Source of the DNA: an uncultured Gemmatimonadaceae bacterium
Lineage (GTDB): Bacteria > Gemmatimonadota > Gemmatimonadetes > Gemmatimonadales > GWC2-71-9
Direction of reading: 5' to 3'
Assembly (NCBI GenBank): GCA_964578865.1
Contig: CAZOES010000007.1
Coordinates: forward strand, 16,169-80,168
Length of the DNA: 64,000 bases
This document shows positions 1 through 64,000 of this stretch, piece after piece (within the stretch, counting starts at the first letter, position 1; each line of letters begins with the position of its first letter). The position numbers and the translations under genes were made by a program. Under the pieces are notes generated by a model that worked only from the letters and a program-made list of their open reading frames with translations, did not search any database and was not told where the DNA came from.

Positions 1-1082
1 TCGCCCGGCAGACTCAACGCCAGCACCATCGAGAGCCCCCCTCGCAATCCGCCCCAGCTCAGCACCGCTTGCCAGGCCGGCGGAACCCGATTGGCCCCCC
101 GGGCAACCAGGGCGGACATGCCAAAGACCACGACTGCTCTCCCGAGGAGGACAGCCAGGAAGGCCGAGAGAATCAGCTGCCAGTTGCGGAACAGGTCCGG
201 CAGCCGGACCTCGAAACCAATCAGCAGGAAGATGATGGAGTTGAGCGCGAAGGCGACGTACTCCCAGAAGGTCTCCACCGCGACCCGGGTGGTGGGGGTC
301 ATACCGGTGCGGGCCCCATAGTTGCCGCAGACCATGCCGGCCACCACGGTGGCAATGACACCTGAGCCATGGAGGTGCTCGGCACCGGCAAAGGCCCCGT
401 AGGCCGCGATGGTTGTCAGGGTGATTTCAATCATCGGGTCGTCAATCCGCTGGATCACGGTGGAGATCACCAGCCCGACGACAAAGCCGATGCCGGTACC
501 GAGCCCGACGACTTGCAGGAACTCGAGGACCACGGACGTGGCGGAGAAAGACCCGCCGCCGGCAATCGCGAGAATCAGGGTGAAGAAGACGATCGACGTG
601 CCGTCATTAAGGAGACTCTCGCCTTCCAGCAACGCCGCCAGCCGGTGAGGCGCGCCCAGGGTGCGGAACAGCCCGACTACCGCGATCGGATCGGTGGCCG
701 CCACCAGGGCACCGAATACCAGGGCGTGTTGCCAGATGACACCCTGGTCCAGCGGAAGCAGCGCCGCTACCGCCACCAGGATCGCCGCTGTCAGCAGAAT
801 GCCCAGCACGACGCCGGGAACTGCCAGCGCGAGAATCACCGATTGATCCCGCCGGACCTCCCGGAAGTTGAGATGAAAGGCGGCTTCGAACAGCAAGCCC
901 GGCAGAAAAACCACGAACAACAATTCCTGGGTGAGATGAGGCGGTTCGAAGGCATGCAGCTGTCCCAGGAAGAGCCCGGCGAGCACCAGCGCTACGGTGT
1001 ACGGCAGGCGGAGCCGGCGGGCTACGAGGGCGACAGCCGTCGCCACGATGAAGAGCAGGATCAGGGCGGATTCGGTAACCAT
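1..1082 (-). CDS. Na+/H+ antiporter, CPA1 (NhaP-like); 3' end cut by window edge
   Basis: Not in the ORF track because it runs off the edge. My translation of the minus strand from ATG at 1082-1080 gives MVTESALILLFIVATAVALVARRLRLPYTVALVLAGLFLG... It is a continuous multi-TM protein with ATDPIAV and GESLLNDG motifs typical of the Na+/H+ exchanger family. The + ORF 369-1214 is a D/G/R/H-rich shadow. Confidence 0.8.
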   Translation of the reverse strand, partial: MVTESALILLFIVATAVALVARRLRLPYTVALVLAGLFLGQLHAFEPPHLTQELLFVVFLPGLLFEAAFHLNFREVRRDQSVILALAVPGVVLGILLTAAILVAVAALLPLDQGVIWQHALVFGALVAATDPIAVVGLFRTLGAPHRLAALLEGESLLNDGTSIVFFTLILAIAGGGSFSATSVVLEFLQVVGLGTGIGFVVGLVISTVIQRIDDPMIEITLTTIAAYGAFAGAEHLHGSGVIATVVAGMVCGNYGARTGMTPTTRVAVETFWEYVAFALNSIIFLLIGFEVRLPDLFRNWQLILSAFLAVLLGRAVVVFGMSALVARGANRVPPAWQAVLSWGGLRGGLSMVLALSLPG

Positions 1083-1094
1083 GGTCAGGGCCGT

Positions 1095-2729
1095 TCAGCG
1101 ATGGCTGTCGGCGGGAGGCTCCACCCGGAAGGCCGGAGCTCGATATTCCCTGGGAAGATGATCGGCGGGGAGGGTCACCTGGTTGCCATCACGCAAGGCT
1201 CGATAGTGTGGTGACATGATTTCCACCCCGGCTTCGTTGAAGCGGTCCTGGATCGCCTGGTGCAACTCTGAGTAGGTCCGGGCCATATCGGCGGGCCGAT
1301 CGGTGTAGGCATTGAGCTGATAGCTCACGTAGAAGTCGTCCAGACTGGTCTGCAGCACGAAGGGAGCCGGTTCAGCCTTTATATGCACGGTGGCGGTGGC
1401 GGCCGAGATCAGCAAGGCGTGCACCTGGCGCCAGGGTGCATCGTAGCCGATGGTCACGGTGGTGTGGAGGATCAGGCCCCGGCTGGCGGCCTGGCTGCTG
1501 AAGTTGATCACCTGGCTGGACAGTACCGATCCGTTAGGCACCGTGATCTCGACATTCTTGATGGTCCGGATTCGGGTCACCAGCATGGTCCGCTCCACCA
1601 CGTCGCCTACGGTCTCTCCGATCTGCACCCGGTCGCCTACCCGGAAGGCGTTGGTGTAGGTCAGGACGACCCCGGCGATAATATTCCCTACTGCCCCGGA
1701 GGAGCCCAGGGAGAACAGCACGCCGACGAAAAGCGAGACGCCTTTGAACGCATCGGAGCCCGCGCCCGGCAAGTAGGGGCACAACACTACCGCGGCAAAG
1801 GCGATTACCAGGAAGCGGACGATGTTGAAGGTTGGGTCGGCCCAGTCCCGGTGGAATCCATCGAAACTCAAGGCCCCGCTGCCGATAGCCCGAAAGACCA
1901 GCTGGATCACTTTGAGGAGATAGCGGGTCACCAGTACGATGACCGCGATGAAGAAGATCTTGGGCAGGTAGGCCAGGAACCCGGCACCGGCGGCCCGGAG
2001 CGGCGTTACGACGTAACCCACGATCTGCCCGGACAGCGGTGCAGTCCAGGGGAAGAAGCTCAGCACCAGCGGCACGTAGAGATATAGCAAGGCAACGGTC
2101 GCCAGCACTCGGAGGGCTCGGGCCACACCGGTGAGACCTTCGCTCAACCGCTCGGCCGACAGCAGTTCCAGCCGCTTGACCCGAAGCGGACCGAGGTGGG
2201 CGGGTGAAAGCAGCCGGTAGATCCGGACAAACAAGCGCGCGAGACCGAACAGCAGACCGAGCAGCACCAGGGTTGTGGCAAGCGCCTTGGCGGCATCCAG
2301 CGACAGGGCCGTGAGGCCGCGGGCGTGGGATCGGGCCGAGACGACCTGTTGAATTCGGGACGCCCACGCAGTGGCGAGCGCCTGGCGGGGCACCCCCACC
2401 GGCGCGGCGTCGGCGTCGAGTATGGTCATCAGGACCACATCGCCCACCAGCAACTCGGTGCGCTGCTCCAGCTCACTGACCGTGATCGAATCGCGGCCCG
2501 AGGCCAGCCTGGCCGCGATCCCCGGTAACCTGGTCTGGATCGACCCGGCTCGTTCGACCGGACCGAAAGGACCCAGCCGGCCATAGAGGGTGAAGAGTGT
2601 GTCGTTGTCGAAGACCACCGGGGCGCCGCTGGGCGCCGGGGTGGAATCCGGGGGTTCCTGACCGCCGAGGAGGGAAGGCAGCAATCCGAGAAGCAGGCCG
2701 AACCGTGCGGCCGAGAGACGGATGCTCAT
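1095..2729 (-). CDS. Mechanosensitive ion channel, MscS family, with N-terminal signal/periplasmic extension
   Basis: ORF 1095-2807. MscS core ...NIIAGVVLTYTNAFRVGDRVQIGETVGDVVERTMLVTRIRTIKNVEITVPNGSVL... Start moved to ATG 2729 (MSIRLSAARFGLLLGLLPSLLGG, signal-like). Confidence 0.85.
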   Translation of the reverse strand: MSIRLSAARFGLLLGLLPSLLGGQEPPDSTPAPSGAPVVFDNDTLFTLYGRLGPFGPVERAGSIQTRLPGIAARLASGRDSITVSELEQRTELLVGDVVLMTILDADAAPVGVPRQALATAWASRIQQVVSARSHARGLTALSLDAAKALATTLVLLGLLFGLARLFVRIYRLLSPAHLGPLRVKRLELLSAERLSEGLTGVARALRVLATVALLYLYVPLVLSFFPWTAPLSGQIVGYVVTPLRAAGAGFLAYLPKIFFIAVIVLVTRYLLKVIQLVFRAIGSGALSFDGFHRDWADPTFNIVRFLVIAFAAVVLCPYLPGAGSDAFKGVSLFVGVLFSLGSSGAVGNIIAGVVLTYTNAFRVGDRVQIGETVGDVVERTMLVTRIRTIKNVEITVPNGSVLSSQVINFSSQAASRGLILHTTVTIGYDAPWRQVHALLISAATATVHIKAEPAPFVLQTSLDDFYVSYQLNAYTDRPADMARTYSELHQAIQDRFNEAGVEIMSPHYRALRDGNQVTLPADHLPREYRAPAFRVEPPADSHR

Positions 2730-2829
2730 GGGATCTCGCGAGAAGGGTGGCCAGCGATCGCCCGGGGTTCGACACCAGCGTGAGAGCCGGTGCCTCCTGC
2801 AGCGCAATCACCAGAACCGGGAGTTTTCC

Positions 2830-3717
2830 GTGGAACGTATTCGAGTTGGTACCCTGCAATACTTCATCCGGCCGGTCAAGACCTTCGACGAGTTTCAGGA
2901 TCAGGTCGAAGCTCTGGTGGAAACCGCGGTGGACTATAAGTGTCATCTTCTGGTTTTCCCGGAGTACTTCACCGTCCAGCTGCTCACGCTGGGTAATGTG
3001 CGGCGGCCGATCCGGGAACAAGTACGCGATCTGGCCGGCCAGGCCGACCGGTTCACCGAGTTGATGACCGGGCTGGCCCGGCGACACGGCCTGTATATCG
3101 TGGCAGGCACCATACCCGTTCTGCCGGGTCCGGGGGACCGGGTCTTCAATCAATCGATGCTGTTTGGTCCCAGCGGCACGCTGGGAATCCAGCGAAAACT
3201 TCACATGACCAGGTTCGAGACCGAGGAGTGGCTTGTGTCGCCTGGAGAAGTGCTGCGGGTCTTTGAAACCGAATTCGGGCGGGTGGCGATCGCCATTTGC
3301 TATGATGTCGAGTTCCCCGAAATCGCCCGGGCCGCAGCGCGGGAAGGGGCCAGTATCCTGGTGGTTCCCAGTTGCACCGACGACCGGCAGGGCTTCTGGC
3401 GGGTGCGTTACTGCGCCCACGCCCGGGCCATCGAGAACCAGATCTACGTCATCTGCTCCGGAACGGTCGGCTCGTTGCCGATGGTCCCGGCGGTGTCGCT
3501 CAATTACGGACAGGCGGCGATCCTCACGCCCAGCGACTTCGCCTTCTCCCGGGATGGGATTCTGGCCGAAGGCAACCCCAATCAGGAGATGATGGTGATC
3601 GGCGAACTCAATCTGCGCACCATCATCGAGACCCGGGCCAGCGGCACCGTCCTGCCGCTGCACGACAGTCTCAACACCACGGCCAGAACGGCCCGCCCTG
3701 AGGTGATGAAGGTATGA
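2830..3717 (+). CDS. Carbon-nitrogen hydrolase (nitrilase superfamily)
   Basis: ORF 2722-3717. Motifs LLVFPEYF (catalytic Glu) and VAIAICYDVEFPE (catalytic Cys) are present. Probable GTG start at 2830 (VERIRVGTLQY) preceded by GGGAG. The longer start would overlap the divergent MscS gene. Confidence 0.8.
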   Translation: MERIRVGTLQYFIRPVKTFDEFQDQVEALVETAVDYKCHLLVFPEYFTVQLLTLGNVRRPIREQVRDLAGQADRFTELMTGLARRHGLYIVAGTIPVLPGPGDRVFNQSMLFGPSGTLGIQRKLHMTRFETEEWLVSPGEVLRVFETEFGRVAIAICYDVEFPEIARAAAREGASILVVPSCTDDRQGFWRVRYCAHARAIENQIYVICSGTVGSLPMVPAVSLNYGQAAILTPSDFAFSRDGILAEGNPNQEMMVIGELNLRTIIETRASGTVLPLHDSLNTTARTARPEVMKV

Positions 3718-4400
3718 CCCGGGACGACACCATTCGGGTACGCCAGACCCGGCCGGCCGATTTCCCCGGCATCATTGCCCTGTGCGCCGCCGTCTACCCC
3801 GAGTCACCGGCGTGGAGTGAAGCCCAGCTGGCCGGCCACGGGTCTCGATTCCCGGAAGGCCAGCTGGTCGCCGTGGCCGGGCCGGAGGAACAGGTGGTCG
3901 GGATGGCCGCGAGTCTGATCGTCCGGTGGGATGACTACGCCATCAGCGGATCCTGGCGCCAGTTCACCGAGCAGGGGACCTTCGCCAACCACGATCCGGA
4001 GCGGGGCCGGACCCTTTATGGAGCCGAAGTGATGGTTCATCCTCGGCGCCAGGGGCAGGGCATCGGTTCCCGGCTGTATCAGGGTCGCGAAGCGCTGGTG
4101 CGGCGCCTGGGACTGTTGCGGATCCGGGCCGGGGCTCGCCTGCGGGGCTACCATGAGGTGGCCGACCGAATCAGCCCGACGGAGTACGTCCACGCGGTGG
4201 TCAATGGGACCCGGACCGATCCCACGCTCACCTTCCAGCTGCACCGCGGTTTCCGGGTTCTGGCGGTGGTGTCCGGTTACCTGATTCACGATCCCGAGAG
4301 CCGGGGCTATGCCGCGGTCATCGAATGGCTCAATCCCGAGGTTGCCACGCCGGCGGATCTGGCCGCATCCAGGCTGCCCTTCAGTCGGGCCGAGGGTTGA
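3714..4400 (+). CDS. GNAT family N-acetyltransferase
   Basis: RRQGQGIGSRLY acetyl-CoA binding motif. ATGA overlap with the upstream C-N hydrolase at 3714-3717 indicates an operon. Confidence 0.75.
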   Translation: MTRDDTIRVRQTRPADFPGIIALCAAVYPESPAWSEAQLAGHGSRFPEGQLVAVAGPEEQVVGMAASLIVRWDDYAISGSWRQFTEQGTFANHDPERGRTLYGAEVMVHPRRQGQGIGSRLYQGREALVRRLGLLRIRAGARLRGYHEVADRISPTEYVHAVVNGTRTDPTLTFQLHRGFRVLAVVSGYLIHDPESRGYAAVIEWLNPEVATPADLAASRLPFSRAEG

Positions 4401-4419
4401 TTCTCCGGTCCTGCGCTAT

Positions 4420-4434
4420 TACTTTGATATCAAT
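4420..4434 (+). promoter_or_regulatory. Recurrent motif copy A: TACTTTGATATCAAT (core TTGATATCAA is a perfect palindrome)
   Basis: Read directly. It lies 26 nt upstream of ATG 4461 in an AT-rich island. The same 15-mer recurs at 12550-12564 and, with one substitution on the minus strand, at 6703-6717. Confidence 0.45.
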
Positions 4435-4460
4435 ATATATATCAAATTAAAGGGGGGCGC

Positions 4461-5078
4461 ATGCGAACAATCGCCGTCGTGTTGGCTGGAGCGCTGCTGG
4501 CCGGCTGTCATCACACTCCGGTGCAAACCGGTCCCACTCCCGGGCCGAACGACCTCGCGGCCCGGAACGATTCGCTGGCCCGGCACCGGGCCGATTCGCT
4601 GGCCCAGCTGCGCCGAGCCGAGACGGAGCGGTTGGCTCGAGCCGAAGCGGAACGGCTGGCCCGGGAGGCGGCTGAGCGGCGCGCCCGGCAGCTCGCCGGA
4701 CTGACCGATACGCTGACCCGTCGAACTCATTTCGATTTCGATCAGGCGGTGATTCGTTCGGAGGATCGCCCCCTGCTGGAGCGGAAGCTGGCCATCCTGC
4801 GAGCCAATCCCTGGCTCAAGTTGACCGTAGCGGGCCACGCCGATGCCCGCGGCTCTGACGAATACAATCTCGTGCTCGGCACCCGTCGGGCCGCCGCGGT
4901 GCGCGATTTCCTGGTTGCCCGGGGGGTTTCCGGCGAGCAGCTCCGGATCGTGTCCTACGGGGAGGAGCGGCCATTGGCCTGGGGGAATAACGAGCCCGAC
5001 TGGGCCCTGAACCGGCGAGACGAGTACTCACCGGGGGCGGCGCTGGACTCGCTGGTGGCGCCGGTTGAGGGGCGGTAG
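4461..5078 (+). CDS. OmpA-family / Pal-like peptidoglycan-associated lipoprotein with coiled-coil spacer
   Basis: Lipobox LLAGC. OmpA_C core: HFDFDQAVIRSEDRPLLERKLAILRANPWLKLTVAGHADARGSDEYNLVLGTRRAAAVRDFLVARGV. RBS AGGGGGG lies before the ATG. Confidence 0.85.
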   Translation: MRTIAVVLAGALLAGCHHTPVQTGPTPGPNDLAARNDSLARHRADSLAQLRRAETERLARAEAERLAREAAERRARQLAGLTDTLTRRTHFDFDQAVIRSEDRPLLERKLAILRANPWLKLTVAGHADARGSDEYNLVLGTRRAAAVRDFLVARGVSGEQLRIVSYGEERPLAWGNNEPDWALNRRDEYSPGAALDSLVAPVEGR

Positions 5079-5081
5079 GGG

Positions 5082-6161
5082 ATGCCGTTTCCCCAATACC
5101 AGATACTGGGCAACAGTCTCACCCAATGGATCCAGGCCCTCGTAGTCGGTGCCGGGGTGCTGGCCGGGCTCTGGCTGGTCCGGCGGCTGCTGGCGGCTCG
5201 GCTGGGAGCCTTGGCCCGGCGGACCACCAACGTCTGGGATGACCTGCTGGTTTTCCTGATCCAACGGACCCGGACCGTTACCCTGGGGGTGGTGGCGCTG
5301 TGGCCCGCGCTGGGGCTCTTGAGTTTGCCGCCTGCGGCGATCCAGGTCGCCCGGATCATCACGGTGCTGGTGGGAGCGTTGCAGCTTGCCCTCTGGGGCA
5401 ACCTGCTCATCACCTCCATCCTGGAGGCCAAGGTCGCCCGGCTGCGTCAGGACGATCCCTCCTCCGCGACGACGCTCACCGGCATGACCATTCTGGTACG
5501 GGGTGTCCTCTGGGTCGTGCTCTTGCTGCTGGCGCTCGACAACCTGGGTGTGAATATCAGCGCCCTGGTGGCCGGTCTGGGCATCGGCGGTGTCGCCATC
5601 GCCCTGGCGATCCAGAATATCCTGGGCGATCTGTTCGCCTCCCTCTCGATTGTGCTCGACAAGCCCTTTGTCGTGGGCGATTTCATCGTAGTCGGCGACA
5701 TGATGGGGACGGTGGAGCGGATCGGCCTGAAGACCACCCGGCTGCGCAGCCTGTCCGGTGAACAGCTGGCGTTTTCCAATGCCGATCTCCTGGGCAGCCG
5801 TATCCGCAATTACAAGCGGATGTCGGAGCGCCGGGTGGTGTTCACCGTCGGAGTCACCTATCAGACTCCGGCCGACCTGCTGGGCCGGATCGGGATGATC
5901 CTGCGTACCGTGGTCAGCGCCGAAGATGGGGTGCGATTCGACCGGGCCCACCTGCGCAGCTTCGACGACTCGGCTATCACCTTCGAGGTGGTGTACTACG
6001 TGCTCGATGCCGACTACAACCGGTACATGGACATCCAGCAGAAGATCAATCTGGCGATTTACCGGCGGTTTGAGGCTGACGGCATCGAGTTCGCCTATCC
6101 GACCCAGACGGTCTATCTCCACCCGGCGGGCCAGCGGGAGCCGGGGCCCCAGCTGGCGTGA
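5082..6161 (+). CDS. Mechanosensitive ion channel, MscS family
   Basis: ...GIGGVAIALAIQNILGDLFASLSIVLDKPFVVGDFIVVGDMMGTVERIGLKTTRLRSLSGEQLAFSNADL... Starts 3 nt after the Pal-like stop codon. Confidence 0.85.
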   Translation: MPFPQYQILGNSLTQWIQALVVGAGVLAGLWLVRRLLAARLGALARRTTNVWDDLLVFLIQRTRTVTLGVVALWPALGLLSLPPAAIQVARIITVLVGALQLALWGNLLITSILEAKVARLRQDDPSSATTLTGMTILVRGVLWVVLLLLALDNLGVNISALVAGLGIGGVAIALAIQNILGDLFASLSIVLDKPFVVGDFIVVGDMMGTVERIGLKTTRLRSLSGEQLAFSNADLLGSRIRNYKRMSERRVVFTVGVTYQTPADLLGRIGMILRTVVSAEDGVRFDRAHLRSFDDSAITFEVVYYVLDADYNRYMDIQQKINLAIYRRFEADGIEFAYPTQTVYLHPAGQREPGPQLA

Positions 6162-6162
6162 C

Positions 6163-6672
6163 CTAGTCGTCCGAGAAGAAGAAGCGCACTTCGATGTCGC
6201 TGGCCTCCATCATCGCGACCAGCCGGTCGATCGACTTGAGGATCTTGCGCTGCTCGGTCTGGGACAACTGGGCCAGACCGTGGAGCAGCCGTCCCTGGGC
6301 CGGCTGGGGGGCCCGGTCGGCTAACTCGCGACCTTTGGGTGTGAGGTCGATTTCGACGAAGCGGCGGTCTTCCCGGGGCCGGACCCGGCGTACCAGCCCC
6401 CGCTTTTCCAGCCGGTCCACCAGGATCGAGAGCGTACTCGGCTGCACCGCCAGAGCCTCGGCCAGAGCACTGGTGGCCAATGCGCCTTCGCGCTTGAGGG
6501 TCTTGAGGGCCCAGAGTTGCGGACCGGTCAAGCCGAAGCTCTTGAAGACCTCCTGGGAGTAGAGTTCGACCGCCCGCACGATCCGGCGCAGCCCGTTGAC
6601 GATGTCGCGGGTGGCGGATGAGGGGGGCGACTGACGATTGGAGCGGGAAGAACGTGCGAGAGTGGCGGCCAT
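6163..6672 (-). CDS. MarR family transcriptional regulator
   Basis: Winged-helix MarR signature LTGPQLWALKTLKREGALATSALAEALAVQPSTLSILVDRLEKRGLVRRVRPREDRRFVEIDLTPKG. Confidence 0.85.
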   Translation of the reverse strand: MAATLARSSRSNRQSPPSSATRDIVNGLRRIVRAVELYSQEVFKSFGLTGPQLWALKTLKREGALATSALAEALAVQPSTLSILVDRLEKRGLVRRVRPREDRRFVEIDLTPKGRELADRAPQPAQGRLLHGLAQLSQTEQRKILKSIDRLVAMMEASDIEVRFFFSDD

Positions 6673-6702
6673 GGAGTTGGCTCAAGGGAGCCCGGATAGT
6701 AG

Positions 6703-6717
6703 ATTGATGTCAAAGTA
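6703..6717 (-). promoter_or_regulatory. Recurrent motif copy C: TACTTTGACATCAAT (minus-strand reading)
   Basis: The + strand reads ATTGATGTCAAAGTA. It lies 30 nt upstream of the MarR ATG (6672) in the MarR/ClC divergent intergenic region. It matches copies A and B at 14 of 15 positions. Confidence 0.45.
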
Positions 6718-6776
6718 GTCTGTCCGCGGCGGGGGTCAATCGGTCCCCCCGGCGCAGTCCTCTTCCTGGCTTCCCT

Positions 6777-8672
6777 TTGCAGCTACTGCGAACCCTTCGC
6801 TGGCAGCTCCACCGGCTGGCAGTGCAGGCGAGACGTACCACGTACGGCCCGGTCAATGCCGCCCAGGGTTTCTGGGCCGACCTGGTCGACTGGTTCAACG
6901 GTCTCGAACTCAGCGAGAACGCCATCCTGCTGGGATTTGCCGCCGTGATTGGGCTGGGCTCCGCGGTGGGGGTGGTCGGTTTCTACAAGCTGATCGACCT
7001 GGCGCACCAGGCGTTCTTCTCCTGGCCCGAGTCGGTTTTGCCGGAATTAGGGCGACTGGCCTATCGCCCGGTGATTACCGGTGCCGGGGCGGTGGCGGCC
7101 TGGGCTCTGATGCGCCGGTTCGGCCGGGGGCACGACGGCCTCAACATCCCGGACGTACAGCTGGCGGTGGTACGGCGACAGGGCCAGTTGCCGACGGTCC
7201 CGGCACTGGCTCGCACTGCCGCCAGCGCGGTCACCATCGGCAGCGGTGGTTCGGCCGGCAGTGAAGGACCGGTCGCGGTCTTCGGGGCGCTGATTGGCTC
7301 CCGGCTGGGCAGCCTGTTCCGCTTCAGCGGAAGTCGAACCGGGATCCTGGTGGGTGCCGGTGCGGCGGCCGGAATCTCGGCCGCGTTCAATGCCCCGCTG
7401 GCCGGTGCGTTCTTCGCGCTGGAGGAGATCCTCGGATCGTTCAGTACCGCGGCGTTCGCTCCGGTGGTAGTAAGCAGCGTCCTGGCGGCGGTGGTGTCCC
7501 GGGGGGTCTTTGGCAATCATCCCGTCTTTCCGGTTCCGCTGGAGCTCGGGTATCGGTTGACCCGGGAAGTGGTGCTGTTCTACCCGCTGCTCGGTCTGCT
7601 GGCCGGTCTGGTCTCAGTGTTCTTCGTCCGCTGCTACTTCGGAGTGGACGGCTGGAGCCGGCGGACCCGGATCCCGCCGGGCTGGCTCGCTGCCGGAGGC
7701 GGGGCAGTGGTGGGCGGTCTCGCGTTTCTCTCCGGTGGGCTGCTGGTGGGATCAGGGCATCTGGCGATCCCGCTCGACGGTTTTGCCCAATCGGCCTGGT
7801 ACTTCGTGGCGTTGCTGGCGATCGGGAAGATTGTGGCCACCTCGATCACCCTCAACACCGGTGGATCGGGGGGGCTGTTCACCCCGTCGCTGTTTGTGGG
7901 CGCGTCCACCGGCAGCGCCTTTGGTCTGCTGCTGGTGGGTCTGTTCCCCGGCCTCCACCTGAGTGCCGAGCCGTACGCGCTGGTGGGGATGGGATCGGTG
8001 ATTGCCGCGGCTACCAATGCGCCGATGACCGGCATCTTCATGGTATGGGAGATGACCGGGAACTCGACGATCATGTTGCCCCTGATGCTGGCGGTGGTTG
8101 TCAGCCATGCCGTGGCCCGTTGGCTGGAAAGGGATTCGCTCTACAGCGGCTGGCTTCGCCGCCGGGGCGAGCACATCGAGCACGGTGAAGACCGGGATGT
8201 GCTCAACGGACTCCGGGTCGAAGATGCGTTCGACCGCAACCCGGCGGTGATCTCCCAATACGCCTTTGCGCCTGAGTTCCTGGTGCATCTCGGTGCCGGC
8301 AGTCAGGACGTGTTTCCGGTGATCGATGCCGAGCGCCGCCTGGTAGGTGTTCTCACGGTGGCCGACCTCGCTCGGGTCGGTCGGGATTATCGGGACCTGC
8401 ATCAACAAATCACGGCCGACGTGGCAGCGCAGCCGAGCGAGACCCTGGCTCCGGAAGATTCCCTGCTCGAGGCTATGCGGCGGATGGGTGCCCGCGGGGC
8501 GGCGGCGCTGCCGGTGGTCCATCGGGACACCGGCCGGCTGGTCGGGCTGCTGAGCCGCAGTGATGTGGTGGGGCTCTACTCCCGGATTCTGGCCGGCGCG
8601 CCGGAGGAGGTGGGCCCGCCCGCTGGAGCAGTGACTTCAGCAGACGGAGGGCTGGCAACGGGGAACAAGTGA
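6777..8672 (+). CDS. ClC-type voltage-gated chloride channel/antiporter with C-terminal CBS pair
   Basis: GSGGSAGSEGP and GGLFTPSLFVGA selectivity-filter-like motifs. C-terminal CBS-like repeats (VFPVIDAERRLVGVLTVADL; ALPVVHRDTGRLVGLLSRSDV). The start is TTG 6777, or alternatively GTG 6822. Confidence 0.85.
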   Translation: MQLLRTLRWQLHRLAVQARRTTYGPVNAAQGFWADLVDWFNGLELSENAILLGFAAVIGLGSAVGVVGFYKLIDLAHQAFFSWPESVLPELGRLAYRPVITGAGAVAAWALMRRFGRGHDGLNIPDVQLAVVRRQGQLPTVPALARTAASAVTIGSGGSAGSEGPVAVFGALIGSRLGSLFRFSGSRTGILVGAGAAAGISAAFNAPLAGAFFALEEILGSFSTAAFAPVVVSSVLAAVVSRGVFGNHPVFPVPLELGYRLTREVVLFYPLLGLLAGLVSVFFVRCYFGVDGWSRRTRIPPGWLAAGGGAVVGGLAFLSGGLLVGSGHLAIPLDGFAQSAWYFVALLAIGKIVATSITLNTGGSGGLFTPSLFVGASTGSAFGLLLVGLFPGLHLSAEPYALVGMGSVIAAATNAPMTGIFMVWEMTGNSTIMLPLMLAVVVSHAVARWLERDSLYSGWLRRRGEHIEHGEDRDVLNGLRVEDAFDRNPAVISQYAFAPEFLVHLGAGSQDVFPVIDAERRLVGVLTVADLARVGRDYRDLHQQITADVAAQPSETLAPEDSLLEAMRRMGARGAAALPVVHRDTGRLVGLLSRSDVVGLYSRILAGAPEEVGPPAGAVTSADGGLATGNK

Positions 8673-9802
8673 AGCTGGTCGTACTCGACCGGCGGGAGTC
8701 GGAGGATCAGTCCGGGGAGCAGGGTGATGAGCGTGGTGTAAATGACCAGGCCGCCGATCAGGGCCGGAGGTACTTCGGGCCGACCGCGGAGAATATCAGC
8801 GATCACCAGAGTGAATACCAGGGTCGGCAGCAACGCTACTCCAACCCGGAGGCTGTTCCGGGGCGGCTCACGCAGCACCACCCATCGGTGCAGAGCGATC
8901 TCGCCAAGCCGCAGGCCGGCGCAGCCCAGCAACAGACCCAGACCCAGGAGGATGGCCGTACGGTCCAGCTCGGCAGGTGTGATGCCTTGACCTGCCTTGA
9001 AGAAGTAGAACGGTACGAAGAACGACGCGAAGGCCTCGACCGCTCCCAGCATCCGTTCCGAGGACATGGCCGGTAAGCGGGACCGGAACTGTCGCGCCGC
9101 CAGTCCAACGATGAAGGCACCGACCAGGTAGTAGACCCCGAGCCGGCGGGTTACCGAGGCACAGACTACCGCCACCATCAGGAGAAAGGCGAACTCGGAG
9201 CGGGGGGCGGCCGGGGCGATCGCGGCCGCGAACCAGCGAAAGAGTGGCGGAAGAATCACCACCATCGCGGACAAGAGCCCGACACTGACACCGAGCTGAC
9301 GGGCCGAAGTGGACTGCAGGGTCAGAAACATCACGACCAGCGCTAACAACTCAGAGGCGATCGCCTTGGACTTGGTCCAGCGCTTTTCACTGTCCGAGAG
9401 CCCGAAGAGATCGAGGGAGTCGAGAATAAACCCGGTGGACGGGGTGAGCAGCGCCAGCCCGATCAGCGCGGCAGTGCGGATCGGAAAGTGGGCCAGCCAG
9501 ATCACCAGCAGGGTGATCAGGGCCAGACTCGCCAGCCAGATGACCAGGTGCTGGATCAGGACCAGCAGGTCGGGACGCAGCTCCTCGATCTCGACGTCGA
9601 GCCCGGCGAAGAGGAACAGCGCCACGATGCCGAAGGTGGCCAGCAGCGCGATGGTCTGATCGTGGTCGAACAGACCCAGCCAGCCGGCCGCCGCGCCGAG
9701 GATCAGGCTGGTGACCGCACCCGGCAACCGGTACCGCTGGAGAAAACGCGGCACCACAAAGAGGACGAAGAGGAGCAACACATAGGCGAGGTCATTGGAC
9801 AC
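8576..9802 (-). CDS. Cation:proton antiporter (CPA2 / Kef-like membrane domain)
   Basis: ORF 8576-9973. About 12 hydrophobic segments, Na+/H+ exchanger-like. Start moved to GTG 9802 (VSNDLAYVLLLFVLFVVPRFLQ), because the longer N-terminus is basic and non-membrane and runs into the otsA-otsB fusion gene's upstream region. Confidence 0.75.
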   Translation of the reverse strand: MSNDLAYVLLLFVLFVVPRFLQRYRLPGAVTSLILGAAAGWLGLFDHDQTIALLATFGIVALFLFAGLDVEIEELRPDLLVLIQHLVIWLASLALITLLVIWLAHFPIRTAALIGLALLTPSTGFILDSLDLFGLSDSEKRWTKSKAIASELLALVVMFLTLQSTSARQLGVSVGLLSAMVVILPPLFRWFAAAIAPAAPRSEFAFLLMVAVVCASVTRRLGVYYLVGAFIVGLAARQFRSRLPAMSSERMLGAVEAFASFFVPFYFFKAGQGITPAELDRTAILLGLGLLLGCAGLRLGEIALHRWVVLREPPRNSLRVGVALLPTLVFTLVIADILRGRPEVPPALIGGLVIYTTLITLLPGLILRLPPVEYDQLHLFPVASPPSAEVTAPAGGPTSSGAPARIRE

Positions 9803-9872
9803 GCCTGAATTCTTGTTCGCTCGAGCGATTCGAGCAACCCTGATTGGGCCCTTCAACCGAGGAGGCGACACG

Positions 9873-12062
9873 ATGGCAGTCCTCGTTGCATCCAACCGCC
9901 TGCCGGTCACCATCCGGCGGGGCCCCGAGGGCATCTCCCTCTCCGACAGCATCGGTGGCGTGGCCACCGGCATGTTGAGCGTGCAGGATGGTGAGCCTGG
10001 CTGCTGGATCGGTTGGCCCGGTCCGACCGACCTGATATCGGAAGTCGACCGGAATGACCTCGATCTGCGCTTGGAACAGCGCCGGTTGGTGCCGGTACAC
10101 CTCTCCCGGGAGGAAGTCCGGGGGTTTTACCAGGGGTACTCCAATGGGGTAATCTGGCCGCTCTTCCATTACCTGGTGCAGCAGGTTCCGTTGGAGCCGC
10201 GCCACTGGGAGGAGTACGACCAGGTCAATCAACGTTTCGCGGAAACGATATCGGAGCGATGGACCCCGGGGGACGAAGTCTGGATTCACGATTATCAGCT
10301 GTTACGGGTGCCCTTCCATCTCCGCCGTCTGCGCCCTGAGGCGAGGATCGGGCTATTCCTGCATATCCCTTTTCCGGTCTTTGAAGTATTCCGGATCCTG
10401 CCGACCCGGCGGTTGCTCCTGGAAGGGATGCTGGGCGCCGATTTGCTGGGGTTTCACACCAAGTCCTACGCCGGCTACTTCACTCAGGCCGTCGCGCAGC
10501 TAGTGCCCGAGGCCCGGGTTGCTCCGGGTGAGATCGAATTCCAGGGGCGGCGCACCAGGGTGGGCGACTTCCCGATGGGAATCGATGTCGCCCGATTCGA
10601 GACCCCGGCCAGAGCCGGTGACTTCGGGAATTTGCGGAACAGTCTCGGCGGCGGCTCGATCAAGACCCTGGTCGGCATCGATCGGCTCGACTATACCAAG
10701 GGCATCCCCCGCCGGTTGCTGGCCTTTCGCCGCCTGCTGCTGAACCACCCGGAGATGCGTGAGAAAGTCACCCTGATTCAGGTGGCGGTGCCTTCCCGCA
10801 CCGGGGTGAAAGCCTACCGGAAGTTCCGTCGACAAGTTGACGCGATGGTCGGTCGGATCAACGGGCTTTTCGGGACCCCCGGTTGGACACCGGTGAGATA
10901 TCTGTACCGCAGCTTCACCCAGCCGGAATTGATCGGGCTGTTTCGGGAGACCGACGCCATGGTGGTGGCGCCGGTGCGCGATGGCATGAACCTCGTGGCC
11001 AAGGAATTCGTTGCCAGCCGGGTCGATGGCGATGGGGTCCTGGTGCTCAGCGAGTTTGCCGGTGCGGCCGACGACATGCCGGAGGCCTTGATCGTCAACC
11101 CTTACGATATCGAGGGCACCGCCGAAGCGTATTTCCAGGCGCTGACCATGATGCGGCACGAGCGACGAGCCCGGATGCGAGCCCTGCGCCAGGGGGTCCG
11201 GTCCAGACCGGTAAGCCAATGGGCTAAGTCCTTCCTGGATGAGTTGCGGGCAATCAGCCGGGAAACCGAGCCGGTCCCCCGGAGTGAGTCCCAGGGTACC
11301 CTGAACCAGGTGCTCGATCGGGTGCGGCAGTCTGCGTCGCTGCTGTTGTTGCTGGATTACGACGGAACCCTGGTCCCCTTTGCCGACCATCCCGACGAGG
11401 CCGTGCCGGACCCTGACCTCCTGTCCGTGCTCGCGAAACTTTCCAACCGGCCTGAGGTGGAGCTGCATCTGGTGAGCGGCCGGCAGCGAGAGCACTTGGA
11501 GGATTGGTTCGGGCACCTCCCGGTCGGATTGCACGCCGAACACGGCACCTGGTCCAGGCCAGCCGGAACTCCCCACTGGCAGCAGCACCAACTGGCCCGT
11601 CCGGTTCCCTACGATGAGTTGCTCGGTCTGTTGAAGTCCTACACCGACCGGACGCCCGGTGCCTTGATCGAACGGAAGTCATCCGGTTTGACCTGGCACT
11701 TCCGGCTGGCCGAGCCGGCGCTGGGATCTCGGAACGCGGAGAAGCTGATCGAGGAGGTGGAGCGGCGATTGGGACCGGAACAGGTGGGAGTTCTGCGAGG
11801 CGATCGGGTGGTGGAGTTTCGTCCCAGCGGGATTCACAAGGGGTTGGTTGTGAGACGGCTGCAGAACTGCCGCGCGCCGCGTGAGCTCACCCTGGCGTTC
11901 GGCGATGATATGACCGACGAAGAAATGTTCGGGGCGCTGGGGGAGGAGGGACTCAGCATTCACGTGGGGCCCAATCCCAGCGCGGCGCAGCTGCGGTTAC
12001 GCGACGTGCCGGAGTGTCGGGCGTTGCTGCAGGCGATTGCCGATTCCAGATCAGTCGCGTGA
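9873..12062 (+). CDS. otsA: Bifunctional trehalose-6-phosphate synthase / phosphatase (OtsA-OtsB fusion)
   Basis: The N-terminal GT20 domain has MAVLVASNRLP, LFLHIPFP and NPYD. The C-terminal HAD phosphatase has LLLLDYDGTLVPF and GDDMTDEEMF. ATG 9873 is preceded by GGAGG (9861-9865). Confidence 0.85.
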   Translation: MAVLVASNRLPVTIRRGPEGISLSDSIGGVATGMLSVQDGEPGCWIGWPGPTDLISEVDRNDLDLRLEQRRLVPVHLSREEVRGFYQGYSNGVIWPLFHYLVQQVPLEPRHWEEYDQVNQRFAETISERWTPGDEVWIHDYQLLRVPFHLRRLRPEARIGLFLHIPFPVFEVFRILPTRRLLLEGMLGADLLGFHTKSYAGYFTQAVAQLVPEARVAPGEIEFQGRRTRVGDFPMGIDVARFETPARAGDFGNLRNSLGGGSIKTLVGIDRLDYTKGIPRRLLAFRRLLLNHPEMREKVTLIQVAVPSRTGVKAYRKFRRQVDAMVGRINGLFGTPGWTPVRYLYRSFTQPELIGLFRETDAMVVAPVRDGMNLVAKEFVASRVDGDGVLVLSEFAGAADDMPEALIVNPYDIEGTAEAYFQALTMMRHERRARMRALRQGVRSRPVSQWAKSFLDELRAISRETEPVPRSESQGTLNQVLDRVRQSASLLLLLDYDGTLVPFADHPDEAVPDPDLLSVLAKLSNRPEVELHLVSGRQREHLEDWFGHLPVGLHAEHGTWSRPAGTPHWQQHQLARPVPYDELLGLLKSYTDRTPGALIERKSSGLTWHFRLAEPALGSRNAEKLIEEVERRLGPEQVGVLRGDRVVEFRPSGIHKGLVVRRLQNCRAPRELTLAFGDDMTDEEMFGALGEEGLSIHVGPNPSAAQLRLRDVPECRALLQAIADSRSVA

Positions 12063-12500
12063 ACCTGACGGTGACCTTGCCAGGGCGGGGAGGAACCAGG
12101 GAACCAGGGCCACCAGGACCAGAATTACAAGCCCGGGTCGAGTTTCCCAGACCTTCAGGTCATCGATGACCCCCTTCCAGCCGCCTCCAAGGAGAGTACC
12201 CAGCCAGAGGGCGCGGAAGGCTGCACTCACGGCGAGCCAACAGAGGCTGAGTTTGATGAGTCCGACCCAGCTGGAAGTCGGCATGGCATCGGCCGACCAG
12301 AGGAGCGCCAGCAGGCCACCAGCTAATACAAATGCCACGCTTACGGCCAGCGCCGAGAAATCACCACCTCCAAGCACGAACGTCGCGCCCCGAGCCAGCG
12401 TGCCCAGGACGATGCCGATGCCGATGGGAAGCCAGGTGACCAATGCGGCGGTCAGGGGAAACGGTTCTCCGCCCAGCTGACTGGTGGTTCGAACGTGCAT
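12051..12500 (-). CDS. Hypothetical integral membrane protein (4-5 TM segments)
   Basis: The only coherent ORF here. Its composition is hydrophobic and Gly/Ala/Leu-rich, and no family is recognised. Its 3' end overlaps the convergent otsA-otsB fusion gene's 3' end by 12 nt. Confidence 0.5.
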   Translation of the reverse strand: MHVRTTSQLGGEPFPLTAALVTWLPIGIGIVLGTLARGATFVLGGGDFSALAVSVAFVLAGGLLALLWSADAMPTSSWVGLIKLSLCWLAVSAAFRALWLGTLLGGGWKGVIDDLKVWETRPGLVILVLVALVPWFLPALARSPSGSRD

Positions 12501-12549
12501 ACGCGCCCCGCGGTCCGGATCGATGCTGTGCGAGTAATGCCCGAATAGT

Positions 12550-12564
12550 TACTTTGATATCAAT
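12550..12564 (+). promoter_or_regulatory. Recurrent motif copy B: TACTTTGATATCAAT
   Basis: Read directly. It lies 41 nt upstream of ATG 12606 in an AT-rich island and is identical to copy A. Confidence 0.45.
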
Positions 12565-12605
12565 GTAATGTCAAGCAACCGGGACGATAAAGGTCGGAGG
12601 TACCC

Positions 12606-12860
12606 ATGCCCCTCGAATTGGCAATCGGTGTGAGTGTCATGATGGTCGCGGCGTTTGCCGGCATCAGCTTGCTGGTGCGTACGTTACCGCCCAAGAAGAA
12701 GCCGGGGCTGCCCGAACCGGACGAGGTCCAACGGCGATTGGAGGAGGTCGATCAGTTGCGGCAGCGGGTGGTGGAGGTCGAGGAAAGACTGGATTTTGCG
12801 GAGCGCCTGTTGGCGGCCCACCGGGTGTCCGGTCAGATCCCCTCTACCAAGGCCGACTAA
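12606..12860 (+). CDS. Small membrane-anchored coiled-coil protein (hypothetical)
   Basis: GGAGG RBS at 12596-12600. One N-terminal TM segment (IGVSVMMVAAFAGISLLV) is followed by a charged helix, EVQRRLEEVDQLRQRVVEVEERLDFAERLL. Confidence 0.5.
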   Translation: MPLELAIGVSVMMVAAFAGISLLVRTLPPKKKPGLPEPDEVQRRLEEVDQLRQRVVEVEERLDFAERLLAAHRVSGQIPSTKAD

Positions 12861-12985
12861 CCCGCTCGGCTAGGCGTCCACCGGCAGCGTCGGTTGGATG
12901 CCGGCTTCTGACGCCAGCAGGCTCATCGCAGGGCAGGGTCACCCGGAAGCCGCATCCGCGGCTGTCGTCAGGATGACGTGGGTCT

Positions 12986-13747
12986 TCACTTCCCCAGCTT
13001 CCTCACCCAGATATTCCGGTACCGCACCGGGTGCCCGTGGTCCTGAAGGGCGATGGGCAGTTCCGCTTCATGAGGCTGGTAACTGGCCCGCCTGGCGTGC
13101 ACCGTCCATCCGGTAAACACCACATCATCCTGCACGATGATCCCGTTATGAAATACCGTGGCCCGGGCCGGCTTCAAGACCCGCCCGGCCCTGGAGAAGT
13201 GCGGCGCATGAAAGACGATGTCATAGGTCTGCCACTCACCCGGCGGACGGGAGGCATTCACCAGCGGAGGTGACTGGGCATAGAGCGCGGCGGCCTGCCC
13301 GTCGGCGTAGGTGTCGTTGTGGTAGGAATCGAGCACCTGCACCTCGTAGTGACTCATCAGGAACACCCCGCTGTTCCCCCGGTCCTGTCCTTCGCCTTCG
13401 GCGCTGGATGGGCTGGCCCACTCTACGTGCAGCTGCAGGTCCCCGAATTTCTGCCGGGTATGGATCCCGCCCGCCCCGGCCACGACTTCCATGTAGCCGT
13501 CCTTCACCAGCCATTTGGCGTCGCCGCTGTCACTGGCCCATTCGGATAGGTCCTTGCCTGAGAAAAGCACGATGGCGTCCGACGGCACCGGTGCCGGAGG
13601 GCCGGCCGGACCGGGGTCAATCACCGGAGGCTTGGGCCGCTCCAGCGAGTTGACCGGCCAGACGGCCGGTTTCTGGGCCGCCAGCGGAAGGCTGAGACAG
13701 GATGCCACGAGGGCGAGTACCAGCGGGTGGGGTCGCATTGATGGCAT
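12986..13747 (-). CDS. DUF1080 / 3-keto-disaccharide hydrolase-like secreted protein
   Basis: Family-typical blocks: WLVKDGYMEV, GDLQLHVEW, GNSGVFLMSHYEVQVLD, GEWQTYDIVF, NGIIVQDD, LQDHGHPVRYRNIWVRKL. Signal peptide starts at ATG 13747 (MPSMRPHPLVLALVASCLSLPLAAQ). Confidence 0.8.
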   Translation of the reverse strand: MPSMRPHPLVLALVASCLSLPLAAQKPAVWPVNSLERPKPPVIDPGPAGPPAPVPSDAIVLFSGKDLSEWASDSGDAKWLVKDGYMEVVAGAGGIHTRQKFGDLQLHVEWASPSSAEGEGQDRGNSGVFLMSHYEVQVLDSYHNDTYADGQAAALYAQSPPLVNASRPPGEWQTYDIVFHAPHFSRAGRVLKPARATVFHNGIIVQDDVVFTGWTVHARRASYQPHEAELPIALQDHGHPVRYRNIWVRKLGK

Positions 13748-13795
13748 CCTGTCGCCAAGATCGATCGGGGGAAGTAACCAGCTCATCAGAGTAGG

Positions 13796-14323
13796 CTACT
13801 CGGTTTCCCCCCGTTCGTCTATCGCCGATTCGGATTCTTCTGACTCCGCTGTGGCGCCATTCACTCGGCTCAGTCCAGAGGTGACGCCGTTGCCGTAGGC
13901 GACCTGTCCGCCACTGTGACCTACCCGGTAGCCCGCCAGCACCAGGACAACCGCGGCGACTCCGCTGGCGACTCTCGCCACCTTTCCAACCGGCCCGCGA
14001 GCCAGCCCCGCCGCCGTCAGGACCAGCCCACCGATGGCCAGCGTGAGGAACAGCTCGGCAGCTTCCTCATGTTGTTCCAGTAACTGCTCACCCACTACTT
14101 TTTCGGCCCGTTCTTCATCCTGCTCACCGGTTTCCAGGGCGGCCCATGCGGATGCCGCCAATGCCGCTGCGGTCACCACCGGAAGGAGCCAGGCCCGGTT
14201 TGGCGCAGTCCCTCGCCTGATGGCCCACCAGGCCCCTATCAGGGCAAGAGGGAAGAGGGTCATGAAGACGATCGGAAAATGGACTATCGCGGGATGAAGC
14301 GGGTCGGGAATCAGCGACTGCAT
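13796..14323 (-). CDS. DUF2231-like membrane protein
   Basis: N-terminal HPAIVHFPIVFM motif plus 4 TM segments. The acidic C-terminal tail is not typical. Confidence 0.6.
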   Translation of the reverse strand: MQSLIPDPLHPAIVHFPIVFMTLFPLALIGAWWAIRRGTAPNRAWLLPVVTAAALAASAWAALETGEQDEERAEKVVGEQLLEQHEEAAELFLTLAIGGLVLTAAGLARGPVGKVARVASGVAAVVLVLAGYRVGHSGGQVAYGNGVTSGLSRVNGATAESEESESAIDERGETE

Positions 14324-14454
14324 GGATAGCTCCTGTAAGTGTTATGCTGAGCATGGGATTCCACCTGCGCCGGCACAATCCGACAAACGCCGGAACCCCG
14401 CTGACCCCGGCAGGTCCAAAGCGAATCCGGCAACTGACGGATGGAGTTTGACCA

Positions 14455-14985
14455 ATGGAAGACCGGAATGCGGACCATCTGAGGCCACCCCTCGCGGCAC
14501 TGCTGCTCGTCATTGCCATCAGTGCGGCGGTCGACCTCTTCCTCGACCGGCCAGCCAGCTGGCTCACCTTTCACGTGCTTTATGAAGGTCTCTTGGCGAT
14601 TGCTACGTTGTGTGGTGCTGCCTGGCTGTGGACCGGCTGGCGGCGCGCTGTGGCGGAGGGGGCGGAGCTGCGACGGTCTCTGGCGCAACGTCAGGAGGAA
14701 CGGGACCGGTGGCGGGCGGACGCCGAACGAGTACTGGCTGGCTTCGGGAGCGCGGTGAACCGTCAGTTCGATACCTGGCGACTGACCCCGGCAGAGCGCG
14801 ACGTGGCTCTCCGGTTATTGAAGGGGCAGGGGCACAAGGAGATCGCTCAGCAGACCGGTCGGAGCGAACGAACCGTGCGCCAGCATGCGACCGCCGCATA
14901 CGCCAAGGCAGGGCTCGATGGGAGGGCGGCGCTGGCCGGATTTTTCCTTGAGGGCCTGCAACTGCCAGTCGAGGGAGATGCCTAG
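14455..14985 (+). CDS. Membrane-anchored LuxR-family HTH transcriptional regulator
   Basis: Two N-terminal TM segments are followed by the LuxR HTH LTPAERDVALRLLKGQGHKEIAQQTGRSERTVRQHATAAYAKAGL. No receiver domain is present. Confidence 0.75.
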   Translation: MEDRNADHLRPPLAALLLVIAISAAVDLFLDRPASWLTFHVLYEGLLAIATLCGAAWLWTGWRRAVAEGAELRRSLAQRQEERDRWRADAERVLAGFGSAVNRQFDTWRLTPAERDVALRLLKGQGHKEIAQQTGRSERTVRQHATAAYAKAGLDGRAALAGFFLEGLQLPVEGDA

Positions 14986-15143
14986 GACGCGGAACGAAAC
15001 CAGTGCCGACCGGCACCGGACCTGGCTCGTTCGCGTAGTGGCGGGTGACTCCCATGCCGGTCGGCGGGCCCAATCCCTGAGTCGAGTGCTGATCGGTAGT
15101 TTTCCAGCCGGATGCGCTCCCGTCCCTGATTCCGGAGTACCTG

Positions 15144-17936
15144 ATGCGTTACGGCAGTCTGATCCTGGTCTCATTGCTGGCGGTTTCCCAGCTTCCGGCA
15201 CAGCAGACGATCCCCCTGGATCCGGCCGTCATCGCCGGCCGGCTCCCCAATGGGCTCCGCTATTTCGTGCTGGAGAATCACCAGCCGGCCAAGCGGGCTG
15301 AACTGCGGCTGGTGGTCAACGCCGGCTCGGTGCTGGAAGACCCCGATCAGCTGGGTCTGGCCCATTTTGTCGAGCACATGGCCTTCAACGGGACTGCCCA
15401 CTTTCCCAAACAGGATCTGGTCCAGTTCATCGAGAAAGTTGGCATGACCTTCGGGGCCGATCTTAACGCCAGTACCAGCTTCGATGAGACCCGGTATCAA
15501 CTGACCCTGCCGACCGACTCGGCCGGTTTGCTGGAAAAGGGAATTCAGATTCTGGAAGACTGGGCCCACGGAGTCAGTTTCGACACGGCCGAGATCAGAA
15601 AAGAGCGCGGCGTTGTCATCGAAGAGTGGCGGCTGGGGCAGGGGGCGGGTGGCCGGATCAGCAACAAGACCTTTCCGGTCCTCCTCTCCGGCTCTCGTTA
15701 CGCCGATCGCCTGCCTATCGGCACCAAGGCCTCGCTGGAAGGCTTCGATCCCGCAGCGCTGATCCGATTCTATCGAGATTGGTACCGTCCCGATCTCATC
15801 GCGGTGGTGGCAGTGGGCGATTTCGACGGCAAGGCCGTCGAAAAGATGATTCGGAAACACTTTGCCGGGATCCCCAAGCCCACCCGGGCCAAGTCCCGGC
15901 CGTCGGTACCCCGGATTCCGCGAACCAGGCCCGAGGCCGTGATTGTCACTGATCCGGAAGCGACTCGGACTGCCCTGCAGCTCTACTTTCTCCGGCCCGA
16001 GGTCAGGGCTGGTGACACCGGGGACTTCCGCAATTCTCTGATTGCCAGCCTCTACTCTCTGATGTTGAACCAGCGGCTGGCGGAGCTGGCCCAGAAAGCC
16101 GATCCTCCATTTCTCGGTGCCAGCGGCGGAGCCGGCGGGTTTGTGCGCGGCACCCAGGCCTTTACCCTCAGCGCCGTCGTTACCGACAGCGGGGTGATGC
16201 GGGGAGTGGATGCGGTGCTCGCCGAAGCGGGCCGAGTGGAGCAGCATGGCTTCGTTGCCGCGGAGTTTGCCCGGGCGCGCCAGCAGATCATCCGGGCCTA
16301 CCAGAACGCGGTCGCCGAACGGGAGCATCAGGAATCCGCCGACTTGGCCGAATCACTCTCGGAGTATTTCCTGACCGGCGATCCCGTGCCGGGGATCGTC
16401 AAGGAGCAGGAGATCGCCCTCAAGCTGCTGAATGAGGTGACCCTCGAGCAGGTGAACCAGGCCGCGCACGCCTATCTCGAACGGCAGGACCGGGTGATTG
16501 CCCTGAGCGCACCCGAACGGAACAAGTCGCTGCTGCCCAGCCAGGAACAACTGCTTCGTGCGGTGGAGATCGCCCGGGAGGCCCGGCTCGAGCCCTATGC
16601 CGAAACCCTATCCGACGAACCCCTGGTGACCGCGGCTCTCCCGGTGGTCCCGCTGGTCTCGGAGCAATTCGACAGCAGCTACGGGGTCACTCGCTGGACC
16701 CTGGCCAATGGGGTCAAGGTCATCCTCAAGCCCACCGATTTCAAAGCCGATGAAATTCTGCTCTCGGCTTACAGCCCTGGCGGACTCTCCCTGGTACCGG
16801 ACAGTCTGCGGACCGCCTCGGCCTTTGTCGGGCCGGCGCTGCGGAGCGGGGGGCTGGGGAATTTCAGCGCTCCTGACTTGCGCAAGAAGCTGGCGGGGAA
16901 CCGGGTGGGTATTGGGCCCTATATCGGAACCTACGAAGAAGGGGTGAGCGGTGGTGCGTCCCCCGCCGAGTTGCCGCTGCTGTTTCAACTCACGTATCTG
17001 CTGTTTACCGCTCCACGGGTCGACAGTACCGCCTTCGAAGCGGTTCGAGCCAATGCCCACAACGCCTTGAGTACTCGGAGCTCCGATCCGGGCGCCGCAT
17101 TCGCCGATACCCTGAATGCGACCCTGATGCAGCACCATCCGTGGAGCCGGCCGATGACCGTGGCGCGGGCCGATTCGGTGACCGTCGGTCCGGTCTATTC
17201 GGTCTACCGGGATCGCTTTGCCGACGCCAGCGATTTCACCTTCGTAGTCGTGGGGAACTTCACGCTCGACAGTATCCGCCCCCTGGTGCAGCGTTACCTC
17301 GGCGCGCTGCCCGTCAAGAAACGGGACGACGCCCCCCGCGATCCCGGCATCGCCACTCCTCCGGGTGTGGTGGAGAAGGTGGTGCACCAGGGAATTGCCC
17401 CGCAGAGCCGCACCGCGCTGGTTTACTCCGGCAGCATGGAGTGGAAGCCCCAGGAGCGCTGGGCCCTGCGGGGACTGGCCGACATACTGGAAGTGCGCTT
17501 GCGGGAGAAGCTGCGGGAGGATCTGGGCGGGACCTACAGTGTCAGCGTGAACTCGGAACGGAGCCGGATTCCCCGGCCTGAGTACAAGGTCAACATTCGC
17601 TACGGCTCGGCCCCCGATCGGGCCGACGATCTGGCCAAGGCGGTGAGCGAGACGGTCGATTCGTTGCGGAAGATCGGACCCACCGAGTCGGAGGTGAATA
17701 ACTGGAAGACCAACGAGCTGCGGCACCAGGAAGTGGCTCGACGGGAGAATGATTACTGGCTCTCGCTGCTCTCGACCGCCGACCAGCAGGGAGAATCGAT
17801 TTCCACGCTGCTGGAAATCAAGCAGTGGCTGGATCAGACCACGCCGGCGAGTCTCCGGGCCGCGGCGGAGCGGTATCTCAATCCCAATCGCTATGTGCGG
17901 GTAACGCTGCTGCCGGCGGAGACGGCCGGACCGTAA
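15144..17936 (+). CDS. M16 family zinc metallopeptidase (two-half, pitrilysin/insulinase-like), secreted
   Basis: HxxEH motif HFVEHMAFNGT. Signal peptide MRYGSLILVSLLAVSQLPAQ. At 930 aa it fits the tandem M16 active plus inactive halves. Confidence 0.9.
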   Translation: MRYGSLILVSLLAVSQLPAQQTIPLDPAVIAGRLPNGLRYFVLENHQPAKRAELRLVVNAGSVLEDPDQLGLAHFVEHMAFNGTAHFPKQDLVQFIEKVGMTFGADLNASTSFDETRYQLTLPTDSAGLLEKGIQILEDWAHGVSFDTAEIRKERGVVIEEWRLGQGAGGRISNKTFPVLLSGSRYADRLPIGTKASLEGFDPAALIRFYRDWYRPDLIAVVAVGDFDGKAVEKMIRKHFAGIPKPTRAKSRPSVPRIPRTRPEAVIVTDPEATRTALQLYFLRPEVRAGDTGDFRNSLIASLYSLMLNQRLAELAQKADPPFLGASGGAGGFVRGTQAFTLSAVVTDSGVMRGVDAVLAEAGRVEQHGFVAAEFARARQQIIRAYQNAVAEREHQESADLAESLSEYFLTGDPVPGIVKEQEIALKLLNEVTLEQVNQAAHAYLERQDRVIALSAPERNKSLLPSQEQLLRAVEIAREARLEPYAETLSDEPLVTAALPVVPLVSEQFDSSYGVTRWTLANGVKVILKPTDFKADEILLSAYSPGGLSLVPDSLRTASAFVGPALRSGGLGNFSAPDLRKKLAGNRVGIGPYIGTYEEGVSGGASPAELPLLFQLTYLLFTAPRVDSTAFEAVRANAHNALSTRSSDPGAAFADTLNATLMQHHPWSRPMTVARADSVTVGPVYSVYRDRFADASDFTFVVVGNFTLDSIRPLVQRYLGALPVKKRDDAPRDPGIATPPGVVEKVVHQGIAPQSRTALVYSGSMEWKPQERWALRGLADILEVRLREKLREDLGGTYSVSVNSERSRIPRPEYKVNIRYGSAPDRADDLAKAVSETVDSLRKIGPTESEVNNWKTNELRHQEVARRENDYWLSLLSTADQQGESISTLLEIKQWLDQTTPASLRAAAERYLNPNRYVRVTLLPAETAGP

Positions 17937-18090
17937 CTGCTTTCACCCAGAGACGCAGAGACACAGAGGTCGAGTTGGAATCCGACTAACCGGCAGGGCG
18001 CCGCAATGCGCACTCCCCTCCGCGCCACTCTGCCTCTGTGGTGAAAACGGCAGTTCCCCGAGCCGGCCCGGAACCGTTAGAATCCCGCCC

Positions 18091-18837
18091 ATGAAAATTG
18101 CGACCTGGAATGTCAACGGCATCCGCGCCCGTGCGGGCCAGCTCTGCGAGTGGCAGCAGCGGGAGCGGCCGGACGTGGTCTGCCTGCAGGAGCTCAAGGC
18201 CGAGCTGGCTCAGATTCCCGAGTCCTGCATGCTGGCGGACTACCACGCCTTCTGGCACACTCGAAAGGGTTACTCGGGTGTGGCACTGCAATTCCGGAAG
18301 GAAACCTTTCCGGAGGAGCCACGCTTCAGTCATCCGGCCTTCGACTTCGAATCCCGGATCGTGCAGGCTGAGTTGGGCGACTTGGTCATCGCCTCGGTCT
18401 ACGTGCCCAACGGCGGCAAAGACTACCAGGCCAAGGTCGATTTTCTGCGGCGCATCGCCGACTGGACCGGGCACCTCAAAGCCGCCGGGCGGCAACTGGT
18501 GCTCTGCGGCGATATCAACATCGCCCATACCGACATGGACGTGCATCCCAAAGAACGGAAAGCCGAGGTCATCGGCCAGCGGAAGGAAGAGCGGGATCTG
18601 TTCGACGCGATCATGGCCGGCTGGCTGGTCGATGTGGGCCGGGCCGCCGATCCGGAGAACCCCAGCCTCTTCAGCTGGTGGCCCCCGTGGCGTGACATGC
18701 GGGGCCGCAACATCGGCTGGCGCATCGATTATATCCTGGCTTCGCCAGGCATCGCCGGCCGGATGCAGGGGTGTGTGGTGCAGGCGGGCGTGGGTACCAG
18801 CGATCATGCGCCGGTAGTCCTCACCGCCGAGCGATAA
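18091..18837 (+). CDS. xth: Exodeoxyribonuclease III
   Basis: MKIATWNVNGIRAR..., SDHAPV at the C-terminus. Classic EEP/Xth family. Confidence 0.9.
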   Translation: MKIATWNVNGIRARAGQLCEWQQRERPDVVCLQELKAELAQIPESCMLADYHAFWHTRKGYSGVALQFRKETFPEEPRFSHPAFDFESRIVQAELGDLVIASVYVPNGGKDYQAKVDFLRRIADWTGHLKAAGRQLVLCGDINIAHTDMDVHPKERKAEVIGQRKEERDLFDAIMAGWLVDVGRAADPENPSLFSWWPPWRDMRGRNIGWRIDYILASPGIAGRMQGCVVQAGVGTSDHAPVVLTAER

Positions 18838-18898
18838 CTAGACCGGGTGCGCGAGAAACCGGTTGAACGCCAGCTCCACGACGGGCCCGCCCGGGATC

Positions 18899-19591
18899 TC
18901 AGGAGACCCACGCAGGGTGATGCACTCCCGGGGTCTGGCGGCCCGGTTTCGGCTGGGTCCCCACCAGCAGGCGCAACACCTCGGCGTCGCTGGTGGGGCT
19001 GAAGTCGCCGTACCACTGGCCAACACTGCCGAATGGCTCCGGGGTGGCGAGGGTAACGCAGGCATCGGCCAGCCGGGAAATCCTGGCATAGGCTGCGCTC
19101 GACATCACCGGCGCCGCGGCGACCAGCCGGTCGGGGCGGCGTTGGCGAATGGCCCGGAGCGCCGCCAGCATCGAGGATCCGGTGGCGACCCCATCGTCCA
19201 CCAGGATCACCGTGTTGTGACTCAGGTCGGGATAGGGCTGGTGACCCCGGTAGACCGCTTCGCGCCGGGCCAATTCGTGCCGCTCGACCGCCGCCACCCG
19301 CTGAATGGTGTCCAGCGAGATACCCAGCTGATTCACGACCATCTGGTCGATCACAACGGTGCTGCCGCTCGCAACAGCGCCCATCGCGAACTCCTCCTGC
19401 CCCGGCACTCCCAGCTTCCGCACGACGAACACGTCCAGTGGGCAACTGAGGGCCTTGGCTACCTCGCTGGCTACCGGCACGCCGCCGCGGGGAAGACCGA
19501 GCACCAGCAGGCCGGGACGACCTGCCAGCCCTCCCAACCTTTCACCCAGCTGACGACCGGCATCGAATCGATTCTCGAAAAGGGGTGTCAT
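18899..19591 (-). CDS. Phosphoribosyltransferase (type I PRT fold)
   Basis: PRPP-binding loop VILVDDGVATGSSM. Start moved to ATG 19591 (MTPLFENRFDAG) with GGAGG upstream. Confidence 0.8.
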   Translation of the reverse strand: MTPLFENRFDAGRQLGERLGGLAGRPGLLVLGLPRGGVPVASEVAKALSCPLDVFVVRKLGVPGQEEFAMGAVASGSTVVIDQMVVNQLGISLDTIQRVAAVERHELARREAVYRGHQPYPDLSHNTVILVDDGVATGSSMLAALRAIRQRRPDRLVAAAPVMSSAAYARISRLADACVTLATPEPFGSVGQWYGDFSPTSDAEVLRLLVGTQPKPGRQTPGVHHPAWVS

Positions 19592-19857
19592 GCCGACCTC
19601 CGGTTGGCTGCTTCCACGCCGGCGACATCTGCGGGTGACTGGGAGACCCAGGCGGGATTCGCCGTACTCCATACCTAGTGCAACCGTCGTGAAGCGGATG
19701 TGAATCGGATGGGAGAGTTCCTCCGGTCTGAACCTTGCCCAGTGGTACCGGTCTCGGCGGCCGCTCTGTCCCAACTCTTGCTCACTTCCGGTTCACCCAG
19801 ACTTCACAACCGCTTCCCCAGATTGACAATAGACCTTGCTCCATTCGGAGGTGGCTC

Positions 19858-20262
19858 ATGGTACCCACAGTCGATCTCATCCCCGAGGCGAACCCAGTCG
19901 AGCCGGGTATCTCCGCGCTGGCTCAGAGCGGCGCCGCGCTTCTCGCCGAGCTGGTTCGGCGCAGCGAGGTTAGTCCCCTGGGCGTCTGGGATCGCTGGTG
20001 CATCGCCGACGCGATCGCCTGCGAGTTCCAGCCAACCGTCGATGCCCTCAAGCACTGCTGTGAACCGTTGGACCCCGGGATGCGTACTTCCCTCCCGGCC
20101 TTCCTGAAGCAGCTCAACGATTGCCGGGTCGACCTGGCGGTTCTGGCGCTGGATCCGGCGGGAACCGCCGGGTTCAGGGCCAAGCTCAAGCTGCTCCGGC
20201 AACGCTGGCTGAACGGCACCGCCACGCTGGGTTTGCTGGCAGGTCCAGGCGGCGTACGATAA
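19858..20262 (+). CDS. Hypothetical protein
   Basis: ATG 19858 is preceded by GGAGG (19848-19852). Codon composition is coherent and no family is recognised. Confidence 0.4.
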   Translation: MVPTVDLIPEANPVEPGISALAQSGAALLAELVRRSEVSPLGVWDRWCIADAIACEFQPTVDALKHCCEPLDPGMRTSLPAFLKQLNDCRVDLAVLALDPAGTAGFRAKLKLLRQRWLNGTATLGLLAGPGGVR

Positions 20263-20290
20263 GCCGGTGCCCTACCGGTGAGCCGGATTA

Positions 20291-21124
20291 ATGGCGTTCC
20301 GTTTCGAAGCGCGCGGCTCGTTGCGCCGCCAGCCGAGCCGACTGGCGCGTAAGGAGTTGAATCGGGCGCTCCGGGCCCTGGCGACCTCTCGCCCGGATTC
20401 CGACGCAATCCACCAGGCTCGCAAGTCTGTGAAGATGGTTCGGGCCTTACTCCGGCTCATCGGGTATCATGGCAAGACCAAGCCCGCCCACATAGAACAG
20501 CTCCGGCTGGCCGCCCATAGACTCGCGGGCTTGCGAGACGCGGACGCGATCTTCGCCACACTGGAGTTGCTCCAGAGCGAATCTCCCGGTGTGCTCACCG
20601 CAACCACGCTGCGGTTCCCGAGGATGGCGTTGGAAGCTCGGCGGCAGGGTGCCCGCGCGCGGGCCGGTCGCGCCATTACCGGGGCGCGAACTGCGCTTGC
20701 ATCGCTGGCAGAGCAGCTCCCCGACCGAGTGGAAGGACCCCGGCGGGTCCGCGAACTCCACGCCGGCGTGGCCGAGGGATACCGGCGGGCTTGGAAGGCG
20801 ATGAAGGGTCTGAGTCCGGATTCGTCAGTGACCCGGTTCCATCGCTGGCGCCGGCGAGTGAAGGAACACTGGTATCACATCAGGCTTATCCAGGACCTTG
20901 ATGCCGATGCGAAAGTGCGGGCGGGGAAGCTTAAGAAACTGGAGACGCTGCTGGGTGAGGCCCACAACCTTGCTTTGCTTCGCGCCGTGATTCTCGCCGG
21001 CCCCGAGCGCTTCGGCGACGGCCGCACCAGGGCTCTGCTGCTGGGCTGCATCGATCAGAGCCAGTTCGCCCGGCGAACCCAGGCGCTAGCGACCGGACAC
21101 CGCCTCTTCACGTCGCCGGAGTAG
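20291..21124 (+). CDS. CHAD domain protein
   Basis: All-helical with repeated conserved His/Arg blocks (IHQARKSVKMVRALLRL; HRWRRRVKEHWYHIRLI) typical of CHAD. Confidence 0.65.
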   Translation: MAFRFEARGSLRRQPSRLARKELNRALRALATSRPDSDAIHQARKSVKMVRALLRLIGYHGKTKPAHIEQLRLAAHRLAGLRDADAIFATLELLQSESPGVLTATTLRFPRMALEARRQGARARAGRAITGARTALASLAEQLPDRVEGPRRVRELHAGVAEGYRRAWKAMKGLSPDSSVTRFHRWRRRVKEHWYHIRLIQDLDADAKVRAGKLKKLETLLGEAHNLALLRAVILAGPERFGDGRTRALLLGCIDQSQFARRTQALATGHRLFTSPE

Positions 21125-21138
21125 GACCCGCCGCTTCC

Positions 21139-23193
21139 TTACCATACCCGCACCCTCTCCGCTTTGGGCAAATACAGCCGGTCGCCCGGCCGGACATCGA
21201 ACGCCGAGTACCAGGCGTCGAGATTGCGCACCGTGGCAATCCGATAACGCTCGGGCGGATGGTTGTCAGTGGTCAGCACTTTGGCCATCGCTCCATCACG
21301 GATCTTTCCCCGCCAGCTCCGCGCGAATCCGATGAAAAACTCCCGGTCCTGCTGGCGGACGTAGGCCCCATCGCTGCTCCTCGGGCCCAGTGCCTTCCGG
21401 TATGCCTCAAATGCCGTCGCCAGTCCGGCCAGATCGGCCACGCTCTCGGTCAGGGTGAATTCGCCATTGACGGCCAGGCCCGGCTCAGGCTGATAGCCGC
21501 CCAGCTGGGCCACCAGCGGCGCGGCTGACCGCTCGAAGCCCACGCTGTCTTCCGCAGTCCACCAGTGTCGCATCCGATAGTCGCTGTCCCAATCGGCACC
21601 CAGCCGGTCGACGAAGTGGCTGATCTCGTGACCCACGATGGCGCCGATGGCTCCGTAGTTCGCCGCGTCCGAGGCGGCAGGATCGAACTTGGGTGCTTGC
21701 AACAGCCCCGCCGGAAAGTTGTAGGAGTTCTGCTGGAAGTTGAGAACCGCCGCCACCCGCTGCGGCGCGATCCACCAATCGGTTGGATCGACCGGCTGAT
21801 GGAGCCGGGCCAGATTCCGGCGATACTCCATCTCGGCAACTCTCTGTTGGTTGCCGACCGGATCGGTGGGGTCGATCTGGAGCTGGGAGTAGTCGGCTGA
21901 GCGCGGCGGTTGCACCACGCCAAAGTAGATGTTGGCGATTTTCTTATGGGCTTGGGCCTTGCTGGCGGGAGACATCCAGGTCACTTCGTTCAGTCGCTGG
22001 TGAAACGCGGCAAGTACGTTGGCCACCATTGTTTCGAGCCGAGTCCGTTGGGAGGCCGCAAAGTACCGATCGACATACATCCGCCCAATCGCATCGGACA
22101 TGGCCAGCTGAGTTGCGTCGGCCGCCTGCTGATCCCTCGGCCGCCGGTCCGGATCCGCCCCGGCTGCATTGCCATGCATCGTCCTTGCCGCCTCAGCAAA
22201 GGTGCTGGGCAGAACACCGGAATGACGGTCGAGCAGGTGGAAGCGCAAGTAATCTTTCCACACGTCCAGCGACACCGCTGACACCTGAGTGGCCAGCCCT
22301 TTCAACGCAGCCGGCTGCCACACACCGATGCGGTCGACCTGACCCAGCCCGGCCGCGCTCAAGAATGCGGTCCAATCCATTCCCGGCGCCGACCGGTCGA
22401 ACTCATCCCGATTCCAGACATTGTCCGAGTTGCGGTCGTTGGCCGAGGCTTCCCGGCTCGCCTGGCTCGCAGCCAGGGCAGTCTCCAGCCGCATGACGGC
22501 AGCAGCCCGCCGATCGGCATCGGCTAATCCAGCCTGCCGCAGCATGTGGCCGATGTAGTGCTGATACTCCCCCCGCAGCGCCACCATGCGAGGCTCAGTA
22601 CTGGTGTAATTCTCCCGATCCGGCAAACCGAGTCCGCCCTGCAGCAGGAATGCGACGTAGGTCTTCTCCCCATGGATGCTCGGCTCTACCGACAGCCCCA
22701 AAAGCCAGGACGATCGATAGATCCCCCAGTTGAGAGGATCGACATCGGCGCCGACGTTTTTCCCCAGTCGGGCGGCAAGCTGGGTCTTGTTGCTCAATCG
22801 ATCAATGCTGTCCAGCAACGGTCGCAGAGGCTTGAGCCCATTCTTCTCGATGGCGGCCTGGTTGGCGTAGGCAGCGCGGTAATCCGCGACTTTGCGCCCC
22901 AGTGATCCAGCCGGACTCTGGTCTGCATCCTCCAGCACCCGAGCGAGCTGGCCCTGGGTGATCTGATTGATCTCCAGCCGCGCACTCCACCGCTCGAGCC
23001 CGGTGGGGATCTCGGTGGATTTCAGCCAGCCGCCGTTGGCCCAGCCGAAGAAGTCGTCTCCCGGCCGGATGGTTGAATCCACGCCGGATTCCAGGTCCGA
23101 AAACGACCGGTTTGGCGACGCCTGAGCGATTAGCGTGGAGCAGGGGGAAGCGAAGAGCAGGGCGGCGAGCAGAATCGATGAGGTTTTTGGCAT
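21139..23193 (-). CDS. M13 family metallopeptidase (PepO / endothelin-converting-enzyme-like), secreted
   Basis: HExxH motif in GAIVGHEISHFVD. ESVADLAG matches the ENxADxGG-like block. Signal peptide MPKTSSILLAALLFASPCSTLIAQA. Confidence 0.9.
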   Translation of the reverse strand: MPKTSSILLAALLFASPCSTLIAQASPNRSFSDLESGVDSTIRPGDDFFGWANGGWLKSTEIPTGLERWSARLEINQITQGQLARVLEDADQSPAGSLGRKVADYRAAYANQAAIEKNGLKPLRPLLDSIDRLSNKTQLAARLGKNVGADVDPLNWGIYRSSWLLGLSVEPSIHGEKTYVAFLLQGGLGLPDRENYTSTEPRMVALRGEYQHYIGHMLRQAGLADADRRAAAVMRLETALAASQASREASANDRNSDNVWNRDEFDRSAPGMDWTAFLSAAGLGQVDRIGVWQPAALKGLATQVSAVSLDVWKDYLRFHLLDRHSGVLPSTFAEAARTMHGNAAGADPDRRPRDQQAADATQLAMSDAIGRMYVDRYFAASQRTRLETMVANVLAAFHQRLNEVTWMSPASKAQAHKKIANIYFGVVQPPRSADYSQLQIDPTDPVGNQQRVAEMEYRRNLARLHQPVDPTDWWIAPQRVAAVLNFQQNSYNFPAGLLQAPKFDPAASDAANYGAIGAIVGHEISHFVDRLGADWDSDYRMRHWWTAEDSVGFERSAAPLVAQLGGYQPEPGLAVNGEFTLTESVADLAGLATAFEAYRKALGPRSSDGAYVRQQDREFFIGFARSWRGKIRDGAMAKVLTTDNHPPERYRIATVRNLDAWYSAFDVRPGDRLYLPKAERVRVW

Positions 23194-23262
23194 GCTGCCA
23201 AGCTATGCCGCGTCTAAGTCGCAGGCGTTCTCTCACTCGACAACTTTCGATCAGTTTCGGAC

Positions 23263-24273
23263 ATGAATCTGAATCATCTCATCGATGTTCTGTTCGTCAT
23301 CAGCCCCCATTCCCTGCTGCTCGACATCGCCGGGCCGGCCGAGGCGTTCAGACTGGCCAATCAGCAGCGTAGCCGTGGCGGGTTACCACCCCGATTTCAG
23401 CTCCGCTTTGCGGGACCCAGCGCCACCCTGCCGACCTCGGTGGGGCTCGGCCTGATCCATTTGGAGGAACTGCCCGCGCGGTTCGACGCGCCAACCTGGG
23501 TGGTGGTCGTGGGTCAACCGAGCGAGCACCTCAACCAGGTCACTCCGGAGATCCGCTGCTGCACGAACTGGCTCAGCCGAATGCTGCAGGAGGGACTGCG
23601 GACCGGCGAAACGCCCCATCGACTGCTGACGATCTGCTCGGGAGCACTTCTGGCGGCGCGGGCCGGAGTGATCGGCCGAAGGCGCTGCACCACCCACCAC
23701 GAGGTGCTGGAGACCCTGCGCGGCCTGGCGCCGCAGGCGGAGGTGATGGCCAACCGGGTTTTCGTAGTGGATGGGCCGTTCGCTTCCAGCGCCGGTATCA
23801 CGGCCGGGATCGACCTGGCACTGCATCTGATCGCGGAGGAGTGTGGTGAGCGTCTCGCCGCCAGCGTGGCCCAGGACATGGTGGTCTATCTGCGCCGCTC
23901 GGCGGGGGATCCCGAGTTCTCGCCGTTTCTTACTCACCGTCGTCACCTGCATCCGGCGGTCCACCGGGTCCAGGATGCCATCCTGAAGCAGCCCGAGCGC
24001 GAGTGGGATATGGCGGCGCTGGCCGCAGTGGGTCACACCACCGAGCGACACCTTCTGCGCTTGTTTCTGGATCAGGCGGGAGTGTCGCCGCTCAACTACC
24101 TGAGATCGATCCGGCTGGAGCGGGCCAGACGATTCCTCGAGTGTGGCTCGAGCGTAAGCCGGGCGGCGGAGGTGGCGGGGTTCACCTCAGGGATGCAGCT
24201 CCGCCGGGCCTGGAGCCGCCAGTGGGGCGGCACGCCGCGGGATCTGCTGGCGGCGCGCCGGACGATCGCCTGA
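23263..24273 (+). CDS. GlxA-type transcriptional regulator (DJ-1/PfpI domain + AraC HTH)
   Basis: The N-terminal DJ-1-like domain has ICSGALLAARAG. The C-terminal AraC HTH contains LNYLRSIRLERARRFL. Confidence 0.85.
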   Translation: MNLNHLIDVLFVISPHSLLLDIAGPAEAFRLANQQRSRGGLPPRFQLRFAGPSATLPTSVGLGLIHLEELPARFDAPTWVVVVGQPSEHLNQVTPEIRCCTNWLSRMLQEGLRTGETPHRLLTICSGALLAARAGVIGRRRCTTHHEVLETLRGLAPQAEVMANRVFVVDGPFASSAGITAGIDLALHLIAEECGERLAASVAQDMVVYLRRSAGDPEFSPFLTHRRHLHPAVHRVQDAILKQPEREWDMAALAAVGHTTERHLLRLFLDQAGVSPLNYLRSIRLERARRFLECGSSVSRAAEVAGFTSGMQLRRAWSRQWGGTPRDLLAARRTIA

Positions 24274-24276
24274 CTT

Positions 24277-24825
24277 CTATCGATGGGCTTTCGCGGCCGC
24301 GTCCAGAGCCAGGAACAAGCTCCCCTGATCCCAGGGCGCGTCGTGTCGGACTCCATTGATGAAGAACGTCGGGGTGCCGTTGACCCCGCTCCGCACTCCG
24401 CTCATGAAATCCTCCCTCACTCGCGGCTTGTGCAGATCGGTCTTCAGCTCGCCTAACACCAGGTCTGCAGGGGCCCCCGCCTGGGCCGCCAGCCGCCCCA
24501 GCGCGGCGTCACTCAAATCCCGCTGATGCTCGAAGATCAAATCATGCATCGCCCAGTAGGCGTCCGGGCCTGCATGGATCCCCACCGATTCGGCGGCCTC
24601 GGCAGCGTGCAGCGCGTGGGGATGCACCTCGTTCAACGGGAAGTTCCGGAACACAAAGCGCATCCGTTTGCCCATCTGGTCCTGCAGCCGCTTCACGATC
24701 GGGTAGGCCGCCCCGCAGTGGGGGCATTCGTAATCGCCATACTCGACCAGGGTCACCGGTGCATTGGGATTCCCCTGGATATGGTCCCGTTCGCCGACTG
24801 GAAGGGTGAGTTTGCCGTCGCTCAT
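24277..24825 (-). CDS. DsbA-family thioredoxin-fold oxidoreductase
   Basis: CPHC active site in VEYGDYECPHCG. Confidence 0.8.
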   Translation of the reverse strand: MSDGKLTLPVGERDHIQGNPNAPVTLVEYGDYECPHCGAAYPIVKRLQDQMGKRMRFVFRNFPLNEVHPHALHAAEAAESVGIHAGPDAYWAMHDLIFEHQRDLSDAALGRLAAQAGAPADLVLGELKTDLHKPRVREDFMSGVRSGVNGTPTFFINGVRHDAPWDQGSLFLALDAAAKAHR

Positions 24826-24845
24826 TGGAGTACCCGGGTGGATGG

Positions 24846-25316
24846 TTATCGGGGCAGTTTTTCCAGAGCCTCGAGGATGCCATCGGCCCCGGGATTCACC
24901 CCGACCGGAGAGACGTAGCTCCAGCGGATGATTCCTTCGCCGTCGATGACAAAGAGGGCTCGCTCGCTGGTCCCATCGGCGGTTCGATAAACGCCGTAAC
25001 GGCGGGCTACGTCACCCTTGGGCTCAAAGTCGCTGAGCAGGGTCATGTGCAGATGACGGGCTTCCTTGAATGCCGAGTGGCACCAGGCCCCGTCGACCGA
25101 GATCCCCAGCAGCTCGGCGTGGAAGTGATGGAAGTCGGGGAGCAGCTCGTTGTAGAGCGCCATCTGGTCGCCGCACACCGGGCTGAAGTCGGCGGGATAG
25201 AACACCAGGATCACCGGCTGGCCCCGAAACTCATCCAGCGACACCAACTGGTCCGGCGTGGCGTGGAGCGAGAAGTCCGGGGCCGGGGTTCCGGCAGCAA
25301 GGGCGCGGCTCGTCAT
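24846..25316 (-). CDS. Peroxiredoxin (AhpC/TSA family)
   Basis: PDFSLHATPD... VILVFYPADFSPVCGDQ peroxidatic Cys motif. Confidence 0.85.
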   Translation of the reverse strand: MTSRALAAGTPAPDFSLHATPDQLVSLDEFRGQPVILVFYPADFSPVCGDQMALYNELLPDFHHFHAELLGISVDGAWCHSAFKEARHLHMTLLSDFEPKGDVARRYGVYRTADGTSERALFVIDGEGIIRWSYVSPVGVNPGADGILEALEKLPR

Positions 25317-25466
25317 AGGGTCCAGTGGGAGTAGGCGGCGGTTCCAGTGCGCCTGATGATTTTACCCCATAGCCGGCTGTTGGCAAATGAGCCGAAAGGA
25401 TCATTGCTCTTGAGCCGCAGGCATCACCCAAGGGTGGGTCCCACTCCCCCACTGGGTGATAGTGGA

Positions 25467-25495
25467 TTGACTTCGATTTGGCCGATCCCTATCTA
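25467..25495 (+). promoter_or_regulatory. Candidate sigma70-type promoter (TTGACT-N17-TATCTA)
   Basis: Read directly. The -35-like TTGACT is at 25467-25472, the spacer is 17 nt, and the -10-like TATCTA is at 25490-25495. It lies 38 nt upstream of ATG 25533. No experimental support. Confidence 0.25.
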
Positions 25496-25532
25496 GCAGC
25501 GTCCTTGTCGCGCCTTTGCATCCGAGGTGCCC

Positions 25533-27056
25533 ATGTCGTCAGGATCACTCTGGCTGGACGCCGAGCGACCGCACTTCGATCCGGTCAAAGTCTCGGATAG
25601 CTTTGATGTCGTGATAATCGGGGGTGGGATCACCGGTCTCTCGGCGGCTTGGTTTCTCAAGCAGACCGGGAGATCGGTGTGCGTGATAGAACGTCGGCGT
25701 CTGGGTGAGGGAGAGACCGGACACACCTCGGCCCACCTTTCTTATGTCACCGATGCCCGGCTCGGATCCTTGGCCCGGCGATTCGGGACCGATGCCGCCG
25801 CTATGGCGTGGGAGGCCGGTCTTACCGCCATCGACGCCATAGAAACGATCGTGACCGAGAACGGTATCGACTGCGGTTTTTCCCGGGTCGATGGCTATCT
25901 CTGTCCTTCGATCTACGGTGAAGACGATGAAGCGTCTGCCTTAGAGGCCGAAGCTGCCCTGGCCGGGAGACAGGGGTTTCTGGCCCACTTTCTCCCGGTT
26001 GGGCCGATCGAAGGTCTTCCGGCGGCAAAGTTCGGGGACCAGGGGCTGATTCACCCCCTGCGGTATCTCAGCGGATTGGCCCGGCTGGTTCATGGCGGTG
26101 GCTGCGCAGTGTTCGAGCACTCCGAAGTGACCTCGGTCGATGACGACCTGCATGTCCGGGTCAACGGAGAAACGCTCAGCTGTGCCGCTGTCGTGGTTGC
26201 GACCCACGTACCGATCACCGGTCACGCCCGGCTTCTCCGGGCCTCCCTCTTTCAGACCAAGATCTATCCCTATTCGACCTACGTGGTGGGAGCAAAGATC
26301 GGAAACACCGACCTTCCCGACGGCCTCTACTGCGATACCTCGAAGCCTTACTACTACCTGCGAGTCTCCCAGGAAAGTGACGGGAAGTACGCCGTGTTCG
26401 GCGGCGCCGATCATAAGACCGGTCAGGCGGATGACACCGAGTCCCGCTACTCCGATGTCGAGGCTTCACTCTACCAGTGGATTCCCGACGCCATCGTCGA
26501 TCGACGCTGGTCAGGTCAAGTGATCGAGACCAGCGACGGCCTGCCTTACATCGGAGAAACCGCCCCCCGTCAATTCTCGGCCACCGGCTTCGCCGGTAAC
26601 GGTCTCACCTTTGGTACCGTTGCCGGGATCATGGCTCGGGACTACCTGACCGGCCAGAGCAATCCGTGGGAGAAACTCTTCTCGCCGCACCGCCGGCCGC
26701 CGGTGAATGGTGTCTGGGATTATGTGGTGGAGAATCTCGACTATCCATATCAGCTGGTGGCTGGGTGGCTCAAGTCCGGCAAGGAGGATGCTTCAATGCG
26801 GGCTTTGCGTCCGGGCGAGGGCCGCATCATGATCCGCGGGGGGAAACGCTATGCCTGCCACCGCAGCGAGGCTGGTGAGATCTCCATTGTCTCCGCGGTC
26901 TGCACCCATCTCGGCTGCATTGTCCGGTTCAACCGGGCCGAACAGACGTGGGATTGCCCCTGCCATGGGTCGAGGTTCAGCCCCAGCGGAGAGGTACTCG
27001 GGGGGCCGGCGGAGAAGCCACTGGAGACCCTGCGCCAACCGGCAGCCCGTTCATGA
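25533..27056 (+). CDS. FAD-dependent oxidoreductase fused to C-terminal Rieske [2Fe-2S] domain
   Basis: Dinucleotide fold FDVVIIGGGITGLSAA. Rieske motifs CTHLGC ... CPCHGS. The start is ATG 25533, or GTG 25527. Confidence 0.8.
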   Translation: MSSGSLWLDAERPHFDPVKVSDSFDVVIIGGGITGLSAAWFLKQTGRSVCVIERRRLGEGETGHTSAHLSYVTDARLGSLARRFGTDAAAMAWEAGLTAIDAIETIVTENGIDCGFSRVDGYLCPSIYGEDDEASALEAEAALAGRQGFLAHFLPVGPIEGLPAAKFGDQGLIHPLRYLSGLARLVHGGGCAVFEHSEVTSVDDDLHVRVNGETLSCAAVVVATHVPITGHARLLRASLFQTKIYPYSTYVVGAKIGNTDLPDGLYCDTSKPYYYLRVSQESDGKYAVFGGADHKTGQADDTESRYSDVEASLYQWIPDAIVDRRWSGQVIETSDGLPYIGETAPRQFSATGFAGNGLTFGTVAGIMARDYLTGQSNPWEKLFSPHRRPPVNGVWDYVVENLDYPYQLVAGWLKSGKEDASMRALRPGEGRIMIRGGKRYACHRSEAGEISIVSAVCTHLGCIVRFNRAEQTWDCPCHGSRFSPSGEVLGGPAEKPLETLRQPAARS

Positions 27057-27121
27057 CTCCCGGCTGATCTCGACAGACGCGATATATTCCCGGCTCCAAT
27101 ATCTGAGCCGAGATACGCAAC

Positions 27122-28954
27122 GTGCGCAATGCCATCCGCCGGTTGATTTTCGCGGTTGTTCTGGCGGTTCTGCCAACTTTTCTTCCAGCTCAACAAACCG
27201 CTCGCTACCAACGGCGCGAACTGACTATTCCGGTGCGGGACGGCACCCCGCTCTTTGCGGTTGCGCTGATACCTCAGGACCAGCCGAAGCCCCTTCCGAT
27301 CATCCTGATCCGCACCCCCTTCAGCGCGGCACGGGAGTTTCGCAATGCCGAGCTGCCGCTCTCGCTGAGAGAGCTGGGGGAGGATGGCTACATCTTTGTG
27401 GTGGAGGACATTCGCGGCCGATTCGGGTCGAAGGGCGAGTTTGTCACCAGTCGCCCCCAGAATCCGGGTGGGGTGGACGAGTCGACCGACGCGTGGGATA
27501 CCATCGACTGGCTGGTGCAGAACCTGCCGCACAACAACGGCAGGGTGGGGGTGATCGGGATTTCGTATCGTGGCTGGCTGGCGGGTCTGGCCGGTGTAAA
27601 TCCCCATCCGGCGCTCAAGGCGATTTCACCCCAGGCGCCCAGCGCCGATACCTGGCTGGGCGACGACTTTTTTCACCAGGGGGCCTTTCGTCTGACCCAG
27701 GGTGTGGCCTACACCGCGTACATCGAGAGCGAAAATGGCCTGAGCCCAACCAACTACGATCAATACGCCTGGTACCTCGGCTTCCCAACTTTGGATTCGC
27801 TGGCCCGGGCGACCGGGATCGCCGAGACGCCCTCATGGAAAGGCTTCGTGGCCCATCCGGCTTACGATGAATACTGGAAGGCGCGGGCGCTGCAGCGGGT
27901 GCTGACCAAGGCGGAGGTGGCCACTCTGTTTGTCGGCGGATTCTGGGATGAGGAGGACATGCTCGGTCCGGAGTTAGGCTACCGGACCGTTGAGAAACAG
28001 GATCCCAGGGGGATCAATCGAATTGCGATGGGACCCTGGTTCCATGGTGGGTGGGCCCGGCCCGGCGGCGACACTCTGGGGCCAATTCGGCTGGATAACA
28101 AGACCGCCGACCATTTCAGAGAAAAGATCCAGCGTCCCTGGCTGGCTCACTACCTTCATGGCCAAGGCGACGGGACGTTCCCCGAAGCCTGGGTCTTTGA
28201 GACTGGAGGGAATCAGTGGCGGACCTTTGATCAATGGCCGCCGAGGCAGGCGGCACCCCGTAAGCTGTATCTGTGGGGCGGGGGGAAGCTCTCCTTCGAC
28301 CCGCCACCCCCGCCGCGCCCGATTCGAGCCGGTCCCACCCCCATGCACAACGGTGAATCGGACGGCTTCATCTCCGATCCCGATCATCCAGTTCCCTATG
28401 TGCCTCGGCCCGACGATGGTAACGGCTGGCACAACTGGCTGCAGCAGGATCAGCGTTTTGTCGATGGTAGGCCCGACGTACTGACCTGGCAGTCCGAGCC
28501 GCTCACCGAGGATCTGGTGATCGCGGGTGATGTTGCCGCTCACCTGTTCGCTTCAACGACCGGAAGCGATGCCGACTGGGTGGTGAAGTTGATCGATGTC
28601 GCGCCCGACACGGCGAGCAGCGGCCCGATAACGGGAGGGTATCAGCTGATGGTCAACGCCGACATCATGCGGGGACGTTACTGGAAGGGGTATTCGCAGG
28701 GGGTGCCGATACCGCGGAACACCATCACCGAGTTCAGCCTGGACCTGCAGCAGCAACTCTACCGGTTCAAGAAAGGCCACCGGCTCATGGTGCAGGTCCA
28801 GAGCAGCTGGTTCCCGCTGTACGATCGCAATCCACAGACTTTCGTGCCCAACATCTTCAAAGCCCGGGCCGCCGACTACCGGGCCCAGGAGCACCGGGTG
28901 TATCACACCTCACTGGCACCTTCTCACCTGGTGCTCCCGGTCCTGCAGGATTAG
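27122..28954 (+). CDS. CocE/NonD family hydrolase (S15 X-Pro dipeptidyl-peptidase-like), secreted
   Basis: Family-typical layout with nucleophile elbow GISYRGW and a C-terminal jelly-roll region. Signal peptide MRNAIRRLIFAVVLAVLPTFLPAQ. Confidence 0.85.
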   Translation: MRNAIRRLIFAVVLAVLPTFLPAQQTARYQRRELTIPVRDGTPLFAVALIPQDQPKPLPIILIRTPFSAAREFRNAELPLSLRELGEDGYIFVVEDIRGRFGSKGEFVTSRPQNPGGVDESTDAWDTIDWLVQNLPHNNGRVGVIGISYRGWLAGLAGVNPHPALKAISPQAPSADTWLGDDFFHQGAFRLTQGVAYTAYIESENGLSPTNYDQYAWYLGFPTLDSLARATGIAETPSWKGFVAHPAYDEYWKARALQRVLTKAEVATLFVGGFWDEEDMLGPELGYRTVEKQDPRGINRIAMGPWFHGGWARPGGDTLGPIRLDNKTADHFREKIQRPWLAHYLHGQGDGTFPEAWVFETGGNQWRTFDQWPPRQAAPRKLYLWGGGKLSFDPPPPPRPIRAGPTPMHNGESDGFISDPDHPVPYVPRPDDGNGWHNWLQQDQRFVDGRPDVLTWQSEPLTEDLVIAGDVAAHLFASTTGSDADWVVKLIDVAPDTASSGPITGGYQLMVNADIMRGRYWKGYSQGVPIPRNTITEFSLDLQQQLYRFKKGHRLMVQVQSSWFPLYDRNPQTFVPNIFKARAADYRAQEHRVYHTSLAPSHLVLPVLQD

Positions 28955-28960
28955 CCGAGT

Positions 28961-29497
28961 CTAGTCGCGCAGGAAGTGACAGGTATAGCCACCGGGATTT
29001 TTCTTCAGGTAATCCTGGTGATAGCTCTCGGCGCTGTACCAGGTCGCCGGATTCTCGATGCTGGTGCTGATCGGCCGCTTCCACTTGCCAGAGGCATTCA
29101 CCCGGGCGATGACCCGCTCGGCCGCCGCCTTCTGCTCGGGGTTCTGGGGGAAGATGGCTGAGCGGTACTGAGTCCCGATGTCGTTGCCCTGACGGTTCAG
29201 GGTGGTCGGGTCATGCAGCCGGAAGAACCACTTCTCCAGGAGATCCTCGTAGCTCAGCACCGAGGGATCGAAGGTGATCTTGACCGCCTCCGCATGGCCC
29301 GACTTGCTGTCATGGGTGTCGTGGTAGGTGGGATTCTCCAGCCACCCGCCGGTATAGCCCACATCGGTGTCGATCACTCCGGCTACACCCCGGAGGATGT
29401 CCTCCACTCCCCAGAAACAGCCACCGGCCAGTACGGCAACCTCAGTCTGGCGGGCTCCGGCGACCGCCGGCCCTCCAGCATTCTTGCTCTCATTCAT
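28961..29497 (-). CDS. msrA: Peptide-methionine (S)-S-oxide reductase
   Basis: GGCFWGVE active-site motif and overall MsrA pattern. Confidence 0.9.
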   Translation of the reverse strand: MNESKNAGGPAVAGARQTEVAVLAGGCFWGVEDILRGVAGVIDTDVGYTGGWLENPTYHDTHDSKSGHAEAVKITFDPSVLSYEDLLEKWFFRLHDPTTLNRQGNDIGTQYRSAIFPQNPEQKAAAERVIARVNASGKWKRPISTSIENPATWYSAESYHQDYLKKNPGGYTCHFLRD

Positions 29498-29568
29498 GTT
29501 GGTCTCCTCCTATGGGTCCCGCACCAACCTAACGATCCCGGCGGGGAATCGGTTCTCTTTTCGCGGCT

Positions 29569-30663
29569 TTAGCCGCGATGAAACGCCCGAGGCAACGTGA
29601 TGGTGAATGTAGCGCCCCGGTCCACTTTACCCTCTCCGGAGATCGACCCGCCGTGCCGTTGGATGATCCGTTTGGTCAAGGCCAGCCCGACCCCGGTTCC
29701 CTCGAACTGTTCCGGTGGATGGAGCCGCTGGAAGACCCCGAAGAGCTTGTCGGCGAAGCGCATGTCGAAGCCGGCCCCGTTGTCGCTAACCTTAAAGATC
29801 ACCTGGTCTTTCTCGAGACGAGAGGTGATTTCCAGCCGTGGATCACTCCGATGATGGGTGAACTTGGCGGCATTGCTGACCAGATTGAAAACTACCTGGC
29901 GCAGCAAGGCAGCGTCCCCCATCACCGTCGGCAGGTCCCCGATTTCCACCCTGAGCCGGCGTCCGATTTCGGTCTGCTGGACTTCGCTCACTACTTGGCG
30001 GACCAGGGCTTCCATATCGACCGGCACCCCAGTAATGGAAGTGCGACCCAGGCGGGAGAAATCGAGCAGGTCGTCGATCAGTTGGCCCATCCGCAGGCTG
30101 TTATCCCTGACGATGCCCAGGAGGCGCTGACCTTCTTCGTCGAGCGAAGCCTGATGATCGTCCAGCAGAATTCGAGAGAACCCGTTGATGGCCCGGAGCG
30201 GCGCCCGGAGGTCATGGGAGACCGAGTAGCTGAAGCTTTCCAGCTCCTGGTTGGCAGTCTGCAACTCCTGATTGGCCCGCGCCAGCGCCGCCGGAGTCGG
30301 CAGAGCCACGGCTTTGGGCAACAGCGGGACCAGCGCGATGGCGGTGCCCACCGAGGCGGCGGCGGTCAATGCCTTCACACCTCCGGCTACCCAATAGCTG
30401 GGGTGCCAGAGGGTCCAGATCTCCATCAAGTGAGTAGTCCCGCAACCGGCGATGAAGATGGCGAACAACCAGAAGATCCAGTTGAACGGTACATCCTTTC
30501 GTTTGCGGACGAACCAGACCAGGCCGATCGGGATCGAGTAGTAGGACAGGGTAATGACCGAGTCGGAAATCAGGTGCAGCAGGACCAACCCCCGCTGCCA
30601 CAGGTAGCAGTAGCCGTGGGGATAGAATTCGGCCATCTCCGCGGGAAGCTGGGGGAGGAACAT
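29569..30663 (-). CDS. Sensor histidine kinase with N-terminal ethylene-binding-domain (ETR1-like) 3-TM module
   Basis: The N-terminus LISDSVITLSYYSIPIGLVWFVRKRKDVPFNWIFWLFAIFIAGCGTTHLMEIWTLW...VKALTAAASVGTAIALVPLLP aligns with my memory of Arabidopsis ETR1 residues about 20-110. The aligned blocks are ISD, Y.SIP, FV.K, CG.TH and K.LTA. An H-box (SHDLRAPL) and an HATPase domain (DNGAGF, GTGVGL) follow. ATG 30663 has GGAGG upstream. Confidence 0.8.
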   Translation of the reverse strand: MFLPQLPAEMAEFYPHGYCYLWQRGLVLLHLISDSVITLSYYSIPIGLVWFVRKRKDVPFNWIFWLFAIFIAGCGTTHLMEIWTLWHPSYWVAGGVKALTAAASVGTAIALVPLLPKAVALPTPAALARANQELQTANQELESFSYSVSHDLRAPLRAINGFSRILLDDHQASLDEEGQRLLGIVRDNSLRMGQLIDDLLDFSRLGRTSITGVPVDMEALVRQVVSEVQQTEIGRRLRVEIGDLPTVMGDAALLRQVVFNLVSNAAKFTHHRSDPRLEITSRLEKDQVIFKVSDNGAGFDMRFADKLFGVFQRLHPPEQFEGTGVGLALTKRIIQRHGGSISGEGKVDRGATFTITLPRAFHRG

Positions 30664-30874
30664 GAGGCACCTCCAACCCGGAGTGGGCCGGGACAAGGAC
30701 CACACCAGGCGGGTTGTATTCAGGGGGGTATCGTAGATTAGAAGGTATGGTCTTGATGGCAAGGCCGGCCAGGCCGGCTCATCAACCCGGGTGCATGATT
30801 TCTCGTGAAGCTGCCGGGGATGTAACGACTCCTTGCCCGGTGAGCGGGTGACTGGTACCGTGGGTTATCCCCTT

Positions 30875-31306
30875 ATGCAGGTATCCATGCCGATCGGGTA
30901 CGCGATCGACGCTTCTCGGCGGATCGTATTTCTGCGGGTGTGGGGAATCCTCGCAGGCCATATCGTCGAACAACTGGCCCTTACACTGCGTCAGATGGAG
31001 GGATTTGAGCCCGAGTTTTCAGTGCTCTGCGATCTACGGGAAGTGACTCGCTTCGCCATCGACCATCGCAAGGTGGCGGGATATGCCGCCAAGAGCGCCT
31101 TCCGGAGGGAAGCCCGTCGGGCCGTAATCGTCGGATCCAGCGAGTCGATGGGCATGACCCGGATGTATGAGCAGGTGGGTCGCTTCGAAGAGAGTCTGCG
31201 GATCTTCCACACCCGGGAGAGCGCACTCGAGTGGCTCGGCTGGCCGCCAGGTGAGCCGCTTCCCGCCGAATCAGGGGTTCTCGGGGCGCATCAGGTGATT
31301 GGCTGA
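30875..31306 (+). CDS. Hypothetical protein (possibly STAS/SpoIIAA-like fold)
   Basis: The ORF is coherent. The pattern ...RIVFLRVWG...VLCDLREV...RRAVIVGSSE...AWLG resembles STAS-like DUF proteins, so the assignment is tentative. The start is ATG 30875 or 30887. Confidence 0.4.
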   Translation: MQVSMPIGYAIDASRRIVFLRVWGILAGHIVEQLALTLRQMEGFEPEFSVLCDLREVTRFAIDHRKVAGYAAKSAFRREARRAVIVGSSESMGMTRMYEQVGRFEESLRIFHTRESALEWLGWPPGEPLPAESGVLGAHQVIG

Positions 31307-31407
31307 GCTCAATTCTTCATCCTTCCCTCACCTCCCCTCCGTTTCTTTCGAGTCTCCTTCACGCGCCGTTCATCTCTCCAGCGTTAAGCTGCCGACAACA
31401 TAAAGTG

Positions 31408-31423
31408 AGTCGCTTGAGCGACT
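31408..31423. promoter_or_regulatory. 16-bp inverted repeat AGTCGCT-TG-AGCGACT upstream of the usp genes
   Basis: Read directly. Perfect 7-bp arms lie 50 nt upstream of ATG 31473. Confidence 0.3.
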
Positions 31424-31472
31424 GTCAGCCGACCCGCGGCGGTTGCCGCGAGCAGTCCGCCGAGCCTGAGAT

Positions 31473-32318
31473 ATGCGGCACATACTGGTAGCCATAGACG
31501 AATCGCCGGAAGGCCGGGGAGCTCTGACCGGCGCGGCCCGATTGGCCAGCCGGGCCGCTGCCCGGTTGACCGCTCTGAAGATCGTACCTCCCGATTCCCC
31601 TCTGCTCGCCGGTCCCGGGGCGCTGGAGCGGCTGCAGCGCGACCACGCCGCCCTGATTTCGTTGCTCTCCCCGCCCATTCCACCGGTCGAGTTCGTGGTC
31701 GCGATCGGGCTCCCCGGAATCGAGATTTCCCGATTTGCCGAATCTTCCGGCGCCGACCTGGTGGTGCTGGGACGTAAACGCCGCAGCTCGGTCGAACGGC
31801 TCAGGGTGGGTTCTACGGCCGACGCGGTGGCCCGGCGCAGTCAGGTCCCCTGCATCTTCGTCGGGCCGGGAGACTCCAGCTTCGATCGGCTACTGGTCGC
31901 GCTCGATGGAACCGAACGGGGAATGCTGGTGCTCAACTGGGCCCGTCGCTTCGCCAAGGTGGTCGGGGCCAGACTGCAGGTGATCACTGTCGACCCGGTG
32001 TGCGACGATCCCCGGGGATCCCACGGGACTCACAACGGCAAGATCCGCCGGCTGGCTGAAGCAATAGAAACCCTCCGCCGGGAAGAGATCATTGCCCGGG
32101 AGACCTCGCCCACCTTCATCGCTGAACCGGCTCCCGCATTGCTGATTCAACGGGGCCGGGTGATCGACGAAGTCGTGAAGACCACCCTGCACACTCAGTC
32201 GGATCTCCTCGTGGTCGGGCATCACCGGGGTGGACCCGCCTCGACCAATGGAGAGTCGGGGGGAACTCGTTTCCTCCTCCGACTTAGTCCCGCCAATCTA
32301 CTCACCGTTCCCCTCTAG
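31473..32318 (+). CDS. Universal stress protein (tandem Usp domains)
   Basis: ILVAIDESPEG..., ADLVVLGRKRRS..., LLVALDGTERG..., DLLVVGHH. Confidence 0.8.
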   Translation: MRHILVAIDESPEGRGALTGAARLASRAAARLTALKIVPPDSPLLAGPGALERLQRDHAALISLLSPPIPPVEFVVAIGLPGIEISRFAESSGADLVVLGRKRRSSVERLRVGSTADAVARRSQVPCIFVGPGDSSFDRLLVALDGTERGMLVLNWARRFAKVVGARLQVITVDPVCDDPRGSHGTHNGKIRRLAEAIETLRREEIIARETSPTFIAEPAPALLIQRGRVIDEVVKTTLHTQSDLLVVGHHRGGPASTNGESGGTRFLLRLSPANLLTVPL

Positions 32319-32330
32319 AGGTGGTGGACT

Positions 32331-33260
32331 ATGATGAACACCTATCGTTCCATCCTGGTCCCGATCGACGGGACCGCCTTCGCGGAGCAGGCGCTGCCCC
32401 TGGCACTTGAACTGGCCCGCCAGCATCACGCGATTCTCCATCTGGCGATGGTGCATCAACCGGCCCCGGTCCTGGCGGCCGCGGTCGAGGTGCCGTCGGC
32501 AGGATTCATGATCGATGAAGAGTCCCGGCAGAAGGAGCAGAGCTATCTCGATCAGCTGGTCGAGCGACTCAAAGTCCGGCATCAGCCGGTCTCGGCGGTG
32601 ATTCTCAACGGAGAGGTCAATGAGGCGCTCGAGTCGCACGTTCGCCTGACAGTGACTGACCTGGTCGTCACCACTACCCACGGTCGCGGCCGGATGTCCC
32701 GGTTCTGGCTGGGGAGCGTGGCCGATCATCTGGTTCGCCACAGTCAGGTTCCGGTGATTCTGGTGCGGCCCGACAAGGCTTCCTCGGGGGTGACCCCCGG
32801 CACAATCGCGAAGGTGCTGGTCGCGCTCGATGGCAGCCCCTTCGCTGAGCGGGCTCTGCAGCACGCCAGTGCCATTGGCCGGGCCTACGGTGCCTCATTC
32901 GAACTGGTCTACGTGGTCGAACCACCCCTGCCAATCGCCGATCCCAACGGGATGATGATCTTGCCCCCCGCCGCAGAAACCGAGAAGGCGTTGATCCTCA
33001 AGGCCAGCCGGTATCTCGAGAGCATCGCCCATCCGCTCCGGGCTCAGGGTCTCCAGGTCGGCTGCACGCCGGTGATGGGGAGCGGGGTGGCAGAGACCCT
33101 GCTGGAAGAAGCCGGGAAGAGTGGCGCCGACCTGATTGCTCTGGCCAGCCACGGATTGGGGGGGCTTAAGCGGGTCGTGATCGGGAGTGTGGCCGATAAC
33201 CTGATCCGTCAGACCAACATTCCAATACTGGTGGTGCGGCCGGCGGCCGGGACCTTCTGA
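32331..33260 (+). CDS. Universal stress protein (tandem Usp domains)
   Basis: ILVPIDGTAFAE..., TTTHGRGRMSRFWLGSVADHLVRHSQVPVILVRP..., VLVALDGSPFAE..., ASHGLGGLKRVVIGSVADNLIRQTNIPILVVRP. Confidence 0.85.
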   Translation: MMNTYRSILVPIDGTAFAEQALPLALELARQHHAILHLAMVHQPAPVLAAAVEVPSAGFMIDEESRQKEQSYLDQLVERLKVRHQPVSAVILNGEVNEALESHVRLTVTDLVVTTTHGRGRMSRFWLGSVADHLVRHSQVPVILVRPDKASSGVTPGTIAKVLVALDGSPFAERALQHASAIGRAYGASFELVYVVEPPLPIADPNGMMILPPAAETEKALILKASRYLESIAHPLRAQGLQVGCTPVMGSGVAETLLEEAGKSGADLIALASHGLGGLKRVVIGSVADNLIRQTNIPILVVRPAAGTF

Positions 33261-34709
33261 TCAGCGGCCGGGAATGTTCCGCCCGTGACAGGCGGCACAA
33301 GTCTCGGGATTCTTCCGGCGCAACCGATCCGCATCGAAGCCGGGCCCGTGGGGATTGAACCCACGGGTCTGGCTGGAATGACAGGCCAGGCAATCACGCT
33401 CCGAGTGACAGGTGACGCAGGTCTCGAGATTCTGGCGAGCCGCCTGCCCATGACCCAGGACGAAGACGGCCTGGGCATCATGGAACTTGCCGCTCAACAG
33501 TCCACCGCTGGATCCAAAGCCGGACTGGGTATGACAGGAAGTGCAGAAGGCAGCCTGGTTATGGCACTGGCTGCAGTCGCTCTGCCGATTGTAAGCCGCC
33601 GCTGGATGGCGGGAAAGAAACCCGGCCGGATGATAGCTGTCGCTGCCGGCCGGATTGGGACGATGACACTCGAGACATTCGCTTCGGGCGTGACAGGCAT
33701 TGCAGCTCCTCGGCGCTGAGTTGGCCAGGGAGGCGTGGCGATCCGCGAAGTCGCCGGTATGAGTCGCCGGGCGAGTTCGCACGATCTGGGCTCCCGAGCC
33801 CCGTCCGGCACCCGCCGGTGGCAAAGCCAAGGCAACCGAGGGATTTGAACGGTGACAGCTCACACAGCTCGGCTGGGTATGACAGTTGGCGCAAGTCGCC
33901 TTGCTGCCGCGGCTGAGACTCCCATGCTTCCGCTGGAAATTGGCCTGCTGGTGGTCCGCCGGTGACTTGAGCTCCGCGCCGATCGCCAGCGAACGGGGAT
34001 CGGATTCCAGGGCCTGAATTGCCGCGACTTCCGGCGCGTTGACGTGACACTGGGTGCAGAACTCCCGAGCATGACAGGTGGCACAGCTCTGGGCCACGCC
34101 TCCACCTTGCCTTGCCTGGGCGCCATGGCCGGACGAGAGCGAAAAACCGGGCGCTTGATGCGAGGACGGGGTGGGGAATCGGGCCACCCGTTCCCGAGGA
34201 AGGCTGACCGCCTTCGCGAGGGTCAGGTGACAGGTGGCGCAAGTCGAGTCGGGGGCGGAGTAGTGGGCCACCCGGATCTGGTGGCAGGTCATGCAGGCGG
34301 CCTGCACCGGTGCAGCTTCAACCGCCATCCAAGCCGCGCCAGCTTGGCCATGGCACTCCATACACGAGAGGGTCGAATCCCGCCCAGCTCGGCCGTGCCA
34401 GGCCTCCCCGTGGGCCGAGTGGGTGAAACGAAGATTGGATACTCTCGGCTCCGGCGGTTGCCAGCTTACCTCGCGCAACGGCTTTCCCGCGACCTCGAGT
34501 TTTCCGTTGTGACAGTTGGCGCAGGTCACCGGCTGGGGGTAGAGAGGCTGAGCCTTTGCGGCGGCACCCGCGTGGCAGGTCTCGCAGCTGACGAACAGCT
34601 TCCGATGCTGCCAATGATCGAACCCGTCATCACGGGCAAGCCGGGCGCTGGTGGCGGCGCTCAGCAGGACTCCCAGCAAGAGCAGCCCGGCGGTGGTGGT
34701 CCGCTTCAT
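33261..34709 (-). CDS. Secreted 16-heme c-type cytochrome (doubled-CXXCH repeats)
   Basis: I counted 16 CXXCH motifs, five of them in close doublets such as CATCHAREFCTQCH and CVTCHSERDCLACH. Start moved to ATG 34709 (MKRTTTAGLLLLGVLLSAATSA, a signal peptide), which forms an ATGA overlap with the upstream gene's stop codon. Confidence 0.85.
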   Translation of the reverse strand: MKRTTTAGLLLLGVLLSAATSARLARDDGFDHWQHRKLFVSCETCHAGAAAKAQPLYPQPVTCANCHNGKLEVAGKPLREVSWQPPEPRVSNLRFTHSAHGEAWHGRAGRDSTLSCMECHGQAGAAWMAVEAAPVQAACMTCHQIRVAHYSAPDSTCATCHLTLAKAVSLPRERVARFPTPSSHQAPGFSLSSGHGAQARQGGGVAQSCATCHAREFCTQCHVNAPEVAAIQALESDPRSLAIGAELKSPADHQQANFQRKHGSLSRGSKATCANCHTQPSCVSCHRSNPSVALALPPAGAGRGSGAQIVRTRPATHTGDFADRHASLANSAPRSCNACHARSECLECHRPNPAGSDSYHPAGFLSRHPAAAYNRQSDCSQCHNQAAFCTSCHTQSGFGSSGGLLSGKFHDAQAVFVLGHGQAARQNLETCVTCHSERDCLACHSSQTRGFNPHGPGFDADRLRRKNPETCAACHGRNIPGR

Positions 34710-36202
34710 CGCGTGCCTCGACGCCTGACGGCCGGTGGCAGCGGGATCCGATCCGCGCCTGAACCAAGCAGCCATGAGATGCTGGCGGCCAGACGGGTCT
34801 GATTCCAGTCGAACGCACCCGAGTCGGGGCGGCGATGCTTCTCCCAGTAGCGGGTGGCACTCAGGCCGAAACGGAGCTGATCGGTGGCCTGGAGGTCGGC
34901 CTGGATGCCTGCCCAGTCGAGGGTCACATCGTTGTAGCGGAACTCGAGGGGCCTGGTTAGATGCCCGCCATCCGCCGAGAGGGAAATCCGGCGGCCATCC
35001 CGCCAGCTCAATCCCGCGTCCCATCCTTTCGAAGCGGCGCCCGGCCCGAACTCGGCGTGATAGCCGGCCCGGGCATGCCATGACGGTCGGATGGCCCAGC
35101 CTGCGCCCGCATTCCAGCGCCAGCCCCGGTCCTCCACAGTTACCAGTCCGTTGCGAACTTCAGCGTCGGCATACCAGTAGCGCTCGGCGGAGCCCGACAG
35201 ATCCAGGCCTTTGAAGGGTGTCGCCGAGGCCGCCCAATTTGCCGCGGTGTACCCCACCGGACTGAAGACACCCCAGATGGTCCACAGATCGAAATAAGGC
35301 CGGTAGTAGCGCACCCCGGCGCTGCTGCTCCAGCGGGTCCGGCTGTAGCGCAGAGACAGATCGGAGGTCCCCCACTGGTCCCGGGCCAGATCGTATTCGG
35401 AGCCGCCGGTCAGCGACCAGTGGGGGTCCAACGGGCGAAGAGTTGCGCTGACCCCAATGCGCTCCGAAACAAAGTTCCTGGTTTCCCGGTCTACCTCCCG
35501 CTGGTATTCCACGCGGGCGTCGGCCCGGGGGGTGTTCCATTCGGCGCGGCCGCCTGCCACCAGTTGGCGCCGTTCCGGCTGGAAGTCATCGAGGGGGTTG
35601 AGCGCCGGGCTGGTTACCGGGAGGGCCGTGCTCCTCGCCAGTCCCAGGCCGGCGTAGACTCGGGCCGACAGACCGAGGTGATCGCTGCGCGCCGTGAAAC
35701 CGGCGCCATCGTACCCGAGGTAGCCCAACCGGCCTGATTCGAGCTGACGGCCGGCCTGGGCGCTGAACCAGTCTCCCGCGTAGTCCACATAACCTTCCAG
35801 CAGTTGCACCGCCGGGTCCAGTCCGGGCCAGCGCTTGTCTCCCTGGAGGTCGAAACCCAGCCGGGCATTGGCGTGGATGCTGACTCGCGGAAGCCCGATG
35901 CCCCAGGCCGTGAGCGCCACCGAAGTCACCATCGGGGCGCTTCGCACTTTCTCGCCCGGTCGGTAGAAGGTGCAGTTGATCGCGCCGGGCGCGCAGTCAG
36001 CCGCGAATCCGTCGGACGTTTCCCGGCCGCCTCCGGCGGTTACCACCGTATTGGCCAACGCCACGCTATCGAGCCGCACGCCGCGATACGCCACACTCTG
36101 AACTCTCGAGTCCAGTCGCAGGAGGAATCCCTGGCATTGGGCACTTTGGGCGGCAGCACAGATCATTGCCACGGTCGCCAGCACCGGAGCTGTTCGTCTC
36201 AC
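34706..36202 (-). CDS. Porin-like outer-membrane beta-barrel protein (no heme motifs)
   Basis: Signal peptide MRRTAPVLATVAMICAAAQSAQC. The sequence is rich in alternating aromatic/Gly/Arg/Asp segments (SLRYSRTRWSSSAGVRYYRPYF, RWNAGAGWAIRPSWHARAGYHAEF, DWAGIQADLQATDQLRFGLSATRYW). The GTG start 36202 has GGAGG 7 nt upstream and a GTGA overlap with the upstream stop codon. Confidence 0.6.
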   Translation of the reverse strand: MRRTAPVLATVAMICAAAQSAQCQGFLLRLDSRVQSVAYRGVRLDSVALANTVVTAGGGRETSDGFAADCAPGAINCTFYRPGEKVRSAPMVTSVALTAWGIGLPRVSIHANARLGFDLQGDKRWPGLDPAVQLLEGYVDYAGDWFSAQAGRQLESGRLGYLGYDGAGFTARSDHLGLSARVYAGLGLARSTALPVTSPALNPLDDFQPERRQLVAGGRAEWNTPRADARVEYQREVDRETRNFVSERIGVSATLRPLDPHWSLTGGSEYDLARDQWGTSDLSLRYSRTRWSSSAGVRYYRPYFDLWTIWGVFSPVGYTAANWAASATPFKGLDLSGSAERYWYADAEVRNGLVTVEDRGWRWNAGAGWAIRPSWHARAGYHAEFGPGAASKGWDAGLSWRDGRRISLSADGGHLTRPLEFRYNDVTLDWAGIQADLQATDQLRFGLSATRYWEKHRRPDSGAFDWNQTRLAASISWLLGSGADRIPLPPAVRRRGTR

Positions 36203-38049
36203 TGGCCACCTCCGCTCTGGAGCAGCTGAGGGCGATAGTCAGCTGGAGTGCGGAGCAGGTGGCAGCTGCTGCACTCCGCCGGGCCGTAGTGATCCTGCTG
36301 GGGCGAATGGCAGGTGAGACAGAATGAGCGCCGAGGCTCGAGGGCCGCGACCCGCGCCCGAGTATGGCAGGCATCGCAGCGGACATGGGCCAAGACCGGC
36401 CGGGCGTGCGGGGCGGTAATTGCGTCGGTCCGATGGCAGGTGGCACAGGCCCGCCCCGCTTCATGGTGCGACTCATGGCAACCCTGGCACCGGGTCACCG
36501 AATCGGCGGGCGCCATGGTGACCGGCGAGCTGTGGCAGCTGATGCAGGCCCTTTCGCGGTGACTCGGGTGAGAGAATCCCACGGTTCGGGTCCGGGGGCC
36601 GTGATCCTTGACGGCAACCTGGACCAGGACGGACTGCAGCGGTGCCAGTCGGGTCTCCGAGTGGCAGCTGGCACACTGATTGGTCTTGGGGTCCTGGTGA
36701 TGACAGATCTGGCAGCCCCGGGGTGGCTCGAAAGTGAGCTTGCTTTTCTGGGCTGAGGGGACGTGACAGGTCAGGCAGGGCAGCTTCTGGTGCCTCGCAT
36801 GTTCGAACGAATCCGCCGGCTGGGAATGATTCGGCGGCGGCTGAGGCGCCGCCGCCGCGGGTTCAAAGGGGGGCCCATCACCTTTCACTTTTTGAGGCCG
36901 CTCTTCGGCGGGCTCGGGGGCCATCGAGTTGCGCAGCGTCTTGAGGGTGTCGAAGGGCAGGGGAGGGACCGGTCCCTCGGTCCTTCTCGCCCTGGCCCGT
37001 TCGTGACATCCGGTGCAATCGCTGGCGTCCACTCGAGCGGCGTGGGGCAGGTGACAGGTGAGGCATCGCTCACCGACCCGGCGGTGCTGGGCTCCGGTGT
37101 GGAACAGGTCCTTCCGCCAGTCGGCATGGCAGTTGGCCGAAGAACAGCTGGTGCGGGCCTCGGCCGGGGTCTTTTGTTTGTGGGGATCGTGGCACATGCC
37201 GCAGGTCCCGTTGTGGGGATCCTTGGCGGCGTCGAAGTCCGGTAGCCGCTGCTTCATCTCGTGACAACGGAAGCACTGCTGCAGGGCGGGGCGCAGCGTG
37301 CCGGCTGCCGAATCGCGGGTGGCCAGGGCTGGCACCGAGGCGGTGAAGATGTGGCAGCCCGCGCAATGGAATTCACCCTGCGTGGCCATCTTCCCTAGTT
37401 TGATCCGGGTCTCCGACTCCGCATGACAGCCCGACTGGCCGCAGGTCTGATTGACCGGGACGAAGCGGTGGGCGGTGCGGGCGTGGCAGGTCAGACATTC
37501 CTTCTTGCCGACCAGCGCGGATGAATCGGATTCGAGATGGGTGCGGTGGCCGGCGGTGGCGGCGATGGCCTGCCAGGTCTTCTTCGCGTCCCCCTGCACG
37601 TGGCACTGCTCGCAGATCTGGCGGGGGACTTTGGCGTGTTCCGGAATCGTCGAGTCGCGCACGCCCGACATCCATAGCACCAGCTTGACTGCCTCCTTCA
37701 CCGGCTTGAGCGGGTGACAGGCGTGGCAACTGAGGGAGTCGTGCTTCCCTTCCATCAGGGGCACGACCGTGTAGTTACCCGAGTCGGGCGGTGGCGGCAT
37801 CAGCTGCCCGCTGGGAATGAAGATGTGGCAGCCGGTACAGAACCGCTTGTCGGTCTCGATGAAGTGATTGACCTGGTACCCGCCGAACCCCGCCATCAAC
37901 AGGGCCAGAACCCCCACGCTGCCCAGTGCAAAGAGCACCGGGCGGCTTCGGGTCTTGAACCAGGTGATGATGTGTTGCCGTTTGGGCCAGAGCCAGCGGA
38001 CCAGAAAAAAGGCGATGATCCCCGCCAGCACCACGCCGCCCCACATCAC
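36199..38049 (-). CDS. Membrane-anchored multiheme cytochrome: NapC/NirT(CymA)-like tetraheme head fused to about 16 further hemes
   Basis: Two N-terminal TM segments. There are 18 CXXCH plus 2 CX4CH motifs (CGQSGCH, CSSANCH). The first four motifs (ETDKRFCTGCHIF, SLSCHACHPLKP, QICEQCH, ECLTCHARTAHRF) follow the NapC/NirT spacing as I recall it. A Pro/Ala-rich linker lies at about aa 355-405. Confidence 0.85.
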   Translation of the reverse strand: MMWGGVVLAGIIAFFLVRWLWPKRQHIITWFKTRSRPVLFALGSVGVLALLMAGFGGYQVNHFIETDKRFCTGCHIFIPSGQLMPPPPDSGNYTVVPLMEGKHDSLSCHACHPLKPVKEAVKLVLWMSGVRDSTIPEHAKVPRQICEQCHVQGDAKKTWQAIAATAGHRTHLESDSSALVGKKECLTCHARTAHRFVPVNQTCGQSGCHAESETRIKLGKMATQGEFHCAGCHIFTASVPALATRDSAAGTLRPALQQCFRCHEMKQRLPDFDAAKDPHNGTCGMCHDPHKQKTPAEARTSCSSANCHADWRKDLFHTGAQHRRVGERCLTCHLPHAARVDASDCTGCHERARARRTEGPVPPLPFDTLKTLRNSMAPEPAEERPQKVKGDGPPFEPAAAAPQPPPNHSQPADSFEHARHQKLPCLTCHVPSAQKSKLTFEPPRGCQICHHQDPKTNQCASCHSETRLAPLQSVLVQVAVKDHGPRTRTVGFSHPSHRERACISCHSSPVTMAPADSVTRCQGCHESHHEAGRACATCHRTDAITAPHARPVLAHVRCDACHTRARVAALEPRRSFCLTCHSPQQDHYGPAECSSCHLLRTPADYRPQLLQSGGGQ

Positions 38050-38234
38050 CCATGGGGGCTGCTGAAAGATGAACTGGATGAGCGTGGTGATACGGTCGCC
38101 GAACAGCTTCTTGTCGACCAGCGAGTCGACCGGATGGGGGTACAGCGAATCAGGAGACTGCGCGACGAAGCCCGCCCCGGCGAGCAGAGCTCGACCGGGG
38201 CGGGGGGAGAACAGGCTGAACCGGGAACCCTGGC

Positions 38235-39902
38235 TCAGTTGGTGCCCCTCGCGGTGGTGCCTCGAGACGCGGCGTAGGCCTTCACAATCGCCGCCTGGGC
38301 GGAATTACCCAGCTTCAGCTTGCCGCTGTTCACCGCGGCCTGGATCTGGGCCAGGATCGGGTCAGGGGCGCTGTTAATGAACCCGGGATAGCTCGCGAGC
38401 ATATCGGCGATCGAAGCCTGGAGCAAGGCCCGGTAGAGGAACGGATTGTGGACTCCGTGCGATCCGTCGGGATGGCTGGCCATTCCGTCGGCCAGCATCT
38501 GGGCATTGAAGAGGGCGCCCTTGGCCGGCGTGATCACCGTGTTGTACGGCGCGGTGGTGAAGTTGAGATCGTTGGGCTGGTTGAGTTTGACCAGGGCCAG
38601 GTAACCGGAGTCGGTGGGGAATGCATCCACGGTCTGGTTGTGGTTGACGTCCACCCAGAGGGTATGGATGTAGCCATCCCGCTCGGTCTCGAACTGGGTG
38701 AGCCGCTGCACCGCGATCGCCTCGGTGGCGTGGCAGCCCGAGCTGGTGCAGGCCCCCCACGAGCGGCTTGGTACGTCGTAGGCGCAGTTGTTGGTGTAGG
38801 TGGTATCCACCACCACCGGACTCTTGGACTGAAGACAGGGCAGCGGGTGGAACGAGTGACCGCTGAAGGTGATGTTGTTCCCCCCCGCATCCACCCCAGT
38901 CAGCTTGTTCACGTGGCAACCGGCGCAGAGCCTCGGGTTGGCACTGGAACCATGGGTGGTCAGGATCTCGGTAGTGTCATAGCTGCTTCCCGGCGGGAAG
39001 TAACCGGCGTTGCCGAGCAGTACCGGGCCCTGGGTGCCGTGCGGACCGCGCGAGGAAGCCGGGTTGGGATCTGGCGCCCGGTCATGACACTTCATGCAGA
39101 GGTTCTGGGCCAGGTTGGGGACGTCAATCGGGAACCGGAGCTGGCCGGGATAGGGCAGCCCGGTGTTGGGATCCTTGGCCGTGCCATGGGGATCGTGACA
39201 CACCACGCAGTTCTGGGGCAGCAGCGTCGTGGTCCCCTGCTCCTTGTAGATCGTGTTGACGCCCCACGCGGCCAGCGCGCCTTTGCCTTCATGGCACTGG
39301 ACACAGCTGGCGTTACCGGCTGGACTGGCCCGTAGCTGGCCGTGCCGGGAGGCTAGCCATTCCTTCAGATAGCTGTGATGCCGGGCCGGACCGGTGTCGG
39401 TGTGGCAGGCACCGCAGCTGCTGTTGGTCAGAGCCGCAGCGGTATCAATGTTGATGCTGGGGATCGGTCGGTTGCCCACCACGGTGGGATTCTTCACGTG
39501 CTCGAGCCCGGGTCCGTGGCAGCTCTCGCACTGCACGTCGTGATACGCCGTGCTCTTCACCGAATCGTAGCCCACGTGGCCGAACGGTTGATTGCCCCGG
39601 GAGTTTACGCTGTGGCAGCCGGCGCAGAAATCCTGAGCAAATCCGCTGGCCTGCAGGTCGCCCCAGGCCATCGCATGTTTGGTCTGGATCCAGTCGCCCT
39701 GCTGACCCACGTGGCAGTTGCCGCAGGTGGTCTGCTGGTCTGCCTCTTTATAGTACCCGAGGAAACCACTGGCTTCGTCGGGTGGAGTATTGAAGGGAGG
39801 TCGGTCGCGATAGACCGTGTCGGTGCAGGCCGAAAGACCGGCGATTGTTAGAAGCGCCAGTACAAGCGTCTGAGAGGCCAGCCGGGGGGTAGTTTTTCTC
39901 AT
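38235..39902 (-). CDS. Lipoprotein multiheme c-type cytochrome (8 CXXCH + 1 CX4CH) with heme-free C-terminal domain
   Basis: Lipobox LTIAGLSAC. Heme motifs: CGNCH, CAGCH, CESCHGPGLEH, CGACH, CVQCH, CVVCH, CMKCH, CAGCH and CTSSGCH. The last ~170 aa have no Cys-heme motif. Confidence 0.85.
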   Translation of the reverse strand: MRKTTPRLASQTLVLALLTIAGLSACTDTVYRDRPPFNTPPDEASGFLGYYKEADQQTTCGNCHVGQQGDWIQTKHAMAWGDLQASGFAQDFCAGCHSVNSRGNQPFGHVGYDSVKSTAYHDVQCESCHGPGLEHVKNPTVVGNRPIPSINIDTAAALTNSSCGACHTDTGPARHHSYLKEWLASRHGQLRASPAGNASCVQCHEGKGALAAWGVNTIYKEQGTTTLLPQNCVVCHDPHGTAKDPNTGLPYPGQLRFPIDVPNLAQNLCMKCHDRAPDPNPASSRGPHGTQGPVLLGNAGYFPPGSSYDTTEILTTHGSSANPRLCAGCHVNKLTGVDAGGNNITFSGHSFHPLPCLQSKSPVVVDTTYTNNCAYDVPSRSWGACTSSGCHATEAIAVQRLTQFETERDGYIHTLWVDVNHNQTVDAFPTDSGYLALVKLNQPNDLNFTTAPYNTVITPAKGALFNAQMLADGMASHPDGSHGVHNPFLYRALLQASIADMLASYPGFINSAPDPILAQIQAAVNSGKLKLGNSAQAAIVKAYAASRGTTARGTN

Positions 39903-39956
39903 GGAATCCCGTAGGAATACGGAGTTGCCACTACATTATGGCTCTCCTCACCTGGC

Positions 39957-39971
39957 GCAAGGAAGTTTCCA
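39957..39971 (-). promoter_or_regulatory. Candidate sigma54 -24/-12 element TGGAAACTTCCTTGC
   Basis: The minus strand of 39957-39971 reads TGG-N8-TTGC with canonical GG-N10-GC spacing. It lies about 55 nt upstream of the cytochrome operon ATG (39902). The match is to the core only, and no enhancer-binding protein is seen in the window. Confidence 0.2.
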
Positions 39972-40062
39972 TGAAGTCTCCATTAAAGAGTTCCACGATC
40001 CGGTAACTGGGAAGCCCGAAATTCATTCCTGTTAAGGTTAGCCGACACTCCCTGCTGTCACG

Positions 40063-40470
40063 CTAGCTTTTCGATTTCATGTATTCCACCCCGTCGGCGG
40101 TAGCGCTCCGCCAGGCGTCTTCGGTTGCCTCGGTGAACTCCGGATCGAAGCGCCCGACCGTTTCGACCAAGGCGTCGATGAACGGCTGATAGTGAGCCGG
40201 GTCAACCGCCAGCTGCTCCTTGCCGTGCCGCAACGCTACTCGGGTGAGCAGGTTAGGCTCATTCTGGTGGTGGCCATGATAGGAGAGGAGCAGGCCGATC
40301 GCGTGCTGCAGCAGCTGATGTTGACGGGGAAAGTCGGTTTTCGCGAACATCGGCTGTGCCGCCGGGCAGTTGGCGAAAAAGGTCTGGTAAAACCGGTGGA
40401 AGAAGTCAGGAGACTGCTGCGCCCGCTGGTAGCTGGCCTTGGCCAGCGCGGCGGAATCGGAGTTCATCAC
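40063..40470 (-). CDS. Single-domain globin
   Basis: 135 aa with a globin-like pattern: FFHRFYQTFFANCPAAQPMFAKTDFPRQHQLLQHAIGLLL...HYQPFIDALVETV. Confidence 0.7.
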   Translation of the reverse strand: MMNSDSAALAKASYQRAQQSPDFFHRFYQTFFANCPAAQPMFAKTDFPRQHQLLQHAIGLLLSYHGHHQNEPNLLTRVALRHGKEQLAVDPAHYQPFIDALVETVGRFDPEFTEATEDAWRSATADGVEYMKSKS

Positions 40471-40543
40471 CGTGCCTCGGGGTCGGGATTCGGATCGGGG
40501 TTGCGCCAGATAAGATAGCGATGCGCCGCGGCTTTAGCCGGGA

Positions 40544-41662
40544 TCAACGATGGGAACGCGCCCCACTCCACGCCGCCACCATTCCCGCGATCGATTCCAC
40601 CTCCGTTACCAGGGCTCGGAGCAGACTCAGCGAATCGACATAGGGCGAGAGCCGGGCGCTCTGACCCGACCAAAGCGGAAGCAGCTCCCATCGGCCGGCC
40701 GGGTCGGCCACCACCGAGAGATTTCGAATGAGATGCCGCTGTAGAGGGTAGGGGAGAATCGGGCTTCCTTCCCGGTTCAGTTCCTCCATCAACTGGTTGT
40801 GAATGCCCCGGGCCAGCCGGCCGGTAAAGCCCTTGGTCAGCCCGGTTCGGCCGGCTTCCGGCCGGTGCAGCAGGTCGCGATGCAGCGGGCTGGCTCCTGA
40901 TTCCTCGGTTTTGAGAAAGGCCGTGCCGATCTGCACCCCCTCGGCACCGAGCGCCAGGGCTGCGACTACGCCCCGCGCATCGGCAATACCTCCCGCCGCG
41001 ATGACCGGCACACTGACAGCGTCGACCACCTGTGGTACCAGCGACATCGTGCCCGTCAGGGAATCCTCAGCGGAGCGGAGGAAAGATCCGCGATGACCAC
41101 CGCTCTCGAACCCTGAGGCTGCAATCGCATCTACCCCAGCCTGCTCCAGCGCGATGGCTTCGTCCGGTGTCGTGGCGGTGCCGATCAGCAGGATCCCTTT
41201 GGCTCGGCACTCATCCAGCATCTCTCGCGGCGGAATGCCAAAGATGAAGCTGAAGATCGGAACTCTGGCGTCGATCAGCACTCGGGCCTGCCGCTCGAAC
41301 GACACTGGCGTGTAAGGCGAATAGGCCGGCTGCCCCGCGCCGAGGGCGGTGAGGTGAGGGGCCAGGGTCGCCAGGCTTTTGGCAAAGGCATCCGGGCCGG
41401 AGCGGCGGGCCCCTTCGTCCTCCATCGAGACCCAGAGGTTCATCGCAAAGGGCCGGGAAGTCAGCGCCCGGATCTGCGCGATGACCTCGCCGATTGCCTC
41501 GGGGGAATAGCTGTGGACCCCGAACGATCCCAACCCTCCGAAGTTGGAGACCAGCGCCGTCAATCGCTGCGAGGACAACCCGCCGAACGGACCCTGGATG
41601 ATCGGATAGTCGATGCCGAGTTTTTGGGTGAGGCGGTTACGAGGCCAGGCCGATTCGGTCAT
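40544..41662 (-). CDS. Nitronate monooxygenase (NMO / 2-nitropropane dioxygenase family)
   Basis: IDYPIIQGPFGG..., VIAAGGIADARGVVAALALGAEGVQIGTAFL. Confidence 0.85.
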   Translation of the reverse strand: MTESAWPRNRLTQKLGIDYPIIQGPFGGLSSQRLTALVSNFGGLGSFGVHSYSPEAIGEVIAQIRALTSRPFAMNLWVSMEDEGARRSGPDAFAKSLATLAPHLTALGAGQPAYSPYTPVSFERQARVLIDARVPIFSFIFGIPPREMLDECRAKGILLIGTATTPDEAIALEQAGVDAIAASGFESGGHRGSFLRSAEDSLTGTMSLVPQVVDAVSVPVIAAGGIADARGVVAALALGAEGVQIGTAFLKTEESGASPLHRDLLHRPEAGRTGLTKGFTGRLARGIHNQLMEELNREGSPILPYPLQRHLIRNLSVVADPAGRWELLPLWSGQSARLSPYVDSLSLLRALVTEVESIAGMVAAWSGARSHR

Positions 41663-41681
41663 AAGGAGAGTTCGGTGAACG

Positions 41682-41770
41682 GCTAAGAGCTAAGAGCTGA
41701 GAGCTATTGTGCCAGAATTTAGTACTGCCGTAAGCATGGCACGATAGCTCTCAGCTTACAGTTCTCAGCC
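41682..41770. repeat. Intergenic heptamer repeats flanking a 20-bp-stem hairpin
   Basis: GCTAAGA GCTAAGA GCTGAGA at 41682-41702. Left arm AGCTGAGAGCTATTGTGCCA (41695-41714), 22-nt loop, right arm TGGCACGATAGCTCTCAGCT (41737-41756). The single mismatch would be a G-U pair on one strand and A-C on the other. The arms extend imperfectly outward (CTCAGCC at about 41764-41770). Confidence 0.6.
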
Positions 41771-41787
41771 AATCGCCGGCCTGAACT

Positions 41788-42858
41788 CTACTCGATGCGC
41801 AGTGTCTGCTCCATCGAGTAGCACTGATCCCAGATGAAGGTATCGAACCCACCCAGCCGCGACTGCCACTTGGGTGTGACGGCGTTGACGCACTGGGCCG
41901 CCACCCGATCGATGTAGTTGTCGTACAGCGCCCAGGGATTGCCTGCATCCTGGGGATTCAGGGTCTCGCCCGGTTTGGTCGTCGCCAACGCCGTGGCCGC
42001 AGCCTGTTTGAGATCGGCATAGAACTCCGCCTGGGCGTCGACATCCGCGTGGGTCCCGGTGCGAGTCACGTGACCGCCGACGAAGGTGTCCCAGCTGAGC
42101 TTTCGAATCTCCTCGACCTGGGCGATGGAGCCGAGCACGTCCTGGGCAACCGCGAATCGGCGCCAGGGAATCCAGCCGGGGAACACCAGGTCGATCGCCA
42201 TCAGCACTCGCTGAGCCGGGGCATAGATGAAGATGTTGCCCGGCAGGTGACCGTTCCCGTGATAGGACAGTTCCAGCACCTGCTTCCCGGCCTTCAGGGT
42301 GTAGCGATCGGCAAAGGTCACTGTGGGCAGGGGCCGATTGGGATCGCCATCCCGCTTGAGCAGCCGCAGAGTCTCCTGATGCGCGACGATGATCGGATGA
42401 CCCCCGAGCGTCTTGGCTCCACCGATGTGATCGGCGTGGGCGTGACTGTACACCAGGTGGGTAATCGGCTTGTCAGTCACTTCGGCAACAGCTTGACGGA
42501 TCTTGCCGGCGAAAGCCTGGGGAGCGTCGATGACCACGACCCCGCTGTCGTACACCATGAACATCGACTGTATCGCGTTGTCGGTAATCAGGTAGAGTCC
42601 CTTACCGAAGTCCTGCAACCGATAGCCTTTGGCCGGATCGACCGGCGGACCTTTCGAGGCCTCGGGGACATCGAGATACTTCCCGATTCGCACTCCGATC
42701 GGAGCGATCGCGGGCATGTTGGGATATGGCTCGTTGTTAGCACCCATGCTGCTGCCGGAGCCGCCGTTTTGCCCCAGGGCGGACCCGGTGAACGTATTGA
42801 ACAAGACCAGCAATAGACCGGCAGTGCGGGCCAGCCGCTGATTGATGTGGTCGGTCAT
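41788..42858 (-). CDS. MBL-fold metallo-hydrolase, secreted
   Basis: YSHAHADHIGG (HxHxDH) motif. Start moved to ATG 42858 (MTDHINQRLARTAGLLLVLFNTFTGSALGQ, a signal peptide). Confidence 0.8.
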   Translation of the reverse strand: MTDHINQRLARTAGLLLVLFNTFTGSALGQNGGSGSSMGANNEPYPNMPAIAPIGVRIGKYLDVPEASKGPPVDPAKGYRLQDFGKGLYLITDNAIQSMFMVYDSGVVVIDAPQAFAGKIRQAVAEVTDKPITHLVYSHAHADHIGGAKTLGGHPIIVAHQETLRLLKRDGDPNRPLPTVTFADRYTLKAGKQVLELSYHGNGHLPGNIFIYAPAQRVLMAIDLVFPGWIPWRRFAVAQDVLGSIAQVEEIRKLSWDTFVGGHVTRTGTHADVDAQAEFYADLKQAAATALATTKPGETLNPQDAGNPWALYDNYIDRVAAQCVNAVTPKWQSRLGGFDTFIWDQCYSMEQTLRIE

Positions 42859-43048
42859 TGGGATTGCCTGCTCCCTTCCTCTATATAGATGGTGGTTCGC
42901 GCTTCTCGGAGAGGCCTGGACCACCGCCTCTCGATCCTGATGCGGAGGCGCCCCGGGAATCCCGACATGATCACTCCCATAATCGTCCGACTCATCAAGA
43001 TGCCACCACCCAGAAAGCGGCTCCATTGGACCTTGGTATCGCGAAGGC

Positions 43049-43459
43049 TTAGAGGACTTCTTCGATCAAGTGAACCGGCCCATCCGGGCGAATCTCGCCG
43101 ATCCCAACCGCGAGCAGCCGGTTCAGGTAGGAGTACTTCCCCTCGACGGTTGCGAAGCGTGGTAAGGTGCGAAAGTAGGGTGCACCAGGTGCTGAATCAT
43201 CACGGAGCCCTTCGAAAGTCATGTGGATCAGCGCGCCATCATCGGTTTCCAGGGTGATTCGCAGATCGAGTTGGATCACTCCATCGGACCGCTTCACCGC
43301 CCAATCGTCGCCGCCGGGCAGCACTTTGCCGCGCAGCCGCTCGCCTTCGAACGATCCTCCGGTAATGGGAAAGGTGAAGCGGGTCCCCTGGGGGGTGTCG
43401 CCGATGTTCTGGGTCGGGGCGGTCTGCAGACGCAGGACGAAGAGGGGACGCGATTCCAT
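43049..43459 (-). CDS. DUF3237 family protein (paralog 2)
   Basis: GGSFEGERLRGKVLPGGDDWAVKRSDGVIQLDLRITLETDDGALIHMTFEGLR. Start moved to ATG 43459. Confidence 0.7.
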   Translation of the reverse strand: MESRPLFVLRLQTAPTQNIGDTPQGTRFTFPITGGSFEGERLRGKVLPGGDDWAVKRSDGVIQLDLRITLETDDGALIHMTFEGLRDDSAPGAPYFRTLPRFATVEGKYSYLNRLLAVGIGEIRPDGPVHLIEEVL

Positions 43460-43460
43460 T

Positions 43461-43910
43461 TTAGAGGATCTCCTCGATCGTGTAGATCGGTCCGCTGGGA
43501 CGGCGATCCCCTTTCGACACCGCAAGGAGGCGATTCAGGAAGGCGTATTTGGGTGTGCCGGTGTCGAACCGCGGCGTGGTGCGGAAGTAGTAGCTGGCCG
43601 GATCAACGGTCTCGCCCCGGCCCAGAGCGGCGATCACTTCGGGTGGTCCGTGACGGAGCCCGAACGAGGTCAGGTGAATCAGGGCGCCATCGTCAGTCTC
43701 GAGGGTCACCCGCAGATCGAGCTCCAGCACACCATCTCCCCGGAGTAGAGTCCAATCGCCTCCTCCGGGGAGGACCTTGCCTTTGAGCCGGGGCCCTTCG
43801 AAATGACCGCTGACGATCGGTGCGGTGAGCCGAGTGCCGTGAGGCACTGGACCGATTTTCTGTGCTCCGGAGACCTCGACCTGCAGGGTCATCAACAACC
43901 GGGTGTTCAT
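43461..43910 (-). CDS. DUF3237 family protein (paralog 1)
   Basis: SGHFEGPRLKGKVLPGGGDWTLLRGDGVLELDLRVTLETDDGALIHLTSFGLR. ATGA overlap with the upstream hydrolase. Confidence 0.7.
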   Translation of the reverse strand: MNTRLLMTLQVEVSGAQKIGPVPHGTRLTAPIVSGHFEGPRLKGKVLPGGGDWTLLRGDGVLELDLRVTLETDDGALIHLTSFGLRHGPPEVIAALGRGETVDPASYYFRTTPRFDTGTPKYAFLNRLLAVSKGDRRPSGPIYTIEEIL

Positions 43911-44992
43911 CGGCTTGACTCCACATCGACAATCGCCTTGGCAAACGCGGCCGGTGCCTCCTGGGGCAGGTTATGCCCGATCCCACCGGTGACAACCCGG
44001 TGCTGGTACGGTCCGACAAACTTCTCCTTGTATGTCTTCGCCTCGGGGTGGGGAGCGCCGTTGGCGTCGCCTTCCAGCGTAATGGTGGGAACCATGATGG
44101 TGGGAGCGGTGGCCAGCCGGCTTTCCAGGTCATCGTAGCGAGCTTCGCCCGGTGCGAGACCCAGCCGCCAGCGGTAATTGTGGATCACGATCGACACGTG
44201 ATCAGGGTTGTTGAACGCGGCCGCGGTGGTCTGGAAGGTCGGCTCGTCGAAGTGCCACTTCGGCGAAGCCAGCCGCCAGATCAACCGGGCGAACTCCTCT
44301 CGGTTCTGGTCGTAGCCGGCCCGTCCCCGTTCGGTGGCGAAATAGTACTGATACCACCAGAGATACTCGGCTTCCGGTGGCAATGGAGTGCCGGCGGTCG
44401 CGGGGTTCCCGATCAGGTATCCACTCACCGAGACCAGCCCGGTACACCGCTCGGGCCAGAGGGCCGCCATGATGTTGGCGCTGCGGGCTCCCCAATCACA
44501 TCCGCCCACGATGGCCGTCTTGATCCTGAGAGCATCCAGCAGCTCGATCATGTCGACCGCGAGGGCCGACTGTTGGCCATTGCGAACGGTTGCCGAGTCG
44601 AGGAAGCTGGTCGTTCCGTAGCCTCGCAGAAACGGCACGATCACTCGATAGCCGGATCCAGCCAGGCGCCGAGTCACGTCGGCGTAGGTGTGGACGTCGT
44701 AGGGCCAGCCATGAATCAAGAGGACCACCGGCCCTTGGGGCGGCCCATCTTCGATGTAGCCGACATTCAACAGGCCGGCTCTGATCTGCTTCAAGGTCCC
44801 GAAAGAGTCGGGTTGGTTGCCCGGGTCTCGGGTCATCGATGGTGTCACCTCGCTCGCAACAGGTCTGATCCCCAGCTGGACCGCCGCGAAGGCCGTGGCG
44901 GTGGCACGCAGCAATCGGCGTCGTTCGGGATCGGCCGGTCCGGGCATTCGGGTGAGTCCTTCCCATGGTGGAGACGTGAATGAGCCCGTCAC
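43907..44992 (-). CDS. Alpha/beta hydrolase, epoxide-hydrolase/haloalkane-dehalogenase-like, with Tat-type signal
   Basis: HGWP oxyanion motif (LLIHGWPYD). Asp nucleophile elbow GGCDWGA. Twin-arginine ERRRLLRATATAFAA. Confidence 0.8.
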   Translation of the reverse strand: MTGSFTSPPWEGLTRMPGPADPERRRLLRATATAFAAVQLGIRPVASEVTPSMTRDPGNQPDSFGTLKQIRAGLLNVGYIEDGPPQGPVVLLIHGWPYDVHTYADVTRRLAGSGYRVIVPFLRGYGTTSFLDSATVRNGQQSALAVDMIELLDALRIKTAIVGGCDWGARSANIMAALWPERCTGLVSVSGYLIGNPATAGTPLPPEAEYLWWYQYYFATERGRAGYDQNREEFARLIWRLASPKWHFDEPTFQTTAAAFNNPDHVSIVIHNYRWRLGLAPGEARYDDLESRLATAPTIMVPTITLEGDANGAPHPEAKTYKEKFVGPYQHRVVTGGIGHNLPQEAPAAFAKAIVDVESSR

Positions 44993-45038
44993 GGCATCAT
45001 GACGGGCTCATGTTACCGGCCAGAATGGGATAATCCTA

Positions 45039-45689
45039 TTAGACCATAGTCTCAGCCATAGGGCGTGAGTGACGCAGGAGAACCGGGAGATCCAACCCAG
45101 CGGCCATCCGTACCAGCTCGGGGAGCGAGGCAGCGCTCATCTTCTGCATCACCCTCCCGCGGTGTGCTTTCACAGTGATCTCACTGATCCCCAGCCGACC
45201 TCCGACCTGCTTGTTGAGGTATCCCGAGGCTACCAGCGTCATGACCTGTCTCTCGCGCGGGCTCAGCGATGCGTAGGCATTCCGGACCATCTCCAGTTCG
45301 GTCTCGCGTTTGAGGGATAGGCGGCTGAGGTCGAGTCCCTCCTGGATGGCCTCAGCGATTTCTGCCTCGTTGAAGGGCGGGGTGAAAACCTGAAAAACGC
45401 CGGCTTTCATTGCCTTGACCACCGTGGTGATGTCGAGCTGGTCGGCCAGCAGAACGAGCGGGGTGCGATTGCCGCCCGCGCGCTGCTGAACCAACTCCCA
45501 GGCTCGATCCTCTCCCGTGGTCTCCAGCAGGAGCACCCCCGGACCGGGAATACGGGCGTGAAGCGGGAACCCCTCGGCCGAGTTCAGGGTGGTGGACTCC
45601 CAGCCGGCCCGTTGTGCCAGAATTGTTAATGCCTGGCGTACCGCCGGGTCGTGATGAAGGATGAAAACAACCGGGTTGGCCAATGGCAT
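45039..45689 (-). CDS. FixJ/LuxR-family regulator with degenerate (pseudo-)receiver domain
   Basis: The C-terminal LuxR HTH (LSPRERQVMTLVASGYLNKQVGGRLGISEITVKAHRGRVMQKM) is intact. All key receiver positions deviate from FixJ as I recall it: DD becomes HH(D), D54 becomes E (VLLLETTGED), T82 becomes A, and K104 becomes T (FTPPF). Confidence 0.8.
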   Translation of the reverse strand: MPLANPVVFILHHDPAVRQALTILAQRAGWESTTLNSAEGFPLHARIPGPGVLLLETTGEDRAWELVQQRAGGNRTPLVLLADQLDITTVVKAMKAGVFQVFTPPFNEAEIAEAIQEGLDLSRLSLKRETELEMVRNAYASLSPRERQVMTLVASGYLNKQVGGRLGISEITVKAHRGRVMQKMSAASLPELVRMAAGLDLPVLLRHSRPMAETMV

Positions 45690-45823
45690 AGGTGACGCCC
45701 TCCCCTTGGCAGGGTTTCCTTGCGGGCAGTAATCCAGTGGATAGTCTTACGGTAGCGGACCCTGCGCCAACCCATTGTGCAGCAGACGGCTGGAGAGCTC
45801 AACGCCAAGATGTTGACCGAATC

Positions 45824-47224
45824 ATGACCGCGATGCAGCTGCTCCAGTTCGGCGAGTTCTCGGCGGAGATCGATGACCTCAAGTGTCATGCGATCTTTCG
45901 CGGCCGGGCCCCGGTCGGCCTCAGCGACGTTCCCCGCAAAGTTCTCTTTCAGCTTCTCCGCAACCGCCCTCGGCCGGTGATGGGCAAACTCCTGCTCCAG
46001 GAGTTGTGGCCGGCCGGGGCCAACCCCAGCAACCTGGCCAAGCAGATTCGCGCGATTCGGGCGGCGCTGGGAGACTCACGGTCTCAGCGCTACATCATGA
46101 CCGTGAACAAGGAAGGCTACGCCTTCGTCATGGCGGTCAGGGAATCATCGCTGGAGGCAGGGGCGGCGGGTGAAGTCGAACCTCAGGCTTCGCCGGTTCC
46201 GGTACTGCAGTCCTCCAGTGGCGCCGGCCAGGATTCGCTCAGCAAGGATGAATGGCGGTTGGCCCGGGACAAGCTCATGAAGGACTTTCGCGGTTCCTGT
46301 CTCCATGACCTGGAACTGCTGGAAGAGGCGATCGAGGAGTGCCACCATCGGATCCGATTGATCGCCAGTCGCAGGCGAATTCCACTGGATGGCCGGTTCT
46401 CGCGTGAACCGGTACTGGTCCCGCCCCGACGCCACGAAACCGGCTCGTCGCTGAGCCAGGCTCCTTCGGTCGGTGAAGTCGAAGCCGTGAAAGCTCTGTT
46501 GCAATACTCCCAGACTGCACCCCTGGTGGTGAACGTGGGGGCCTATTCACCGGCCTGCCTCGCGGTCCTTCAGAGTCTTCGCCGGCGCTACGGCCTCGAG
46601 TGCCGCGCCATCTTCGAAGACCTCAGCGGTCGCCAGCAGGTGCTGCGGCTGTTTCACGATGACGATGCCGATTTTCTCTTCGCGCCCCATGCCCCGATGC
46701 TCCTGGTAGGAGACGTGGGTGCGCTGGACTATCGCTGGCTGACCCCGGTCCACTCCTACGAGCAGGTCGTGTTCCGAGTCCCCGGGCCAGCCTCCAGTCG
46801 CCGGCGCGGGCGTCGGCTCCTGGTCTACAAGGGTGGATCGCCGGAGGAGCAGCTGCTGGCGGGAACCGCGATTCCGCCAACCGCGGCCCCCGAGTGGGTA
46901 TCGAGCCTGGAATCTCTGGTGGCGTGGGTGCCTGGGCTCGATGCCGGGGATATGGTGATTGCCTGGGAGCCGCTAGCCGCCGGGCTGGAATCGAAACACA
47001 GGCTCGACCGGGTTTCCCAGTTCCGGCTCTGGCAGTCGCTTTATTGCCACAAACGCTGGCAACGCGGTGCTCTGCGGGGGTTGAAAGAACAATTCCGCCG
47101 CTTGTTTGCCGGTGAATGGATCTATTGTCGGGGTAATCGTGAGTGGGCTGCTGAGTGTCTCGCCGTCGAGCTGAGGGCGCTGGAATATTTCACGGCAGGG
47201 AGCGGATTGCGCCACGCTCCCTGA
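45824..47224 (+). CDS. Winged-helix (OmpR/CadC-type trans_reg_C) DNA-binding protein with uncharacterised about 330-aa C-terminal domain
   Basis: N-terminus: LQFGEFSAEIDDLKCHAIFRGRAPVGLSDVPRKVLFQLLRNRPRPVMGKLLLQELWP...YIMTVNKEGYAF. No receiver domain and no TM segment. Start moved to ATG 45824. Confidence 0.6.
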   Translation: MTAMQLLQFGEFSAEIDDLKCHAIFRGRAPVGLSDVPRKVLFQLLRNRPRPVMGKLLLQELWPAGANPSNLAKQIRAIRAALGDSRSQRYIMTVNKEGYAFVMAVRESSLEAGAAGEVEPQASPVPVLQSSSGAGQDSLSKDEWRLARDKLMKDFRGSCLHDLELLEEAIEECHHRIRLIASRRRIPLDGRFSREPVLVPPRRHETGSSLSQAPSVGEVEAVKALLQYSQTAPLVVNVGAYSPACLAVLQSLRRRYGLECRAIFEDLSGRQQVLRLFHDDDADFLFAPHAPMLLVGDVGALDYRWLTPVHSYEQVVFRVPGPASSRRRGRRLLVYKGGSPEEQLLAGTAIPPTAAPEWVSSLESLVAWVPGLDAGDMVIAWEPLAAGLESKHRLDRVSQFRLWQSLYCHKRWQRGALRGLKEQFRRLFAGEWIYCRGNREWAAECLAVELRALEYFTAGSGLRHAP

Positions 47225-47237
47225 CGTGCGGCGCGGG

Positions 47238-48119
47238 TTAGTCGAGGAACCAGCCGGCTTGTTTCACAAAGGAGTCATGGTACTGAAACAGCGAGCCATG
47301 GCCGGCATCCGGGTAGGTCAGCAACGTCGCGTTCGGCAGGTGTTCCGCCAGGAAGTAGGAGTTACGGACCGGAATCATCTGGTCAAACACCCCGTTGACT
47401 ACCAGACAGGGATGGGCGATCCGCCGGAGCTTGGCGAAGCGCTCGCCTTCTACCCGCTCCCAGGCCCGGAAGGCCGCGATCTGCGCCTGGGCAACTTTCG
47501 GCCCTGACAACGGCTCGCGATCGGTCTTGCGAGCGGCGAGTCGAGTCGCGAAAGCCTGACCGGCCGCTTGACTGGGTTCACTGGGGGTAAAGAACAGCTT
47601 TACCAGGGTCTGCAGCCCGGTGACTTTGGGATCTTCCAGGATCTGTCTCAGCACCGGCTTCTCCAGATGCATGACGTCTTCGCCGCCCTCCGGTGCGGTG
47701 CCCACCAGAAGCATCCTTCGGATCAATGATGGACGGGCCAGCGCGGTTTCCTGGGCCACCATTCCACCCAGCGAAAAACCCAACAGGTCAACCTGGGTCA
47801 GCCTCAGCGCATCGACGAAGGCGAGGAGGTGCTGGGCCATCTCCGGAATGCTGGTTGGGACCGCTCCGGTTGAACGGCCCAGCCCGGCACTCTCAAACAG
47901 GATGACCTCCCGCCCTTCGGCCAGCCGATCCGTGACAGCCGGATCCCAGTTGTCGAGGGTGCCGGTGAAATGCTGCAGCAAGACTAACGGCGGCGCGCTT
48001 CCGCCTCCGAACCGTCGATAGGCGTAGGTTTCGCGGCGAGTCTCAATCAGCTGGGTTGGCGCGGTCACATTGCTGCCAGCATCGCGGGTTAGGGTCGTTG
48101 GCATACAGTCCTCATGCAT
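47238..48119 (-). CDS. Alpha/beta hydrolase
   Basis: Nucleophile elbow GFSLGGMVAQ, with a C-terminal ...YPDAGHG. Confidence 0.8.
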   Translation of the reverse strand: MHEDCMPTTLTRDAGSNVTAPTQLIETRRETYAYRRFGGGSAPPLVLLQHFTGTLDNWDPAVTDRLAEGREVILFESAGLGRSTGAVPTSIPEMAQHLLAFVDALRLTQVDLLGFSLGGMVAQETALARPSLIRRMLLVGTAPEGGEDVMHLEKPVLRQILEDPKVTGLQTLVKLFFTPSEPSQAAGQAFATRLAARKTDREPLSGPKVAQAQIAAFRAWERVEGERFAKLRRIAHPCLVVNGVFDQMIPVRNSYFLAEHLPNATLLTYPDAGHGSLFQYHDSFVKQAGWFLD

Positions 48120-48130
48120 TCCGGTTCGGG

Positions 48131-48955
48131 CTACGACTTGATGAACTCGAGCAAGTCGGCGTTGATCTGATCGGCGTTGGTCGCGGGCATTCCGTGGGGG
48201 AATCCCTTATAGGTCTTGAGCACCGCGCCTTTGATGAGTTTGGAGCTCAGGGGTGCCGAGTCGGCGTAAGGCACGATCTGATCGTCATCGCCGTGCATCA
48301 CCAGGGTAGGCACCGCGATCTTCTTCAGATCTTCAGTAAAGTCGGTCTGGGAGAAGGCCACGATTCCATCGTAGTGCGCTTTGGCGCCGCCCATCATTCC
48401 CTGGCGCCACCAGTTACGGATCAGTGCCTCGGAGACTTTCGCTCCGGGTCGGTTGAATCCGTAGAACGGACCCGATGGCAGGTCGAGATAGAACTGGGCC
48501 CGGTTGGCGGCGAGCTGGGCCTGCAGGTCGTCGAACACACTCTTGGGCAGCCCACCGGGGTTGGCCGGGGTCTGAACCATCAGCGGCGGAACCGCACTGA
48601 TCAACACCGCCTTGGCCACTCGGCCCGCTCCATGCCGCGCGACATAGGCCGTGACTTCACCGCCGCCGGTCGAGTGCCCGATGTGGACCGCATTCTTGAG
48701 GTTGAGATGGGTCGTCAGGCTGGCCAGATCCGCAGCGTAGTGATCCATATCGTGTCCGTCGGCGGTCTGGCTGGAGCGGCCGTGTCCCCGCCGGTCATGG
48801 GCAATGACCCGGTAGCCACGATTGAGGAAAAACATCATCTGGTTATCCCAGTCGTCGCCCGACAGGGGCCAGCCATGAGAAAAGACGATCGGCTGGCCGC
48901 TGCCCCAGTCCTTATAGAAGATCTCGACACCGTCCTTGGTGGTAATTGCAGGCAT
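48131..48955 (-). CDS. Alpha/beta hydrolase, non-heme haloperoxidase / arylesterase-like
   Basis: [43 protein letters not shown]...GHSTGGGEV...HGDDDQIVP. Confidence 0.85.
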
Positions 48956-49005
48956 GGTTTTCTCTGGCGGGTTGATGTTGAATCGTGGGTGGCCGGCGAG
49001 CCGGC

Positions 49006-49974
49006 TTACCCGAAGGTAAATGCGTATGCTTCAATGCCGGCATCGAGGAACTCGAGCTGGAACAGCCGGTCGACGATCGGCTTTGGCTGGCGAATCAACT
49101 GATACAGTCGCCGCTCCTTCGACACACCATTGCCGTCTGCCTCGGTATCTCCGCCATGCGCCGCGTCGGGTGGCTCACCGTCCAGGGTCACCCGGAATCG
49201 GACGGAGCCGGCATCAGCGGCCGGCCCCATGACCAGATGGAGATCGCGGGCATGAAACCGATAGGCCAGGCGCCCGCCCGGCTGGTTCAAGCGGATTGAC
49301 TCCTGATTGATCGACCAGTCGCCGTGCAGGGCCCAATGATTGGGGCGAAGATCGGCCGGCTGGGTGTAGATCTGGCTTTGCCCCGCCGCCACATGGTCCG
49401 ACTGTGCGAAGTTCTCGGTCCGCTGATAGCCCAGATAGTTCTCACCTGAGCGCAGGGTCTCCCAGTCGGCCGCCGCCTCGATCCCAAGCCCTTCGATCGG
49501 GGCATGGGGCCGAGTCACCGGCGAGGCATCGCTCTCCCGGAGCAGCTTCTGGATCACTCTTTCCGTTTCAGAGTATCCGCCTTCACCAAACTGCTGATGC
49601 CGCAGCTTCCCGTTGGGGTCGAACAGGTACAGCGCCGGCCAATACTGATTGTCGAAGCCACGCCAAACTCGATACTCGCTATCCACCGCAATCGGATAGG
49701 CCACTCTCAGCTCGCGGGCGGCCCGTTCTACATTCTCGAGGTCGGCCTCGAAGCCGAACTCCGGAGTATGCACTCCCACGACCAGCAGGCCCGAAGCACC
49801 ATAGGCCTCGAACCACGCCCGCGTGTAGGGCAGGGTCCTCAACCAGTTGATGCAGGTGAAAGTCCAGAACTGCACCAGCACCACCTTGCCCTTGAAATCG
49901 CCGTTGCTCTGGGCCGGCGAGTTGAGCCAGACCGTGGCGTTGCCGAGCGCCGCCAGCTTTCCACCGAGACTCAC
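49006..49974 (-). CDS. DipZ-C-terminal-like thioredoxin-fold protein with CxxW in place of CxxC
   Basis: [19 protein letters not shown]...[10 protein letters not shown]...[42 protein letters not shown], followed by a beta-rich C-terminal domain. Probable GTG start 49974 forms a GTGA overlap with the ohr stop codon. Confidence 0.7.
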
Positions 49975-50417
49975 ACCGCTGCCGGAGTCGCGGTGTTCAC
50001 CACGGTGGTAACCACGTTGATGTTGCCATGGGTGGCCTTGGAGTAGGGACACTCCAGGTGAGCCGCCTCCACCAGTTTCTGGCCCACCTCGGGGGTGACA
50101 CCGGGAAGGCTGACGATCAGCCGGGCCTGAATGAAGTAGCCACCGTTGGCGGTCCCCAGATCCACTTCGGCGTCGACAGCGGCCTCAGGCGATAGCCGGA
50201 CCTTGTTCCTGGCCGCGGCAATCTTGAGTGCCGACAGGAAACAGGAGGACCACCCCACCGCAAACAGTTGCTCAGGGTTGGTACCTTTTCCATGGGTTCC
50301 GGGCACTGCCAGCTTAACGTCCAGTTCGCCATCCGAAGTGCGGGAGCTGCCCCCTTCACGGCCGCCGATGGTATGGGTCTTGGCAGTATAGAGGACCTTC
50401 TCAATTGGGGTAATCAT
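49971..50417 (-). CDS. ohr: Organic hydroperoxide resistance protein (OsmC/Ohr family)
   Basis: EQLFAVGWSSCFLSAL and ECPYSKATHGNINV, the two conserved Cys. ATG 50417 has GGAGG upstream. The long alternative N-terminus is rejected. Confidence 0.85.
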   Translation of the reverse strand: MITPIEKVLYTAKTHTIGGREGGSSRTSDGELDVKLAVPGTHGKGTNPEQLFAVGWSSCFLSALKIAAARNKVRLSPEAAVDAEVDLGTANGGYFIQARLIVSLPGVTPEVGQKLVEAAHLECPYSKATHGNINVVTTVVNTATPAAV

Positions 50418-50449
50418 CTTGTGAGCCTCCAGGTAAATTGTGCGTCTGA

Positions 50450-51166
50450 CTACCAGCCGGCCCGCGAGGCGGTCGATTTGTGCAAGAGCACCCGGCTCAC
50501 TCCGATCACCCATAGCAGCAGGATGGCGGGCGACACGATTCGGGTGAACACCCCGTCGGGCGCCCAGACTCCGCCGCTCACCCAGGTGGTGCCGCCCAAC
50601 ACGCCGAGAACCACACCGGCCAGGCCAACCGAAAAGAGCCCATTTGAGATCCTGCCCGCACGCCACAGGCCGAAGACGCCCGACATGATCAGCATGGCCC
50701 GGGGGAACGAGATCAGCACGCCCAGCGCCCACATGAGATCGTTAAGCGCTGAGGTTAGGCCGGAGTTGCCCGATCCGTTGGTGGATAAGGCGAGCGTAGC
50801 GCCGATCGCGAGATGCAACAGGTAGAGACCGCCGAACACGGCGCTTGCTGCGGTCGCGGCAGAACCCCAGCCGCCTTGTCCGGCGTCTTCCAGCGCTACT
50901 CGGAGCGCCGCGGCAAACCAGAGCAGGTTGAGCAGGTTCAGTCCCAGGAACATGGTCCCAATCAGGACCCGGGTGCGCTCTCCCTGGTAGAACCCGGCCA
51001 GTTCCTCGGCCGAGGCCCCCAGGTGGGGCTGGGCTCCGTAGATCAGCGAGGCGACGATGAACAGGCCGACGAACTGGAGGCCGGCTCCACGCCAGAATCG
51101 TTCCCAGAAGGTGTGAGTCCCGACCCCGACCGTCCCGCCAGTAGCAGTTGCAGCTGAACCGTTCAT
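50450..51166 (-). CDS. Hypothetical integral membrane protein (about 6 TM segments)
   Basis: The hydrophobic ORF is coherent and no family is recognised. Confidence 0.5.
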   Translation of the reverse strand: MNGSAATATGGTVGVGTHTFWERFWRGAGLQFVGLFIVASLIYGAQPHLGASAEELAGFYQGERTRVLIGTMFLGLNLLNLLWFAAALRVALEDAGQGGWGSAATAASAVFGGLYLLHLAIGATLALSTNGSGNSGLTSALNDLMWALGVLISFPRAMLIMSGVFGLWRAGRISNGLFSVGLAGVVLGVLGGTTWVSGGVWAPDGVFTRIVSPAILLLWVIGVSRVLLHKSTASRAGW

Positions 51167-51334
51167 AGAGATCTCTCAGTCGTTCAGACCTAGAGTGCCT
51201 GACGGCTCACAGGATGCCCGCACGGGTCAACTCAGTCCATTGGACCATGGTATCGGCGGTGCCGGCCCCCCTGGACTCCGAATACATCGAACGACGTATT
51301 GTCCCAGCCAGTTGGCCTCCGCAAGCTTGTTGCC

Positions 51335-51997
51335 ATGAAATCACCCCATGGGTCAGGCGAGGGCCTCAGCCCCCGACCGCCGATCCGCTTGCTGACGGTA
51401 GACGACCATCCGATCTATCGCGGCGGTCTTGCCGCTCTCATCTCCGCCTATGCTGATCTTCAGCTGGTCGCCGAAGCTGCGAACGGCAAGGAGGCGGTTG
51501 AGCTCTACCGCCAGCTTCGGCCCGATGTGACCCTCATGGACCTCAGCATGCCGGTGATGACCGGGGTAGAGGCGATCGGGGCGATTATTGCCGAGTTTCC
51601 CGATGCCCGGATCATCGCTCTGACTACCTGGGAGGGCGATGCCGACATTCACCGGGCCCTCGAGGCCGGGGCGCGAGGCTATCTGCTCAAGGATGTAGTC
51701 AGCGACGAGGTGGCCGGCGCGATCCGTCAGGTTTACTCGGGAGGCAGGGCGATCCCGACCGAGGTCGCCAAGCGGCTGGCCGAGTTCACCCCTCGGATCG
51801 ATTTGACCGAGCGGGAGCTTGAGGTCCTGAGCTACATGGCCAAGGGCTTGAGCAACAAGCAGATTGGTGCGGTCCTGTCGATCGCCGAAGCCACCATCAA
51901 GGTCCACGTCCTCCACATTCTCCAGAAGCTCGAAGCCGCCGACCGGACTGAGGCGGTAACCATTGGGTTGCAGCGAGGAATCATCCATTTGAGGTAG
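51335..51997 (+). CDS. NarL/LuxR-family response regulator (canonical receiver)
   Basis: IRLLTVDDHPIYR (DD), DVTLMDLSMPVMTG (phospho-Asp), ALTTW (T), YLLKD (K). LuxR HTH LTERELEVLSYMAKGLSNKQIG. The start is ATG 51335, or 51299. Confidence 0.85.
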   Translation: MKSPHGSGEGLSPRPPIRLLTVDDHPIYRGGLAALISAYADLQLVAEAANGKEAVELYRQLRPDVTLMDLSMPVMTGVEAIGAIIAEFPDARIIALTTWEGDADIHRALEAGARGYLLKDVVSDEVAGAIRQVYSGGRAIPTEVAKRLAEFTPRIDLTERELEVLSYMAKGLSNKQIGAVLSIAEATIKVHVLHILQKLEAADRTEAVTIGLQRGIIHLR

Positions 51998-52161
51998 TTC
52001 CCGCCCCGAGTTCCTCCTCTCCGACCGTCTATCCCCCCAGACATACGCCTTTAGATGAAGAGAAAGACCCACTTCCTGATGGATTCGTGAAGCGATCCTC
52101 AGGGGTACGTTAGGTCCGCGGAACCGATCCTTGAACGGGCCATTAAATAGAGGGTACCCCC

Positions 52162-52863
52162 ATGCAGCGCCTTCGCCCCACGGTCTTTGTGGTCGACTCG
52201 GATTCATTCGCACGGGCTACACTGGAATCGGTGATCCGGCAGGCCGACTGGATCCCGGTGATGCTCGAGTCTGCTGCGGATTTTCTGTCTCACCCGCCGG
52301 TGAGTGGTCCCAGCTGCCTTGTGGTAGAGATCGTCGCTTCGGATATCGACGCGTTTGGTCTGGTGGCTCGCATTGGAGCCGACCGCAAACAAGTGCCCTT
52401 CATCGTGATGTCGACCGGGGCCGACATTCCGCTGACGGTCCGGGCAATGAAAGCAGGAGCCAGCGAGTTCCTGCTGAAGCCGCTGGCGAACGAGACCTTG
52501 CTGGCATCGATGAGGAACGCGCTGTCACTGAGTGAGCAGCGGCTCCAGACCGAAGCGGATCTTACCGTTCTCCGGAACCGTTATGCCACGCTCAGCATCC
52601 GGGAACGAGAGGTGATGACCTGGGTGGTCGCCGGTCTGCTGAACAAGCAGGTGGGGGCCGAATTGGGTATCAGCGAAATCACCGTCAAGGCGCACCGGGG
52701 ACGGGCAATGCACAAGATGGGTGCGGACTCTCTGGCAAGCCTGGTGGCGATGGCGCTGCAGCTGCAATTACCGCCAGCCCCTCCCCGGACTCAGTCGCGG
52801 CTGCGCCCTCGACTCAGTTTTCAGGCCGGGGAGGCCAATCAATTGGCCGGGGTGGCGATCTGA
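52162..52863 (+). CDS. FixJ/LuxR-family response regulator with Glu at the phospho-acceptor position
   Basis: VFVVDSD; CLVVEIVASDID, with E where FixJ has D54; IVMSTG; FLLKPL. The LuxR HTH is nearly identical in pattern to that of 45039-45689 (ISEITVKAHRGR). Confidence 0.8.
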   Translation: MQRLRPTVFVVDSDSFARATLESVIRQADWIPVMLESAADFLSHPPVSGPSCLVVEIVASDIDAFGLVARIGADRKQVPFIVMSTGADIPLTVRAMKAGASEFLLKPLANETLLASMRNALSLSEQRLQTEADLTVLRNRYATLSIREREVMTWVVAGLLNKQVGAELGISEITVKAHRGRAMHKMGADSLASLVAMALQLQLPPAPPRTQSRLRPRLSFQAGEANQLAGVAI

Positions 52864-52940
52864 GGTCGAAGATATTCTGACTGGCGTACCGCCGGGCTGG
52901 ACTCCATCCTTGATGTCTTCGTTTCCCTGGACGGGATTCC

Positions 52941-55937
52941 TTGTCTTCGCTGACTCTCCTGGTGTCAGTCCTCATCGGGGTGGCCCCGGCTGACACCGCG
53001 GCTCCGCGCCCCATCAGCCAACTGGTGCATACCCGGTGGACCCCCAAGGAAGGGGGCCCATCGGGTGTTCGTTCCATTGCCCAGACCAGGGATGGATACA
53101 TCTGGATCGGCACCTTCTTCGGTCTGATGCGGTTCGACGGTGTCCGCTTCGTGAAGTACACCCCGCTGAGCGGGGACACCCTCCCGGGGGAAGAGATCAG
53201 TCGACTGCTGGCCACCCAAGATGGAAGCCTCTGGTTTACCGCTGGCGGCGGGGGAGGGGTCGTGACGCGACTCAAAGGCGGGCGGGCGCTCACCTTTGGC
53301 AAGGCCCAAGGGATCTCGGCGGTGCGCAATCTCACCGAGTCGAGTACCGGGGACCTGGTGGCGGCAAGCCTCTACGGGCTCTTCCAGTTTTCCGATGGGA
53401 AGTGGCGCAACGTCAGTGCCGAGTGGGGATACCCCGCGAAGCAGGCCCGGACGGTCTTCTTTGATCGAGATGATGGTCTGTGGGTCATGAGCCAGGATCG
53501 GATATTCTATCGGGCTCCCGGCACTCAGAAGTTTCTCGATCTGGGTCAACGAGTCACCAACGCACCTGAAGGATGTCAATTCGCTGAGGAGAAGGACGGG
53601 ACCATCTGGTTCATGGCGCTGAGCGGGCCGGCCTTCACCCTCAGCAAGCCAGGGGAGAAGCCGTCTCCGGTAACTGAGATACCGCTCAGTCTGGCCGCCA
53701 TTCTTTTCGACCGGCAGGGAAGTCTGTGGGCGGCGACCGGGAACGATGGTTTGCTCCGGGTCCCACGGGTCAACCGAATCCGGGGGCAACGCATTACCGG
53801 GGCGGGACCCGAGGCGGAACGGTTCGCCATGAAAGAAGGACTGTTAACCGATATCCCCCTCGCGTTGATGGAAGACCGGGAAGGCAATATCTGGGTCGGC
53901 GGCCCCACCGGGGTTGAGCGATTCCGGGCCGGAGCCTTCGCAGCGATTTCCCAGGCCGGCCCAGGACGTCCCCGTTATGTCATTGCCGGCCGTGATTCGT
54001 CGGTCTGGTCGTCACCCTATAATCTCGGCACCCTGTACCGGCTGGGGCCTCATTCGCAGGATTCCCTGCAGGCGGGGTTCCATACCTTGATGGTCACCCA
54101 GGACTCATCAGGGCGGACCCTGATTGTCGATCATGGACATCGAATGATCAGCATCGAAGGAAAGCGCTTGGTACCGGTTAGGCTCCGCCCGGGTACCGCG
54201 CGTGGACTGCTCAATGTGGCCTTCGATCACAATGGCGGCGTCTGGGTGTTCAGCAGTGAGCTGGGCCTGCTGCGACAGCAAGGCGATAGTCTGGCGTTGT
54301 TCGATCGGCTGGAAGATCCCTACCACCACGGCTCGCTGTTCGCCGACCGCCAAGGTCGGATCTGGGTGGGCCAGGCCAATCGGGTGTCGCTCGTCGCCGA
54401 TGGGAAAGTCACCAGGTTCGAGGCCAATGAGGGGATCGGCGGATTCGTCTACGGGTTCTTCGAGGACCGGAACGGAACCATCTGGGCCGGTACCGGGGAC
54501 GGTCTGAGTCAGTTCACCGGCGAGCGATTCCGAACCTTGACCAGCAGGCAGGGGATCCCGGGATCGAACGTCTACGGCATGGCACAGGATGACGCCGGCG
54601 CCTGGTGGCTGGCGACGCTGCCCGGTATCCTGCGATTCCCTCCCGGTGAGATCGAGCACGTTCTGGCCGATTCGACCTACACTCCACGGTACCGCTCCTT
54701 CGACGAAACCGACGGGATGGTTGGGGCCCTGGTCAAAGGCTATTGGGGCTCGGTGCTGACCAAGTCCGGCGACGGCCGCATCTGGGTCGCGACCGACAGC
54801 GGCCTCGCGGTGATCGATCCAGCCCATCTGCCCGACGCGGCTCCTCCGCCGGTCAGCCTCGAGGTGGCCCGGGTACAGGGCCATGACATGGCGATCTCCG
54901 AGGGAAACTCCTTGGCACCCCGCACCAGCGATCTGGAGATCGACTATACCTCGCTGACTTTCTCGACTCCCGAGCGGGTCCGGTTTCGCTATCGTCTTGA
55001 GGGAGCCGACTCTACCTGGCGGGAAGTCGGAACTCGCCGCCGGGCATACTATACCGGATTGGCGCCCGGCACCTATCGCTTTGAGGTGACGGCGAGCTTC
55101 GAAGACGGGACCTGGAACCCGGCTGCCGCATCCTGGACTTTCAGGGTGCTCCCGGCCTGGTATCAGACGCTCTGGTTTCGAGCTCTGATGGTGCTCCTCA
55201 TCAGTGGGCTTGGGGGTGCGGGAGTGGCGCTGGTTCAGCGACGCCGCCACCAGGCGGAGCAGCGGGCGCTCAAAGAGAGATACGAGGCGACCCTCGTGGA
55301 ACGAGCCCGGATCGCCCAGGACCTGCACGACACGCTGCTGCAGGGTTTTGCCGGGGTCACCCTGCAGCTGAAGGCGATTGAGCTGGCACTGCCGGAGCAA
55401 CCGGATGTGGCGGCGGAGACCGTGTTACGGGCCCAGCGCCTGGCCAAGGCCTCGTTGCGGGAGGCTCGCGATCGAGTGTGGGAAATGAAAGCGACTAACC
55501 CGGAGGCCGACGATCTGGCCGCCGCACTCGAATCGGTTGCTCGTGACCGGACGGCGGGAACCGGAGTCACCGTCAGCATGCTGACTAGAGGCGAGCGCCG
55601 ACGGCTGAATCATGCGCTGGAAGATGCCGCCTTCCGGATTGGTCGTGAGGCGATTGTCAACGCGGTTCGCCACGCCGAGGCAACCCGGATCGACCTCCAG
55701 GTAGAGTTCGGCAAGGAGACTCTCACAGTCCATGTGCGTGACAACGGCCGCGGCTTTACGCCCATGGAGGGGGAAGCGGCCAAGCGGAACGGTCATTTCG
55801 GACTGAGTGGCGTCCGGGAGCGCGCCTCCCATCTGGGCGGGCGGTGCGAGGTCATTTCCTCTCCCCATCAGGGGACTCTGGTTGCGCTCGAGTTACCCTT
55901 GGTTGTACCAACTGCCCCCACCGATACGTTTGTATAA
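52941..55937 (+). CDS. Sensor histidine kinase with two-component-regulator-propeller repeats, Y_Y_Y domain, TM, HisKA_3 and HATPase
   Basis: Repeated G..W.GT/DG.LW blocks (DGYIWIGTFFGLMRFDG, GNIWVGGPTGVERF, GTIWAGTGDGLSQF). A single TM segment lies at about aa 745. H-box ERARIAQDLHDTLLQ. HATPase NAVRHA, DNGRGF. The start is TTG. Confidence 0.85.
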   Translation: MSSLTLLVSVLIGVAPADTAAPRPISQLVHTRWTPKEGGPSGVRSIAQTRDGYIWIGTFFGLMRFDGVRFVKYTPLSGDTLPGEEISRLLATQDGSLWFTAGGGGGVVTRLKGGRALTFGKAQGISAVRNLTESSTGDLVAASLYGLFQFSDGKWRNVSAEWGYPAKQARTVFFDRDDGLWVMSQDRIFYRAPGTQKFLDLGQRVTNAPEGCQFAEEKDGTIWFMALSGPAFTLSKPGEKPSPVTEIPLSLAAILFDRQGSLWAATGNDGLLRVPRVNRIRGQRITGAGPEAERFAMKEGLLTDIPLALMEDREGNIWVGGPTGVERFRAGAFAAISQAGPGRPRYVIAGRDSSVWSSPYNLGTLYRLGPHSQDSLQAGFHTLMVTQDSSGRTLIVDHGHRMISIEGKRLVPVRLRPGTARGLLNVAFDHNGGVWVFSSELGLLRQQGDSLALFDRLEDPYHHGSLFADRQGRIWVGQANRVSLVADGKVTRFEANEGIGGFVYGFFEDRNGTIWAGTGDGLSQFTGERFRTLTSRQGIPGSNVYGMAQDDAGAWWLATLPGILRFPPGEIEHVLADSTYTPRYRSFDETDGMVGALVKGYWGSVLTKSGDGRIWVATDSGLAVIDPAHLPDAAPPPVSLEVARVQGHDMAISEGNSLAPRTSDLEIDYTSLTFSTPERVRFRYRLEGADSTWREVGTRRRAYYTGLAPGTYRFEVTASFEDGTWNPAAASWTFRVLPAWYQTLWFRALMVLLISGLGGAGVALVQRRRHQAEQRALKERYEATLVERARIAQDLHDTLLQGFAGVTLQLKAIELALPEQPDVAAETVLRAQRLAKASLREARDRVWEMKATNPEADDLAAALESVARDRTAGTGVTVSMLTRGERRRLNHALEDAAFRIGREAIVNAVRHAEATRIDLQVEFGKETLTVHVRDNGRGFTPMEGEAAKRNGHFGLSGVRERASHLGGRCEVISSPHQGTLVALELPLVVPTAPTDTFV

Positions 55938-56005
55938 GTGCCTCCTCCGCGGTTTTGCTGAAATTTCCTCCACCTGCATCGTTGCTTCCATCGTGGAGGT
56001 TCTTT

Positions 56006-56782
56006 ATGAAAATCGTAGTCATCGGCGGGACCGGGCTGATCGGCTCCAAGGTCGTCGCCAGGTTGCGCGAGCATGGCCATGAGGCTGTGCCGGCCTCACC
56101 CAACAGCGGGGTCAACACCCTGACCGGTGAGGGTCTCGCTCCGGTACTCAGCGACGCCAAGGTGGTGGTCGACGTTTCGAACTCGCCGTCTTTCGAAGAC
56201 GCCTTTGTGCTCAACTTCTTCGAAACCGCCACTCGTAATATCAGCGCCGCGGCCAGGGCGGCCGGCGTGGGTCACTACGTCGCGCTGTCGGTGGTGGGGA
56301 GCGAACGGCTCACCCGGAGCGGCTACATCCGGGCCAAGCTGGCCCAGGAGAAGCTGATCAAGGAGTCGGGGATCCCCTGGTCGATCGTCCATGCCACCCA
56401 GTTTTTCGAGTTCGTGCCCCGGATTGCCGACGAACTGACCGCCGGCACCGAGGTCCGGGTTCCACCGGTGCTGTTCCAGCCGATTGGGTCCGACGATGTG
56501 GCCAAGGCGGTTGCCCGCACGGCCGAGGGGCAGCCGCTCAACCGGCGGATCGAAATCGGCGGGCCGCAGCAGTTCCGCTTTGACGAGGTCATCCGCCGGA
56601 CCCTGACGGCTCGGAAGGATCCCCGGGTCGTCATCACCGACCCGATGGCCGGCTACTTCGGTGCCGTCCTGGATGAGGACTCGCTGGTTCCGGGGGCGGG
56701 GGCTCAGCTGGGCGAGACGACCCTCGAGATGTACCTCATGCAGAAGACTGCCGCCCCCCAGCCGGTGTCGGCCGGGCGGTAA
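56006..56782 (+). CDS. NAD(P)H-binding NmrA-like / atypical SDR protein
   Basis: MKIVVIGGTGLIGSKVV Rossmann motif, with a GGAGG-like RBS upstream. Confidence 0.8.
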   Translation: MKIVVIGGTGLIGSKVVARLREHGHEAVPASPNSGVNTLTGEGLAPVLSDAKVVVDVSNSPSFEDAFVLNFFETATRNISAAARAAGVGHYVALSVVGSERLTRSGYIRAKLAQEKLIKESGIPWSIVHATQFFEFVPRIADELTAGTEVRVPPVLFQPIGSDDVAKAVARTAEGQPLNRRIEIGGPQQFRFDEVIRRTLTARKDPRVVITDPMAGYFGAVLDEDSLVPGAGAQLGETTLEMYLMQKTAAPQPVSAGR

Positions 56783-56848
56783 GACCAGGCAAGGAGCCAC
56801 CGGGGCTGCCCTGTGGATGCAGCTCCGGTCACCCCAAAGGAGACTACC

Positions 56849-57253
56849 ATGATGACCGCCAGCCTATGGAGACCCGAGTTCCTGTTCGGTTTGCTCTGCC
56901 TGATTGGTGTGCCGAGGGAGATTCGGGAACCGGAGGTCACGCCGCTGATGACCAGGGACATTGCCGGCGCTCCCGGAAAGGAAGCGCTGATGCTCACGGT
57001 GGTGTATCCGCCCGGTGCGGTGGAGACGGCACATCGCCACAACGCCCAGGCCTTTCTCTACATGATCGAGGGATCGGTCGTGATGCAGGTGAAGGGACAG
57101 GCGCCGGTGACGCTCAAACCGGGTGACACCTTCTACGAGGGCAAGGACGATATTCACGTGGTGGGGCGCAATGCCAGTCAGACCAGCCCCGCCAGGTTCG
57201 TGGTTGTTCTGGTGAAAGAGAAGGGCGCAGCGCCGGTACTTCCGGTGCAATGA
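56849..57253 (+). CDS. Cupin domain protein (signal peptide)
   Basis: Cupin_2 pattern PPGAVETAHRHNAQAFLYMIEGSVVMQVKGQAPVTLKPGDTFYE. AAGGAG RBS before ATG 56849. Confidence 0.7.
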   Translation: MMTASLWRPEFLFGLLCLIGVPREIREPEVTPLMTRDIAGAPGKEALMLTVVYPPGAVETAHRHNAQAFLYMIEGSVVMQVKGQAPVTLKPGDTFYEGKDDIHVVGRNASQTSPARFVVVLVKEKGAAPVLPVQ

Positions 57254-57298
57254 AGAGAGGGCCGGGAGCTCGCCTGATCCCGATCCCGCGAGGAGTCC

Positions 57299-57883
57299 AT
57301 GGACACGAAGCGACTGGAGTTCTTCAGTGACGCGGTGCTGGCCATCATCCTGACGATCATGGTCCTCGATCTCAAGGTCCCTCACGGAGCGACGGCGGAT
57401 GACTTGCGACCATTACTGCCGGTGTTTCTGAGCTATGTACTGGGCTTCATCTATATCGGGATCTACTGGAACAACCATCACTTTCTGCTGCATTTCTGCG
57501 CTCAGCCGACCGGAGCGGTGCAGTGGGCCAACCTGCACCTGCTCTTCTGGCTCTCCCTGCTTCCCTTCGTGACCGGCTGGATGGGCGAGAATCACTTCGC
57601 GATGCTGCCGACGGCGTTGTATGGGCTGGTCCTCTTCGCGGCGGGAGTGGCCTATCTCATTCTCCAGGAAGCGATCATCCGAACCCCGGGTTCACGGCTT
57701 GGAGAGGTGCTCGCGGTCGACTGGAAAGGGCGATTGTCTCCCATCGTCTATCTGATCGGCGTCGGGGCCACCTTCGTCGCGGCGGGGCTGGGTCAACTCG
57801 CTTATGTCATCGTGGCCGCGATCTGGATTGTGCCCGACCGGAGGTTGGTGCGGGGGTTGGGCTCGGAGGCGTCTCGCGGGTAA
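57299..57883 (+). CDS. TMEM175 / DUF1211 family potassium channel-like protein
   Basis: Signature RLEFFSDAVLAIILTIMVLDL at the N-terminus, with 6 TM segments. Confidence 0.75.
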   Translation: MDTKRLEFFSDAVLAIILTIMVLDLKVPHGATADDLRPLLPVFLSYVLGFIYIGIYWNNHHFLLHFCAQPTGAVQWANLHLLFWLSLLPFVTGWMGENHFAMLPTALYGLVLFAAGVAYLILQEAIIRTPGSRLGEVLAVDWKGRLSPIVYLIGVGATFVAAGLGQLAYVIVAAIWIVPDRRLVRGLGSEASRG

Positions 57884-57926
57884 CTCGCGAAACGAGGACA
57901 AAAGTTGTCGCTGAATCTTTTTTGCT

Positions 57927-59228
57927 CTATTGCACTCCAGGAGCTGTCCGGCGCCCGAACCCCGGCTCCACCCTGATCAACGCCGCCGCAGCGAACGAAG
58001 GCAACGTGGCCAGGCAGCACCAGATGAAGAAGTTCACGTAGCCCAGCTGGTCCTGCAGCCAGCCGGCCCACATGCCGGGCAACATCATACCGAGTGCCAT
58101 GAAGCCAGTGCACAAGGCGTAGTGGGCCGTCTTGTGCACGCTCTTACCGTCGGCGCCACTGGCCACCATCAGCATGTACACCAGGTAGGCGGTGAAGCCA
58201 AACCCATAGCCGAACTGTTCCAGCGCGATCGCCCCGCTGACAATCGGAAGACCAGAGGGTTGCCACATCGCCAGCGCCACGAACACCAGGTTGGGGAGGT
58301 GCATGCAGAGCATCAGTGGCCAAAGAGTCCTGCGAAGACCGACCCGGGAAATGACCCACCCGCCCAGGAGACCGCCCACCACCAGCGCACTGACTCCCAC
58401 CGTCCCGTAGGCGATGCCGACATCGGCGGTCTTGAGCTCCAGTCCGCCGGCGCTCCGCGGATCCAGCATGAACGGCGTCACCAGCTTGAGCAGTTGCGCC
58501 TCGGCGAAGCGATAGAGCAGCAGGAAGGCGAGAATCCGCCCGATCCCCTCTTTGCGGAAGAAGGCTGCGAACACTTCTCCAAACCCGGCCCAGAAATCGC
58601 GCCCCGGCTCTGCCGGCCGGTCGCTTTCCGGTTTCGGCAACGCCAACAGGTGATAGACCGCGGCACCAACGAAGAAGATGCTGGCGGTGGTGAAAACCGA
58701 GGCCCAGGCGGTCACCACATTTCCGGTGCGTTCCTGCAGATGACCTGCGAGATAGACCAACCCGCCTTGTCCCGCGATCATGGCGAGGCGGTAGAAAGTG
58801 CTCCGCACCCCTACGAAAGCCGACTGGGTGCTGGACGGTAGGGCCAGCAGGTAAAACCCGTCCGCGGCGATATCGTGGGTGGCCGAAGCAAAGGCCATCA
58901 GCCAGAAGACAGCCAGGGTCAACTGGAAGAAATGCGGCGCCGGCAGTGTCAGCGCCACCAGCGAGAGCGCCGCACCCAGGGTGAACTGCATCACCACCAC
59001 CCAGCGTCGCTTGGTGCCGATCAGGTCGACGATGGGACTCCAGAGCGGCTTGATTACCCAGGGCAGGTACAGCCAGCTGGTGTAGAGCGCGATGTCGGTA
59101 TTGGAGATGCCGAGGTTCTTGTAGAGAACCACGGCGAGGGTCATGACCGTGACGTAGGGGAGCCCCTCGGCGAAGTACAGCGAAGGCACCCAGCTCCACG
59201 GTGAAGCCGAGGGGTTACGCCGGTTCAT
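57927..59228 (-). CDS. ampG: MFS transporter, AmpG (muropeptide permease) family
   Basis: WSWVPSLYFAEGLPYVTVMTLAVVLYKNLGISNTDIALYTSWLYLPWVIKPLWSPIVD, typical of the AmpG N-terminus. 12+ TM segments. Confidence 0.8.
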   Translation of the reverse strand: MNRRNPSASPWSWVPSLYFAEGLPYVTVMTLAVVLYKNLGISNTDIALYTSWLYLPWVIKPLWSPIVDLIGTKRRWVVVMQFTLGAALSLVALTLPAPHFFQLTLAVFWLMAFASATHDIAADGFYLLALPSSTQSAFVGVRSTFYRLAMIAGQGGLVYLAGHLQERTGNVVTAWASVFTTASIFFVGAAVYHLLALPKPESDRPAEPGRDFWAGFGEVFAAFFRKEGIGRILAFLLLYRFAEAQLLKLVTPFMLDPRSAGGLELKTADVGIAYGTVGVSALVVGGLLGGWVISRVGLRRTLWPLMLCMHLPNLVFVALAMWQPSGLPIVSGAIALEQFGYGFGFTAYLVYMLMVASGADGKSVHKTAHYALCTGFMALGMMLPGMWAGWLQDQLGYVNFFIWCCLATLPSFAAAALIRVEPGFGRRTAPGVQ

Positions 59229-59649
59229 CTGGAACAGGATGAAAGGATTGCAAGGATGCTGAACTGTTTGGGCGGGTCAAGCGGCGATACTCGAGTTTGG
59301 TTGCTCCAAAGTTAAGCAGGAGCCCTCGATCCATCGTACTGGCCTTGAGGTAGTTGATAACCTGGGCAACATGGACCTTCGTCACAGACTCAACCGCCTT
59401 GAGTTCAACCACAATCTCATTGAAGCAGATCAGGTCGGATCGGAAACTGACTGGAAGAAACTCTCCCTTATACCGAACCGCAATCGAAACGTTGGTGACA
59501 ACTGGTATGCGATGGCCGGTAAGCTCTCGCAGCAAAGCCGCGTGGTACACCGACTCGAGAAATCCGCAGCCCAGTTCGCGATGCACTTCCATCGCCACGC
59601 CGATGATCGAGTAGGTCTGCGGGTCCTTGAGGATGTTGGACTGCGTCAT
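59215..59649 (-). CDS. GxxExxY protein (PD-(D/E)XK-like small protein family)
   Basis: Eponymous motif GFLESVY. The family-typical end ...LLLNFGATKLEYRRL is followed by an about 20-aa read-through tail into a repeat. G+C is visibly lower than in neighbouring genes. Confidence 0.8.
   Translation of the reverse strand: MTQSNILKDPQTYSIIGVAMEVHRELGCGFLESVYHAALLRELTGHRIPVVTNVSIAVRYKGEFLPVSFRSDLICFNEIVVELKAVESVTKVHVAQVINYLKASTMDRGLLLNFGATKLEYRRLTRPNSSASLQSFHPVPDEPA
59233..59258 (+). repeat. Repeat copy 1: AACAGGATGAAAGGATTGCAAGGATG
   Basis: Read directly. It lies in the 3' tail of the GxxExxY ORF, 5 nt upstream of the ampG ATG. Confidence 0.7.
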
Positions 59650-59719
59650 CCCCCATAGTGGGACCTACCGATGAAAAGAGCATCAACAATTCCAATTGCG
59701 TCTTACCATTTAAACGCAT

Positions 59720-59777
59720 CATCCTTCAATCGTTTCATCCTGTTAGTGAAAAAACAGGATGAAAGGATGCAAGGATG
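59720..59777. repeat. Inverted pair of the same repeat (59720-59744 inverted, 59753-59777 direct), forming an imperfect 25-bp-stem hairpin
   Basis: The + strand reads CATCCTTCAATCGTTTCATCCTGTT agtgaaaa AACAGGATGAAAGGATGCAAGGATG. I count 22 of 25 positions pairing. Confidence 0.7.
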
Positions 59778-59815
59778 TGGTTTTTGTTTCGCAGGTAATA
59801 GATCGTTGAGCGGTA

Positions 59816-59839
59816 ATCCTTAGATCCTTCCATCCTGTT
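59816..59839 (-). repeat. Repeat copy 4 (inverted, degenerate): reverse complement AACAGGATGGAAGGATCTAAGGAT
   Basis: Read directly. Further ATCCTT/ATCCGATCCTT sub-repeats follow up to about 59850. Confidence 0.6.
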
Positions 59840-59860
59840 TATCCGATCCTTCTATCTGGT

Positions 59861-62800
59861 CTACCCAATCTTCCCCTTGATCGCCGCCAGGCGGGCCCGG
59901 GCTTCCTTCACGGCGGGCTGCAGTTCCGAATCGGCACTCTCCCACAGCTCGATGAACCGGGCGTACTGCTCCGCCGCCTTCGGTAAGTCGCCCTTCGATT
60001 CGTACAATTCGGCCAGCCGTTCGTGACTTCGGGCCCGCCAGCTCATTCCCGGGAACGGGTTGGGCTGGGGGAAGTCCACGAAGACCTGGTAGTGGGCGAT
60101 GGCCGAGTCAGGCTGGCCGGCCCCGTCAAAGGCGCGGGCAAGGAACAGTTCGGTGTAGCGCTGGCGCACCGCGAAGCGCGAGTAGGCTTCGCGGATCAGG
60201 GCGATGCCATCGTTCCAGCGCTTCTCGGTGAAAGCGACATGGGCCTGGAAGTAGGCTCGACTGCCGATGGAATCCGCCACGTTGTTGCGCTGATCCCGTT
60301 CCCAGCCCTGGGCCGCCTGACGGGCCAGCGCGGGATCCTGAAGGATCAGGGCAAGTTGGGCCAACCCCTCATAGGGGCGGTCGCTGGCCGGCATCTCCGC
60401 CAGCGGGGTTCGGCTGAGACCGCGTTCGAATGTCGCGCGGGCAACCGTCGGGTTGGCGGTGTACTGGGCCTGCATCAACGCGGAATCGACCGCGAACTGC
60501 AGCCGCGAGCCGGCTGAAGGGTCGATCCGGAGTACGGCTTGATCGGCGATGATGGTCCACCGCAATGCCTCAGCCACTTTCCCGCGCAGTTCGGCGGTGA
60601 CCGCCTGGGCTCCCGCGCTTCGGACCTGCTGGCGCGGGGTCTTGGCATTCGACTGGATGCTCCGGGCAATGGAGTCGGCTCCGGCAATGTTGCCCTGGCC
60701 CCAGGCGGCGTACCAATCGGCTTCCCAGATGTCGTTACTGTTAGGCAGCGTAGCCCGGAAACCGGCGGCGGTCGAGTCCAGGGTGGCCCCCGAGCGGCGG
60801 TTCATGATCTGGGTAGTGATCAGATTGGTGAAGGCCCCACCAAAAGTCCGCGGGAGGGTGGTTACCCGGCGATACATCTCCTCGGCTTTGAGGTACTCCC
60901 GCTTGTCACCATAGACCACCGCGGCGTTGTTGAGCGCGGAAATACTGGTCGAGTCGATCCGCAGCGCATCCTCGTAGGCCCCGATCGCCTTGTCCCGATC
61001 GGGGCTGGGGCCGCGGGTGAAGTAGTAGCCCTCGGTGAGCAGCCGCTCCATTTCAGTGAGCCGGTTCCGATGGCGGTACGCGATGGAGATGGCGTTCAAG
61101 GCGCGCGGACGGTCCCGGTCTTCGTTGCCCAGCAGCACCGCGATCTTGCGCCAGGCCATGGCGAACCCGGAATCGAGGGTCACCGCTTCCTGCAGCAAGG
61201 CCAGGCCCCGGTCGCTATCGCCACCCTCATCGGCAATCTTCGACCCTTCCACATACTTCCGCAGGGCGGGCAGGGAAGGAGTGGTGACCCGCTCCAGCTC
61301 GTTGCTGGCCTGGATGGTTTTGAGCGACTCGCCGGCTTTCTCCCGCACCGCGCGAGAGAGCTTGCCTATGGCGCCGATCAGGCCGTCTTCGCTCGAGGCG
61401 GTTTCCCGGAAGGCCGCGAGTTCCGATCCGTCCAGCGCGTTGACCAGCCGAGCCGAGACCACGTAGGACTGTCCCAGCTTGACGATCGCGCCGTCCAGTA
61501 CCGCCTTGGCGCCTTCGCGGGTTGCGATTTCTCGGGCGAGTTCGAACGGAACAATGCTCTCAGCCGGCCGTCGCATCAGGACCAGAATGTCCCGCACGTT
61601 GGCGCGGGTGAGGACCTTGAGCGACGACGACTGGGCCAGATCGGTGCGCAGTGCCTCGGCGACGGTGCTGCCGAGAGTAGAGTCGGGAGGGGGGCCCTGA
61701 AAGTCGGCGACCAGAATGGTTTCCTGGGCCCCGAATGCGCCTTTACCGCGGAGCGAGCCCATGGGGCCGATGCCGAGTGCCCGGAGCACCATGAAGCCGA
61801 CGACGAGTGCGACGAAGGCACTGACGGCGATGGCCCCGCCCATCCAGGTGCGACGCCAGGAGACGTGCGGACTGACCTTTACCGCCAGCGTCGCGAGGGT
61901 GCCTTGCGCCGAGGGAGTTCCGCCCGGCGTCATCTGCGGGGTCGCGGTGAAGACTCGATGGGTGGTGCGCTGCACATAGGCGGTGATGCCGATGATCGGC
62001 AGGCCCGCCAGCATCACGCCGAGCGAACCGGGAAGGGCCCAGTCGGGAAGACCGATCGCTTCCCTCGCGGCCCAGGCGGTGAGCGTGACCAGTGCGGTGG
62101 CGCCGGCCCAGATCGCGATGGCTCGGCCCAGCCGGATCCGGCCGCCGTGAAGCACGGCAGGCACTGCCGCCGCACTGCCGCTGGTGGTGACCGTCTCGAG
62201 GATGCGGGCCATCTCGCTGGCCTGCTGGGGCCGGCCGGCCGGATCTTTGGCGAGACACTGCATCACCAGATCGGCCAGCGCCGGCGGAGTATCGGGTCGC
62301 AGGGTCCGGATATCACGCGGCGGCTCACCGAGATGAGCCGCCAGCATTTTCGATGGATTGGTGGCGGTGAAGGGCGGCTGTCCAGTGAGAAGCTCGTAGG
62401 CCATAGCGCCGAAGGAGTAAATGTCGGCGCGATGATCGGTGTCGGGATCGCCCAGCGCCTGTTCCGGCGCCATGTAGGTCGGCGTGCCAATCGAGGTGCC
62501 GGCCTGGGTGAGCGTCATGTTGCTGCCGCTCCCGGTAGTCCGCGCCACGGTGATCGCCTTGGCGATCCCGAAGTCGGTGACGGTAGCGCTTCCGGCCGAG
62601 AGCAGGACGTTATCGGGCTTGATGTCGCGATGGACGATGCTGTGACTGTGGGCATAGGCCAGAGCCCGGGCCACGTCCCGCAGGATGCTCACCGCCTCGC
62701 CGATCCCGACCGGGCCCTTCTCCAGCCGGCGACGGAGACTGTCGCCCTCGACATAGGGCATGGTGAACCAGGGGAGCCCCTCGGTTTCACCAGTGGTGAG

Positions 62801-63034
62801 GACAGGCACGACGTGGGGATGCTGCAGCTTGGCAGCCATCAGCACTTCGCGGCGGAATCGCTCCACCGAGATGCCGGCGAGCAGTTCTGGCGCGAGGACT
62901 TTGATGACGACGTGACGGCGGAGGGCTTCTTCGGTGGCGAGGTAGGTGCGGGACATTCCCCCGCCGCCCAGCTCCCGCTCGATGACATAACCGGAACCGA
63001 GCGCCCGCTCGAGACGGGCACGCAGGTCGTTCAT
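59861..63034 (-). CDS. Serine/threonine protein kinase with TM segments and large C-terminal TPR-like sensor region
   Basis: Hanks kinase motifs VIKVL, HRDIKPDNVLL, DFGIAK and GTPTYMAPE. Three hydrophobic segments follow the kinase domain. The long helical-repeat C-terminus contains A..YE.ALR.D blocks. Confidence 0.9.
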   Translation of the reverse strand: MNDLRARLERALGSGYVIERELGGGGMSRTYLATEEALRRHVVIKVLAPELLAGISVERFRREVLMAAKLQHPHVVPVLTTGETEGLPWFTMPYVEGDSLRRRLEKGPVGIGEAVSILRDVARALAYAHSHSIVHRDIKPDNVLLSAGSATVTDFGIAKAITVARTTGSGSNMTLTQAGTSIGTPTYMAPEQALGDPDTDHRADIYSFGAMAYELLTGQPPFTATNPSKMLAAHLGEPPRDIRTLRPDTPPALADLVMQCLAKDPAGRPQQASEMARILETVTTSGSAAAVPAVLHGGRIRLGRAIAIWAGATALVTLTAWAAREAIGLPDWALPGSLGVMLAGLPIIGITAYVQRTTHRVFTATPQMTPGGTPSAQGTLATLAVKVSPHVSWRRTWMGGAIAVSAFVALVVGFMVLRALGIGPMGSLRGKGAFGAQETILVADFQGPPPDSTLGSTVAEALRTDLAQSSSLKVLTRANVRDILVLMRRPAESIVPFELAREIATREGAKAVLDGAIVKLGQSYVVSARLVNALDGSELAAFRETASSEDGLIGAIGKLSRAVREKAGESLKTIQASNELERVTTPSLPALRKYVEGSKIADEGGDSDRGLALLQEAVTLDSGFAMAWRKIAVLLGNEDRDRPRALNAISIAYRHRNRLTEMERLLTEGYYFTRGPSPDRDKAIGAYEDALRIDSTSISALNNAAVVYGDKREYLKAEEMYRRVTTLPRTFGGAFTNLITTQIMNRRSGATLDSTAAGFRATLPNSNDIWEADWYAAWGQGNIAGADSIARSIQSNAKTPRQQVRSAGAQAVTAELRGKVAEALRWTIIADQAVLRIDPSAGSRLQFAVDSALMQAQYTANPTVARATFERGLSRTPLAEMPASDRPYEGLAQLALILQDPALARQAAQGWERDQRNNVADSIGSRAYFQAHVAFTEKRWNDGIALIREAYSRFAVRQRYTELFLARAFDGAGQPDSAIAHYQVFVDFPQPNPFPGMSWRARSHERLAELYESKGDLPKAAEQYARFIELWESADSELQPAVKEARARLAAIKGKIG

Positions 63035-63233
63035 TCAGATCCTCGAGGGGTGCGGTATGGAGGTGCGGACCGGGAGGAATCTAAGGTTCCGCGGGTTCAC
63101 CGCAAATTTGCCCAGGGGGGCCATGCGACCTTCGACCCCCCGACACTAAAGGATCATAGACCCGAGCTGTACCCTGTCCAACATTGGTGCACCTTCGGCA
63201 GGCTCAACTCGCACTTCTCTCGACGAGGCACCC

Positions 63234-64000
63234 ATGTCCCCTGATACGCTTACTCGCGCTGCGCCTTCAACCCAGAAGGACACCGCCATCCGGCCGTTTA
63301 CCTACAAGGCGTCAGACGCCGAGCTCGAGGAGCTGAAAAACCGTATCTCGGCAGCCCGCTGGCCGGAAAAGGAGACGGTCGCAGACGACACCCAGGGCGT
63401 CCAGCTCGCCACCATTCAGAAACTGGCCAAGTACTGGGCGACTCAGCACGACTGGCGTAAAGTCGAGGCGAAGCTGTTCTCCTATCCCCACTTCGTCACC
63501 GAGATCGACGGGCTGGACATTCACTTCATGCATATTCGGTCGAAGCATGAGAATGCGTTGCCGCTCATCGTCACCCACGGGTGGCCGGGGTCGATCATCG
63601 AGCAGCTCAAGATCATCGACCCGCTGACCGATCCGACGGCCCATGGCGGGACCGCAGACCAGGCCTTTCATGTGGTGATCCCCTCAATGCCCGGCTACGG
63701 CTTCTCCGGCAAACCCACCACGCCCGGCTGGACCCCCGAACGTATTGCCAAGGCCAACCACACCCTGATGCAGCGACTGGGATACCAGGGTTACGTGGCC
63801 CAGGGCGGCGATTGGGGCGCCCTCATCGTTGACCAGATGGGAGTGCAGGCACCCAAGGGGCTGCTCGGGATCGCGACCAACATGGCCTGTGCGATTCCGC
63901 CCGAGATCGATGCGGCGGCGTTTGCCGGTCGACCGGCGCCGGCCGGGCTGGACGACGAGGAGAAGTATTCCTTCGAGCACGTCTCCTTCTTCTACCAGAA
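63234..64000 (+). CDS. Epoxide hydrolase (N-terminal EHN domain + alpha/beta fold), 3' end cut by window edge
   Basis: Not in the ORF track because there is no stop codon in the window. My translation from ATG 63234: MSPDTLTRAAPSTQKDTAIRPFTYKASDAELEELKNRISAARWPEKE...IHFMHIRSKHENALPLIVTHGWPGSIIE...GYVAQGGDWGA. Confidence 0.8.
   Translation, partial: MSPDTLTRAAPSTQKDTAIRPFTYKASDAELEELKNRISAARWPEKETVADDTQGVQLATIQKLAKYWATQHDWRKVEAKLFSYPHFVTEIDGLDIHFMHIRSKHENALPLIVTHGWPGSIIEQLKIIDPLTDPTAHGGTADQAFHVVIPSMPGYGFSGKPTTPGWTPERIAKANHTLMQRLGYQGYVAQGGDWGALIVDQMGVQAPKGLLGIATNMACAIPPEIDAAAFAGRPAPAGLDDEEKYSFEHVSFFYQ

Follow-up and report, generated by a model that had tools for sequence, protein, structure and literature searches.

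Generic repressors of the MarR type (E. coli MarR, MexR, MepR, OhrR, SlyA) are winged-helix proteins that repress sterically, and the operators of the family are (pseudo)palindromes of 16-20 bp placed over the -35 and -10 elements of the regulator's own promoter and of neighbouring promoters. EctR (EctR1) of Methylomicrobium alcaliphilum is a MarR-type dimer that represses the ectoine synthesis genes; its operator consists of two 8-bp half-sites separated by a 2-bp gap and lies over the -10 box, and EctR also regulates its own gene (PMC5924519). In Vibrio, one MarR-type repressor, CosR, directly controls several loci for the synthesis and transport of compatible solutes, is encoded divergently from a transporter gene and does not autoregulate (bioRxiv 10.1101/845297). 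The locus analysed here lies in a window of 64,000 nucleotides (positions 16169-80168 of contig C7) from a 4.82-Mb metagenome-derived assembly of an uncultured soil member of the Gemmatimonadales (Gemmatimonadota), comprising 265 contigs at 63.9% GC and ~79% completeness. Bacteria of this phylum are abundant in soil and mostly uncultured; to our knowledge almost nothing is known of their transcriptional regulation, and a literature search for transcription-start or promoter studies of Gemmatimonadota found none. Judging from sequence, an 18-bp palindrome that recurs in this locus is likely to be the operator of the adjacent MarR-family repressor and to overlap the -10 boxes of the promoters that it precedes.

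The original prediction had singled out a 15-nt motif, TACTTTGAYATCAAT, in three copies 26-41 nt ahead of start codons, and all three are found exactly as described, at 4420-4434 (+), 12550-12564 (+) and 6703-6717 (-), the minus-strand copy carrying the claimed T-to-C change as a C at the Y position. The measured distances to the ATG codons are 26 nt (4420), 41 nt (12550) and 30 nt (6703), and each of the three copies sits within an AT-rich intergenic island. Shuffling gave an expectation of 0.02 TACTTTGAYATCAAT matches in the window, in keeping with the claim that chance recurrence is very unlikely, and four matches were reached in 0 of 100 shuffles; the count is four because the 12550 site, being palindromic, also matches when read in reverse. 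That the core is palindromic was correctly seen, and the palindrome extends over 18 bp rather than the 10 bp originally assigned to it. The 15-mer covers the left side (5' two-thirds) of a longer inverted repeat, 18 bp in length, whose consensus is TAynTTGAT followed by ATCAAnrTA and in which two 8-bp half-sites flank a central TA.

Two more copies, sites A and B, lie on the same contig ~3.5 kb and ~1 kb upstream of the window, and site A holds a perfect 16-bp palindrome, ATGTTGATATCAACAT. When the five sites are aligned on their dyad, both arms are conserved to position +/-9, and the outer TA of the arms is kept in 9-10 of 10 half-sites. An inverted repeat of 16-20 bp suits a MarR homodimer, and the 18-bp dyad found at all five sites has a symmetry that fits a dimeric winged-helix protein. 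Counted genome-wide, the 10-bp core TTGATATCAA occurs five times in the assembly, with four occurrences inside one 16-kb stretch of C7; the fifth occurrence, on contig C162, is in GC-rich, apparently coding sequence and scores low, and the MarR-proximal copy is the variant TTGATGTCAA. A symmetrised weight matrix built from the five C7 sites and scanned over the whole assembly gave these sites 29.5-39.2 bits, against 18.1 bits for the best position elsewhere in the 4.8 Mb; only the gap to the rest of the assembly is informative, because the matrix was trained on the same five sites. All five are intergenic and fall within 16 kb around one MarR gene, and the sequence that they share is limited to an element of 18-24 bp with unrelated flanks. 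A literature search with the TTGATATCAA 10-mer matched only unrelated primers and eukaryotic elements.

Table 1. Candidate operators, inferred promoter elements and genes of the locus (window positions, unless prefixed C7 for contig coordinates)
Feature	Position	Strand	Support or remark
Operator site A (candidate)	C7:12655-12672		Window position -3513
Orphan Cys-rich membrane protein, 176 aa	C7:12670-13200	+	Upstream of window, follows site A
Amino-acid permease	C7:13316-15136	+	Upstream of window, after orphan gene
Operator site B (candidate)	C7:15174-15191		Window position -994
ABM-domain protein	C7:15349-15645	+	Upstream of window
NhaP/CPA1-type Na+/H+ antiporter, ~517 aa	C7:15697-about 17250	-	Covers window 1-1094, runs off window start
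Second MscS	1095-2807	-	NhaP-type antiporter directly downstream
Inferred -35 TTGATT of OmpA/MscS promoter	4397-4402	+	17 nt upstream of TACTTT
Operator site 1 (candidate) TACTTTGATATCAATATA	4420-4437	+	39.0 bits; its 5' TACTTT is the inferred -10 of the OmpA-like/MscS promoter
Auxiliary half-site ATCAAATTA	4441-4449	+	12.3 bits; offset 12 bp downstream from site 1 dyad
Target operon (putative)	4461-6161	+	Pfam, NCBIfam
Pal/OmpA-like lipoprotein	4461-5078	+	
MscS channel	5082-6161	+	
MarR-family regulator, 169 aa, proposed palindrome-binding protein	6163-6672	-	Pfam PF01047, 1.2e-13
Operator site 3 (candidate, autoregulatory) TACTTTGACATCAATCTA	6700-6717	-	29.5 bits; MarR/ClC divergent region
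Inferred -35 TTGACC of MarR promoter	6734-6739	-	16 nt upstream of TACTTT
ClC channel with CBS domain, divergent from MarR	6777-8672	+	Pfam; possible second site 3 target
Na+/H+ exchanger	8576-9973	-	
Fused OtsA-OtsB	9795-12062	+	
149-aa membrane protein, possible divergent site 2 target	12051-12500	-	
Operator site 2 (candidate) TACTTTGATATCAATGTA	12550-12567	+	37.7 bits; between 149-aa (-) and 84-aa (+) genes
84-aa TM/coiled-coil protein, putative target gene	12606-12860	+	Multi-copy family

The genes around these sites are given in Table 1. The site 2 gene does encode a small membrane coiled-coil protein, as had been proposed, of 84 aa with one TM helix and a coiled coil; it belongs to a large multi-copy family without a one-to-one orthologue in relatives, and most genomes of the genus have members of this family in tandem, with 3-6 genes to an array (e.g. 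G007:C16, G005:C115, G049:C1). The product of the gene that follows site A found no counterpart in Pfam or NCBIfam, and homologues of it are almost absent from the genus; its C-terminal segment is Cys-rich and zinc-ribbon-like (CGGCG...CPEC). At site 1, the inferred -35 hexamer shares bases with the TGA stop of the GNAT gene upstream, and the auxiliary half-site downstream of the dyad may allow binding of a second dimer; genome G012 carries full double sites at the same 12-bp offset. Two plus-strand ORFs near the start of the window (69-365 and 369-1214) were rejected as genes and are regarded as antisense shadows of the minus-strand antiporter, because their GC1 exceeds their GC3, unlike in genuine genes here.

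The proposed palindrome-binding protein contains the MarR winged helix-turn-helix domain, matching PF12802 (1.7e-12) in addition to the family given in Table 1, and is matched by 43 MarR-family chains in the PDB, best by 4xrf (4.4e-14). It has a Ser/Arg-rich N-terminal extension of 40 residues. Its NCBIfam matches are all far below the cut-offs and do not include an EctR or CosR model, and its homologues are annotated generically as MarR or, at JGI, as 'organic hydroperoxide resistance regulator'. Relatives of the protein in metagenomes number in the hundreds, and those with a named source come almost entirely from Gemmatimonadota. By these matches the 169-aa protein is a generic MarR-domain protein. 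The locus departs from generic MarR systems in that neither an efflux pump nor an aromatic-catabolism gene lies near it, and in that its MarR is free of cysteine. With zero cysteines in 169 residues the protein is not an OhrR-type peroxide sensor, and redox sensing of the OhrR/MgrA type, which calls for a sensing cysteine, was rejected.

Comparison with related genomes ties the palindrome to this regulator. An alignment of 14 orthologous loci of the same genus shows the palindrome in 13, placed 30-50 nt ahead of the MarR start and with no more than one mismatch in its core, and the flanks and spacers have diverged around it. The MarR orthologues fall into two groups, group I with 65-79% identity and group II with 53-57%. 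Group I genes belong to a conserved block in the order CN-hydrolase, GNAT, site, OmpA, MscS, MarR, site, ClC, antiporter, OtsAB, in which MarR is the sole transcription factor, and group II genes are always divergent from a metallophosphoesterase gene. The palindrome is present in the own promoters of both groups, taking the form TATATTGAYRTCAATACA in group II, where it is placed inside the -35/-10 spacer and the mRNA seems to be leaderless; the MarR gene is the only thing common to the two contexts. The 10-bp core proved too unspecific to serve as a genus-wide marker, with 1-4 matches even in genomes without the regulator, and was therefore replaced by the 18-mer TANNTTGATATCAANNTA, allowing at most one mismatch, in a survey of 39 genomes. 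Of the 13 genomes with a group I (close) orthologue, 10 carried this stringent marker, and of the 26 others none did (Fisher p = 4.5e-7, a value that may be inflated by shared ancestry if the close-orthologue genomes form one subclade), and the control pattern matched one genome. Conservation upstream of orthologues, an association that follows both paralogue groups, co-occurrence with the close orthologue and recurrence upstream of OmpA/MscS in relatives all support the reading, raised in the original prediction, of the element as the operator of the adjacent MarR protein.

The presence of two paralogue groups raises the alternative that the palindrome is the operator of another regulator, either a group II paralogue or an unlinked factor, and that the adjacent MarR recognises something else. 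The own promoters of group II genes carry nearly the same palindrome, and at C28:33307-33379 of the present genome a weaker version, TGCATTGACATCAATACA, lies between an orthologue of the metallophosphoesterase gene and the ORF start MGRNASPKTDINAVV, of which the first 15 codons are present before the ORF runs off the contig end. The arrangement is that of group II, so a second MarR, belonging to that group and having almost the same operator, is probably present in the genome; cross-talk between the MarR paralogues is possible, and either of them, or both, may bind the five sites. That another regulator takes the place of the adjacent MarR is very improbable. Genomes that have group II alone (G003, G018, G011, G023) contain one core match each, that is, a single autoregulatory site, which implies that a regulon of several sites belongs to group I; such regulons, like the stringent 18-mer, occur only where group I is present. 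Moreover, the group I gene always has a site in its own promoter, which is hard to explain unless the group I protein binds there.

The original prediction had also offered a second reading, in which the motif is a lineage-specific promoter element. Part of this holds, since the 5' TACTTT is a likely -10 hexamer, and that part is compatible with an operator. Four of the five sites have TTGACC or TTGATT 16-17 nt ahead of the palindrome's left arm (TAnnTT), which reads TACTTT, TAGTTT or TATGTT among them. Most orthologous sites keep the same layout, TTGACn-N17-TAnnTT, and in group I orthologues TTGAC is held at a constant distance while the spacer sequence is not conserved. A scan for promoters of strict E. 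coli consensus accepted site A alone and none of the three window promoters; the -10 assignment therefore rests on the lineage-specific form TAnnTT from 7 tRNA promoters. In this genome, TAnnTT occurs at -24 to -12 upstream of 7 of 39 tRNA genes, at an expected chance match of 0.4% per gene (p = 1.4e-10), making it a likely local -10 form, and several of these promoters also show TTGnnn 16-18 nt further upstream. Apparent housekeeping promoters of the form TTGnnn-N16-18-TAnnTT are seen, for example, at the tRNA-Leu genes on C174 and C99 and the tRNA-Ser gene on C41. The local form, with its T at position 5, stands between E. coli TATAAT and Bacteroidota TAnnTTTG.

If TAnnTT is the local -10, the operator covers both -10 and +1, which is the classic layout for steric occlusion by a repressor. 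For the regulator itself, the palindrome stands 30 nt ahead of the MarR ATG, overlapping the -10 proposed there, an arrangement consistent with autoregulation. At site A the ATG follows 9 nt after the -10 box, so this mRNA would be leaderless or nearly so. Start codons stand 5-9 nt past the -10 box at site A (locus L001, C7:12655-12672) and at the group II loci L013, L015 and L014, which suggests that leaderless mRNAs are common in the genus. A convincing -35 was looked for on the plus strand of site 2 and none was found; the minus strand reads TTGACA-N17-TAACTA with a perfect TTGACA, and a possible promoter here, with the operator in its spacer, could serve the 149-aa gene. On the plus strand of site 3, TTGGCT is followed after 17 nt by TAGATT, formed by the other arm; control of ClC through this TTGGCT-N17-TAGATT promoter is proposed tentatively, because its -35 is not conserved in relatives.

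We next consider whether the element might be a promoter part and nothing else, that is, a lineage-specific -10/start region of a strong or alternative-sigma promoter with no dedicated repressor. The placement of TACTTT at the proper distance from TTGACn and the status of TAnnTT as the apparent -10 form of this genome would both be accounted for, the original prediction noted a likeness to the Bacteroidota box TAnnTTTG, and Gemmatimonadota and Bacteroidota both belong to the FCB group. Bacteroidota sigma-A promoters combine a -7 TAnnTTTG with a -33 TTTG, and the TA..TT skeleton is common to both. The likeness ends there: in TACTTTGA the register differs (TAnnTTGA), and the upstream box is TTGACn (TTGACC or TTGATT, at 16-17 nt) and not a -33 TTTG, so that assignment to the Bacteroidota type was rejected. 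Nor would a promoter call for a dyad, whereas here the two arms mirror each other to position 9, and the tRNA promoters have TAnnTT without the TTGATATCAA core. The element is confined to the five sites and one weak site, near MarR genes, rather than spread across housekeeping genes; in group II loci the palindrome falls within the -35/-10 spacer and so is not the -10; and the stringent 18-mer is absent from the 26 congeneric genomes without the close orthologue. A promoter element alone is thus highly improbable.

A third alternative is that the copies arose by chance, or are what is left of a short dispersed repeat or of the end of a mobile element, and play no part in regulation. One could cite for it the low-complexity sequence that AT-rich intergenic islands of GC-rich genomes can share. 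The conservation data effectively refute it: orthologous positions keep their sites across species at 53-79% protein identity, and the sites hold their placement with respect to -35 boxes and start codons. Against it also stand the expectation of 0.02 matches, compared with the copies observed, and the end of sharing at the 18-24 bp element, whose unrelated flanks led us to reject a mobile-element or repeat origin.

Returning to the palindrome as the operator of the adjacent MarR, we envisage that a MarR dimer would bind the 18 bp. At four of the five sites it would thereby cover the -10 (TAnnTT) together with the start point of a promoter of the sigma-70 type, TTGACn-N16/17-TAnnTT; because the operator overlaps -10 and start, binding would exclude RNA polymerase. 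Up to five promoter-operator modules within 16 kb, MarR's own included, would be repressed in this manner. Their predicted targets are MarR and perhaps ClC, the operon of the Pal/OmpA-like lipoprotein and MscS, the 84-aa membrane/coiled-coil protein and perhaps the 149-aa membrane protein, and, upstream of the window, the orphan Cys-rich protein followed by the amino-acid permease, and the ABM-domain protein. An ionic or osmotic cue, plausible from the nature of these targets, would relieve repression; that the signal is osmotic is a guess from gene content.

The sites of related genomes are informative about the extent of such a regulon. Sites stand upstream of the OmpA/MscS operon in G001, G021, G046, G012 and G022, the ABM gene is preceded by a site in G012, and a homologue of the 149-aa membrane protein adjoins one in G021. 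Other sites in relatives precede a cation-chloride cotransporter, a divergent pair of genes for an isoamylase (GlgX-like) and a 417-aa protein, an amidohydrolase and an ATP-grasp gene, and the isoamylase/417-aa pair has double sites in three genomes. At loci L036 (G019:C5:1439021) and L041 (G001:C16:40666), the two operators between the genes of this pair are spaced by 28 bp. The 417-aa protein is conserved and without a Pfam family; its gene in the present genome is on contig C173, and a high-scoring site sought for it in this assembly was not found. Orthologous counterparts of sites A and 2 were looked for in relatives and none were found. From these comparisons, the conserved targets appear to be MarR itself and the OmpA-like/MscS operon. 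By position, the sites precede genes suited to osmoadaptation, namely MscS/OmpA and perhaps ClC here, and the cotransporter and isoamylase in relatives.

We regard the locus as most likely an ordinary MarR regulon, with autoregulation and a theme of osmotic and ion homeostasis, whose mechanism would be textbook. A further-reaching reading, which we consider rather doubtful, is that the protein is a Gemmatimonadota-specific regulator of osmotic and ion homeostasis, an analogue of EctR and CosR, whose half-site TAynTT doubles as the lineage -10 TAnnTT. If this were true, one palindrome would amount to two back-to-back -10 boxes and hence to a compact, portable, bidirectional promoter-operator cassette, and such a cassette would explain the recruitment of species-specific genes (those at sites A and 2, and in relatives the cotransporter, isoamylase and amidohydrolase genes); several of the species-specific genes at sites appear leaderless. 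The locus offers a concrete and testable regulator-operator pair, a first one for an uncultured soil lineage, together with a first sketch of the lineage promoter as TTGACn-N17-TAnnTT with frequent leaderless starts. The small regulon predicted here would tie a mechanosensitive channel, an envelope lipoprotein and ion transporters to one another, joined in relatives by trehalose- and glycogen-related genes, and would bear on the survival of soil drying and rewetting.

Among described systems, EctR appears to be the closest functional analogue of the window's MarR, by analogy of arrangement and function, the matches found for the protein being to generic MarR only. As predicted from sequence, the two share a MarR-family protein, an operator of two 8-bp half-sites with a 2-bp centre, overlap with the -10 box and a site at the regulator's own gene. 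They differ in phylum and in targets, which here are channels and transporters (MscS, OmpA-like, perhaps ClC), with trehalose- and glycogen-related genes in relatives, and do not include ect genes. Relative to CosR, the best-conserved site here is autoregulatory and the target sets differ, whereas the predicted use of a single MarR-type repressor for several osmoadaptation promoters, and the position of its gene divergent from a transporter gene, are features that the two systems have in common.

Follow-up and report, generated by a model that had tools for sequence, protein, structure and literature searches.

The 64,000-nucleotide stretch of DNA analysed here (the window) holds, at 29569-30663 of the minus strand, an intact open reading frame of 364 codons plus stop that encodes a sensor histidine kinase, P0001. 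We preferred the ATG at 30663 as the start, the same start that an earlier sequence-only reading had chosen, because a Shine-Dalgarno sequence (GGAGG, 30670-30674, minus strand) lies 6 nt before it and because homologues in the alignment have an equally short N-terminus, with 12-17 residues ahead of a shared conserved motif. A longer frame opening at a TTG at 30762 was rejected, since its additional N-terminal residues lack conservation and the Shine-Dalgarno sequence is placed for the ATG instead. Scanning the vicinity of the gene for the sigma-70 consensus, which is uninformative for this phylum, gave no match. On the minus strand at 29498-29580, a 7-bp GC-rich hairpin (CGCGGC-UAAA-GCCGCG) encloses the stop codon, and a second hairpin falls within the 71-nt gap that separates the gene from msrA (fold z = -2.2; no clear U-tract).

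The msrA gene, for peptide methionine sulfoxide reductase (28961-29497, minus strand; Pfam PMSR, E = 4.8e-61), starts from its own GGAGGAG Shine-Dalgarno sequence 71 bp downstream of the kinase gene and had been overlooked in the sequence-only reading. On the plus strand beyond the kinase start are a divergently transcribed gene for a 157-aa protein (30833-31306) and two genes for universal stress proteins (31473-32318 and 32331-33260), each encoding two Usp domains (Pfam E = 7.9e-37 and 5.3e-52). The sequence-only reading had named the two usp genes and had called the 157-aa product STAS-like; this product is weakly STAS/SpoIIAA-like through sub-threshold Pfam matches only (SpoIIAA-like, 19.5 bits vs. 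a cut-off of 25; DUF7793, 19.9 vs. 26), and it has no NCBIfam match. A short inverted repeat, AGTCGCTCAAGCGACT, occupies 31408-31423, ~50 nt ahead of the first of the two usp genes, and was placed on the minus strand by the terminator scan. The plus strand also encodes a DAO-type FAD oxidoreductase with a C-terminal Rieske [2Fe-2S] domain (25527-27056; Pfam DAO E = 7e-46, Rieske E = 4e-11) and an S15-family X-Pro dipeptidyl-peptidase of the CocE/NonD type with a PepX_C domain (27122-28954). Orthologues of the peptidase in same-genus genomes are 64-70% identical and sit in different neighbourhoods.

Three Pfam domains make up the kinase. The ethylene-binding domain ETR1_N (PF25487) spans residues 26-121 (30301-30588, minus strand; E = 2.5e-41, and recovered in a six-frame search of the genome), with a score of 140.3 bits against a cut-off of 27 and coverage of profile positions 2-97 of 97. 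It is followed by HisKA (DHp) at residues 142-206 (30046-30240, minus strand; E = 2.3e-15), which carries the phospho-acceptor His150 (CAT, 30214-30216), and by HATPase_c at residues 249-359 (29587-29919, minus strand; E = 1.3e-23), in which the N, G1, F and G2 boxes are intact. Pfam found no GAF, PAS or REC domain in the protein, in agreement with the initial view that the sensor is wired directly to the kinase modules. NCBIfam has no model that matches the N-terminal domain, which explains why database relatives are called just "ATP-binding protein" or "histidine kinase".

Conservation of the ethylene-binding site was assessed in a MAFFT alignment to P0125, a database ETR1 orthologue (Noccaea, Brassicaceae, UniRef), together with the Swiss-Prot Passiflora ETR1. 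P0125 is, as we take it, 99% identical to Arabidopsis ETR1 over residues 1-130. P0001 keeps all seven ethylene-binding residues of ETR1 as well as Lys91 (8/8 identical): Asp25 corresponds to D34, Tyr32 to Y41, Ile35 to I44, Pro36 to P45, Ile62 to I71, Cys65 to C74, His69 to H78 and Lys91 to K97. ETR1 T94, S98, A102 and P110 are likewise retained, and identity to ETR1 residues 18-117 is 39%. The departures are a loop between transmembrane helices 2 and 3 that is three residues shorter, Tyr in place of F33 and Pro in place of H107. Alignment to ETR1 C65/H69 puts the predicted Cu(I) ligands at Cys74 (TGC, 30442-30444) and His78 (CAC, 30430-30432), within the CGTTH sequence of helix 2 (30430-30444, minus strand).

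The same positions are conserved among relatives: across 65 aligned homologues that share the architecture of P0001, D34, Y41, P45, I71, C74, H78 and K97 are invariant and conservation of I44 is 90% or higher. In ETR1, seven residues have been described as required, along with bonds from Asp25 to His69 and to Lys91 (PMC11971883, PMC8879215, PMC6586836); Cys65 and His69 are the Cu(I) ligands (PMC6586836, PMC11971883), and Lys91 lies on helix 3, where its bond to Asp25 bears on signal output (PMC11971883). The sequence-only reading had matched blocks of the protein to ETR1, and every block it listed is present, with a likeness far beyond chance; in the formal alignment the Asp, Tyr, Ile-Pro, Ile, Cys, His and Lys columns are equivalent, and the Pfam match is strong and full-length. 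Judged by alignment, the three-helix domain is a genuine, fully conserved relative of the copper/ethylene-binding domain of plant receptors, and P0001 is predicted to bind ethylene.

Just before helix 1, outside the Pfam ETR1_N model, the 65 homologues share a PHGxCYLW motif, which reads PHGYCYLW at residues 15-22 of P0001 (30598-30621, minus strand) and in which P15, H16, G17, C19, Y20 and W22 are each at least 90% conserved. In the MAFFT alignment C19 falls on ETR1 Cys4, a disulfide cysteine of the plant dimer, and cyanobacterial ethylene receptors also have a single Cys at the N-terminal site, according to the literature. We predict an N-out, C-in topology on account of the basic loop between the first two transmembrane helices (VRKRKD) and the necessarily cytoplasmic kinase; this orientation would place the motif and C19 in the periplasm, a position comparable to that of the ETR1 disulfide cysteines in the lumen. 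His16 and Cys19, both predicted to be periplasmic, could act in disulfide dimerization or copper loading.

An AlphaFold2 model built on the 65-homologue alignment had a mean pLDDT of 81.7 and a pTM of 0.65, with only moderate values of about 70-78 in the membrane part. It places helices at residues 24-54, 61-83 and 90-111, after which a short Pro-rich hinge leads into a single continuous helix (124-173) that carries His150. The model is of a monomer, in which a dimeric Cu site cannot appear, and a PDB search found no solved structure covering the membrane domain.

The transmitter is equally conserved. The H-box SHDLRAP is invariant in the 65 homologues, as are H150, N264, D294, G296, G298, F308, F311, G322, G324 and G326. 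Among solved transmitters in the PDB, the nearest are 8f71, from a histidine kinase (E = 3.7e-41), and those of bacteriophytochromes (E = 3e-32). By these matches and residues, the catalytic core is intact and of the phytochrome (Cph1/BphP) type.

We then placed P0001 within its family. A search with residues 1-125 gave 8,311 matching representatives of 50%-identity clusters at E ≤ 1e-3, a number that falls to 6,258 at E ≤ 1e-10 and to 1,551 at E ≤ 1e-30; the matched proteins are 145 to 1,775 aa long. PF25487 is present in 120/120 of the best full-length matches, ~70 of which, by table count, have exactly the minimal architecture of P0001, and the others insert PAS or GAF domains; this architecture is not unusual. 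[quoted passage not shown] Functional evidence exists for three bacterial members only, and binding of ethylene by the isolated domain for AzoEtr1 and SynEtr1 only; AzoEtr1 is a validated family member from outside the cyanobacteria (PMC11819568). On sequence grounds, P0001 is a canonical member of a bacterial family that is very large, has been catalogued before and has its own Pfam model.

Within the phylum, the domain is rare. A six-frame search of the genome, a metagenome-assembled genome of 265 contigs that is 78.8% complete, found ETR1_N as a single copy, in the P0001 gene. It was above the cut-off in 0 of 24 same-genus and 0 of 16 same-order genomes, and in a sample of Gemmatimonadota it occurred in 11/401 genomes and 6/147 genera, with no further positive from the same genus; overall, none was found in the ~39 other same-genus genomes searched. 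The other Gemmatimonadota positives differ from P0001 in architecture and share only ~26% identity with it over the kinase core. The best named relative, at 61% identity, is encoded in a Gemmatimonadales metagenome-assembled genome and points to soil Gemmatimonadales as the group of the present genome. A pattern scan of a collection of genome contigs was dominated by the common H-box pattern and matched mostly unrelated kinases, so it said little about how the ethylene-binding domain is distributed among taxa.

A single occurrence among so many same-genus genomes, in an assembly this fragmented and incomplete, is what would be seen if the contig, or the part of it bearing P0001, were foreign to the genome through a binning or assembly artefact, which would make the rarity in the genus spurious. 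We regard this as extremely improbable, because the flanking peptidase and msrA have their best matches in same-genus genomes (68-78% DNA and 64-77% protein identity), G+C content is even over the 64-kb window (0.59-0.67) and the 61% identical orthologue belongs to a Gemmatimonadales genome. Such an artefact would in any case leave the identity of the gene unchanged.

Comparison with orthologous loci showed what sets the local context of P0001 apart. Seven such loci were examined (L003, L004, L006, L118, L119, L120 and L121), with kinases 59-67% identical to P0001. In 7/7, a gene for a ~147-aa single-domain REC protein overlaps the stop codon of the kinase gene or lies within 6 bp of it, and in 6/7 a ~770-aa REC-PAS-HisKA-HATPase-REC hybrid kinase comes next in the cassette; at L004 and L006, the cassette is followed by genes for a CHASE3-PAS kinase and for another REC protein. 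An IS110-family transposase lies directly upstream of the cassette at L121. At the P0001 locus, msrA sits on the same strand in the slot of the response regulator, consistent with the earlier observation that no regulator gene adjoins the kinase. Because the regulator is present in 7/7 orthologous loci, we judged that its absence beside P0001 is a derived, local feature. Neither msrA nor the 30833-31306 gene nor the Usp genes lie next to any of the seven orthologous kinases, and a DNA search of 25 relatives, together with an inspection of the regions around the peptidase and msrA orthologues, found no conserved local gene order in the genus.

The missing regulator and hybrid kinase, a gene order not shared with relatives and the lack of ETR1_N in the same-genus genomes searched would also be expected of a functionless remnant that ceased to signal once rearrangement or transfer had separated it from the cassette with its regulator and hybrid kinase. 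Decay of this kind seems very unlikely for a 364-codon frame that is intact, keeps all binding and catalytic residues and is preceded by a strong Shine-Dalgarno sequence, in a genome that encodes a compatible Rcp1-type regulator elsewhere. Orphan kinases are, moreover, common and functional in bacteria.

The neighbourhood bears on the nature of the signal as well, as msrA and the Usp genes suggest a role in stress or redox physiology more than in signalling with plants. The domain might bind Cu(I) and yet serve a stress regulon by reporting on copper availability, on oxidation of the Cu(I)/Cys site in redox or O2 stress, or on a different small pi-acceptor ligand. The position of the gene between msrA, whose product repairs oxidized methionine, and two Usp genes would fit this, as would the many redox genes in the window, the size of a family that extends across many lineages not associated with plants, and the fact that no more than a handful of its members have been tested. 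However, the msrA/Usp context is probably incidental, since it is conserved in none of the 7 orthologous loci, and conservation extends beyond the Cu ligands to all seven ethylene-specific residues of ETR1, which are strictly kept; according to the literature, all proteins with these residues that have been assayed bind ethylene. A signal other than ethylene is on balance unlikely, though it carries appreciable weight.

We searched the genome for a regulator that could serve P0001 in place of the missing one. Querying with the regulator of an orthologue gave one outstanding match, a 150-aa REC protein on another contig (C146:6862-7314) that is 59-62% identical to the cassette regulators, with the runner-up in the genome at 40%, and that belongs to the RcpA/RcpB/Rcp1 class of phytochrome regulators. 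The genome also encodes single-domain REC proteins at C54:16439-16855 and C2:68277-68687. The C146 REC gene is the second of three co-directional genes (C146:5090-8864), between a CHASE3-PAS-HisKA-HATPase kinase and a REC-HisKA-HATPase-REC hybrid. The CHASE3-PAS kinase is the closest transmitter paralogue of P0001 in the genome (kinase core 53% identical). Over the DHp domain the two share 65% identity; the corresponding values against P0001 are 64-74% for true orthologues and 54-55% for the CHASE3 kinases of orthologous loci. A tree of kinase cores had a poorly supported backbone, and P0001 with P0002 was the only supported group.

The similarities in DHp and REC fit a scheme in which P0001 and the C146 CHASE3-PAS kinase feed one regulator. 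We infer that the C146 REC is the best partner candidate in this 78.8%-complete genome, from which a better partner may be unsampled. A bolder proposal, that P0001 lost its own regulator and now signals through the Rcp1-type regulator that belongs to the CHASE3-PAS kinase, is speculative and we would not expect it to hold. Were it true, the pair would form a two-input node in a soil Gemmatimonadales, combining ethylene and a periplasmic signal, and, as an optional extra, co-transcription of the kinase gene with msrA would tie the receptor to the repair of oxidative damage.

Weighing these alternatives, we favour the reading that P0001 is a homodimeric inner-membrane sensor kinase of the ethylene-receptor family working by the scheme below, with a probability of roughly 0.7. 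Each monomer would hold one Cu(I) on Cys74 and His78, with Asp34 positioning His78 and bonding to Lys97 on helix 3. Binding of ethylene, or a close small alkene, to Cu(I) would shift helix 3, and the Pro-rich hinge (residues 113-124), followed by the coiled coil, would carry this movement to the DHp domain. Following the precedent of ETR1, SynEtr1 and AzoEtr1, the ligand would act as an inverse agonist that lowers autophosphorylation of His150, and unliganded P0001 would phosphorylate an Rcp1-type single-domain response regulator. The gene for this regulator would now lie apart from that of P0001, with the C146 REC common to P0001 and the CHASE3-PAS kinase, and from the REC the signal would probably pass on to a hybrid kinase, on the pattern of the conserved three-gene cassette at orthologous loci.

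P0001 adds a clean, minimal and fully canonical ethylene-receptor-type kinase from Gemmatimonadota, a phylum that is abundant in soil and poorly cultured and in which the ethylene-binding domain is rare. It supports the idea that soil bacteria beyond cyanobacteria and proteobacteria perceive ethylene, and so short a fusion of sensor and kinase could be convenient for structural and biochemical studies of kinase control by the Cu/ethylene site. The interest is modest and comes from the minimal architecture, the scarcity of the domain in the phylum and the detached regulator; no new question is opened, as the family, the residue signature and the likely signalling logic have already been described.

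Among characterized systems, AzoEtr1 of Azospirillum brasilense Sp7 shares with P0001 the three-helix domain, the seven binding residues and a C-terminal histidine kinase, and, by the residue numbers given in the paper, its D35/C75/H79/K98 have the same spacing as D34/C74/H78/K97 of P0001, offset by one (PMC11819568). AzoEtr1 is longer (525 vs. 364 aa), its sensor being separated from its kinase by a PAS domain, which P0001 lacks. A small single-domain REC protein is encoded immediately downstream of AzoEtr1, as AzoRR(etr1), and of the P0001 orthologues, whereas the regulator of P0001 is not adjacent. Ethylene binding and phenotypes have been shown experimentally for AzoEtr1 (PMC11819568), while P0001 is known from its sequence. 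SynEtr1 (slr1212) of Synechocystis sp. PCC 6803, compared here by description, also couples an ethylene-binding domain to a histidine kinase and signals by phosphotransfer to a response regulator, according to the literature; unlike P0001, it is a dual receptor for light and ethylene, in which a cyanobacteriochrome GAF photosensor separates the two modules. The subfamily 1 receptors ETR1 and ERS1 of Arabidopsis have the binding residues, the N-terminal Cys and all histidine-kinase catalytic boxes in common with P0001, which differs from them in having no GAF or receiver domain and one N-terminal Cys rather than two; plant receptors are described as signalling mainly through CTR1 and not by phosphorelay. 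On the output side, the likeness is to Cph1-Rcp1 and bacteriophytochrome pairs, as the P0001 transmitter (DHp and CA) is closest in the PDB to bacteriophytochrome kinases and the candidate C146 REC is closest to bacteriophytochrome regulators as well as to RcpA, RcpB and Rcp1. The inputs differ, with a predicted membrane Cu/ethylene-binding domain in P0001 in place of the bilin-binding PAS-GAF-PHY photosensor of Cph1 and the bacteriophytochromes.

Follow-up and report, generated by a model that had tools for sequence, protein, structure and literature searches.

Organization of the Locus

Do four adjacent genes of this uncultured Gemmatimonadaceae bacterium encode a conduit that takes electrons across the whole cell envelope, and does it belong to one of the porin-cytochrome systems already described? 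ORF analysis of the window (the whole stretch of 64,000 nucleotides) led to four codirectional ORFs on the minus strand, exactly where the initial annotation had placed them:

38235..39902, minus strand: gene A, lipoprotein cytochrome of 555 aa and nine hemes (8 CXXCH + 1 CX4CH), OmhA/OcwA type
36199..38049, minus strand: gene B (start as called), cytochrome of 616 aa with a membrane anchor and 20 heme motifs (18 CXXCH + 2 CX4CH)
34706..36202, minus strand: gene C, 498-aa predicted outer-membrane β-barrel of about 24 strands (AF2 and Foldseek) with a signal peptide
33261..34709, minus strand: gene D, cytochrome of 482 aa with a signal peptide and 16 CXXCH

Recounting of the heme motifs reproduced the earlier figures exactly (A/B/C/D = 9/20/0/16, sum 45). 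All heme Cys and His of the cassette cytochromes are invariant in alignments of 30–36 homologs, which puts the cassette reading far beyond chance. The translational coupling proposed for the last three genes is real and kept in relatives. B stop and C start share GTGA at 36199-36202, C stop and D start share ATGA at 34706-34709, and the C and D starts are preceded by GGAGG and GAGG motifs. The 4-nt overlap is retained at 66/67 evaluable C/D junctions and at 53/59 junctions of the barrel gene with its upstream gene. The start of B called at 38049, on the other hand, is probably too far downstream, because the in-frame peptide ahead of it (...HPVDSLVDKKLFGDRITTLIQFIFQQPPW) is conserved with homologs and coding-type codon-position variation extends over about 60–90 nt of it. 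The true start is probably a non-canonical codon 20–33 codons farther upstream (to about 38145 at most); the extended start region of the window holds CTG and ATC only, and no ATG, GTG or TTG.

The gap of 185 nt between A and B (folded as 191 nt, z = -2.85) contains one further element, which occurs only once within the window:

38171..38204, minus strand: GC-rich intercistronic stem-loop with core CCCCGG...CCGGGG at 38175-38200, without U-tract

The hairpin is present in 13/13 aligned loci and shows compensated two-sided changes at five of its 12 pairs, including a 6:6 GC/AU split. An Rfam search with it gave no match. It might act on transcript stability or attenuation, or serve as a palindromic site for a protein, and it could uncouple the expression of A. 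Since the gap contains this conserved hairpin, co-transcription of A with BCD is plausible only.

Distribution and Variants of the Cassette

The cassette recurs across the Gemmatimonadota, a phylum common in soils, and the barrel gene was found in 453 GTDB species genomes. Synteny study of related genomes and MAGs, which the initial annotation had suggested, showed that the A-B-C-D order is conserved in Gemmatimonadales MAGs. It is kept in 61 of 80 loci, which are all the loci with enough flank, while the remaining ones lack one or more genes, mostly at contig ends. The genes flanking the cassette vary between loci, and a four-gene unit conserved amid variable flanks supports the conduit reading.

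Several versions of the cassette were identified. Type 2 loci encode the C-terminal module of B as a free-standing, presumably periplasmic protein (B′), adjoining the barrel gene as mtrA adjoins mtrB. Type 3 loci encode a NapC/NirT-headed 22-heme protein (41 bits against PF03264) and have genes for cytochrome b and b-c fusions at the flanks. Locus L083 has a cytochrome b561-type subunit at the B position. Longimicrobiales carry a divergent copy (L081), in which an Rrf2-family regulator lies upstream and D is followed by TPR lipoproteins and by a monoheme cytochrome c lipoprotein with a CBB3-type domain. Judged by sequence, an inner-membrane quinol-type component recurs at the B position among these versions, which also speaks for a conduit.

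The hosts of the cassette are mostly aerobic bacteria, and our search found neither a cultured host nor an experiment on the cassette. The only prior notice found is a heuristic flag, "mto-like EET system", in a Gemmatimonas-like MAG, a label given only because an extracellular cytochrome was not found (PMC6137239). The description of the locus as an undescribed system thus stands with regard to characterisation, of which we found none, but has to be softened by that single flag.

Gene B: A Membrane-Anchored 20-Heme Cytochrome

Four parts can be distinguished in B as called:

37852..38046, minus strand: B residues 2-66, membrane hairpin of two helices joined by the strongly basic loop WPKRQHIITWFKTRSR
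37000..37851, minus strand: B residues 67-350, 11-heme module beginning with a diverged NapC/NirT-type head, RFCTGCHIF
36814..36999, minus strand: B residues 351-412, Pro-rich linker with conserved PPLPFDT and KVKGD
36202..36813, minus strand: B residues 413-616, 9-heme module of c7/c3-like units (PDB profile matches)

The hairpin is predicted with confidence by AF2 (helices 2-33 and 36-66, pLDDT >90), hydropathy peaks at 2-20 and 38-56, and its conserved residues are MWGG, R24, W30 and R34. The full-length AF2 model (pLDDT 50) is unusable. In the B-family alignment all 20 heme motifs are invariant, together with 20 extra His. Invariant positions of the linker are P363, F366, D367, T368 and G390, and the linker is missing from the free-standing B′ proteins. 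By profile, the 11-heme module presents a weak similarity with MtrA (6r2q_A, 6e-4), and the 9-heme module matches 3ov0 (6.5e-7) and the HmcA-type structures 2e84/1z1n. The latter module also aligns with the signal-peptide B′ proteins of L008, L022, L026 and L032, and hhalign (99.7%) shows its homology with the C-terminal end of the 22-heme protein of type 3 loci.

The head of B had been read as quinol-dehydrogenase-like. The Pfam NapC/NirT model (Cytochrom_NNT, PF03264) matched 0/36 members of the B family at E ≤ 1, that is neither the B of the window nor its 35 relatives, and in the head motif CTGCHIF an invariant Phe77 takes the place of the canonical CXXCHxM Met. B also carries 20 hemes where the family (CymA, NrfH) has four, as well as an additional TM helix at its N-terminus and a 14-residue insertion past heme 1. 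Nevertheless, the order of a TM helix and then heme 1, here within about 12 residues, is shared, and B is colinear with orthologs and paralogs that pass the model. Its 20-heme ortholog in L081 aligns from residue 58 (BLASTP E = 1e-84, 33% identity) and with an hhalign probability of 100% across 523 columns, head included. The head of this ortholog (FCLSCHLM, in which CLSCHLM retains the Met) reaches 27.8 bits against the PF03264 cutoff of 24.1. By transitivity through the L081 ortholog, the B head is homologous to the NapC/NirT family, so that the earlier reading fails on the direct match and is supported indirectly, by descent. NapC/NirT-derived anchors are most commonly quinol dehydrogenases. 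We only infer quinol oxidation for B, because B of the window fails the model and the CXXCHxM Met is absent.

Gene D: A 16-Heme Cytochrome

D has a hydrophobic, signal-like N-terminus, followed by one domain of recognizable type:

34236..34643, minus strand: D residues 23-158, five-heme ActA-like domain (PDB profile matches)

After this pentaheme domain come five paired CXXCH-X5/6-CXXCH units and a last single heme. The domain profile matches 6lod_A (7.6e-8), 8k9e_A (8.1e-8) and 6f0k_A (9.1e-7), so the likeness to ActA of alternative complex III (6LOD, 6F0K, 8K9E) lies at about 1e-7 and covers five hemes, whereas D has 11 further ones. ActB-F or other ACIII subunits are encoded neither in the cassette nor elsewhere in the window. 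The heme number is 16 even in L081 and L083, and it equals the total of conserved non-motif His (15 invariant and one at 93%). The conserved His of both B and D would suffice for bis-His ligation of all their hemes. With enough His for every heme, and no CXXCK or catalytic domain in either protein, B and D fit pure wires.

Gene C: A Predicted Barrel Family Distinct by Sequence from MtrB/PioB

C contains no heme motif and has a hydrophobic, signal-like N-terminus. The initial annotation took this 498-aa protein for an outer-membrane barrel, and structure prediction agrees: its AF2 model, of medium confidence (pLDDT 77.7), is all-β with 23–24 long strands by DSSP, and its fold matches are outer-membrane barrels. 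Foldseek ranked 24-strand FimD usher barrels first (TMq 0.44–0.47) and MtrB (6r2q_B) tenth, among further outer-membrane barrels and porins. Identities are 7–11%, and these matches reflect barrel size more than homology. A Pfam scan at E ≤ 1 gave OMP_b-brl alone (E = 0.013), the MtrB_PioB model matched neither C nor ten distant barrel relatives, and a PDB sequence search with C gave no match. The family comprises 456 clusters at 50% identity, with a Cys70/Cys77 pair and a C-terminal tail, ADR[I/L]PLPPAVRR, conserved past the last strand. C belongs to an unannotated family of predicted barrels, distinct from MtrB/PioB by sequence.

That C lacks a sequence link to MtrB/PioB and has an usher as its best fold match speaks against a conduit. 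The barrel might be mainly an usher-like secretion or assembly pore, with D and/or A exported or anchored by it to form cytochromes or filaments outside the cell, and with no static wire, a role with which the overlap coupling of D to the barrel gene and the conserved C-terminal tail would agree. We regard this as highly improbable: C has no usher plug and no N-terminal or C-terminal usher domains, its 498 aa being essentially all barrel; no chaperone gene was found among the ORFs of the cassette; and the usher matches follow barrel size more than homology. For a conduit, the lumen of a 24-strand barrel should, by geometric estimate, be only slightly narrower than that of a 26-strand one. The MtrB barrel has 26 strands.

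Gene A: A Candidate Surface Oxidoreductase

The earlier reading of A as a lipoprotein cytochrome is borne out by the family alignment (n = 30), in which a signal peptide is followed by the lipobox LSAC with an invariant Cys26. Lipoproteins face the periplasm by default, a point against the conduit reading. The profile of the 30 homologs matches OmhA (6qvm_A, 1e-17) and OcwA (6i5b_A, 1e-13) in the PDB and, more weakly, MtrA (6r2q_A, 5e-9), HAO (9e-6) and c554 (1e-4); the single sequence matches 6i5b_A at 6.9e-8. On these profile matches A belongs to the NrfA/HAO/c554 superfamily and falls in a clade known, from its characterised members, for extracellular iron reduction. OcwA (6I5B, Thermincola potens) and OmhA (6QVM, Carboxydothermus ferrireducens) are cell-surface EET cytochromes and terminal reductases of Fe(III)-reducers (PMC6703420, PMC9250108). 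The initial annotation had named a match to periplasmic reductase families as counting against its reading; such a match exists at the level of the superfamily, yet A groups with the surface reductases.

All nine heme sites of A are invariant, compared to nine hemes in OcwA and eleven in OmhA. The clade is also marked by two penta-coordinated hemes, both under a conserved non-bonding His-His motif, and by a C-terminal three-helix bundle. In A, HH175/176 (about 77% conserved) aligns with a His-His pair of OcwA and OmhA and no second HH pair was identified; of the C-terminus, the "DGSxGVHN" motif (with the "GxHN" helix motif) alone aligns. A differs in that the similarity spans about 200 of its 555 residues, one site is CX4CH, and the single visible HH pair is incompletely conserved. 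OcwA and OmhA are Gram-positive proteins, whereas A is a diderm lipoprotein, encoded beside an outer-membrane barrel and with no S-layer or cell-wall context. A is put forward as a candidate terminal (surface) oxidoreductase.

The nine hemes of A face eight invariant non-motif His, and one heme may have open coordination. With this possible open site and its superfamily, A could instead be an enzyme for a soluble substrate. The cassette would then be an elaborated Nrf/Otr-like system, respiratory or detoxifying, in which A, as a catalytic reductase of the NrfA superfamily fed by an NrfH-like B, acts on an N- or S-oxyanion in solution (nitrite, hydroxylamine, NO, sulfite, tetrathionate) and the barrel supplies substrate or keeps the enzyme at or close to the outer membrane. 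The HAO and c554 matches, the count of distal His, the His-His pair aligned with that of OcwA, the NapC/NirT/NrfH descent of the B head and the Rrf2-family regulator ahead of the L081 cassette all fit such a system. OcwA reduces nitrite and hydroxylamine in vitro, although it turns nitrite over very slowly, in what is viewed as a side reaction (PMC6703420). However, A has no CXXCK motif, its HH pair is only partly conserved, and 36 extra wire-like hemes plus a 24-strand barrel coupled to two cytochromes would be superfluous for a soluble substrate. We consider this explanation improbable.

Comparison with Known Systems

The cassette shares with MtrCAB (Shewanella, 6R2Q), MtoAB, PioAB and DmsEF the logic of a lipoprotein cytochrome, a periplasm-side cytochrome and a large barrel encoded by adjacent genes. 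C resembles MtrB by fold, and the profiles of A and B weakly touch MtrA. However, C has 498 aa and about 24 strands while the 6r2q_B chain has 649 residues, A is OcwA/OmhA-type and not MtrC-type, the 16-heme D is added, and the inner-membrane anchor, a separate CymA in Mtr, is built in. In the MtrA/DmsE model (TIGR03508, cutoff 192.2 bits) A, B and D score 38.1, 22.5 and 12.5 bits, and their 9, 20 and 16 hemes contrast with the ten of MtrA/DmsE.

Clusters of a porin-like protein with periplasmic and lipoprotein multiheme cytochromes are described for Geobacter PCCs and for MAGs of many phyla (PMC13264449, citing Shi et al. 2014). The cassette is of the same general type as OmaB/OmbB/OmcB and ExtABCD, and the C-terminal module of B resembles c7-domain chains (3ov0). 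It departs from them in its heme numbers (9/20/16) and in the families of A, B and D, and presumably in that of the barrel. None of the curated Geobacter models was reached (GSU2203 family, 21.7 bits against 325). With scores below the Mtr and curated family models and no MtrB_PioB match, the earlier view that the locus fits neither canonical system is upheld.

Proposed Electron Route

These data support the hypothesis that the cassette probably encodes a trans-envelope electron conduit of porin-cytochrome type, so far uncharacterised and specific to the Gemmatimonadota, which most likely takes electrons of respiration from the inner membrane out to the surface of the cell. The anchored, NapC/NirT-derived head of B would accept electrons from the quinol pool or an inner-membrane partner and pass them along the 11-heme module and over the Pro-rich linker to the 9-heme c7-like module. 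The outer membrane would be crossed via a cytochrome sheathed by barrel C, either the C-terminal module of B or the 16-heme D, which present data do not distinguish. Electrons would arrive at A, which would reduce an acceptor outside the cell or bound to its surface, for example Fe(III)/Mn(IV) minerals, humics or flavins. We infer the protein locations, the electron order, the outward direction, the quinol oxidation and the acceptor alike.

Porin-cytochrome conduits operate in either direction in known systems, as MtoAB/PioAB and MtrCAB illustrate, and the same hardware could bring electrons inward, to the respiratory chain, with Fe(II), Mn(II) or reduced humics outside the cell, or a partner cell, as the donor. 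The lipoproteins past D in L081 are reminiscent of terminal-oxidase donors, type 3 clusters are flanked by cytochrome b and b-c fusion genes, and the Gemmatimonas-like cluster was called "mto-like", if solely for want of an extracellular cytochrome (PMC6137239). Inward flow nevertheless seems rather unlikely, given that the nearest characterised relatives of A are terminal reductases, that an anchor of NapC/NirT descent is most commonly a quinol dehydrogenase, and that no link of the cassette to carbon fixation or a dedicated oxidase was found within the window.

For the outward conduit, a bolder version can be tentatively raised, though we hold it to be doubtful: in the most frequent cassette form, to which this window belongs, the single polypeptide B would hard-wire the whole envelope, so that the periplasm is crossed without a soluble shuttle. 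B would begin in the inner membrane with a quinol site of NapC/NirT descent, carry its 20 hemes in two modules connected by the conserved linker, and dock with its C-terminal module in or at the outer-membrane barrel, past which D and A would prolong the wire. If true, the conduit would be tethered and span the periplasm, in contrast to the shuttle-based models of Shewanella and Geobacter, and a major "aerobic" soil phylum, the Gemmatimonadota, would respire minerals or humics.

Organization of the Cassette

Four ORFs on the minus strand were located at the coordinates of the initial annotation, which had proposed a conduit operon of multiheme cytochromes and a barrel, and a recount returned exactly its heme motif numbers for genes A, B, C and D. 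The cassette and its near flanks are arranged as follows:

29569–30762 (minus), 31473–33260 (plus) and 40063–40470 (minus): near flanks, with a histidine kinase, two universal stress proteins and a small globin
33261–34709, minus: gene D, 16 CXXCH
34706–36202, minus: gene C, no heme motif
36199–38049, minus: gene B, 18 CXXCH and 2 CX4CH
38171–38204 (core 38175–38200), minus: GC-rich stem-loop between A and B
38235–39902, minus: gene A, 8 CXXCH and 1 CX4CH

The claimed overlaps are also present, GTGA being common to B/C and ATGA to C/D, with a GGAGG/GAGG motif upstream of each. Heme Cys and His residues of A, B and D are all invariant in alignments of 30–36 homologs, so the motifs are not due to chance. 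These three are the sole multiheme ORFs within the 64-kb window, where GC content is 62–67% throughout.

The A–B stem-loop, about 35–65 nt past the stop of A and lacking a U-tract, occurs once in the window and was found in 13/13 related loci aligned, where its GC/AU changes are compensatory. The element may tune expression of A relative to BCD, or represent a palindromic operator. Rfam had no match to the cassette, stem-loop included. Promoter scanning found no sigma-70-like promoter, and terminator-like sites appeared at chance rate, in a scan that is uninformative for this phylum. Regarding gene B, its start was called at 38049; the in-frame upstream peptide (38050–38145, minus) is conserved with homologs and its region presents coding-type codon-position variation, and the true start is probably upstream of 38049. 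This region harbors no ATG, GTG or TTG in the window or in the related locus L010, only CTG and ATC, and B may start at a non-canonical codon. Gene calls of about 680 aa for B in other MAGs run through the A–B hairpin. They were rejected as the true start, their N-terminal ‘LAGAGF’ being the 3′ arm of the conserved hairpin; coding periodicity upstream of B is lost past about 90 nt, and these calls are probably over-extended.

Distribution and Synteny

Among the candidates scored, 763 barrel and 1107 B homologs were detected, the named ones all being Gemmatimonadales/Gemmatimonadota MAG proteins labelled ‘hypothetical’ or ‘cytochrome c3 family’. Scanning one genome per GTDB species placed the barrel gene at 453 places, and almost all of the best 80 come from soil-catalogue MAGs of Gemmatimonadales. 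Conserved synteny in related MAGs, which the initial annotation had proposed to look for, was revealed when the four window proteins were compared by tblastn with these best 80 loci of 453: the order A-B-C-D is kept in 61, while the rest miss at least one cassette gene, mostly at contig ends. The 4-nt overlap is kept at 66/67 C/D junctions and at 53/59 junctions of the barrel with its upstream gene. A cultured host was also sought, and the matches listed (best 80 of 453 GTDB places) comprised only MAGs and unnamed metagenome proteins. Two MAGs labelled Acidimicrobiaceae and Bacillota (L073, L075) carry the full cassette; binning errors are more likely than transfers, because the other listed matches all belong to Gemmatimonadota.

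The flanking genes of the window, none of which accompanies the cassette elsewhere, encode a histidine kinase, two Usp proteins, a globin, a nitronate monooxygenase and a metallo-β-lactamase-fold protein. The cassette is therefore self-contained, and no regulator or maturation genes can be attributed to it. The kinase carries an ethylene-receptor-like ETR1_N domain (E = 3e-41) and the universal stress proteins are tandem-domain; together with the small globin gene, these sensing and stress genes might relate to oxygen or redox shifts. Three other loci (L001 at 15989–20190, L003 at 16361–20247, L020 at 16018–19493) each bear two further very large cytochrome ORFs on the same strand, 3–5 kb downstream of D, with 23 CXXCH and 17–26 CXXCH; the L020 pair overlaps, making its ORF calls uncertain. 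Such downstream ORFs are absent from the window.

Cassette Architectures

Three architectures were distinguished among the compared loci. Type 1 is the layout of the window (at least 39 loci). In type 2 (at least 6 loci) the 9-heme module stands alone as a free-standing signal-peptide protein. Type 3 has a cytochrome b, proteins with 9, 22 and 11 hemes, the barrel, D and an additional cytochrome b-c fusion; the 22-heme protein bears a genuine NapC/NirT head (41 bits). Such additions suggest that the inner-membrane end evolved in a modular way. The conserved core consists of the 9-heme module, the barrel and D: the last two are invariably neighbours, and the module immediately precedes the barrel in all but type 3. 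L022 and L042 belong to one genome (MAG MFD01721.bin.1.83), which thus has both type 2 and type 3 cassettes. Cytochrome b/b6-type genes are among the type 3 additions in this genome and at L041, L047, L048 and L054.

A divergent cassette, L081, keeps the same 9/20/barrel/16 layout beside a TyrRS that is 70–77% identical to Longimicrobiales proteins. An Rrf2-family regulator (6204–6599) precedes it, and after it come three lipoproteins, two with TPR domains and one a monoheme cytochrome c (12972–14277). They may be additional partners or hint at regulation through NO, iron or Fe-S sensing. At L083, a separate cytochrome b561-type subunit stands at the position of B. An inner-membrane quinol-type component, varying in form, is thus recurrent in the cassette.

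The Cytochromes and the Barrel

Gene A carries the lipobox LSAC with an invariant Cys26 and is a predicted lipoprotein. Its family profile matches OmhA (6qvm, 1e-17), OcwA (6i5b, 1e-13) and 6r2q_A (5e-9), the 333-residue chain of the Mtr complex that we take to be MtrA. The PDB table of the sequence search names this chain ‘Cystathionine beta-synthase’, which looks wrong, as the fold library lists 6r2q as ‘Structure of the Mtr complex’. OcwA is a nonaheme terminal reductase of the Thermincola cell surface, with an NrfA-like helix bundle and two open-site hemes beneath His-His motifs (PMC6703420), and OmhA is its 11-heme relative on the S-layer of Carboxydothermus (PMC9250108). The His-His pair at 175/176 of A (about 77% conserved) aligns with that of OcwA and OmhA, and so does the C-terminal ‘DGSxGVHN’ motif. 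Together with the profile matches, these features mark A as an OcwA/OmhA-type cytochrome. Against nine heme sites there are eight invariant non-motif histidines, and one heme could possibly have open coordination. HAO and c554 match the A profile more weakly than OmhA, OcwA and 6r2q_A do. In a rival reading, the cassette would encode an Nrf/Otr-like enzyme system acting on a soluble substrate.

Gene B combines 20 motifs with 20 further histidines, all invariant, which fits bis-His ligation throughout. Residues 1–350 comprise the membrane anchor and 11 hemes, and residues 413–616 a 9-heme module resembling chains of c7/c3 units (3ov0, HmcA-type); the Pro-rich linker that joins the two modules conserves the motifs PPLPFDT and KVKGD. 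The AF2 model of B (pLDDT 50) is confident for the N-terminal two-helix TM hairpin alone and was dropped as a fold-search query. The quinol-dehydrogenase-like head initially proposed for B did not hold by direct comparison, since neither window B nor any of 35 relatives reached the threshold of the NapC/NirT model, but it is supported through its L081 ortholog. The 20-heme protein of L081, with one TM helix, passes this model with its FCLSCHLM head (27.8 vs 24.1 bits), and because window B is colinear with it, head included (E = 1e-84; hhalign 100%, 523 columns), B has a diverged NapC/NirT-type head. It differs from NapC/NirT by an invariant Phe in place of Met, a 14-residue insertion and an extra TM helix. 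NrfH was rejected as evidence for the head, the PDB profile match being in the C-terminal region (E = 0.009).

Gene C had no match to MtrB_PioB, a profile that the initial annotation had proposed to run, and only a sub-threshold one to OMP_b-brl in Pfam; NCBIfam gave no match, nor did a sequence search of PDB with the barrel family profile. The claim of a porin-like 498-aa protein is borne out by modelling. AF2, from a 30-sequence alignment, returned an all-β protein (pLDDT 77.7) with a signal helix followed by 23–24 long antiparallel strands, and Foldseek matched it exclusively to outer-membrane barrels; the closest in size is the 24-strand FimD usher barrel (TMq 0.44–0.47), with MtrB of the Mtr complex at rank 10. 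An exhaustive profile search yielded 456 clusters at 50% identity (178 at E ≤ 1e-30), and distant full-length relatives are unnamed and match no Pfam family. Gene C belongs to an unannotated outer-membrane barrel family, distinct from the MtrB family. By context it would have an MtrB-like role; a rival reading makes it an export pore for cytochromes.

The 16 hemes of gene D are matched by 16 conserved histidines outside the motifs. In its first part, with five hemes, D resembles ActA, a subunit of alternative complex III (about 1e-7); five paired CXXCH-X5/6-CXXCH units and a final heme follow. D of L081 and L083 also retains 16 hemes and the 4-nt overlap with the barrel gene.

Proposed Electron Route and Significance

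The cassette is best read as encoding a porin-cytochrome conduit with a wired connection to the inner membrane. Electrons would pass from the quinol pool to the head of B and through its two heme modules, cross the outer membrane inside barrel C via the C-terminal module of B or via D, and reach lipoprotein A and an external acceptor. We infer which cytochrome occupies the barrel, how A is oriented and which way electrons flow; inward electron uptake through the same proteins is the rival with regard to direction. The ten hemes of MtrA span about 8 nm. As 20 hemes at that spacing could cover most of a periplasm, the fused B of type 1 suggests a tethered, shuttle-free periplasmic bridge, an idea that we regard as rather doubtful.

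By Pfam and NCBIfam, no cassette protein falls in a curated Mtr, Pcc or Dms family, in line with the initial view that the operon fits neither canonical system. NCBIfam matches (UshA-like, DmsE, HmcA, GSU2203, NrfH, DsrJ) are all far sub-threshold and were rejected as family assignments. MAGs from numerous phyla have already been reported to carry porin-cytochrome clusters (PMC13264449), one study gave a Gemmatimonas-like MAG the heuristic label ‘mto-like EET system’ (PMC6137239) and a survey counted a small number of CbcL and ImcH homologs for Gemmatimonadetes (PMC6295460). A description of this cassette was not found in the searchable literature. The porin-cytochrome cluster is a known kind of system, to which this cassette adds a new version.

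In soil, Gemmatimonadota rank with the more abundant phyla, and they are usually regarded as aerobic heterotrophs. Because of this abundance and its unusual composition, we consider the cassette of moderate to high interest. It provides an outer-membrane barrel family that is new among cytochrome conduits and, within the searchable literature, the first case of a diderm with an OcwA/OmhA-type ‘Gram-positive’ terminal reductase in lipoprotein form next to a porin. The inner-membrane anchor and the module proximal to the barrel occur in nature both fused and unfused, which gives a comparison set for periplasm crossing. A conserved trans-envelope electron conduit in hundreds of Gemmatimonadota species would suggest that they have an overlooked part in the redox cycling of Fe, Mn and humics in soil, and a means of surviving anoxic spells.

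Follow-up and report, generated by a model that had tools for sequence, protein, structure and literature searches.

A heme-free beta-barrel protein encoded between multiheme cytochromes, a probable sheath of an outer-membrane electron conduit in Gemmatimonadota

The window, a stretch of 64,000 nucleotides from an uncultured Gemmatimonadaceae bacterium (contig CAZOES010000007.1), carries on its reverse strand a cluster of four genes. The first gene (38235-39902) encodes a lipoprotein cytochrome with the lipobox LSAC, 8 CXXCH motifs, one CX4CH motif and a heme-free C-terminal half. The second (36199-38049) encodes a membrane-anchored 18-heme cytochrome of 616 aa with an N-terminal transmembrane segment and 18(+2) heme motifs. 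The third, the subject of this analysis, lies at 34706-36202, and the fourth (33261-34709) codes for a c-type cytochrome of 482 aa with 16 CXXCH motifs, a Sec signal and no lipobox. The third gene starts with GTG, stops with TGA (34706-34708) and yields a precursor of 498 aa and a mature protein of 475 aa. The reading frame is present in the list of open reading frames and their translations, and more than 760 homologs of approximately 495 aa put the gene far beyond chance. CXXCH, CX3CH and CX4CH motifs are all absent from the product, which is thus the only one of the cluster without heme sites, as the earlier note had claimed. At both ends the gene overlaps its neighbour by 4 nt: the stop codon of the 18-heme cytochrome gene lies over the barrel start in a GTGA junction (36199-36202, reverse strand), and the barrel stop lies over the start of the 16-heme cytochrome gene in an ATGA junction (34706-34709, reverse strand). 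These start/stop overlaps support the proposed translational coupling between two large multiheme cytochromes.

Residues 1-23 (MRRTAPVLATVAMICAAAQSAQC, followed by QG; 36134-36202, reverse strand) have the shape of a signal peptide, with a basic n-region, a hydrophobic h-region and a small-x-small site: MRR precedes 14 hydrophobic residues and AQC, and cleavage is expected before QG. The site aligns with the consensus A-x-A before Q of the homologs, and in the AF2 model residues 4-22 form a detached helix. Reading of the sequence together with the homolog alignment thus predicts a cleavable signal peptide, in accordance with the first description. Of the four cysteines in the precursor, two (C15, C23) fall within the signal peptide and two (C70, C77) form the motif DCAPGAINC (C-X6-C). 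The mature protein contains 11.2 % Gly and 11.6 % Trp, Tyr and Phe. A terminal aromatic residue was correctly described as missing, the C-terminus being ...SWLLGSGADRIPLPPAVRRRGTR. The classic C-terminal aromatic beta-signal is likewise absent: the last strand runs to ...ISWLLG, after which a tail of 18 residues closes the protein with R. This strand, b22 in the DSSP assignment (residues 464-480, FDWNQTRLAASISWLLG; 34763-34813, reverse strand), resembles an internal beta-signal, and W466 and R470 are nearly invariant. The tail (residues 481-498, SGADRIPLPPAVRRRGTR; 34709-34762, reverse strand) is presumably periplasmic and was modelled with an AF2 confidence below 50. The earlier note had described a basic tail of about 20 aa overlapping the next gene; the basic tail exists, but the overlap with the following ATG is confined to the stop codon. 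The tail is a conserved protein feature rather than a by-product of gene overlap, which comprises only 4 nt. A tail or a shorter extension after the last strand was present family-wide in 27 diverse relatives. Its motif D-R-x-P-L-P-P-A-[VI]-R-R is kept in family members of at least about 45 % identity and is missing from the most distant subfamily. The conserved Pro and Ala residues are encoded by varied codons, and a Shine-Dalgarno-like GAGG is situated within the last codons of the tail.

The gene context was examined in approximately 100 loci, 83 plus 20 distant ones. A 16-heme cytochrome follows the barrel gene in 80 of the 83 loci; in nearly all complete loci this protein comprises 465-496 aa and its gene starts at offset -4, and of 79 distinct loci 78 join the two genes by ATGA or GTGA. 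Among the distant loci, 16 of 20 have the 16-heme cytochrome downstream, three more a cytochrome with 9-14 hemes, and one contig ends just downstream. Of the 20 distant members, which belong to other families and classes within the phylum, 19 hence have the pairing with a multiheme cytochrome. The gene preceding the barrel usually encodes a membrane-anchored cytochrome with 17-19 hemes (homologs of the 18-heme protein in 79/83 loci), and a lipoprotein cytochrome is located upstream in 61/83, presenting a conserved order of lipoprotein cytochrome, 18-heme cytochrome, barrel and 16-heme cytochrome. In the alignment of the 16-heme partner the first row has one extra N-terminal Ala (reference from 34712, not 34709). 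An apparent cytochrome-barrel fusion of 1043 aa in locus L090 was rejected, since the upstream gene there has a frameshift and the open frame simply passes through it. The correlation of sequence identities between the barrel and each cytochrome (Pearson r 0.62, 0.90 and 0.55) was discarded as contact evidence, because it reflects shared phylogeny.

The barrel belongs to a family that, on the sequence comparisons made, is unannotated and unnamed and occurs almost only in Gemmatimonadota where a source is named. A sample of 301 Gemmatimonadota genomes contained it in 131 cases (approximately 44 %). The pattern F[EDP]LW[TS][IVL]Wx[AV]F retrieved 550 stretches from species-representative genomes, of which 518 were relatives, and an exhaustive phmmer search gave only 345 clusters; among ten distant clusters looked up, the sole one with an organism name was from Gemmatimonadaceae. 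The named source records are nearly all Gemmatimonadota metagenome-assembled genomes (MAGs), and a search of these records for a cultured host returned only MAGs. Every homolog with a source name is a "hypothetical protein", except for one JGI record, "opacity protein-like surface antigen". Pfam gave a sub-threshold OMP_b-brl hit for the target protein and NCBIfam matched no family. For the 27 diverse members the Pfam matches were weak and limited to OMP_b-brl (9/27) and Porin_4 (4/27, best E 5e-11). A profile of the family against all PDB chain sequences produced no match at E<=10, including the MtrB chain 6R2Q_B.

AF2 modelling of the cluster representative P0001, identical to the window protein except for one residue (V54I), resulted in an all-beta protein with 22 strands (pLDDT 77, pTM 0.69), thus the porin-like barrel proposed from the sequence was recovered by structure prediction. 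All 22 modelled strands have one hydrophobic and one polar face in a dyad pattern; together with the composition given above, this bears out the amphipathic, aromatic- and Gly-rich segments first described. Short turns alternate with long loops, as in outer-membrane proteins. Foldseek returned 317 PDB matches at E<=1e-3, the best 50 of which were all outer-membrane barrels. Model, strand pattern and the listed matches thus indicate a heme-free outer-membrane beta-barrel. The general features of this class, a signal peptide, an even number of antiparallel amphipathic strands and the alternation of turns and loops, are all present, and the protein is presumably located in the outer membrane. For n=22 we infer from geometry a backbone diameter of about 40 Å, an estimate like the loop positions.

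The family is unusual in that conservation is highest in the long loops, which are presumably extracellular. Loop L1 (residues 49-75; 35978-36058, reverse strand) contains a small hairpin and connects the extra-long strands b1 (25-48) and b2 (76-100) in the DSSP assignment of the AF2 model (pLDDT 82-86). The Cys pair C70...C77 (35972-35995, reverse strand) was invariant in alignments A1 and A2, with 36 close relatives and 27 diverse ones whose identity is as low as 24 %. It was found in 20 of 20 distant loci with a spacing of 4-6 residues, and across the family the spacing ranges from 4 to 8 residues. This variable spacing suggests a structural disulfide, which probably staples the L1 hairpin. 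The position between strands 1 and 2 in the model and the standard topology of outer-membrane proteins place the pair presumably on the extracellular side. Thus the N-terminal C-X6-C pair stands as described, but its proposed likeness to the periplasmic Cys motif of MtrB does not, in view of its location in L1 and its varying spacing. The long loop L4 (residues 188-212, LARSTALPVTSPALNPLDDFQPERR; 35567-35641, reverse strand) is conserved with an invariant P209 and was modelled with low confidence. Loop L7 (residues 298-317; 35252-35311, reverse strand) carries the family signature R-Y-R-P-x-F-x-L-W-T-I-W-G-x-F-S-P-V, in which conservation peaks (0.81 versus a mean of 0.51) and P302, F304, W310, F313 and P315 are invariant among the 27 diverse relatives. 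The two most conserved loops have a pLDDT below 50 in the model and could plug the lumen.

The structural matches open two other uses for such a barrel. Diffusion porins (MOMP, OmpM1, Occ and AlgE) are among the top Foldseek matches, and some family members match Porin_4 and OMP_b-brl. A soluble acceptor or donor, e.g., a chelated metal, an oxyanion or a sulfur or nitrogen compound, may enter the periplasm through a substrate channel, and the cytochromes would act as reductases or oxidases with none of them inside the barrel. The best-conserved loops could make a specific constriction, and the first cytochrome of the cluster, with 8-9 hemes and a heme-free domain, could be catalytic. We consider such a channel unlikely: with 22 strands and no plug domain the barrel is much larger than solute porins of 16-18 strands, 42 hemes over three proteins are far above the need of a reductase for soluble substrates, and the strict 1:1 start/stop coupling to a 16-heme cytochrome of wire-like heme density throughout the phylum points to a stoichiometric complex.

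Among the matches listed, the best query coverage was obtained for the 24-strand FimD usher (TMq 0.43-0.45), followed by TonB-dependent receptors (TMq 0.41-0.42). Match of the FimD translocation domain would fit a pore for export or assembly, a substitute for an usher or secretin that moves a cytochrome of the cluster to the cell surface, perhaps for polymerisation or display, and forms no permanent sheath. The 16-heme cytochrome is free of a lipid anchor, and MtrB has been likened to secretion barrels, with MtrA as a case of "stalled excretion" (PMC7198977). Such a pore is nevertheless improbable: the TM-scores are low, other large barrels score just as well, usher plug and periplasmic domains are missing, the barrel uses up the 475 mature residues, the Usher family of Pfam matched neither the target nor the 27 diverse members, and the cluster has no chaperone-like gene. 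Ushers and TonB-dependent receptors are structural neighbours only, barrels of 22-24 strands with the highest query-normalised TM-scores (0.41-0.45); they differ from the barrel by their plug, periplasmic domains, family HMM matches and gene context. A more specific form, in which an usher-like pore threads the anchor-less 16-heme cytochrome to the surface, possibly polymerising or extending a heme wire far outside the outer membrane, with the invariant hydrophobic loop FxLWTIWGxFSPV as gate, is a long shot. If true, cytochromes would have their own secretion route across the outer membrane, of a kind so far undescribed.

The MtrCAB complex of Shewanella is the obvious system for comparison. 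Foldseek matched the barrel to MtrB (6r2q_B) with E 7e-8 and TMq 0.39. Both are large plug-less barrels of the FimD/LptD-like size class (PDB 6R2Q), a size resemblance reported for MtrB (PMC7198977), and MtrB sheathes a wire-like cytochrome, as is proposed for the barrel here. In MtrB, charged residues of the interior bind MtrA and the surface loops lie over it (PMC7198977), to which the polar lumen and the loops of our barrel, both conserved, correspond. Cysteines near the N-terminus are common to both, but in MtrB they form a CXXC motif (C42/C45; PMC12175506), in the barrel a C-X6-C at 70/77 in L1. The MtrB barrel has 26 strands (PMC7198977; 28 transmembrane motifs in older predictions) and the barrel here 22 in the AF2 model, being narrower. 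In MtrCAB mtrA precedes mtrB, in the cluster the barrel precedes the cytochrome. The partner MtrA has 10 hemes versus 16 here, and the adjacent cytochromes with 16 and 18 hemes are not MtrA/DmsE-like (TIGR03508, E 0.06 and 6e-5, far below the cutoff). A comparison with the MtrB_PioB family, left open in the earlier note, turned out negative: PF11854 matched neither the target nor any of the 27 diverse members at E<=1. The whole genome likewise gave no PF11854 match, a result of little weight, as the control genomes were evidently without a Shewanella-type positive. Judged by sequence, the barrel thus stands outside the MtrB/PioB family and is unrelated to it.

By size the barrel is nearer to the Geobacter OmbB-type than to MtrB, as had been suggested: 22 modelled strands fit the 18-22 strands predicted for the Geobacter Pcc porins (PMC4245776) better than the 26 of MtrB (PMC7198977). 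The likeness to the Pcc of Geobacter sulfurreducens (OmbB-OmaB-OmcB and the paralogous Ext clusters; PMC4282303, PMC4245776) is drawn from published descriptions; among the Pfam and NCBIfam models, none of the OmbB/OmbC type matched the barrel. Shared are a heme-free porin-like barrel of the 18-22 strand class, a gene for a periplasmic multiheme cytochrome without lipid anchor directly after the barrel gene, a lipoprotein multiheme cytochrome in the cluster and the joint inheritance of porin and periplasmic cytochrome. The gene context of Pcc porins, an adjoining multiheme cytochrome and a lipoprotein cytochrome, was thus found in the loci at the frequencies given above (80/83 plus 19/20 distant, and 61/83). 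The partner here has 16 hemes in approximately 460 aa, OmaB has 8. Unlike Geobacter Pcc, the operon includes the 17-19-heme membrane-anchored cytochrome, belongs to a different phylum, and encodes a barrel in which the Cys pair is invariant, a loop bears the signature RYRPxFxLWTIWGxFSPV and the C-terminus forms the tail PLPPAVRR. A genuine but diverged representative of the MtrB/PioB or the OmbB family, gained by horizontal transfer, could also account for the same operon logic, the Foldseek match to MtrB and a strand number within the OmbB range (PMC4245776). This origin is very improbable, for MtrB/PioB it is already refuted at the sequence level: beside the absent PF11854 and PDB matches stand the difference in strand number, the partner of another type and the small number of phmmer clusters with Gemmatimonadaceae as the sole name among the distant ones.

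He et al. (2017, PMC5566968) likewise put forward the putative PCC3 and PCC4 clusters from genomics alone, for Proteobacteria that oxidise Fe(II); there, too, the cluster includes its own redox partner in the inner membrane. They comprise other protein families in Proteobacteria and Planctomycetes, and PCC3 combines an inner-membrane protein carrying heme b with extracellular cytochromes whose median heme number is 34 (PMC5566968). The fused porin-cytochromes of the Cyc2-type carry an N-terminal CXXCH on the barrel, which is missing here.

Taken as a whole, the protein is probably the porin or sheath of a lineage-specific porin-cytochrome electron conduit. The basis for this is the modelled barrel fold, the family conservation, the invariant gene pairing with start/stop overlap and the lack of heme sites. 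The downstream cytochrome has a heme density of 30 aa per heme, the same as the wire-like MtrA (PMC5566968, PMC7198977); its AF2 model was poor (pLDDT 57, below 45 in the C-terminal half), with a best Foldseek E of 6. Against a conduit speak the lack of detectable homology to any characterised conduit barrel in the Pfam, NCBIfam and PDB profile searches, a barrel narrower than MtrB, the weakly modelled loops that could plug its lumen and the origin of the members from uncultured MAGs. In a conduit, the barrel would be exported by Sec and inserted into the outer membrane, where its wide lumen with a lining of conserved charged residues may take up a part of the co-translated 16-heme cytochrome and insulate the heme chain across the membrane. 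The upstream membrane-anchored 18-heme cytochrome would feed electrons from the quinone pool, and the lipoprotein cytochrome may be the surface or periplasmic terminal. The conserved loops (L4, L7, FGPGAA and PLEFR) and the disulfide-stapled L1 hairpin could clamp or cap the cytochrome or dock a surface partner, as the surface loops of MtrB do. The insertion of the cytochrome, the direction of the electron flow and the substrate are points on which we infer rather than observe.

Gemmatimonadota are among the most abundant phyla of soil and sediment. In the literature searched, we found neither an outer-membrane electron conduit assigned to this phylum nor a phenotype of extracellular electron transfer. 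The conduit design itself is known; its variant in Gemmatimonadota is the new part, and since the design is known, the gain lies in breadth and mechanistic variety, not in principle. The barrel and its 16-heme partner are the fixed core of a gene module in approximately 44 % of the sampled Gemmatimonadota genomes. If the barrel is a cytochrome sheath, the porin-cytochrome design would have arisen independently a third or fourth time, and structural and bioelectronic studies would gain a smaller barrel (22 strands) around a longer wire (16 hemes). The signature F-x-L-W-T-I-W-x-x-F together with the Cys pair could then be used to annotate the potential for extracellular electron transfer in metagenomes.

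The minus-strand ORF 34706-36202 was recovered in the ORF list with a GTG start, and its translation gave a protein of 498 aa. As the earlier note had claimed, this gene carried no heme site: the motifs CXXCH, CX3CH and CX4CH were all absent; motif counts in the other three cluster genes were 8(+1), 18(+2) and 16. On the upstream side, its start codon overlapped the stop codon of the gene for a 616-aa cytochrome, in the sequence GTGA. The claimed tail overlap with the next gene was present, but it shrank from about 20 aa to 4 nt, because the barrel stop shares ATGA with the start codon of the cytochrome gene that lies downstream (33261-34709, minus strand, 482 aa). The N-terminus consists of MRR, 14 hydrophobic residues and AQC↓QG. 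This is the layout of a Sec signal peptide, consistent with the proposed one, and it aligned with the A-x-A↓Q consensus of the relatives. Two further sequence claims were borne out: C70 and C77 of the motif DCAPGAINC are the two cysteines of the mature protein, and the C-terminus SWLLG-SGADRIPLPPAVRRRGTR lacks a final aromatic residue.

The AlphaFold2 model was calculated with 36 family sequences for P0001, the representative of the protein's cluster; P0001 and the window protein share 497 of 498 residues. The model was all-beta (mean pLDDT 77, pTM 0.69), and DSSP assigned 22 strands, thus the suspected beta-barrel was recovered. The first two strands (25-48 and 76-100) had about twice the usual length and were connected by a 27-residue loop containing the Cys pair. 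Among 27 diverse members, every strand presented one hydrophobic and one polar face. Short turns alternating with longer loops are the usual pattern of outer-membrane barrels; counted back from the C-terminus, turns of 2-6 residues alternated with loops that were mostly longer and reached 27 residues. Foldseek obtained 317 matches in the PDB at E<=1e-3, and all 50 matches listed were outer-membrane barrels. The best query coverage was found for FimD with 24 strands (TMq 0.43-0.45), followed by TonB-dependent receptors (TMq 0.41-0.42) and MtrB (6r2q_B, E 7e-8, TMq 0.39). Because no match stands out, the fold has to be seen simply as a large outer-membrane barrel, an identity that is solid. An usher-like pore exporting a cytochrome is very improbable, as the barrel has neither plug nor periplasmic domains. 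From standard barrel geometry, the backbone diameter should be near 40 Å, between that of MtrB and that of OmbB-type barrels, for which 18-22 strands were predicted (PMC4245776).

Pfam assigned only generic barrel families to the 27 members (OMP_b-brl in 9, Porin_4 in 4). MtrB_PioB matched neither the target nor any of these members, and the PF11854 profile had no match in the whole genome. NCBIfam models did not match the barrel, and its family profile retrieved no PDB chain at E<=10, MtrB included. Membership in MtrB/PioB was rejected on four tested features. The family is unnamed and, on the sequence level, without detectable relation to the conduit barrels compared, those of MtrB/PioB. Full-text literature searches yielded no description of the barrel family or of any conduit in Gemmatimonadota. 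A word-indexed search revealed more than 760 relatives, almost all of about 495 aa; all source-named ones but one were labelled "hypothetical protein", and organisms, where stated, were Gemmatimonadales or Gemmatimonadota. Exhaustive phmmer against 1.84 billion representatives gave 345 clusters at 50 % identity; most of ten distant clusters examined had no name, and the sole organism label was Gemmatimonadaceae. The gene was present in 131 of 301 sampled Gemmatimonadota genomes, usually as a single copy. Two or three matches occurred in genomes G191, G298, G105, G160 and G045: G191 and G160, for example, had two full-length copies, while the extra matches in G045 and G298 came from a single gene that a frameshift or the end of a contig had broken up or cut short. 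Species-representative genomes contained 518 relatives, of which the best 80 were in Gemmatimonadota MAGs except for two contigs, L076 from a MAG labelled Acidimicrobiaceae and L078 from one labelled Bacillota. Both carried the full 18-heme/barrel/16-heme module and are probably mis-binned Gemmatimonadota contigs in MAGs assigned to monoderm phyla.

Across 83 loci, a 16-heme cytochrome of 465-496 aa followed the barrel at offset -4 in essentially every complete case; the junction was ATGA (46) or GTGA (32) in 78 of the 79 distinct sequences. Upstream of the barrel, 79 of the 83 loci encoded a homolog of the membrane-anchored 18-heme cytochrome, although in some loci a 9-heme protein stood in its place or was a shortened form of it. 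The lipoprotein cytochrome lay further upstream in 61. A minority (L003, L044, L049, L057, L084) had immediately upstream a gene of about 283-423 aa without heme c, in L003 (7153-8004) a Ni_hydr_CYTB-like cytochrome b membrane protein; more genes of the cytochrome b and NapC/NirT types lay close by. In 20 distant members, which belong to different families, orders and classes within Gemmatimonadota, the gene directly after the barrel encoded 16 hemes in 16 cases and 9-14 hemes in three, one contig ending there; 8-19-heme cytochromes preceded the barrel. Since the pairing was kept while upstream genes changed, the barrel and the 16-heme cytochrome form the constant core, whereas the inner-membrane module is variable. 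In L090 (4321-7452), an ORF of 1043 aa looked like a cytochrome-barrel fusion but was dismissed: it is a GC-rich reading frame that stays open beyond an upstream cytochrome gene disrupted by a frameshift.

C70 and C77 were invariant down to 24 % identity, and all 20 distant loci had the pair with a spacing of 4-6 residues, up to 8 in the alignment of 27 diverse relatives. Because the spacing varies, the pair is better explained by a structural disulfide than by the binding of a metal or heme. Within the family, conservation was highest in the motif R-Y-R-P-x-F-x-L-W-T-I-W-G-x-F-S-P-V (298-317, 0.81 versus a mean of 0.51), which was located in a long loop of low AlphaFold2 confidence; further long loops were above average (FGPGAA 0.69, PLEFRYND 0.58, loop L4 0.54). 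Most short turns were least conserved (0.25-0.5), with turn 101-106 (0.68) as exception, the reverse of ordinary porins. The conservation of long loops above turns suggests that they clasp a conserved partner or are folded inwards, into the barrel lumen. A possible loop constriction and the porin-like matches would also suit a solute channel supplying periplasmic reductases, but this is unlikely, the barrel size and the strict stoichiometric pairing with a cytochrome fitting it poorly. The tail D-R-x-P-L-P-P-A-[VI]-R-R was kept, with varied synonymous codons, in members of at least about 45 % identity, decayed to [LV]-[PH]-P-A-[IV]-L-R at 35-40 % and was absent from the most distant branch. 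GGAG/GAGG occurred in its last codons (RRxG / RREGR; in the window 34709-34730, minus strand), 6-12 nt before the next start, in 49 of 79 loci. It could be where ribosomes bind to translate the following gene and may partly constrain the basic tail end, but the evidence is weak because the DNA background is GC-rich.

With 30 aa per heme, the 16-heme cytochrome equals MtrA in heme density, and it could exceed 100 Å in length if its hemes were linear, an arrangement its AlphaFold2 model was too poor to show. Its N-terminal module, at about residues 30-145, matched the pentaheme subunit ActA in PDB structures of Alternative Complex III (6lod_A, E 3.9e-8; 8k9e_A, 1.3e-7; 6f0k_A, 7e-6); the conduit cytochrome may be built on an ACIII-type pentaheme unit. 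The 18-heme cytochrome (36199-38049, minus strand) matched weakly (E 0.003) 6r2q chain A, MtrA, labelled "Cystathionine beta-synthase" in the PDB copy. In the lipoprotein cytochrome (38235-39902, minus strand), residues 92-167 matched 6i5b_A (E 7e-8), a PDB entry titled "Uncharacterized protein", residues 58-169 gave a match to the NCBIfam model for UshA-like (seleno)protein that stayed below the cutoff, and the C-terminal half of about 230 residues had no heme motif.

Mtr, Pcc and the genomically proposed PCC3 and PCC4 share the overall design of the Gemmatimonadota cluster: a heme-free barrel, a periplasmic multiheme cytochrome, a lipoprotein cytochrome and a quinol-linked inner-membrane cytochrome (PMC4245776, PMC5566968). 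The cluster differs in its barrel protein family, the partners with 16 and 18 hemes, the invariant loop-1 Cys pair, the signature loop and C-terminal tail, and the host phylum. MtrB, described as FimD/LptD-like, holds MtrA by internal charged residues, and its surface loops cover MtrA, leaving a narrow exit (PMC7198977); the polar lumen face and the loops, both conserved in the present barrel, would agree with this picture. In the simplest reading, the barrel and the 16-heme cytochrome are a porin-cytochrome conduit, made 1:1 through translational coupling, in which the barrel would be inserted in the outer membrane and would probably sheathe part of the cytochrome.
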